From contig NC_134479.1 in NCBI RefSeq assembly GCF_964194025.1, positions 11,425,384 through 11,472,000 of the forward strand: DNA of 46,617 bases, given 5' to 3'. How positions within the stretch are numbered: the stretch's first letter is position 1; each line of letters opens with the position of its first letter. The position numbers were made by a program, and so were the translations under genes. The stretch is from Convolutriloba macropyga. Its lineage: Eukaryota. The notes below the pieces were generated by a model that worked only from the letters and a program-made list of their open reading frames with translations, was not told the DNA's origin and made no database searches. This document shows positions 1 to 46,617 of this stretch, piece after piece.

Positions 1-13200: not shown

Positions 13201-15959
13201 TGATAAAAACATTAAGAAGACATAACGATTTGGATCTTTTCCGTTTGGGCTTATATATTGAATTACTAGAGGTTGAAAATTTAAGGAGAAATCGTTTTTT
13301 CGGCGTTTGTCTCCTGACGAAATCTTTTAGGATTGATTGTTGGCTCATTTCAAATCTTAGTAGGAGTTCCCGAATTGAATTCAGAAATTGATCTTTCCCA
13401 ATAAATTGATGTCTTTTTTTCTGCACAATTATACATTGGTTTATCAAGTACAATGTAGGTGTTTTTTTTAGAATAATCTGAGAGATTTCTGTCACTCGTA
13501 AATGAGCTTGATAACTGTATCCGAAGTTTTTTAAATCTGAAAGGTTGGATCAAGGATAGCTGAAATTGACAGTAAACACTTTTTATGTGATGAGTTTTTT
13601 CTATCAATAGCCAGAAAATTATGATAATATCTTGAAAAAAGCAAATCCTGCAAGAATTCTGAAGATTAGTGTAAAAATGTACAAATATCATAAAAGTGAT
13701 AATTTGTACTAGAGAGCAATTCCAAGTAAAGATGAAAAAAGAGACAAAGTTGAGAGAGACAAAACCAAATTACGTTTAGCTTTTTAGAAACATTTTCATT
13801 TAAAAACTAATCCAAACTTCCTAAATCCGAAATTTTGAACCAATTCTATCAAACATTTTTCTGTATATTTTGAGGTTTCCGTTCATTTTAAAACGATTAG
13901 AGCTATTTCATAGCAGATAAAATAATGACACATCAAATGCAAGAAAGTTCTTGTTTTTAATAAGAAAATGATCATTGGATACATTATTTTGCCTTGCAGT
14001 GTGATTTTTGCTTGATCATTCTTGGAACTCTTCCTTCAATCTCATTCTTAAATTTGTTATTTTTTGACAGATTTTGGTTTGTGATTTTCTTTCCGATAAA
14101 TTTTTCAGGTTACTTGAACAATGAAGGATTTGTATTACATTTTGGAGCGCCTTTTTGAGGCCTCAAAGAGTCTATGTAATAGAGAAAAGTTCTCGTTAAA
14201 ATACTCTGGAGAGAATTGAAGCTCTCCGAATATGTAATTCTTTGAAAGCCTGATTATAAATGAATACTTTTTTGATTTTTTAGGATAATTCCACTGAGAA
14301 ATTTACCACAGTAGAATTCATTTCCACTGATAGATGGAACGGATCAACCCGACAATACTGTATAAAAACATGCTTTTTAAAAGGAAAAACATCTGTATAT
14401 TACGCTTAAAAGTGGAAATCGGAGGCATTGTTTTGAAGGTCATTGTCGATAAAATCTAGTTCAGAACACCTGATTTTCCTCAATTGAACCCTGGGTGAGG
14501 TGGTGGAAATATGAACCGTGTGATCCAGACAAATGTTGGCCATGATCAGACGATCCAGACAAAAATTTGGCCATGATTTGAATTTTTGCGATTACTGCGA
14601 TTTAGTGCGAGATATTTCGAAAGACCGCGTTCAATTCTCGACTAGGCCGGACCAAGCGAAATTTGGCGCCCATGATTCGAAGGTGCGACTATTCAAAATT
14701 GTGCGACTATGTTCAGACAAAAATTGGTCAAAAAAGGTCCCTAGTTATGAGCGGATTCAAATCTTGCAAGAATCTTGCAAGATGATTCAAAACTTGCAAG
14801 ATTCTTGCAAGAATTTTACAAGGTACCAATCAAGGCAAAAAATAAATCAGGGAAAAATGTTTTGGAAAACATCTTTTAAGTATACCACTTTTCTAAAAAA
14901 TTTTGTTAGATCGGATTGCATATAAAGCATATTAGACTTTTGATTGTCTTTGGGTAAGTTCGCTTTTCACAGAAGCTCTCGTGTGGTCTCTACCTCTGGC
15001 ATTGCGAAGCAGCTGCTTGTCTCCTGTATTCTTTGCTTCATTTTCATTCAAATTTAAATTTTTTAGAGATAATTTAAAACTGCGTCATTCGAAGTAAATT
15101 TTTATATAACTTTGACATCACTGCAATGTATATAATTTTAAAGACAAAAAGGCACTATAGCTCATTAGAGCTGCGACATTTAAATTTAATTGTAACATTC
15201 AGGGATTTTATCTCTCTTGGAGACGAAACGGTTTTCAGACGCTTCACTATTCAGGTTCTCTGGTGTTGTCCCAATTAAAACCAGGTTCTCAGAGTGTTTC
15301 TTCATTTCAAACTGCGTTCGGTTCAGTCAGCCGCTGACAGTTAGGCTGAGTTCAGCTTGTATTTCAGCTGCATATGTTGAAGCTTTTATTTTACTGGATT
15401 TGAAAAATTTTGTAACCTTTGTTGCTTCTTTATCTCTTCGGCTGCTCAGAAAACCATAAAAACTAATCAGTAATGTTCTTTCCTTTCCTGATTGTTCACA
15501 CTTTTATATCACTCCACATTTGCAACCAATGGTTTTCTCCCAATTGTAGATGATGCGAAACTTACAATCGTTCATTTTATCAAAAAACCACTCTTAATAC
15601 AGTTTAGAATCTTTGCTGTCGCAGAGTTTTACCTCGTTCTCTGAATTATTTTGAGTATCAGGTTGTACCAAGATTAAATGTGATAGTTGAAGTTGTGATC
15701 AATCTGTACCAAATATATATTTTTTAATTCTTCTTGGCTGACAATTTCCTGAACAGATTTAAAATTTCTTATGTCATTCTTGTAAGTGTTTTTACCAGCA
15801 AGCAAATAAAACTAATTGTGCTTTTAAAAATATTATTGACGCATTTATGGTTATCCAAGGAAACCTAACGTTTCTGCAATTAGATTCAGTCAAAGTTTAA
15901 TTAGTTTGTTTCTTCATTCATTGCACAAATATGATAATCTCCATGTACATATGTTTCCG

Positions 15960-17500
15960 TAGTCAATTTGTTTTCATCAAAGTGTCTCAAGTACACTATT
16001 GTCAGCCGTTTTTTGAAGTCACAGTGTTGGTGCCAACTACTTTAAAATAGTCAGCGCAACCGTAACAGCTGCTCATTTTTTCTGGGAGATAGTTGATAAA
16101 CAGATTGAAACTAGAGGTCCAAGGACGCTTCCTTATGGCGCTCCAATCAATATTCGTACTGCGGTTGATTCGGTGGAGCCTAATTGGACCTTCTGGTAGC
16201 TTTCTGTGAGGTAGCTCTTTAACAGTTATTGCTCCAGCAGCTATGCCCATAGCACGTAGTTTCTCAATAAGCTTTTCATGGCACACCTTGTCAAAGGTTT
16301 TCTCCAAATCCAAGTACTTTGTTGCCAGCTTGGTCAGATCATGATTTCCGATTAATTCACTGAGATACAAAATCGTTTGTGTAATCGTGGGCTTAAATTT
16401 TGTGAACCCGTGTTTTTGTGCCGCAATAATTTTATCTAAAAAGTTGTGCAGTTTGACAAATATTAGATTTTCAAGTAGTTTTGGGATGAAGTTCAGCAGG
16501 GTTATCAGTCTATAGTTTGCTATATACTGCCTGCCTTCATCTTTGAGCAGAGAAAGAAATGACTCAGTTTTTCAGCACATAGGAATTTTGTGTTCATTTC
16601 CAAGAGTGCCAAAAGTTAGTTCAAGAAATTTACTCATGCTGTTGCCAGTCTTTTCAAAGGGAGATTTCGCAGTCCATCTGTCTCATTGCCTTCCCAACGT
16701 TTGCTGTCTCTTTTTTCGTTTCTTGAGAATTGATTACTGTCAGTTGTGACCAGTTTCATTTCGTCCATTTTTCTTTGATATTCGGATTTCATAAAAAGTG
16801 ACTGGAAAAAGTTGTTGTGAACAGATCAGCTTTCTCCTCATCTGTTGTCGCTTTCCTGTGTTCGAGATACTTTTCTGATGGCAGCTGAGTCATCTGTGCA
16901 TTCTACTGCGGTATTAATTTTTTTGTACCTCAGAGAAAGTTCCTGCTTGGAAGATTTTTTTTTCAAACTCATCTCGGACACTCTGAAGTTGGAAGCCCAG
17001 GTTGTGGCTTCTTTCGTTTCGCTTCTCCCTTTTGGAACGTGCCCGATTACTACTCATCTGTCGTCGAAAGGTATTCATCCGTTTGATCAGGTTTGAAGTC
17101 TCACTTTAGACCCATGAGGCCAGTGACTGCTGGGTATCGTTTTCAATTGTTTGGAATATGGAATATTTGTCTGGAAAACTTCATAAAGCCATTTATTCCA
17201 CACTTTAACCGTCAGGTTGACATTGCTGAAGCTGTATGGTTGGAATGGATTTCCATCTATGTGTTTCTCGAAGTCTTTCCAGTCCTCTTTGGTACACGAG
17301 GAAATCGAGAAGTCTCATTCCCCTTGTTTGGTTTTATTTTGAGTTGTGTACTATGTGCCACTGGTCAACTTCACCTGGTATGGAGTGTGGTCGGGTTAGA
17401 AGAGCTGTTTCATTCGGTTGTCTATGGTGTTATTCGCAATTGGATCCAAATTTTTTGTCAGTTTAACATCCTGTTGTTTTTCTTCTTAAAATTAGTTGTT
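15960..17500 (-). pseudogene. Decayed LINE ORF2 (reverse transcriptase, CR1/L2-like)
   Basis: Minus-strand motifs in order: NYRLITLL, QKHGF, YLDLEKTFDKVCHEKLIEKL, GAP*GSVLGPL (GVPQGSVLGPL), LFINYLP and CADYFK (degenerate YADD). Boundaries are approximate. Confidence 0.85.
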
Positions 17501-19454
17501 TGAATCCGGCGTTGAAGAAATATTCTACAATAACTGCTTCGTTAAGCACCGAAGATTCCTTTTCATTCCAACGGTTGGACATAAAACTTATAAAGCTATT
17601 TACAGAAAACTTTTTTCTGCAAATAGCTTTATTCAAGTTGATTTTGTCTGATTATTTTGAAAACGTTTGTTTTTTTTATTGAGCATATCGACTTTAACTT
17701 TCAATATAACCAAAGGTGAAACAATTACATGCTGATTCGTAATTTAAATTTAAATTACTTAGTATCACTGAAGTTTATAAGACTTTTTCGTAGTTCATGT
17801 TAAGCTAACTTTTTGAACGTAGAAGTCAGACGTAAATGGTCGCAGCCGTATTATGATTTTGTTTACGCAAAGTGAGGTATTTCGTTGTTCCAGTCCACTC
17901 TAGTTGGAAGGGGCAAGTACTTTGTAAAAGTTGCTGATGTTCGCAGTGTTTGTAAGCAATTTTTCATTTGTTTTTCAGTGGGATCTTTTTCAGTAAAGTC
18001 CTTCTTCCAAGTCCAATTTGACGAAATTTTGAAACGAAGATCATGGAGAGTGCTGACTTCTCGTAATAGGTGCTTATCTATAAACGTGTTGATATTTTTG
18101 TGTTCATGTTGAAGTTGTGTTTTGCGATAGTTTAAGACTATTTATACTTTTTATCTCAATAGTTTCTCAATGTAGCTTTCACGTGCGATTTGTTTGGGCG
18201 CATTGACTTGAGTTTGGGATCATTAACAAAATGACTACTTCTAACGAAATTTTTGGTCTATATTTATAGATAGAATGCCTAAAGATAAAGCGAACTCATT
18301 TAAAACGCTTGGTATAAGCTATGAATTTTTAAAAGGGCTGAAGGCTCACAGTTTCAACGAAGCGACGCTAATGCAACATAAAACTTTACCACCTGCACTT
18401 GCTGGGAATTATATGCTGGGCGCCGCACAAACAGGCAGCGGAAAAATGCTGGTTTTGTGATTCCTACGCTGGAGATTCTTAAAGCCGAAACGTATTTACC
18501 AAAACGTGGATTAAGTAACTCAGTCTTTTATTTTTAACTGTTTAATTAGTGTGTAAACAAACGTTTGATTTTACGTTATATGAACTGTTTTTTTTTCGCA
18601 TTTTCTCAAGATTTTGAAAAACCTCAGCATCATTAGACCGTAGTTTTATTGATTCAAACTCTATCCGGGGATTTACTGATCCGTCGGGTGGTCTAGGTTT
18701 GAAATCAATTACGAGTCAGTTGGCTGTTTTTCGAAAGCTATTAATTGAATATTAAAACATAATGAGGAGTAGATTGGAGGCCAGTACAAAATCAAATATT
18801 CAAATATGTATATACGGGTCTTTCCCATTAAATTCAACCCCCCCTCACCCCTTCCGCATAGTGGTTCTATAACGTATAAGGCGGGGAAGGCGTTGGCTTG
18901 TTATAGATCAGATAGGCCGTTTAGATTTCAAATATTGGGTTAAGTTCTTTTTAGCCTTCACCGTTCTTAGTAGTTAATTACTACCTGGAAATCAGCGGTT
19001 CCGCTGTTATAAAATTAGCTGGGCTGCTTTAATCTTCGTTATTCTAAAAGACGAGTAACTAAAGACGTTGCTGTGCTTGTTAATAATCTCCTTGTGACTA
19101 TTAAGACACATTTTATGGTCCCATTTTACGATCTTGGTGATTCATGGTGATTTAAGATTACATTTATATCATCGGATGTTTTGTTTGCATGGTACTAGCT
19201 CACAAAAGTTTTTCTGTATTGACTAAAGTTTAGCTGAAGATTCACTGGCGTGAGCTTTATAATGTGAATCTGCATGGTATACTTGGAGACACGATAGTGC
19301 TGAACTATGACTGCGAAATCTAGGTCAGTTTCTAAGCTAACAAAGAAAAGCAACAAAGACTATTGATAGGGTGTTATTTCAGTGCTTCACATGGTTTAAA
19401 CTCTACAATCAAAACGACATCCTCAAACAGTTGAGAGTCTGGCTACCAGACAAT

Positions 19455-19954
19455 CCGTGTTGAAGAATTTTGTTTTTCACTTGTAAGAAATCGTCGTTTT
19501 TTAATCGTTTTCATTAGACAAAAACGATCAAAGACCTTGCGTGGCAATCGTCGTTTTGATCGTTATTCCCTCGCTATTGTATAAAATGATTGTTTTTTCA
19601 AAAAACGACGAAAAAACGTGCCCCCGCTGGAATTCGAACCATTGACCTCCCGAAACCTTACCTGCTACACAGCCCACTGCGCTATCAGGCCAGTATACAT
19701 ATATGCCAAAACGATCTAACAGAGAAAAACTAGTTCGACGAAAAAACGATCAAAAAACGACGATTTCTTTTGAAAAAAAACGACAGAAAACGACAAAGAA
19801 ACGATCATTTCCTACCCTTAAAAGACGACTTAAACAACGGAAACTAATGCAAACGAAGAAAACTACGACAAAACGACGAAAACGACAACAAAACGACGAA
19901 AACTACGATTTTTTACAAAATATTGTCGTTTTTCGTCGTTGTCCTCAACACGGG
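19455..19954. mobile_element. MITE-like element rich in AAACGA(C/T)/TCGTTT repeats, in the DDX10 intron
   Basis: Terminal inverted match CCGTGTTGAAGA (19455) with TCCTCAACACGG (~19942-19953). A second inverted match is TTGTAAGAAATCGTCGTTTT (19481) with AAAACTACGATTTTTTACAA (~19899-19918). Confidence 0.6.
19619..19691 (-). other. tRNA-derived sequence (pseudo-tRNA or SINE-head-like) with Pol III A and B boxes
   Basis: Minus strand reads GGCCTGATAGCGCAGTGG...GAGGTCAATGGTTCGAATTCCAGCGGGGGCA, with A box TAGCGCAGTGG and B box GGTTCGAATTCC at tRNA spacing. The stems pair poorly, so this is not called a functional tRNA. Confidence 0.65.
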
Positions 19955-22900
19955 AAGTGAGAGGAGCGAGGAACGCATCGTTAGGAATGCCCTGGCCAGC
20001 AAGTCATTTCCCTCTCAACCCTCAAATGGAAGCAGATAAACGAGGTCGTCTAGTCTGTGCAACGGACCCTCGACCCAAAATGTGGCCATAGCTCAGAATG
20101 GTGGCGAGAGGAATTCCGGGAGCAATATACCGAGTTCCGCTGATGCAAGGTGATCTAGTTTTTTATTGTTTAAAAGGTTTTGTTAATAGCCGCCTCAGCT
20201 TTTCAGCGCTCCTATTTTTTTACGACTCGAAGACTCGTATTAGATTCCTTGAGGTCTTTAATAGCCACCACAGCTTCTCAGCCGGCTATTGTAGCGAACC
20301 TATTTTTTTACAATTCAAAGATGTAGTTGTTGATAGTTCATATACTCAACGCCTCTTTTTACCTCAATGTAATTTCGTTTTATAAAATTGTACATATGCT
20401 AATCCGATTTTGTTTTTCCAATTCTCAGTTTCTTTGTTTGTATTGTTTTTGTGCAACATGAGAGACTTCAAAAAATGCAATCATTTTTTGGCATTAAGTT
20501 TTTAAAAACAGATTTTTTTCATAAATGCAGTCGCAACATGTTATTGAACATTCGTTTCGCAAAATGTTTCAATGTTGCGTATGTTTAAACTCTGCTTTTT
20601 TTGTTCTGTTCAGTAGGACGAATCTTTGTCTCGGATGACTCGTTGTCTTTTCTATGCCTCGAATGCTGAACAATAAAAAGTATTCTTTTTTCATGATTGT
20701 TTTAAATTTGAGTTTTAACTTTCAAAAATCAAGAATTAGTCTTTTTGTTACGGTCTTCCCTACATTGTGCCCATACTCTTCACAATATAGTATGTATCAT
20801 TCTAGTTTTTTCCTAGTATCTATATTTTTATTGGTTATATCAATTTCTTCAGAAAAGTTTTGAATGATTTCAAATGAATTTTTCCTTTGATTATTATTCT
20901 GTTGCTTATGTCTTTTCTATGATTAATTTATTTTTTTGAATTAGTATGAAATCAAGTTGTCTAGAATATATACATCAAGGAAGAACTATGTGTTGTTTTT
21001 GTCTTAATAGCAGTCATTAGTAATCTAATTGTAGTGGTTTTCTGATTCTTAACTTTGAGCTTTTGTCTAAAAAAGCTTAATTTAATTGGGATTATTGTCT
21101 GCCGTTTCGCGATCAAGGGATAAGACGTTATTTTTTGTCCATTTGCGTGATGAAGTTTTCGGTCACACATGACTTACCTCACTCTCCAAAGTGACTTCTT
21201 CACTTTTTTTTGCTTTTCTTCGCATAGGGATAAGGTCAAGCGATTTTGTGTCACTCTAAATGAATGGCTATTAGAGAGCACCTAATAGAGGCAGTAATAA
21301 CTTATACAAATTTGAATACGTGTTCACTGATTTGACTGTAGATCCCACAATGGAATAGTGGTAACAATATGCTGACAAAAGGCCTATACAAAGCAATCGC
21401 AGCTGTTTGTTGCAATCTTGGGAAATTATTAGTCTCAAGATTTGACAGAAAAAAATTACAGAAGTTAATGTTAAGTTAGTCAAGTTTGATATTCTCTGAG
21501 CTCGTCCTAACTGAGGGTGTTTTATGTGCACTCGTTTTAACACCGACCCGGGAGCATGCATATCAAGTCTTTGAACTTCCGCGAACTGTTGGGTCTAGTC
21601 ATGACCTCTCTGCAGCGCTAGTTATTGGAGAAAAAGACCTCAAATTCAAAAGAACTCGACTTGCTGAAATCAATATTATATTTTGTACACTTGGAAGGTT
21701 ATTACAGCACATGGATGAAAATGCTCAATTCGATTGTTCAAATTTGAAAATGTTGACAATTGACGGAGCTGATAAAAATTTGGGGGAGAAATGGGGTTCA
21801 GAGATACAGTTGATGCAATAATTGCAAATTTGCCTCCTGAAATCCGGACGTTACTGTTTTCAGCTACTCAAACCCAGAAAGTTGAAGATTTATGTCAGCT
21901 GGCTTTAAAAGATCCAGAGTACGTTTTCGCACTTGAGAGTTTGCCTTCTGCAACGCCCGGCGCTCTCAAAGCAAGTTTATTCAGTTTTCGAACTTGGAAG
22001 TAAATTGTACATTCTTTTCAACGTCATCAAAAGCAGTCTCAGATCAAAGATTTTGGTGTTTTTATCAACTTGTCAGCAAATTAAATTTGTCCACGAGAGT
22101 TTTTGTAAGTTGCACACTGCATGAACGAATGCACCAGTGGAAGCGGATGGCAGTCTATGACTAATTTTGTTCAAAGCATTTTGTGTTCATATTTGCAGCC
22201 GACATTGCCTCTCGTACAGCTATGATGTGTATTTTCTAGATTAAAGCAGTTGACTTTTTGTTTTGCTCAATTTCTCTATGAAGTTTCTTTGGAAATCTAG
22301 ACTGCTTTTTATACTAATTTATTAACCATTTAATTTCTCATCAACTGTTTTTATCAATGAAATTTTTCATTTCCTGTCTGTTCCGACCCGCTTTAGTGGG
22401 GAAAGAACAATATACTCAAATGGTTTTTTTGGTTAAGACAATTTTGGCCGATCGATATAATCATGGTAGAGATTTGTGAGTCGTATCATTAGGAAGCCCG
22501 TCCAGCGTAGAGCATGAATTAATTTTTTTTTCAATTTTCGCTTTTTATAGGGAGTTATCGAGATTTGTCAAGTTATCGAGATTCATCAAGTTTTGTGAAT
22601 ATTAGACGTAATTCAGCTATTTTTATTCATATTTTCGGTATTCTTCACCAAATTGCCGTCAATTTTGCTCAAACATGTTCAATTTGTTAACTGCAGATTT
22701 ATTCATTTTATCTCTAAAGATAGAGGAGGGTTGCTGAATTGTTCGATCCAATTTTTTTGAATTCAAATTTGCTTTCTTTTAACCCACTTGGTTTCAACCA
22801 TATTCTTCTTCAGCTCAAAAAAGAGCTAGTTATACTCCCGCTCGCTTCAAGAGTCTTCTGGAGTTATAATTTGTCAATTTTGTTATTATACAAATTGCAT

Positions 22901-24846
22901 TATGTATTTGACAAAATGAAAAGTTTTTTTATTAAGAAAATTGATCTATTTTGCAAGCATATGAGCAGTTGAGTGTTTTGTTAGACGTGCAGCATTATCT
23001 GGAATGATCTTGACCTCCCATGGTTCCTTAAGATAAATTTTTTTTAGATTTGAATGGGGCGCGTGCTTTTTTTTTAAAAAATATTTCCGCTTTGTAAACG
23101 TTTATTATGTAAATTAATATCAATGATTTATTTAAATACAGAAGCTATTTTCATTAAAGGAGGCCCAACAAGATTATGTATTGGTTTGAGAGTCAAACTC
23201 ACCGTTTTTATGACTCTGACCAATTGTTTTCGTATTTTTATGGACTTCTCGAGTTTTGCTTCCATTTGTTTTCTTTTCGTAGCGCAATAGCTTCGTGTCC
23301 CCAATCAAAGATCCAGTTAGCTTTTTAGGAGACATAATTTCACCTAGACAATTCTTTCATTTGTCATCTAATGTCTGTCATGACTTTTGAATATATTTGT
23401 TTTAAGAAATTATTAGTGACTTTTTTGAACTTGGCCAAAATTTTATTTCATTTCTCTCAACTTCGGGCGCAGTCTCGGTAAAAGCAGGCGGAAACCAATG
23501 TGCTCTGAGTTAGAAATCAATGTAAATAACAGTTTTAGTTTCAACTAATGGTTTCTTTGTTTTTTATACTACGCGTTTTCATTTTTTTTTTAAAATTTTT
23601 GAGCAGAATTGCATATTTTATTAGTTCATTTTGTTTCCTTGTCGAATTATCACATTTTTGACAAGTGCAATTGACAAATCAAAAGAAAGCATAATAAGAA
23701 AAATGCACAGCGTTGGAAAAAAGGCTAATCTGGATATAGTAATTGTTTTTATTGAATAGTTTATGTTTTTTGGGCTGAGACACAATTATCTCGCAGAATT
23801 TTTTGTTCTTTTTTTTGCCTATGTTTCCCTTTCTTTTTGTTGCTGTACGCCATATACCTGTTTGCGGCAATTTTCAATTGCTTCCCCAAGACCTATAAAT
23901 CAACCTATCTAAAGGTTTCCATAGTTTAAAGCTGTTTGTTTTAATGACTTTCAAATTAAATTAAAAATAATGGATTTTTTTTTAACTGTCTCCTTTTTGC
24001 TCTCATATTTCTTCACCATGTAATGCCATCTCACTAATTTGAAGTCTCATGTAGTTTTGTTTATTCAAACTTTTTTTCGAGCTTGTTTATAGGTTGTAAC
24101 TGATTGCGTTGGCAATTTTTTTTCATAAAAAGTTCTCGCGTAAAAAGTTCTATGTATGACATTAATAACTGTGAAATCAAATATTTTAAAAAAAAAACGT
24201 ATTTTTGAACTTCGAACCTCTTTGGTCTTTTTTGTCGACCTTCTAACCAGTCGCATTGTGGAAAGGTCCCATATCTTTGCTAATGAACTATAGGTTAAAT
24301 TATTTTGTTTAGATTTTAGCTGATGAGTTCGATGTTGTTGAATTTTTATAGTGCTGATTAGTTTGATGTTTGAATTCAAATTATAGGCATCGAATTTGGT
24401 TTTTAATAATGGTGTTTAGTTGATGTTTAGTACTGTCGGTTCTAGAATTCCTATTATCAACAACTTTTTATCGGCCCTCTTGCGTGGCATTATTGTATTC
24501 CATTGCGTGTATATCGAACGAAATATATGTTTTGAAGTATTCTATCTCATCATTTGGTGGCCAATTAACTCAAGAACGTGGATGAACGGGGCGGGGCTAA
24601 AACATTTTGTGCGTACGCATTTAACCGAGCCTCTTTGTAATAATTTAATGTCAAACGGAGAAATTTAGACATCTTGAGTTACACTCGAAAAAGGCTTTAA
24701 ATGCAATCAATCACTGTTACTGCATAAATCCCTCATAACAGCTCTATTTTCCCGTTTTAATAGCCCCGATATGTTTTCCTGGAATTCCTTTTAAAGACAC
24801 TGTATTATCTTCTAGGTTGATCGCCCTGAAGAGGTGAAAACATACA

Positions 24847-24929
24847 AGTAGTAAATAATAAGAGCGTTAAGAGCGGGGGGTATTCATGCGATACTAAACA
24901 TGGGAATTTAGGGAGTGATCATGAGTGGG
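24847..24929 (+). repeat. Left terminal inverted repeat of the Maverick
   Basis: AGTAGTAAATAATAAGAGCGTTAAGAGC(G6)TATTCATGCGATACTAAACATGGGAATTTAGGGAGTGATCATGAGTGGG matches the reverse complement of 41913-42001, except for G-run length (6 vs 12) and one substitution. Confidence 0.95.
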
Positions 24930-25143
24930 AATTAGGTTAGGAGGGATTGAATGGTTTGTACATGTAAAACCTTTCCTTTCCACTTTATTCCAATCTTTCT
25001 TTCTCGCCGCTTTCTCAGTAGTCTTAGCGCTTTCAAAACACTCAATCAATTTAAATTAAAACCAAATACTTAACTCCATGCAAAATCAAGACCTGTACAG
25101 TTTTGCGTGCGCTTTTCTGCGCTATTAAATTTAATTACACTGT

Positions 25144-28100
25144 CTAATAATGCCTTGCAGTTTTAAACACTGGTTCTTCTGGTTCGCTTTCACTGGCTTC
25201 CTCTGCTTCAAAATTAATAAACGGGTTATCGGGACTGGAATTTTCATCCGAAATTGCATCAAAACCAACCAAATCCCTGCTCGCAATATCCGAATCGTTT
25301 ATCAATTCAGCAGCTAGAAAACCAGGGTCGGGTGGCTGCCATGTGTTGGAGCTTTGGTTGTTGGTTTCTGGAGACGATTGTGGCACAACGAAACTGTTAT
25401 CCCACTCAGGACTCGAACTTAGCTGTAAGTCACTAAAATTGCCAGAACTTTCATAATCCCACTCCACATCGTCGTCGCACCAATTTATTTCATCTATAGC
25501 ATAATCGCCCAGTTCATAGTGGCCAAAAGGGAGGGTTTTTATGCCATCGGGTAGTATGTAGCGTTTATTATCAAACGCTGACAGGCAGATTTTGTTTGTA
25601 GTTACTGTGCGCAACGAGTGGTGGTCAGAAACAATCCGGGTGTTCTCTGCACGTACACTGTTACCTGACAGCAGGGTATTCACAAAGTCTGCATGTCGTA
25701 GATGTTGTTGAGCAGCCTTCGTCACTCACTTTGCTGAGATTTTTCTACAACCTGAAAAGATGGAAAGAAAATGAGAAAAAATAGGCTCTATTTTGATTAC
25801 TAACCCCCTATATAATAACAATACACACTAACAACTTCCAGATGTTTACTAACCAACTATATATATTTATAGTAAAACTAATATTATTGATTTCAAGGAA
25901 AATAAACTTACTTGTCGACAGAATGGAGTAAAGCTTTGGCTTTAGGCAGATGAATTCGGTAATGTAGTCGCCGGCGAATTCATCCTTAAATTTAAGGACT
26001 ACTTTCTTATTACTGGCATTAAACAAGAAATGATCAGACGGGTAGTTTGAAAAATCGAAATGGCTCAGAACTGACTGCGGCTTTTCTGATAATTGCTTGT
26101 AGAAGTCCGGACTTTGAACAGAATATAAGAGGCTGTCCGTATCACTATATAATAGGCGACAGTTGAAGTTTGCACGCATGACCCGATTGTGGAAATAATA
26201 CATGTGATATTTCGCCAAATCTTAGATGGTGGCACCCACAACAGTTGGAGTGTTCCAAAAGATAGATTTTGAGCGTGTCGTCAAAGCAGCCATGTTTTCA
26301 CCGAATATCATGTAGCAGTCAAACTCGAACTTAGACACTACATTCAGCACTTGTTCAGCGTTACGCGTGATTGTATTTTTACTGCGACGTCGCTTAGATT
26401 CGCAGTTCTTGCCGTATACAGCGTTGTTCATTAACTTGCAAAAATTCTCCTCAAACTTATTAGCTGCGACTTGTTGTTTTTCACTGTTTAACGTGATATA
26501 TGGTGATAGCCAGCTTTCTTGGCGGAACTGCAGTACTCTATGCACTTTTTTGATTACAAGTCCAAGATCAATATACAGTTTGAGCAGTTTGTAGTGAACC
26601 ACATATCTCTCCTTATCAAAAAACGTTTGTAATAATTTCTTCGCTTTTGATGTGGGCAGGTTGTGTTGCTCTTTCAAATTAAGTTGGTATTCTCCCAACC
26701 ACTCCTCTTCAACAATGTCCTTGGTAGGGGCCAGGGGGAAATCCCGGTGATCGTCATGCAATCCTGGTGGGTATGAAAGATCGACCTCCACAAAATATCC
26801 CACGCTGGCGTTGTCGGGTGTGTCTAGGACCTCTTTAATTGTAACTTCTGTGTTGAATGCGAACTCTGAGAGGGGGAGTTTTTCAAGTTGCATCTCTCCT
26901 CCGTGTAAGTTGTTCGCATCAACACAGAAACCAAATTGATGATCTTCTGTGCTAATGTAGTTTGGAATGTATTGGTTATTAGCAATGAAGCACCGGTTTT
27001 CGTAGACAGAGGTGACGCCACCGCGGATTGCAGGCTCGATCATATCTAGATGTTCTCGCTCTGTCAATAACTCGACATTTGCTTTGCAGATCCTCAATGA
27101 AGCCTCTTTGGCCATATTGGGTAAAGTAAAAAAGTGCATGCAGTCCAACTTATAGGTAGTAAAACTCAATTCTCTGTGAAATTCACAGACACAGGCCAAT
27201 AGTGCGCAGTCTAATTTTAAGTAAGCGTCGTGGTAATCTTGAAGTGTTCCACAGCCAAGAATTTCCCACGTCCTGCTTGCATGATCTAAATTACTTTCTG
27301 TAATATTCACATTGCCACCGTCTAAGGTGTTTCCCCACTTTTCTAGTTGTGGTAGTTGTGTGTCAGAGAACTTGGCACGACTACTCATATACGAATAGGG
27401 ATAGTAGCCTTTCTGTTTTAGCAGCTGAATATTTTCACCCGAGACCGTCGGAAACATTGACTTCATTGTTTCAAATTGATTCGCCGGGAGTATTTCTACG
27501 AGTTTTTCAAGTGAACTATTCATCATTTTCAAGGAGTCGATGATCCGTAGATATTCATACACCTTCACCGTTGTCCCTTTTTTGTTAACAAATGTGTCAA
27601 TGAGCACACCAAAGGTCATAGATATATATTTTTCGTCCGTGGCTGGTATGACGCTGATAGTCGTTGTTGGTTCACAGTTGTTCAGAGCTAGGCAAATGTG
27701 GTGTTGGTCATAATTTTGTATGTTATGACCTACGACAGGAATGAAATTGATGTTTCTCCTTGCTCGGTTGCACTTTTCATGCGCCCACCCAAGAAATTTG
27801 CCACTATAGTGACAATGGTCTAATTCAATCGAGTTTTCTGGGTCTTCGACTTCCGAAAACGGTTTCTCACAAATCCAGCATTGTGTAGCTTGAGATTTGT
27901 CCAAACTTCGCCTGTCGCCTTTGAAAAACGGATATTTTCTTTTTTGCTTGTGGATGTCTCTTGCAAGCTTGTGTAGCGCTTTCACAAAATTAGCCATACA
28001 GTCCTCAGAACTGTCAACTTGGTAAAAAATTGGTTTGTTGGAGTGGTGATCAATTACTGTTATCGCAAACCGACACGGTTCATGAATCTCCTTTACTTGT

Positions 28101-29503
28101 GTAAATGCTCTGTTACTAGGTCCTTTGCATCCTGACACGGGTCTAAGAAATGACTCAAAGTCGAAATATATTACTAAAGGTACGAACCAAGTTGCAGAGA
28201 GGTTTGTAAATTTGTATGAATTTTGATCGCTTGAAGGCATGTGAATAACTGCGGGAGCGTTGTTGCCACAGTTAATCATGTGCACATTGTAACTTTCGAG
28301 GCCGTCTCGACATATCCAAAAGCAATTTCGAAAGATCCGAAAACAATAACGGAAGTCAACACGTCGTACGTAGCAAACGACTTTTACAAGGTGATTAATC
28401 AGTACATAGTGGTGATGATCGTGATCATACAACAAAATTAGATCCATTACAAATTCAGATTCGTATGATGAAATTTTAAGAGGAAAAAGTTGCCCGTTTT
28501 CGTAGCCAAACACATTAATTTGAACATCATTCAGTTTTTCGAATTAGGGAATATCTTCAAAGCCCATAGGCATATCGAATTCACCTAATGGTTGATGAAT
28601 TCCCGGTTGATTGTAAGTGGTCGGGGATGTTTTGGCAGTTTGGTAGTTCTGATCAACTCTGTCCAGACTTACTCCGTGATGTAGATGATATGCTGCTACA
28701 TAGCAATATCTGAAGCACTGCTGGTCTTCATGATTTCTAATGTTGAGCAGACCGCGACAATTGGCAATTTTAGTTGGCAGTGCAATATAGGACGAGCCGC
28801 GAATTGGTCTGAAACGTGCGAATTTGACATCTACTTTCAGCCTTTTTTCCAGTACCCATCCACTACCCATCGAAGCAAATGTCGTTAATACGCTCATCAT
28901 TTTTTCGACCATTCCCCAGTAGGCTGCAATCGTGAGACCGTTTGCGTAGACTGGAGTCATAAGTGTGTTGGCGTATATTTCGATGCGCTCATCTTCTGCA
29001 TTATCAGGCTGGTCATTGTGGTACTTTATCAGCTGTAGTTTTGCACACAACTGAACCTTCTGTGGCCCATGGCATAACTGCTCATTTATGAGGCTATCGA
29101 TTTTGGGTTTTTGAGCACGCATGAAGTTTTCAAGATCACGTGCTTCATCTGCGTCAGTTGTTTCAAACGTTCGCAAGAGGCCGTTGAAAGCACTTTCCGG
29201 TGGCGTATCTCTTGGTTCGAACTCTTCGCCAAATACGGGTAGAGAGTGCACAGAGTCCATATGCTGAGCATACAAGTGAGAGTCATTAAACCCAAGATGG
29301 CAACTGCAGCAACAGTTGGTGAATCGCGAGTGTTCGGTCCTCATGTGCTGCTCGAGATTCGAGATTTTTCGCGAAGTAAATTCGCATAATGAACACTGGT
29401 ATGTGGGTAAACCAAGTTCATCCGGGTGGAATTGATGTTCATGTCTAGTCCGATTGCTAGCTGTACTGAGTGAAGAATCGCAATAACGGCAAGGGTACAC
29501 CAT
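25144..29503 (-). pseudogene. Protein-primed family B DNA polymerase (pPolB), ~1399 codons after splicing; three in-frame nonsense codons and one intron
   Basis: ORFs 28544-29614, 26222-28513 and 25808-26218 share one frame and are separated only by TAA codons (EDIP*FEKLN, GATI*DLAK). Motifs are IYFDFES (ExoI), GHNIQNYD (ExoII), YLKLD (ExoIII), DANNLHG, KLMNNAVYGK, YSDTDS and KPKLYS. The last exon is 25144-25751 (ISAK*VTK...LSAFDNKRYIL). Confidence 0.95.
25752..25911 (-). other. Predicted 160-bp GT-AG spliceosomal intron in pPolB
   Basis: The donor is ACAA|GTAAGT and the acceptor is a pyrimidine tract plus TCTTTTCAG|. Removing the intron joins KPKLYSILST to SCRKISAK(*)VTKAAQ in frame. Confidence 0.85.
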
Positions 29504-31315
29504 TTTTAACTTGAATAGCAACGAAAGCTTTAGCTTGAGTAATAACAATTCAACTTTGGAAACGAAAGAACAGAAAATGGTTTCTGGGTTTTCTGAAATT
29601 TTAAAATGCTGCAACCTGATTGGTCGGTTTTGGCGGGCTTATTTTATTTCGAATTTTTGTAAAATTTTATATTTTAAAGCTAAATTTTTTCAATTTATTT
29701 CTCAAGATACCGTGAGAATAGGTGAGTGAGCAACTGACAGACAGAATGCGATGACTTTTTAAAGCAAAAAATGTAATTGGTTTGCAATTAAACGTGTTCA
29801 ATTTTGAATAAAACCCCACATAAGGGCGTTGTTTGACTACTGTCTGAAAGTGAATGTCATAGCAACGCTACGCAAAAGTTGTGGGAATCAAAAATGCTTG
29901 TGGCATCATGAAACGTAGGACCCCATTGAAAAAACTACTCCAGCATCATCAGAAAAAAAGTTAGTTTTTTCTGTCAATCAAGTCGTAAATTGTCAAAACA
30001 TGACAATTACATGACAGTTACACATGTTTTTTCTTTAAAAGCATTTTTCGATGACAGGTCTCAGAATAGAACTTCACATGATGCCGCCGGGGATTGCAAA
30101 TCTGCAAAAAACGGGGTTCTAACTCCTTTTTATCAGGTAGTTGGTGTTCTAATTAATGCCAGATGTTAATGGGACATGAATGGCCAGATGGTTTGGAAAT
30201 CGGTGAAGGAGCAGTTTTTCGACCTCGATGCTTATGAGCAAACTTGTCAAGCATAGCGAGGGCATTGCAAATCTGCAAAAAAATTGTCAATTTTTTTTAG
30301 TTAATTAGTAATTTGGCTGATTAAGCGCTAATTAGCTCCTAATTAAGGGCTAATTAATTCATTAATTATTTGTCTAAATTTGACGAGTGTGATGAGAGTT
30401 TTTGTAGCTCATTGTCTGCGGATGCCAATGAAACACTCCTTTTCATCCCAACTGTTTTTTGGAGCCCACTTTTTGGGGTCAAAGGTCACTGTTAATATGT
30501 TAAAAAACAGCAAAAAATTGCGTTTTTTAATGTTTTTCTCAAAAAATTTTTCTCAAACATCTTCTTTTTTAGCATCAGAACAGCCGGTTGGCAATTAGTT
30601 GATGATACCACATCCTTCTTTTACCGTGTTTTTGATAGTTTTACTTGTCATTTGATGTATAAATAGTACAATTTCAAAGTTTTCACCTAAGATTTACATT
30701 TTTTTGGCACTTTTAAGTTACTTTTACTGCATTTCTGTCATTTTTTTTTACAAAACGAGCGAGTATTATTGTTACGTATTACAACATGACACCTAACCAT
30801 CCATCTAAACACATTTTGCAAAATCTTATGACAATTTGTTGGATTTTCATTCCAAGAAAATTTGATTTTTTTTGTGATTTTTTTAAATTTAGTTTTACAA
30901 TAGTGCTTATTAGGGACAAGTTGATAGTATTAGTTGCTATTCAACACAGCAGCCGAAGAACTCTTTGCAATGAATTGAGTAACCAGGAAAAAAGTAGCAA
31001 AGATTTTGTTTTTCGTGGTTTATGTAATATATTGAAGCAACTAATTCTTACTGTTTTACGTTGAATAACTTTGTAAAATCCAATTCAAAGCACTCTATGA
31101 AGGAGCATAATTAAACAAAAGTTGAGACTTGATTTTTAAACGTGATTTCCATTGGCTAAAATTCTAGGTGCCTGCTCATGGGATAATTCAAAAGACAGAA
31201 CAAGTTCAAACATGTTCAATTTGAGAAAAACTGAAATCTTTGCAAATTTTTCATGTATAAACACCAAATAAACGCTTACATATAATTACACAAAAGAAAT
31301 AAATTATGGGAAGCT

Positions 31316-32095
31316 CTAAAATGAAGCAGAGAAAGTGATGCTGATAAAAAGTTTAGTCTTCAAAAAGCACCGAGAGATTAAAACCGACTTTCTTCTTTTA
31401 GGTGCTCTGCATACTTTTGGCGTCTCTAAATTGTTTGGAGGGATAGCCTTATCTTCTCCATCGCTCTCTGGAACTGGTGTTTTTGGTGATTCAAAGTTTG
31501 CCTCTGAAAGCATTGTAGTATCGGGTGTTTCTTGGCTTGTCGTTCCAATTCCAAATATACAAGGAACCTGATCTCTACTGAGTGCTGCGAAAAATGACGG
31601 GCTTGAGCTCTGAGGCGTTGTTGTGGCGCTAGGGTCACTCAGTGGAGTTGTCCTTAAGCTTTGCCCTGAAGAAATTGTTGGTGATGTAGGCGATAATTGA
31701 ATGCCCCAAAGACTGGCTAAATTGTCACGAGCATCTTAAGCTCCAAGTTGGTTTTCGAATAGTGGCACACAATTGCAATCATACTTGAAGAGAAGTTGCT
31801 TTGTCTCATCGGGTAATGTTGCAATGTCTTGAGGCTCACACGATTGCAGTTGTTGTGGAGGCACTAGACCACCAGAAGTTATAATACTTCCATGGGCAGG
31901 TAAGCTTTTTCCCGGCAAAGTGGCAACAAAATCGATAATTGGTTTTGGTATAATGAAGCGCTCTGATGTAATCCAATTTTTCTCAGAAAAGTCTTTATAC
32001 TGTTGAATAAAAACAACATAATTTTCGTACATAGTCTGATATACTAAAGTCCTTTGCCAGGACTCTTCAGAATCAGAGAGCAAATAAAAAGACAT
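31316..32095 (-). pseudogene. Maverick accessory ORF (~259 codons, one in-frame stop), globular N-terminus and S/T/P-rich tail with a PKRRK basic motif
   Basis: ORFs 31736-32176 and 31316-31513 share a frame, and reading through the TAA at 31736-31738 gives a continuous open frame. The ATG is at 32095. Confidence 0.55.
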
Positions 32096-32741
32096 TCTGA
32101 AATTTTGAAATTTCAAAAATTGTTCAAGCAAGCAATCGAGATCAGATAAAGAAAGAGATTGAAAGATAGAGAGCAACTAATGCTTCAGAGGAAAATGGTC
32201 GTAGTTGTTAAAACTAATTTGATTTTATGGTTCAGGCACTTCCTTAGGTCACAATTGTTTTCAATCCGCTAACTAAGATTTTGATCCCTTGCATATTACA
32301 CACAGGAAGACAAATTTATTGAAGCTAGCTGTTATCAGTGCACCAGACCAAAGTTTAACGACATATATTTATATGTCCCATGTTTAGTTTTAAGCTGTTT
32401 TATGCACACAACTTTTCTACATTTAGTTTTCCTTTTATTGCATTCTTTTCCTAGTGTGTATATATATTCCTATCAATTTGATCTCTGACCTTAATTGTAA
32501 TAAAGTTTCATGGACCCAACATGTTTCACTGCACGTGTTAATATATAAACAAACAAACACGTGCTTTATAGAATAGTAGTTTTCTACATGTTCAGTGTTC
32601 CTTTGGCCCAGATTTTCTGACACGTGTTTTATGTCTTTTTATCAATTTGATCTTTGAACTCTTTTTGCAATAAAATTCCATGGACCACGCACGTGATACG
32701 CATGTGTTTTACAGAGCGGTTTCCAAGTTAAAATGAATTAA

Positions 32742-32776
32742 CAGACTCAAGTACGCCGCTGGCGTACTTGAGTCTG
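32742..32776. repeat. Perfect 16-bp stem, 3-nt loop hairpin in the divergent intergenic region of the Maverick
   Basis: CAGACTCAAGTACGCC-GCT-GGCGTACTTGAGTCTG. Confidence 0.95.
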
Positions 32777-32945
32777 CATTTTCACACATGTAAACCTGTT
32801 TGCAATTAAAGACAGAGACGACACTTGTTTAATCCAAGCTTGCCAAGCCACTTTGGAGTGAGTGTTTCTTCGAGGTGGTCTGTTAAATTTTATATCGCAT
32901 TTCAAAAGAACCTGTTATCAGTATAACCAAAGACTAAGTTGAAAT

Positions 32946-33254
32946 ATGCCGTTATCTGCCACAAAAGATTCTGAGTTTGGGGATAGTTATTATGATATTT
33001 CAAAGACGGAAAAACGTCTAATCAAAATTTATGAGAAGACTGGAACGTATGTGTTTCTGAAACTATTCAAGAAAGTTGACGACGATTACGAATTTCAACA
33101 ACGGCTGTCACTGACTACCGAAGAACTTGATAAACTTATTAAAAAAGCGCCAAAAATTAGGGAAATTTTTCCACTCAGTTCACAAGAAGCTGAATCAAAA
33201 TCGAAGACTGACAGACCTTCTCCTGCTAAGAAAACGAAATTTAGCGCAACATAA
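32946..33254 (+). CDS. Putative PC4-like ssDNA-binding protein (102 aa)
   Basis: Intact ATG ORF. The segment YDISKTEKRLIKIYEKTGTYVFLKLFKKVDDDYEFQQRLSLTTEELDKLIKKAPKI follows the PC4 pattern (strands, then [IL]SLxxE..L helix). C-terminal PAKKTK is NLS-like. Fold is judged by eye. Confidence 0.55.
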   Translation: MPLSATKDSEFGDSYYDISKTEKRLIKIYEKTGTYVFLKLFKKVDDDYEFQQRLSLTTEELDKLIKKAPKIREIFPLSSQEAESKSKTDRPSPAKKTKFSAT

Positions 33255-33259
33255 AAGTC

Positions 33260-33985
33260 ATGGTTGAGGCAATGTTTGAGCGTTCACCTAGTTACTTCAA
33301 ACAGTTTCATAAACAGTTTAAATTTTTAGTCACTAATGAAAAAATTAACTGGTCAAGCGTGAAAAATTTTGCAGTGTGTTCCCATTTCGATTCAGAATTT
33401 TGTCAGTTGACAACAACGACATCTACTAACCATTTTCATGTTCTGATAGATACATCAGAAGCAGCAACAACTTACGATGACATTTTCAAACGAAACAAGG
33501 CTTTCCCCGTATCTTGTCTTTTCACAACTTCTCGATACTTGTTTTCATCAGCAGTGGATTTGGAGACAAAAGGCGATGTCTTTTTTAAATTGAAGTTAGC
33601 AGTTGATTTCAACATTAAGAACGAAGAAAAACCTGAGGCTGCAGCAACAGTGCGGAAGCGTTTACCAGCAATTGTTACTTTATCACAACAGCTACAAACG
33701 AAAACTGCTGGAAACTCAAACAAAAATAATGGAAATATTGTGAAGTCAGTGAAAACAACGGTGGCGCAGAAGTCAGTACACAACATGATTTTGCCGGGCA
33801 AGCAAACTCAAACAGACAATTTCAGTAGTGAAACTTTGCGTAGATTTGAATCAATTTTAACTGGTCCTCATTCTTGTGCTTTTTGTCGGATTATGGATAT
33901 TTTTGTGAGTGGTTATGGAAAGTTGAATATTGATACTGATTTGTTGTTCATTCGTTTTGTGTATGAAGAAAAAATTAAATTTTGA
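33260..33985 (+). CDS. Putative HUH-superfamily (Rep-like) endonuclease domain protein (241 aa)
   Basis: Intact ATG ORF starting 5 nt after the upstream stop. It has FLVT (22-25), AVCSH (38-42), HFHVLID (58-64) and RYL (Y93), in the order and spacing of rolling-circle Rep motifs I-III. No Walker A motif. Confidence 0.5.
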   Translation: MVEAMFERSPSYFKQFHKQFKFLVTNEKINWSSVKNFAVCSHFDSEFCQLTTTTSTNHFHVLIDTSEAATTYDDIFKRNKAFPVSCLFTTSRYLFSSAVDLETKGDVFFKLKLAVDFNIKNEEKPEAAATVRKRLPAIVTLSQQLQTKTAGNSNKNNGNIVKSVKTTVAQKSVHNMILPGKQTQTDNFSSETLRRFESILTGPHSCAFCRIMDIFVSGYGKLNIDTDLLFIRFVYEEKIKF

Positions 33986-34017
33986 AAAAATTGAATTTCA
34001 TTCAAGCATTAGTAGCG

Positions 34018-34448
34018 TTATGTCATCATCATATGAAGAGCAAACCGTATCAAATCATTATCACTACATTTAACAATGGGCTGAAAACTGAAAATAAGAT
34101 GAGCAATATAAATACAAAAAAGTCCACATAGTTTTGAGTCTCGACTTTGTATGGGCTGGTTTTCTAGAACTTGACATAGCTGAACATCTCCTTGGGTAGA
34201 AACCCGGGGTAGAAACTAGGGTAGAAACAAAATTGCTGCCCCAGAGGATCGGCAAAAATCAAATTCTTGTTTTTGACGCATAATAGGAGCCAATGTGTTC
34301 CAGCATTGTCAGACGTTGATGCATTGACTATTATAAACGAATTTGGTTGCAAAATTTTAGGGAAATTATTTGCTGCAATGAGACCCAGAAATTTGTGCTT
34401 CAGTTGCTTGCAGCGCTGTATTAAATCATTTACTTCGTCTTCGTTCAT
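34018..34448 (-). pseudogene. Adenain-like cysteine protease, frameshifted
   Basis: IIVN...AGTHW (His) and FADPLG (Asp), then in another frame QPIQSRDSKLCGLFCIY (Gln and Cys), with a stop at 34018-34020. The start overlaps the capsid stop (TAATG). Confidence 0.9.
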
Positions 34449-35731
34449 TAATTTGTCAATATATGGTTTTTCAACACACTTCGTGCACTGTCAACGTAAA
34501 TTGTACTTGTTTTTTCGCCAATTATAAAAAATTCAATATTGTTTTGAAGAGCCGTTGAGAACTTCAGTTCCACTGTTATTGAACTGTTTGTCAGCTCCGG
34601 GTGAATAAAATCATGGGAAGCCTGTTGCGTGCTGGTAAGGTCAAAAACCATAAGGAAATGGCTGGGATACTCGCTCAGTTTAATTCCATGACCGTTGTCA
34701 ATATAAGCCAAGTCGGATATTGTGTTAAAATAGAGACGTTTATCGCCATCTGTTGATATTGGACTATCCGCTACAGGCAGTCCGTTGCGATATATATATA
34801 TTTTTTCGAGACCAAATTTCCCATAATGAAACGGGTTGAGCATGTTATTGCCTAAGTAAGCTTCGTTAGTGTTTAAACAAATTGCAAGTCTGCGAATTGG
34901 TTCCCGCGAGAAATTATCCTCTTGCTTCCAACTATGGAGACCAGCTGAAGCCAAAAAAGTTTTTGTTATGGTTTCGAAGTAGGGATAAGATGCAGGACTA
35001 CTTAAAAAGTTTTTTTCAATGGCTGACATAACGTCATCATTTAGCGTCATCTTGCGGACATACAAATTGGCCTCTCAAATTTCTACATTGTAGTGTTTTG
35101 CAGGGTCATCGGACATGATGACAAAGTCATCAATAGAGCGTCTGAAAGCATTGCGAAGCGTAACACCGCTAAGCAGATGTCGATCACAGGTGAAGAAGTC
35201 AACGGCAACTTTTCCATAAAAAGCGCATTCGGCTGATTTTTTAACTAATTCTTTTCTCCTGTCAATTTCTGTTGTAGTTGACGTAGCCTTGACATGCTAG
35301 CCGTGTGTTTTTTGCGTCCTTGTTGTGTGAAAATTTGGTCTCGATAAAACATGCGCATAGTTGCCGTTGGCATTTGATATTTTTAGTCCATTAGCAGATA
35401 CGGTACAATCAGAAAATAATGAATGTAACACCTTGTTGCAAAAGTATGGAGCATCCGTATTCGCTTTGTCAGTAGGAGCTCCTGCATCATATTTCAAATC
35501 AGCTCCAGACGACTGAACAATTTTACGTTTGATTTCGAGAAAAATTTTTTGTAAATCTATTAAATTGTTTCGATCACCAGAGACTTCAAGTTCTAACATA
35601 GGTCAATTTGGACTGTAGACAGGCCCCAATTTTTGGCAGAAACTTCCATCAAACGTTAATAAGAGAGCTGGCTTTTCAAATGAATCCAGAGAACTGTGAG
35701 TTGCTTCTGTTGGCAACAAATTAGCGATCAT
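34448..35731 (-). pseudogene. Major capsid protein (double jelly-roll, Polinton PY/hexon-like), disrupted
   Basis: The N-terminus MIANLLPTEATHSSLDSFEKP is followed by LEVSGDRNNLIDL, LHSLFSDCTVSANG, YVRKM, GNNMLNPFHY, FLMVFDLT and VELKFSTAL, which are typical Polinton MCP segments. It has one stop and several frameshifts. Confidence 0.88.
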
Positions 35732-36157
35732 CGTTAACTTTGGCGAAAAAATCTGACCGACTTCTTTTCAGGGGCTTCCGAGTGGAAATGATGTTTTTCC
35801 GTTTGGTTACTGCTGCTGACTTTTTGGAAGAGCTCATTGACCAACTTCTTGGTCTACGTTGTCGTAGTGTTCTTTTCCGTGATCCGCCGGTCTGTTTTTT
35901 AACGTATTAGAAATGGTGTTCTTGAACGCTTGCTTTTGAGATTTTTTACTGCTTACCACGTCTAGTAGCTCCGGAACGATCTGTTTCAACAGTTCCTTTC
36001 CAATTCGTTTGAAGGTCGGTAGAATGCATCGACGTATTAAGGGTAGAGCAACACGGCCAATACCCGCAGCCAAAGCTCCAAAGCCACTACCTCTTTGTCG
36101 ATAGTATCCAGAAAATTTCGGCAAAGAAGTTGCTTCATTTGCGTATTATGAATCCAT
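35721..36157 (-). pseudogene. Small virion protein with an amphipathic helix and basic tail (adenovirus pVI/core-like Polinton protein)
   Basis: MDS*YANEATSLPKFSGYYRQRGSGFGALAAGIGRVALPLIRR..., then after a frameshift KQTGGSRKRTLRQRRPR...RSRSDFF. QRGSG and QTGG resemble protease cleavage sites. It lies between the penton and MCP genes. Confidence 0.7.
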
Positions 36158-36158
36158 T

Positions 36159-37045
36159 TTAACTTGAAAACTTTTTGAATTGTAACGTCAAGAGAACTTT
36201 TCCTGTTCCCGAGAAGGGAACCAAGTTACCTGTTTCTGTTCGCAGCTCAATAGAAATGGATTGAATTGTGTTTGTCAGTAGCTTTTTGTAATCCAAGTTC
36301 GAAAAAACTATTCGATGTGTTGGTTCCACGTCGCACACACTACCGTTTTTTAGAAGCTGTTTTGAATCAATGACTCGTAAAAGAGGCGCTTTGGCATCAC
36401 CCACGTACTGATATTCAATAATGTTTGCATATACAAATATCAAGTGTTTACCAGCCAACAGATCCGGTGGTAGCTCTCCATAATAAGCTTTTGTGTCGTC
36501 ACTTTTCATTAGTTTATCTGCAGTCGTGTTCATTTTATAGCCAATATGGATACCATTGCCATCAGGAACTCCCTGAAAACCACGGATACTTGGAATTTCC
36601 TTGCTTAGAAACGTAATCCCTTCACGTTTTCCAAACAAAAAATTTCGTATTTTCCAGAATTTTTTATTTCTCTGAAGGAAAAGTGAGGCAGTCCGGCTGT
36701 ACGCTTTATTAATGCTAGAAGCTGATTTACTGTTTCAAATGTCCCTGGAATAAAGCCTAATTTTAATCCATTGTATGGTCGTGAGATAACATTGGCGTCT
36801 GCGGCCCTTTTCGTATCTTCTTCATATTCTTTCAAGCTGAAAGCAATAAAATCCCCCTCCACAACGTTTTCAATTTGCGTTGGAAAGATAATTTCACTCA
36901 ACGCTACCCTCCAGTCGCCAGAAAGTTGAATTCCATCCTTAAAAAAAATTCGAAATGACGCCAGTGTATTTGATTTGAATATTTGCATCGATGCAGATGA
37001 TATAACATGTACTGTGAACTCATCTTCAAATTGATTGCGAGCCAT
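36159..37045 (-). pseudogene. Minor capsid protein (penton, single jelly-roll), one frameshift near 36640
   Basis: FTVHVISSASMQIFKSNTLASF, GDWRVALSEIIFP, IFVYANIIEYQYVGDAKAPLLRVI and ISIELRTETGNLVPF...LTLQFK are characteristic Polinton penton motifs. Confidence 0.9.
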
Positions 37046-37046
37046 T

Positions 37047-37976
37047 TTATTCGCTGCGTTCACGAACCAGCTGTAATTCTGGTTGATAGAATTCACCCTC
37101 TATTTTTTCTTTGTTTGCATCAATAATAGAGTAGGTTGGCGGCGACAACGTCGGAATATCTGTAATCTCAAGTACCTCGTCAGTAAAGGATTGTTTGTAT
37201 GCCTTTCTGAACGCTTTGTCCTTTTTGACAATTCTAACAAAGTCTCCGATATAAAACTTGGGTTTTTGACGGATACTTGTTTGAGCACTCAGTGAGACCA
37301 GCCTCGGTACATTTTTCTTTGTAACCTTATTTGGGGCAAGTTTTGTGACCCGGTTAACACGTGAATTAATTGTGTTCACAAACTGATCCTATTTATCAAT
37401 ATAAGAGTATGTCCAGTTTTCTTCAAGGTATCTGTAGATGATATTTTTCAGCGAGCGAATGTTTCTTTCTGCAAAAGCAGACTTTTTTTCACTAAAGGTG
37501 CTATATAAATGAATCCCTCTTTTCTCACACAAGCTTTTGAAAGCTTCAAGAAACTCTGTACCATCGTCAACCCATATTTTTAATGGTTGTTTGTACTTGA
37601 TCATTTTTTTTGAATGCTTGGCCTGCTTCTGTTGCATATTTATTTTTCATTGGTTCTACTCTTAGATATCGTGACAGACAGTCAACTGCTACCAAAAGGT
37701 ATTTGACATCTCGATTGTACTTTGCAAGTTTATCAACATGAGCTAAATCAAGAGACCAAGTTTCATTAATGTCCTTTACAATGACTTTCAGTCTTGGAAA
37801 CCTTGAACGAATTGAGCGTATTTTGTGAAGGATGGTTTTGCTTCTAAATATGACCTCACTTTAGCCATTGACATTTTGCTTTGTGTATGAAGTCGCTTTG
37901 GGCTACCAAAAGAAGCAAGGCCTTTTGAATAAAGCTGCTCCAAGGTTTTTTCTCTCAGAAGAAGAAAGGATCCCAT
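37047..37976 (-). pseudogene. Retroviral-like DDE integrase, disrupted
   Basis: WSLDLAHV (D), YLLVAVDCLSRY, IWVDDGTEF (D), KSAFAERNIRSLK (E) and C-terminal KFYIGDFVRI...GEFYQPEL. There are frameshifts near 37815 and 37610 and a stop at 37389. No chromodomain. Confidence 0.93.
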
Positions 37977-38721
37977 TTTTTTGGTTGACTCTCTTTTTTG
38001 TTTGTCTTTTTGATTTTGACCTTTTTTCCTGTTGTGGCTCGTTTTGGGTTACCGCTTCCTGATTGTGGACTTTGTTGGGTTGGGAAGAATTCTTGTTCAC
38101 TTTCATAGGCTTGTATAGTTTGCTTGGCGTAAGTGTTTGCAACAAGTTCAGGCTCAACCGGGAGAAGAGCTAAAATTTTAGAGTATTCTGATTGATCAAT
38201 TTTTTAGTAGGATGCTGTAAATCATACAAAAATTTGGAGACTTGTACACTTGTTGGTTCTTGATTGATGTATAGTAACTTGCTTTCCTCTCCAATTGTAA
38301 CTGTTTCCGATTGGAAGATAAGATCAAGCAAAATTTCTGCACGTTGGATTTTGTGTTTTTCTTTCAGTTTCACAAGCCCCATTATTGATTCAAAACTTGC
38401 GTGGGCACTTTCTGGTTTTTATGTGACAACTGGATCAATTTCGCTGTCATCACTAATCGAGTCCATTTTTTCGGGCTCGTCTACTTGTTTGTCCTGCTCT
38501 GTTAACACTGGCTCTGTTTGAACTACTCCATCTGTTCTTTCCACGCTGTCCTCGGAACTTGGCATATTTCTTTGCATGAGTGTTAACTGAGCTGCTCTGT
38601 TTCTATAGGCTGGGTTGTCCAGAATTTCGTTTTTTAATGGTTGTTTCGACATGAACATTCGCTTTGGAATCAGAAAAAATTCTTCTGCATGCACTATGGT
38701 TTTTTCAGGAACAGAAAACAA
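37955..38721 (-). pseudogene. Polinton protein of unknown function upstream of the integrase, disrupted
   Basis: ORFs 38419-38721 and 38170-38382 are in frame across a TAA. A frameshifted tail ends KKWDPFFF*. The position and the EEFFLIP...KKW pattern resemble a recurring Polinton ORF. Confidence 0.55.
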
Positions 38722-38971
38722 GCAAAATTAACCGTTTTTACTAGTTCTATTTCTCTCGCAAAAATTTCCTTTTTCGTCTTCAAACTTGTCTGTTTAGATA
38801 AAATTTTTCTGAATGAGCTGTCTGCGGTTTCTATCAAGTTTTTGTTGATGGGCACGTTACCATTAACTACGTTCAGGAAGCATTCGCAAAGAAAATAAAA
38901 AACTTTTTAGTTGCTGACTTGAATATCTTTTTTAAGTTGATATCCGATACTTGTAGCATTTGCTGAAGCAT
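38694..38971 (-). pseudogene. Small conserved Polinton protein (CECxLNxxxGNVP family), frameshifted; absent from the ORF track
   Basis: Manual translation gives MLQQMLQVSDINLKKIFKSATKKF, a frameshift, then LCECFLNVVNGNVPINKNLIE...LKTKKEIF...*. It overlaps the end of the ATPase gene. Confidence 0.7.
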
Positions 38972-39634
38972 ACATATTTCTTTCTCTTTCATCGGTTAAA
39001 TTTTTAATAACAGCTTTTGCTGGAGGTAAGTAAAAAATTGAGGGGCCTGGAGGCAGAATATTAGAGGAACAACGTAACGCGTCTGACGTTTTTGGGTCGA
39101 GATCAATTAATAAGTGACCAAAAGATTGCTTTGTTGCTAACTCGTAACTTTCTCTAAAAATTGTGTGTTGTTGAGTTGTCGACCAATTAAACCAATTTGT
39201 TGAACATCACGAGGCGATTTAAATAAAATAATGTGTGTTGTATTAAGATCAATAGTTCTGGACCATTTGCTCTGTTAAAACAAGGTGTGTTTCACGTATA
39301 TCACACTGATTTTCTTATGACGTCCAGCAGTCGCTAATTTAGAAAATTCTTTATCATTAAAAATTTCTTCATATGAATCGTCAAATACCAAAAGGCAATC
39401 ATCTAGTTCTGATATTTGCTCAAAACTGGAAAACTTCATAAACTGAATGTTTATTTTTCTCTCAATGAACTGAAATTTAGGTTGTTCATGCTGGTAGAAA
39501 TAAAATATTGATTCAAACTTGGGTGAGAAGGTGTTTTGAAGTAACATTTTGAAAATCAATTCAGTTTTTCCACAACATGATGGGCCACAAACAGCCATAA
39601 AAAGTCTATCGGTAGTTGAAATTATTTTATTCAT
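38907..39634 (-). pseudogene. A32/FtsK-like genome packaging ATPase, disrupted
   Basis: Walker A GPSCCGKT, Walker B LLVFDD and AGRHKKISVIYVKH. After a TAA at 39275 it continues QSKWSRTIDLNTTHIILFKSPRD, and after a frameshift FGHLLIDLDPKT. Confidence 0.93.
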
Positions 39635-39902
39635 AGTTTCGGGTTAGATAGAGCGTATCCGACTGTGCAAGAAAGGAGTGAAAACCAGAATGTTGATTTT
39701 TCACAATCGAGTTTAAAAAACACCAATTTGACCAAAGAAACACCTATAAGAAAAATTATTATAAAAAATTTGGGTAAAATAAACCAGATCTTATCACTCT
39801 AGAGTTACAAAACCGCCAAGATCGCCTTTCTTGGTGATTTTCGTCAAAAACTAAGTCAGTTATAGCTCCTCCAACGTCAATGGTGTCCTCGGGTTGGGTC
39901 AT
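39631..39902 (-). pseudogene. Small protein with two hydrophobic segments (membrane-type) upstream of the ATPase, frameshifted; absent from the ORF track
   Basis: MTQPEDTIDVGGAITDLVFDENHQERRSWRFCNSRVIRS, a frameshift, then FIIIFLIGVSLVKLVFFKLDCEKSTFWFSLLSCTVGYALSNPKL*. Its stop overlaps the ATPase start (ATGA). Confidence 0.7.
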
Positions 39903-40097
39903 TTGAAACAGTTTATTAAATTAAACAATGAATTGAAACTCAGGCTCATGCATAATTAATTGAGAATAAAAAATTCATAACAAACAAATTGTGAGTTTTC
40001 ATCAGTTTTTTTATAAGCATTGTCAGTTTTATCTCTGAACACAACTGACTCAAAGTTGCTGTCTCTGATGCTCTCCTTAATTTCAGCCGGAAGACGT

Positions 40098-40427
40098 TCA
40101 TCTGTTGGAGATATCTGAACTGGTACTGCATGCTTGGGCGTAGGTAAAGGGATTAGTTTCAGTCTTCGCGCTTTCTCTTGAATAGACTTGGTATAATTTG
40201 AAATATTCTAAGAGGGAAAGGTATTTTTTCAGTGTCTCTATTTCTGTTTCAGTACAGGTAACTTGTTGCTTCCTTAGCACAGTTTGACCACGGGTATCAA
40301 CTTTCTCTTCTTTAACAAATGTAACGGTTAGCTGTTCTTCAGCCGTTATGTAACTGTAAACTGTCAAATTTGGAGACAAATTCACCTGAAGGAGAGATGG
40401 AGTTGATTTTTCCAAACGACGACTCAT
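40098..40427 (-). CDS. Maverick accessory protein (109 aa), unknown function, possibly PC4-like
   Basis: ATG ORF overlapping the end of the upstream gene, with an alternating strand pattern followed by VTCTETEIETLKKYL. Confidence 0.45.
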   Translation of the reverse strand: MSRRLEKSTPSLLQVNLSPNLTVYSYITAEEQLTVTFVKEEKVDTRGQTVLRKQQVTCTETEIETLKKYLSLLEYFKLYQVYSRESAKTETNPFTYAQACSTSSDISNR

Positions 40428-40923
40428 TCGTCAGCCACTGATAAAACAATTTGGCCTTCTTATTAGCACATTGTCTACTTCGTTGTCGTTTGGGACAACT
40501 TACCGCATGTAATTCACTATTTGGTATGTCGCGATATAATTTTAGGTTTTCAACCTTTGGACATAACAACGTCTCCAAACTGATAACGTCTCTTTGGAGT
40601 AACTTCTTCAAAGTGTCCGCCTTTTCAGTTCCTTTTGCATAAAATTCGGCAAACGGAAAACGAATTTTGATGCTTTGAATAATTCGCTTCAAATAGCAAT
40701 AGGGGTAATCTCCGCTCTCCCAAGCCAAACCATGAAGAAATTTTGAAACCCACTGGTATGACTTTTGTTCACTTGAGTAAAGTATATTGAATGAACTTGG
40801 GGGTAGGAAAGAAACTGTATCACTGTAATTATGAGAACACACAGAAAGATCTTTGATTATAAAAGCCGATTTCTTTTGTCGAAAGCCTTCAATATCAAGA
40901 ACAACTGGTCGCAGTTTCAACAT
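40339..40923 (-). CDS. Maverick accessory protein (194 aa), DnaQ/DEDD exonuclease-like
   Basis: Intact ORF with N-terminal VVLDIEGF (ExoI-like DxE), LHGLAW, FYAKGTEK, LCP and a C-terminal H...C...CA cluster. Confidence 0.6.
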   Translation of the reverse strand: MLKLRPVVLDIEGFRQKKSAFIIKDLSVCSHNYSDTVSFLPPSSFNILYSSEQKSYQWVSKFLHGLAWESGDYPYCYLKRIIQSIKIRFPFAEFYAKGTEKADTLKKLLQRDVISLETLLCPKVENLKLYRDIPNSELHAVSCPKRQRSRQCANKKAKLFYQWLTNESSFGKINSISPSGEFVSKFDSLQLHNG

Positions 40924-40928
40924 TCCAA

Positions 40929-41360
40929 TTAACTAAACAAATTTTTCTTAAATGTCTTCACATAGAGACAGAAAGCGATGCCTGTCACGTGACCGAGATA
41001 CTCATTTGTGACTGGACAGGGCAATACGTAAGAATAACCTGGTCCTTTTTCGCTGTGTTCAAAGACAAAACCGGAAGCGTCATGGAGAATAGCATGCAAC
41101 CTTAAAATTTTGTAAGCTTTGAAGTATTTGTCAAGTGTAGAATTGTCAATACCAATGAGCCCACCACAGGTTCTTAACTTCAATGCAATATCCAAATCAA
41201 GATCAGGATCCAAGTAAAAACAAGTTGCTAAGAAATACAGATACCTTTCACTATACCCTGAATATTCTTTTTTCACTTGCTGGTATAACTCGTGAATACT
41301 TTTCAAATCAACCGTTGCAATCGTTGCCATTGGGCGGTCCTCTGAGAAATGACACTTCAA
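40929..41360 (-). CDS. Maverick accessory protein (143 aa), possible phospholipase A2-like
   Basis: Open frame with GGLIG followed by a helical LHAILHDASG (HD dyad) and GPGYSY. The assignment is tentative. Confidence 0.45.
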   Translation of the reverse strand: MKCHFSEDRPMATIATVDLKSIHELYQQVKKEYSGYSERYLYFLATCFYLDPDLDLDIALKLRTCGGLIGIDNSTLDKYFKAYKILRLHAILHDASGFVFEHSEKGPGYSYVLPCPVTNEYLGHVTGIAFCLYVKTFKKNLFS

Positions 41361-41534
41361 ACTTATTCACCCAGTTTTTGTCGTATAGGGAAGAGATAGA
41401 AACATAGAAAACAAAAATATTGAGAATTTGCATTTTAATTCAACCAATCCTATTCCCACTGTTAAGGTTTTCAACGGTGACCCATTTAACTCCCCCCATC
41501 TTTCCACCCCTATAATTTTATGACCGCTTAAGAT

Positions 41535-41956
41535 AATCCCCTTTATTCCCATGTTTATTCATCGTAAAAATACCCACTTGAAATAACCCCCTATATTCCC
41601 ATGTTTAAGTATCGTAAAAAATACCGATTTAAAAACCCCCTATATTCCCATATTTAAGTATCGTATTATTTCCCACTCAGCATAAGGCCCTTTATGCACA
41701 CGTTTATGATCCCAGGAATTCCAACTTGGGATCACTCTCTATATTCACATGTTTAAGTATCGTAAAAAAATACCCACCTAAAAAACCCCCTATATTCCCA
41801 TGTTCAAGTATCATAAAAGACCCAATTAATGTCATCCCCTATATTTTCATGTTTAATTACCACAAGGATTACCCTCTCACCATAACCCCCTGAAATCACA
41901 TATTTTAGAATACCCACTCATGATCACTCCCTATATTCCCATGTTTAGTATCGCAT
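41535..41956. repeat. Subterminal tandem array of about nine ~50-bp units at the right end of the Maverick
   Basis: CCCCTATATTCCCATGTTTAAGTATCGTAAAAAATACC variants start near 41538, 41587, 41636, 41687, 41736, 41786, 41837, 41886 and 41929. Confidence 0.85.
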
Positions 41957-42001
41957 GAATACCCCCCCCCCCCGCTCTTAACGCTCTTATTATTTACTAC
42001 T
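41913..42001 (-). repeat. Right terminal inverted repeat of the Maverick
   Basis: Ends ...GCTCTTAACGCTCTTATTATTTACTACT, followed by the TSD CATACA. Confidence 0.95.
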
Positions 42002-44089
42002 CATACATCCATCGCGTTGGTGGCACACCTCGAAGAGGTGCCACAAACAACGAAAAAGCCTTCCTAATGCTACCGGAACATGAATTACCCTTCACTGTAT
42101 GCTAACTGCCGCGAAAATGCCCATCTTACAATCTGACATCGACCCTCAAAAAATGAACTGAAGAACCGATATGAACTTCAGATCATTCAACGCACATTTG
42201 ACCGAGTTACATGAAACTACAAAGCGATCGTTTGTCGCTTATTGCAAATTTGTTTAGATGCAAAAGAATAACAAAGTTTTCAACGCTGAGAAGCTGGATC
42301 TGGCAGGATTTACCAAGTCTTTAGGGTTTATAACGGTTCAGCGATTGTGGTTTTTGAAAAACTCAAATATTTCGATACCATCATTGGGCAACATTTTACT
42401 AGAGAATAATAAGGAAACGTTAATAGGAAGCAAATCGGATCATCTGCAACTTTCTTTGCAGTCTATGAACCATATAGAAGACCCCTTAGTAAGGAAAAAT
42501 CCAAACCAAAGCAAACAGTTTTTGAATGTCCGGAACCTGAACCTCAAAATTCTGCATGTTTGAACAATCCCGTTAAGAAAAAAGTCTACAACTGCTGCCA
42601 AGCGTGCCAAAATTTTGAAACGAATGATTATTAAAGTTCACCGACAGATTAAATATGATAGCAATGAAAATAACGAATCTTCACGAATCGCTCAGAAATC
42701 AGAAATGATGGTATAAATGTTAATGCACTTCGAGAGAAAGTAAAATCAGGAAGCAAAGCTGATAAATTGAGAAAACTGAAAGTATTCAAAGAAATCCAAC
42801 ACGAAAAAGAGCAACAAGAGAGGGTAATGAACGTTCAGATTATTCAGATGCTGAAAACAGACAAAGCTAGACGGACACATTTAAACAAGAAAATGTTTCA
42901 ATTGAGCTTGATAATGAGATGAGTGTCAACGAGTCATTCAGTAAACGAAAGAAAAGGAAAATTGACGTTAAAGATGAAACTGAAGTTAAACAAGAACCTG
43001 AAGATATTGCAAAGTCGGACTTGTTCGATTATGAATCTCTTGCTCAGCAAGAAATTTCATTTCACAACTAATGGAAAGATAAAACTTTTTTAAAAAAATG
43101 ACTTGTTTGATTCAATCAGATTATAGAAGATTTTTTTATTGGAGGTCAAATTTTGCCGGAGCATAATTTTTGGTGCCGATTTTATGCACCGAGAAAAAGA
43201 AATAAAATTTAACGTGGATTTTTCTGTCGTTTTTGACAACCCCTGAATGTCAATGATGTAAATGATGAATCATTTCACACTCGTAATAACGATCATTATT
43301 GGCAACTGAATGTTTTAATTAAGTTCGATTACACCTCAATGGGTTGATAGTAGGCCATTGCGAATATATCATACGACTACAAAAGCCCCAAATGCCACAA
43401 AAATATTAAAATTGCAAGAAAAAATTTGCACGAGAGAAAAAAAGTTGACATCATTAAAACTGTAGGCTTTCCACTCAAAACAATGTGATTCATTGGGTCT
43501 GTAGGACCCATCAGTAAAGTGGCCTGTCATTTTTGTCATAAGACAAAAAGAGACCAAAAACAGACGACATATATATGGAATTATACAAAGTTAATAAATT
43601 TTTATGAAAATTCTTAGTATCAAAAGCAAAACCATTTGGTAAAACATTATAGCGCCGAAGTGGATCATTTTTTGCTTCAATCGAAAGAGATAGGACCTGT
43701 CAATAATGGGACTGAGCTATCAGTGACCGAAGTACAAAGGTATTTTTTTTAAAAAAAAAACAAATATGTTCAATGCCATAGGAGCCCTAAGTTATAAATT
43801 GAAAACATGAGTTAGTTCCACTAATACCACTCCTGGACGTCAATTGAATTTTCGATTAAAAGAGTAAGCCACGAGACTGCAAAATTGCAGGCAATATTCA
43901 AGCTTTCAATAAAAGCCTTGAAAAACTTCTTCAGGGTAATATATTCTCGGAAAATTTATTTTCATTTAGCCTCATTTGCACGTAACTGAAATCTTCTATT
44001 ATTAGACCCTCTATAGGAAAATTGAATCCTATATATTAAACGCGTGGCACCAAAAATGGACAAAATTTTTGCATGTTTGAGGGCCTCTC

Positions 44090-45470
44090 GAAGCTCAGAA
44101 AGTTTTCAAAACCTAAATTTTTCACTTGAGCACTGTAGCCCTGAAGTGGAAAACAGCTGGGTTTTGAAAACTTTTAGAGCGCGGAAGGTCTTCACGACGC
44201 CCAAAAGCTTGCATAAAAATTTCAGGGCAAAGATATTTTAGTCCAAATAAATTAACACCAACTGGGAAAAAACTGTTTTGAAAACCTCACGTCCGGAAAA
44301 CTCTCACGGCATCATGATATCTTTAAAAACACATAGTAGACATCCTTAAAAGCAGTATTTTTATTTGAAAAAAAAATTTATTGCGCTTAAGTGGAAACAG
44401 TGGGTTTTTGAAAACTTTTGAGCTCTGAAAATCTTCATGACGCCCAAAAGCTGTCAAGGAAAGTTTCACGGCAAAGTTATATATGTCAACATAATATAAC
44501 ACCAATTAAGAAGAAGAAGAAAAACTGTTTTGAAAACATCAGATCTGGAAAACTCTCACGACACCATGAGTTCTTCAAAACACAAGATAAAAAATGTTCA
44601 AACGCTTGATTTATCTTTCAAAAAGTTTTTTATTATAATAAAAAGCTTTTTGAAATATAAATCATGCTTTTGAGGATTTTTATCGTTTGTTTTGCAGGGC
44701 TCATGGTGCCGTGAGATTGTTCTGGCGCTTAGGTTTTCAAGACATTTTTTTTCAATTAGAGTAATATTATTTTGACATAAATAACTTTGCCATGTGTGTT
44801 TTTATAAAAAATTTTCTGAGCTCGTGAAGATTTTCTGGGCGTTGTGAAGATTTTCTGGGCGTTGTGAAGATTTTCTGAGCTCAATAAGTTTTCAACAACC
44901 CAATGTTTTCCACTTTAGCGCATTTATTTTTTGTCTCAAATTAAATATTGCTTTCTAGGAAGCCTACCTTGTGTTTGTGAGGATCTAATGGTGCCGTGAG
45001 AATTTTCCGGACATGAGGTTTTGAAAATAGTTTTTCTCAATTGGCGTTATATTATTTTGACATATATAACTTTTCCATGAACGAGCTCAAAAGTTTTCAA
45101 AACCCATTGTTTCCACTTAAGCGCAATTAGAAACCTTTTTCCAAATATAAATACTGCTTTTAAGGTTGTCTACTATGTGTTTTTAAAGATCTCATGGTGC
45201 CGTGAGATTTTTCCGGACCTGAGTTTTCAAAACAGTTTTTTCTCATTTGGTTTTAATTTATTTGGACAAAAAAAATTTGGCCTAAAACTTTTTTTGAACG
45301 CTTTTGGGCGTCGTGAAGATTTTCCGAGCTCAAAAAGTTTTCAAAAACTAACTTTTTCAGTTGAGCGCTAATCAATCTTTTTTGAAATGTTAATCTTGCT
45401 TTTGAGGATTTTCATCTTGTGTTTTGAAGATCTCATGGTGGCGTGAGAGTTTTCCGGTTCTGAAGTTTTC
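44090..45470. repeat. Foldback-like large imperfect palindrome built from ~245-bp tandem units
   Basis: Units beginning GTGGAAA(A)CAG...GTTTTGAAAACTTTT at ~44146 and 44391 recur inverted from ~44650 to 45470. The symmetry centre is TTTTATTATAATAAAA near 44635. Confidence 0.8.
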
Positions 45471-45898
45471 ATAAAATCTAAAAAGTTTTGCAATTCGACA
45501 AAGAAGAGTTAGGCAGTTTCGATCCGTGGAGTGACTGTGGCATAGTCAGGAGTAGGTGTACTTCGTGTCCCAATCGCAACAAGTGGTCATTCAACTCAGT
45601 CAGTTTGCAACTGGATGCTTCATTTGTGATTTGATTGCCGGAACAGAGAACATACTCAATACTGATGCCAAATATGTCAAATTAAAGCAAAATAGCAAAC
45701 ACCTTATGATGATTCGGTCCATTACCTTAGTTTCTATGCATTTAGAAATAAAAAATCAAGTTTTCAATGTCAATTATAAACATCCGTGGCTTATCAATTC
45801 AACTATTCAATTGAGTTTTTCTTTGAACTATATTTGAGTACTGCTTAAGGAAACTTTTTAAGCGTTCCTAAAAAAAGACTGGAGAGAGATCTAACCAG

Positions 45899-46245
45899 AC
45901 TATGGTTCGGTACTAACTTTTATGCAACTATGAGACAAAAATAACCAGACTATGATTCACACTGTTGTGAACTTTCAAGCCCATTTTTCGAAAGAATGCG
46001 AGTATGAGAGGGAATTAGTCATACTATGATTCGCGATATCGCAAACTTCAAAGCCCATTTTTCGAAATAATGCGACTATGGGGGGAATTGACCAGACTAT
46101 GATTCGCGATGTTGCAAACTTGAAACCCATTTTTCGAAATTATGTTACTACGAGAGGGAATTTATCACACTATGATTCGCAATGTTTCGATCATTTAGGC
46201 CTATTTTTTGAAATAATTCGACTATGAGTGGGAATTAAACAAACA
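45899..46245. repeat. Tandem ~74-bp repeat (about 4 units plus a partial one)
   Basis: ACTATGATTCGCGAT...CCCATTTTTCGAAATAATGCGACTATGAGAGGGAATT variants near 45949, 46023, 46095 and 46169. Confidence 0.8.
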
Positions 46246-46617
46246 GTGATTCTAAGTCTCTCGATCTTATGAACCGAATTAGGGCGATTTAGGAGGGTTT
46301 TGTGGGACTATGATTCGATTGAGTCCGATTATGATTCGAATTAAGGCGTGCTCATCTGACTTTTCGCGACTATGGTTCGTTGATGCCAGATCATGAGTTG
46401 AAATAGTGCGACCAAAAAGTTTGGTCCAGACTGTGTATTTATCGTCTGGGAGGGGGTACCCACCAGACAAAAAATTGCCGAAACATATTTCGACCACCCC
46501 ATCTCGGGAGTGATTTATGCAATTAATGCTAATACGGAAAAAGCTTTTAGATGTCAACCTGGCTGGGCCATTCCTAGAATGCAACTTTAATCAAAAACGT
46601 CAAGTTTTTTATGGTTC

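What the first reader, a model, noticed from the sequence alone, without database searches (positions are those of the whole stretch)
33260..33600. Helicase-less HUH endonuclease-like domain
FLVT (22-25), AVCSH (42), HFHVLID (58-64) and SRYLF (Y93), followed by DLETKG, parallel the order and rough spacing of CRESS-DNA virus Rep motifs (geminivirus FLTY, HLHVLIQ, YxxK...G). The Lys of YxxK is missing and no SF3 helicase follows. It may therefore be a minimal nickase or an inactivated origin-binding derivative, like the polyomavirus and papillomavirus origin-binding domains.
Basis: partly seen in the sequence, partly recalled or inferred. Interest (0 to 1): 0.75.

Follow-up and report, generated by a model that had tools for sequence, protein, structure and literature searches.

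The report
Tyrosine-less Rep-like protein in Polintons
A virus-like jumping element (Polinton) in what is probably an animal genome carries a conserved gene whose product is shaped like the DNA-nicking domain of small single-stranded DNA viruses but has lost the cutting tyrosine while keeping a five-residue metal site, so it probably grips DNA rather than cuts it.

Summary
The motifs are real and lie in a 241-aa ORF (33260-33985, +) inside a degraded 17.2-kb Polinton/Maverick (TIRs, 6-bp TSD, pPolB, protease, ATPase). The AlphaFold model (pLDDT 83) matches HUH Rep nuclease/origin-binding domains: ranks 1-14 of 48,161 chains, but Z only 3.9-5.7. A profile comparison puts H58/H60 on the parvovirus HUH pair. 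No helicase is fused or present. Y93 is not catalytic: Tyr in 11 of 74 family rows, and no Tyr column in the domain exceeds 66%. H42, C48, H58, H60 and C86 are 93-100% conserved. A disordered linker ends in a conserved LC8-type TQT motif, followed by a small domain of unknown fold. The order upstream ORF (PC4-like by eye) / this gene / protease recurs in a relative at 29% identity. A 16-bp hairpin lies upstream. Best reading (0.5): a Tyr-less, metal (probably Zn)-binding HUH derivative that binds single-stranded or hairpin DNA during protein-primed replication. Main rival (0.18): a nuclease using another nucleophile. I found no description in ten literature searches. Function is untested.

The parts
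33260..33985 (+). Whole gene, 241 aa, conserved Polinton accessory protein (HUH-fold domain, linker, C-terminal domain)
33311..33589 (+). HUH/Rep-like core, residues 18-110 (strands 20-25, 37-41, 59-64, 81-83, 102-104; helix 87-94), with conserved H42, C48, H58, H60, C86; Y93 not conserved
33668..33808 (+). Disordered linker, residues 137-183 (pLDDT block means 45-53 over 141-180); length 7-126 aa in the family
33797..33817 (+). LC8/DYNLL-type motif, residues 180-186 (K-x-T-Q-T-D core); predicted from sequence only
33827..33982 (+). C-terminal helix-helix-strand-strand domain (about 190-241), conserved, no structural match
32946..33254 (+). Upstream partner ORF (102 aa), 5 nt before the gene; PC4/Sub1-like ssDNA-binding protein by eye only (no library hit); this copy lacks 4 residues present in relatives
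32742..32776 (.). Perfect 16-bp inverted repeat with 3-nt loop, 170 nt upstream of the partner ORF; candidate binding site or RNA hairpin
34030..34448 (-). Convergent adenain-type cysteine protease, broken into two frames
   Evidence: (Peptidase_C5, E 0.006)
24847..42001 (.). Host element: degraded Polinton/Maverick, 17,155 bp
24847..24933 (.). Left terminal inverted repeat; 6-bp target-site duplication at 24841-24846
   Evidence: (I13, I4)
41909..42001 (.). Right terminal inverted repeat; 6-bp target-site duplication at 42002-42007
25144..29614 (-). [quoted passage not shown]
   Evidence: PF03175 E 6e-5, PF02945 E 4e-5, PF00096 E 2e-4
39275..39634 (-). A32-type packaging ATPase fragment
   Evidence: PF04665 E 8e-7
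37047..37637 (-). Retroviral-type integrase pieces
   Evidence: (best PDB hits are integrases, E 0.04; weak) plus motifs by eye

Best explanation
The gene encodes a Polinton accessory DNA-binding protein derived from an HUH Rep nuclease domain, most likely of a parvovirus or CRESS virus, that lost both the helicase and the catalytic Tyr/Lys. SHOWN computationally: Rep-like fold; near-invariant H42, C48, H58, H60, C86; no conserved Tyr; a disordered linker ending in a conserved TQT motif; a conserved small C-terminal domain; fixed position between an upstream partner ORF and the protease. INFERRED: H42, H58 and H60 occupy the HUH metal site. The two Cys add ligands that turn it into a tightly bound, probably Zn, structural or phosphate-binding site. 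The domain keeps the ssDNA/hairpin-binding face without nicking. Host LC8 (DYNLL) bound at the TQT motif, together with the C-terminal domain, makes it a dimer or higher, giving two DNA-binding heads on flexible arms. It works with the upstream ssDNA-binding-like protein on the displaced single strand or terminal panhandle produced by protein-primed pPolB replication. This is the role DBP plays in adenovirus and p5/p6 in phi29 (recalled). The 16-bp hairpin upstream of the two genes and the TIRs are candidate sites.
For: Fold: ranks 1-14 of 48,161 chains are all HUH Rep or OBD, best nanovirus Rep Z 5.7, rmsd 3.2, 82 aligned, and the best unrelated chain scores Z 3.8. Rows 1-30 of 339 Foldseek-preselected chains are all Rep/OBD. 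In BFVD the best hit is parvovirus NS1 (E 9.7e-4), and 19 of 21 named rows are NS1/Rep. Profile against 32 parvoviral nuclease domains: score 26.2 versus 11.8+-2.2 (max 18.8) for 40 column shuffles; H58/H60 align with the HUH pair. Conservation: C86 74/74, H42 69/72, H58 69/73, H60 68/73, C48 68/73; all five are invariant in 20 distant rows. Y93: 11/74; best Tyr column in the domain 48/73. Papova OBDs are the precedent for a non-nicking HUH derivative (PMC13595969, passages). TQT motif: [TVI]Q[TV][DE] at one column in 34 of 71 rows, once elsewhere, and in 2% of shuffles; the motif definition is from the abstract of PMC3078936 (search listing). Synteny: L245 at 29% identity, and 14 homolog ORFs read through from the upstream gene. 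Hairpin: the only stem over 10 bp in the element, versus maxima of 8-12 in 20 resamples.
Against: Z-scores are below the 7-8 that the tool calls typical even for models with no clear match. Foldseek on PDB gave no hit at E<=0.001. The profile match to 108 CRESS Reps is null (probability 0.25%), and the parvovirus match is only 17.6% and rests on the HxH strand. The sequence register of H42 to the Rep third ligand is not resolved: second best against CRESS, unsupported against parvovirus. ESM Atlas features point to an AEP family at 0.96. Strict conservation of a His triad is what an active site looks like. The domain is only weakly basic (net +2). The upstream ORF's PC4 identity has no library support. 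Many TQT peptides do not bind LC8 (PMC6607443, passages). Hairpin conservation was seen only at one adjacent position.
Confidence: 0.5

Rival explanations
1. An active, Tyr-independent HUH nuclease or transferase. Some of the five His/Cys hold the catalytic metal, and one (H42 or C86), or water, is the nucleophile. It nicks or resolves hairpins or panhandles of the replicating or excising element.
For: Five near-invariant His/Cys are more than one tetrahedral site needs. C86 is the only fully invariant residue and starts the helix that carries the Tyr in Reps. A His nucleophile is known in the relaxase MobM (PMC5863519, passages). A perfect hairpin lies upstream.
Against: Position 42 falls where Reps have a metal ligand (PCV2 E48/H57/Q59, PMC7826260 passages; the mapping is inferred). 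There is no conserved Lys/Arg at Y+3 or Y+4. Protein-primed replication with an integrase needs no nick (established knowledge).
Confidence: 0.18
2. A sequence-specific dsDNA-binding transcription regulator or origin-binding factor. The HUH fold is used as in papillomavirus E1 or SV40 T-antigen OBDs, on the palindrome at 32742-32776 read as duplex DNA, and the protein is dimerised by LC8.
For: E1 and T-antigen OBDs are among the top rows (Z 3.9-4.5) and align further, to residue 118-122. A palindrome upstream of its own gene pair fits an operator for a dimer. PC4/Sub1 proteins are also co-activators (recalled).
Against: The best matches are ssDNA-nicking Reps rather than OBDs, although Z differs by about 1. 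OBDs have lost the His pair that is kept here (recalled). A 16-bp perfect arm with a 3-nt spacer is longer than a small dimer needs and suggests a hairpin.
Confidence: 0.17
3. The domain derives from an inactivated archaeo-eukaryotic primase (AEP, C962R type), whose RRM-like core and His strand resemble HUH.
For: ESM Atlas features: 25 of 30 hits carry PF23162 AEP_C962R, best 0.96. Inactivated AEPs are common in related viruses (PMC11253617, passages).
Against: No conserved acidic triad: no acidic column of the N-domain is among those above 85%. All three fold searches rank HUH proteins first. The Atlas statistics were not measured for parts of proteins.
Confidence: 0.07
4. A conventional Tyr nickase using Y93, or Y117 on the following helix as in IS200/IS605-type enzymes (recalled).
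For: Y93 lies at or next to the catalytic Tyr register (best 92, second 93 against parvovirus). Position 117 is Tyr in 41 of 74 rows.
Against: Y93 is Tyr in 11/74 rows, and position 117 is Phe in 25/74 including this copy. Nine rows with all five ligands, among them the representative of a 66-member cluster, have no Tyr in 86-121.
Confidence: 0.04

Closest known systems
HUH Rep nuclease domains of CRESS-DNA viruses (nanovirus 6H8O, circovirus 7KII/6WDZ, geminivirus 6WE0), pMV158 RepB, and parvovirus NS1/AAV Rep
   Same: Five-stranded Rep-type sheet over residues 18-110 (Z 4.0-5.7, rmsd 3.1-4.5); HxH on the central strand with a further conserved ligand candidate on the preceding strand.
   Different: No conserved Tyr or Lys, two extra conserved Cys, no SF3 helicase, a different C-terminal domain, a TQT motif, and location in a pPolB element.
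Origin-binding domains of papillomavirus E1 and polyomavirus large T (inactivated HUH)
   Same: Rep fold without nicking Tyr (Z 3.9-4.5; PMC13595969 passages).
   Different: Those remain fused to SF3 helicase and have lost the metal His residues (the latter recalled); this family is stand-alone and keeps a His3Cys2 set.
Stand-alone HUH endonucleases of mriyaviruses, NCLDV-like PLVs and SIRV1 ORF119; circovirus-Rep-like nickases of Gulliviroviridae virophages
   Same: Helicase-less HUH domain in a dsDNA virus-like element (PMC11253617; 10.64898/2026.06.19.733378; 10.64898/2026.10.13.758929; all passages). ORF119 is at Z 3.9.
   Different: The mriyavirus enzymes keep motif III (Yx2-3K), are predicted active, and occur in genomes without DNA polymerase. 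Here the element has pPolB and the Tyr is gone. I did not compare sequences with those families.
Alpha-class adintoviruses / Polintons (Starrett et al. 2021, PMC8502044)
   Same: pPolB, integrase, ATPase, adenain, TIRs, 6-bp TSD. Their supplementary map labels MAEL, PLA2X, MOSUB and SSDBP genes, types that neighbouring ORFs here resemble by eye.
   Different: No HUH gene is named in the main text or the readable supplement. Their 'Adintoc' and 'NS2-like' genes could not be compared, because two slide files had no reader and the archive was cut.
Bidnaviruses
   Same: Known gene traffic between parvoviruses and Polintons (PMC4061559 abstract and passages).
   Different: Mirror image: bidnaviruses kept the SF3 helicase and replaced HUH by pPolB; this element has pPolB plus an HUH-fold domain and no helicase. 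The donor was not tested.

Membership tests
HUH endonuclease (Rep class), as an active member | Rep-type five-stranded sheet with flanking helices | tested here: met
   Predicted model only; ranks 1-14 of 48,161 chains are HUH/OBD, best Z 5.7, rmsd 3.2, 82 aligned. Z is modest.
HUH endonuclease (Rep class), as an active member | HUH motif II on the central strand, conserved | tested here: met
   H58 69/73, H60 68/73; best register against both Rep sets.
HUH endonuclease (Rep class), as an active member | Third metal ligand next to the His pair | tested here: inconclusive
   H42 69/72 at the end of the preceding strand; sequence register ambiguous; distances not available.
HUH endonuclease (Rep class), as an active member | Invariant catalytic Tyr of motif III (YxxK / YxxxK) | tested here: not met
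   Tyr 11/74 at 93; 9 of 61 five-ligand rows have Tyr at 92-94; no Lys at 96/97. Controls 108/108 and 32/32.
HUH endonuclease (Rep class), as an active member | Motif I (FT[LY]N type) | tested here: not met
   Positions 22-25 vary (aromatic, variable, aliphatic, variable), against F/T/N/N at 103-106 of 108 in CRESS Reps. The strand itself is present.
HUH endonuclease (Rep class), as an active member | Significant match to Viral_Rep, Gemini_AL1 or Rep_N profiles | tested here: not met
   None among the 25 of 30 Pfam families shown for 74 members at E<=1; one member hits Rep_OBD at E 0.08. hhalign 0.25% (CRESS) and 17.6% (parvovirus).
HUH endonuclease (Rep class), as an active member | Metal-dependent nicking with covalent adduct | not testable with these tools
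   Needs biochemistry.
CRESS/parvovirus Rep or papova initiator | SF3 helicase fused to the HUH/OBD domain | tested here: not met
   241-aa ORF; 0 of 5957 longer candidates; no SF3 match in the window.
Archaeo-eukaryotic primase (AEP) | Conserved acidic motifs I and III plus His motif II | tested here: not met
   No N-domain acidic column above 85% in 74 rows.
Archaeo-eukaryotic primase (AEP) | AEP fold match | tested here: inconclusive
   Language-model features 0.96; fold searches rank HUH first but do not exclude unlisted families.
Polinton/Maverick (host element) | TIRs beginning AGT repeats and 6-bp target-site duplication | tested here: met
   a contig joining the flanks without the element.
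Polinton/Maverick (host element) | pPolB, packaging ATPase, cysteine protease, integrase | tested here: met
   (pPolB and protease below the curated cut-off, ATPase above); integrase weak, E 0.04.
Polinton/Maverick (host element) | Double and single jelly-roll capsid genes | tested here: inconclusive
   Candidate ORFs at 34.4-37.1 kb by eye; no Pfam or PHROG hit.
LC8/DYNLL client | [DS]KX[TVI]Q[TV][DE]-type motif in a disordered region | tested here: met
   Core+2 in 34/71 rows at one column, core in 46/71 (28 of 45 distant rows), full motif in 9/71; this copy matches -3 to +2; low pLDDT upstream.
LC8/DYNLL client | Binding to LC8 | not tested

The most novel reading that the evidence does not exclude
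A clade of pPolB Polintons has domesticated a parvovirus/CRESS HUH domain into a Tyr-independent, His3Cys2 metallo-enzyme (His or Cys nucleophile, or hydrolytic). It is dimerised by host LC8 and, with a PC4-like partner, nicks or resolves a hairpin or panhandle intermediate. That would supply the unexplained excision or end-processing step of Polinton replication, and would be the reciprocal of the gene swap that created bidnaviruses.
Probability: 0.15. Interest if true: 0.85.

Novelty: new variant of a known kind. Interest (0 to 1): 0.55.

Why it matters
Polinton replication has never been dissected, and most accessory genes are unannotated. This gives one conserved two-gene module a structural identity and three cheap tests: metal content, ssDNA/hairpin binding or nicking, and LC8 binding. 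It appears to be a further independent inactivation of an HUH Rep domain besides the papova OBDs, but one that keeps and extends the metal site. It would also be evidence of gene flow from ssDNA viruses into Polintons, the reverse of the known bidnavirus case. If the domain is active without Tyr, it adds new chemistry to the HUH superfamily.

Tried and rejected
Library searches: Pfam, PHROGs, NCBIfam and PDB sequence searches of the protein or its alignments gave no significant hit. The MCR-1 hits at E 0.06 miss the conserved His/Cys and were rejected.

Searches for genomic context: no relative of the gene or of the upstream ORF in IMG/VR or GTDB genomes. The first JGI scan found none; the second found one locus. 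Four scans could not run because the alignment had no conserved stretch. No genome is held for the window. A plasmid record sought as a Rep reference was not in the collections.

C-terminal domain: best Z 2.8 in PDB, no BFVD hit, no Atlas hit. The homodimer prediction of this domain returned no verdict (score 0.00, alignment not used); that is no evidence either way.

Folds not listed: no AEP or IS200/IS605 TnpA chain appears among the 50 rows; that does not exclude them.

Upstream ORF: PC4 identity not confirmed, and no match to the second PC4-looking ORF at 40098-40427.

Expression: no RNA holder listed.

Registers: motif III and strand 2 could not be fixed by ungapped profile sliding.

Literature: a search for the Zn site of MVM NS1 found no usable paper; only the title of PDB 3WRN mentions it.

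Earlier scan findings: none by sequence or place.

Full report
Observation. The quoted interval covers only the first 113 residues.

Context. The ORF lies in a Polinton/Maverick of 17,155 bp (24847-42001). It has terminal inverted repeats of 34 nt at 100% plus 59 nt at 97% and a perfect 6-bp target-site duplication. Pfam finds pPolB with an Endonuclease VII insertion, an A32 ATPase and, weakly, an adenovirus-type protease. The best PDB hits for one ORF are integrases at E 0.04. The core genes are in pieces, so this copy is degraded. Contigs of three of four public runs cover all 30 bins of the element with many divergent pieces. One contig joins position 42002 to sequence resembling the left flank, that is, an empty site (likeness judged by eye). 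The host is a eukaryote: fragments of a DEAD-box helicase gene flank the element (CTE_SPB4 E 1e-4; the left one by eye). 'Animal' is inferred from the element type.

Family. There are 155 relatives among 445 candidates, 230 among 2514 with the profile, and 372 clusters at 50% identity with E<=1e-3. All listed hits are unnamed ENA or Logan proteins. Full-length members are mostly 190-245 aa. No relative of 558-2000 aa was found among 5957 candidates (weak evidence), and 32 parvoviral SF3 domains find nothing in the window at E<0.1. 'Helicase-less' therefore holds.

Conservation. I used an alignment of 74 sequences that I chose for coverage and diversity from the proteins then held (265 plus). 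C86 is kept in 74/74, H42 in 69/72, H58 in 69/73, H60 in 68/73 and C48 in 68/73. An independent selection of 65 sequences below 70% identity, from the 144 of 265 that cover the domain, gives 59-62 of 65 for the same five. All five are invariant in 20 distant rows. Position 93 holds Tyr in 11/74 (Leu 19, Phe 15, His 9), needing 7 changes on a quick ML tree. The best Tyr column in the N-domain is 48/73, and each such column mixes with Phe. Of 61 rows with all five ligands, 9 have Tyr at 92-94 and 9 have no Tyr in 86-121. As controls, the catalytic Tyr is invariant in 108/108 CRESS Reps and 32/32 parvoviral NS1; neither set was selected on that residue.

Fold. AlphaFold2 gives mean pLDDT 82.6, with an N-domain (1-134), a disordered linker and a C-domain. 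Against 48,161 PDB representatives, ranks 1-14 are all HUH Reps or origin-binding domains: nanovirus Rep Z 5.7, rmsd 3.2, 82 aligned; duck circovirus 5.0; RepB 4.9; E1 4.5; AAV5 4.0; SV40 4.0; SIRV1 ORF119 3.9. The best unrelated chain scores 3.8. Rows 1-30 of the 339 Foldseek-preselected chains are of the same families. In BFVD the only hit at E<=0.001 is a parvovirus NS1; 19 of 21 named rows are NS1/Rep and 29 rows are unnamed. Against this: the Z-scores are below the 7-8 that the tool reports as typical best for models without a clear match, and Foldseek on PDB has nothing at E<=0.001. The case rests on the consistency of the list, not on one score.

Sequence profiles. The match to CRESS Reps is null (0.25%). 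The match to parvoviral nuclease domains is weak but above controls (score 26.2; 40 shuffles 11.8+-2.2, max 18.8; reversed 12.7) and places H58/H60 on the HUH pair. The catalytic Tyr register falls at 92 or 93 against parvoviruses and is unresolved against CRESS Reps. The register of H42 to the third ligand is ambiguous. In PCV2 the ligands are E48, H57 and Q59 and the nucleophile is Y96 (PMC7826260, passages), and model residues 18-110 align to PCV2 14-112. The ESM Atlas points to an AEP family at 0.96. I rank this low because no acidic triad is conserved and the fold searches prefer HUH. Distances between the His and Cys residues could not be measured.

C-terminal half. The linker is 7-126 aa long in the family. 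It ends in a motif whose most frequent residues match the LC8/DYNLL motif given in the abstract of PMC3078936 (search listing). [TVI]Q[TV][DE] stands at this one column in 34 of 71 rows, once elsewhere, and in 2% of shuffled sequences. The three-residue core is in 46/71, including 28 of 45 distant rows, and the full seven-position motif is in 9/71. LC8 is a dimerisation hub for disordered partners, but many TQT peptides do not bind it (PMC6607443, abstract and passages). The following helix-helix-strand-strand domain folds confidently (pLDDT 87) and is slightly better conserved than the N-domain (48% versus 40% mean identity). It has no structural match.

Neighbours. A 102-aa ORF ends 5 nt upstream on the same strand, and the protease converges from downstream. 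A metagenome contig whose homologue is only 29% identical shows the same order and orientation: upstream ORF 49%, protease 42%. A profile of the upstream ORF hits 18 of 369 stored proteins. Four are that ORF alone and built the profile; 14 are homologues of the target that read through from it, one of them marginally. The upstream ORF looks like PC4/Sub1 by eye (recalled pattern), without library support. Starrett's map of Alpha adintoviruses carries labels MOSUB and SSDBP. A perfect 16-bp hairpin with a 3-nt loop lies at 32742-32776. It is the only stem over 10 bp in the element, against maxima of 8-12 in 20 resamples, with folding z-scores of -5.3 as DNA and -7.0 as RNA. Related copies in two runs cover the adjacent base, and many carry a variant that adds one pair. 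An RNA role is equally open; two unchecked earlier findings describe hairpin RNAs in other Polintons.

Mechanism. Most likely (0.5) the protein is a non-nicking HUH derivative with a retained and extended metal site. It would bind single-stranded or hairpin DNA as an LC8-assisted dimer, beside an ssDNA-binding partner, during protein-primed strand-displacement replication. Fold, conservation, motif and gene order are computed. Metal, DNA binding, dimerisation and the role in replication are inferred. Rivals: a Tyr-independent nuclease (0.18; precedent MobM, PMC5863519, abstract and passages), a duplex-binding regulator or origin factor (0.17), an AEP derivative (0.07), and a Tyr nickase (0.04).

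Known and new. It works, as far as can be inferred, like the papova origin-binding domains (PMC13595969, passages). It is not a member of the active HUH endonucleases, because motif III fails. HUH genes are reported in mriyaviruses, where they are predicted active (PMC11253617, passages), in NCLDV-like PLVs (10.64898/2026.06.19.733378, passages) and in Gulliviroviridae (10.64898/2026.10.13.758929, passages). I saw no report for pPolB Polintons. That rests on ten searches (of which 21, 49, 54, 55, 61, 101 and 102 bear on Polintons). It also rests on term look-ups in PMC8502044 (no HUH in text or readable supplement), PMC11131425 (none), PMC11071296 (one unrelated use), PMC11296320, PMC11662393 and PMC4061559. 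I read passages, not whole texts. Subscription papers are not in the library. Starrett's slide files and the preprints' supplements were not seen, so the family may already be catalogued under a neutral name.

Verdict. The feature is real and the fold call is probably right (about 0.8); the nickase idea is not. It is a new variant of a known kind, interest 0.55.

Noticed in passing
window 32742-32776: Perfect 16-bp hairpin with a 3-nt loop in the gap upstream of the two-gene module; the only stem over 10 bp in the element.
   Followed up: partly
window 32461-32516 and 32630-32686: Imperfect direct repeat with about 170-nt spacing just upstream of the hairpin; a 23-nt repeat with 171-nt spacing at 30089/30260.
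   Followed up: no
window 40098-40427 (-): A second ORF that looks PC4-like by eye; no match to the first.
   Followed up: partly
window 40339-40923 (-) and 40929-41360 (-): ORFs resembling by eye a DEDD/MAEL-type exonuclease and a PLA2-like protein, gene types labelled in Alpha adintoviruses; no library hit.
   Followed up: partly
window 41519-41961: Eight copies of a roughly 50-nt unit inside the right end; the outermost is part of the TIR, and the left end has only that one copy, so the ends are asymmetric.
   Followed up: no
window 21791-22003 and 42258-42563: Fragments of a DEAD-box (SPB4/DBP4-like) helicase gene on both sides of the element, which therefore probably sits in an intron; the insertion site itself seems to be a repeat (depth 206 in run X5).
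   Followed up: partly
P0175, P0185, P0210, P0217, P0221, P0229, P0258: One distant clade of the family ends in a Cys-rich tail (CxCxxC type), a possible second metal site; P0217 has a long linker with more than one QT motif.
   Followed up: no
window 44067-45474, 4524-4802/7863-8101, 45877-46305, 2809-2856, 14762-14812: Host repeats outside the element: nested inverted repeats (MITE-like), 30-nt and 74-nt tandem arrays, and two 19-20-bp hairpins.
   Followed up: no
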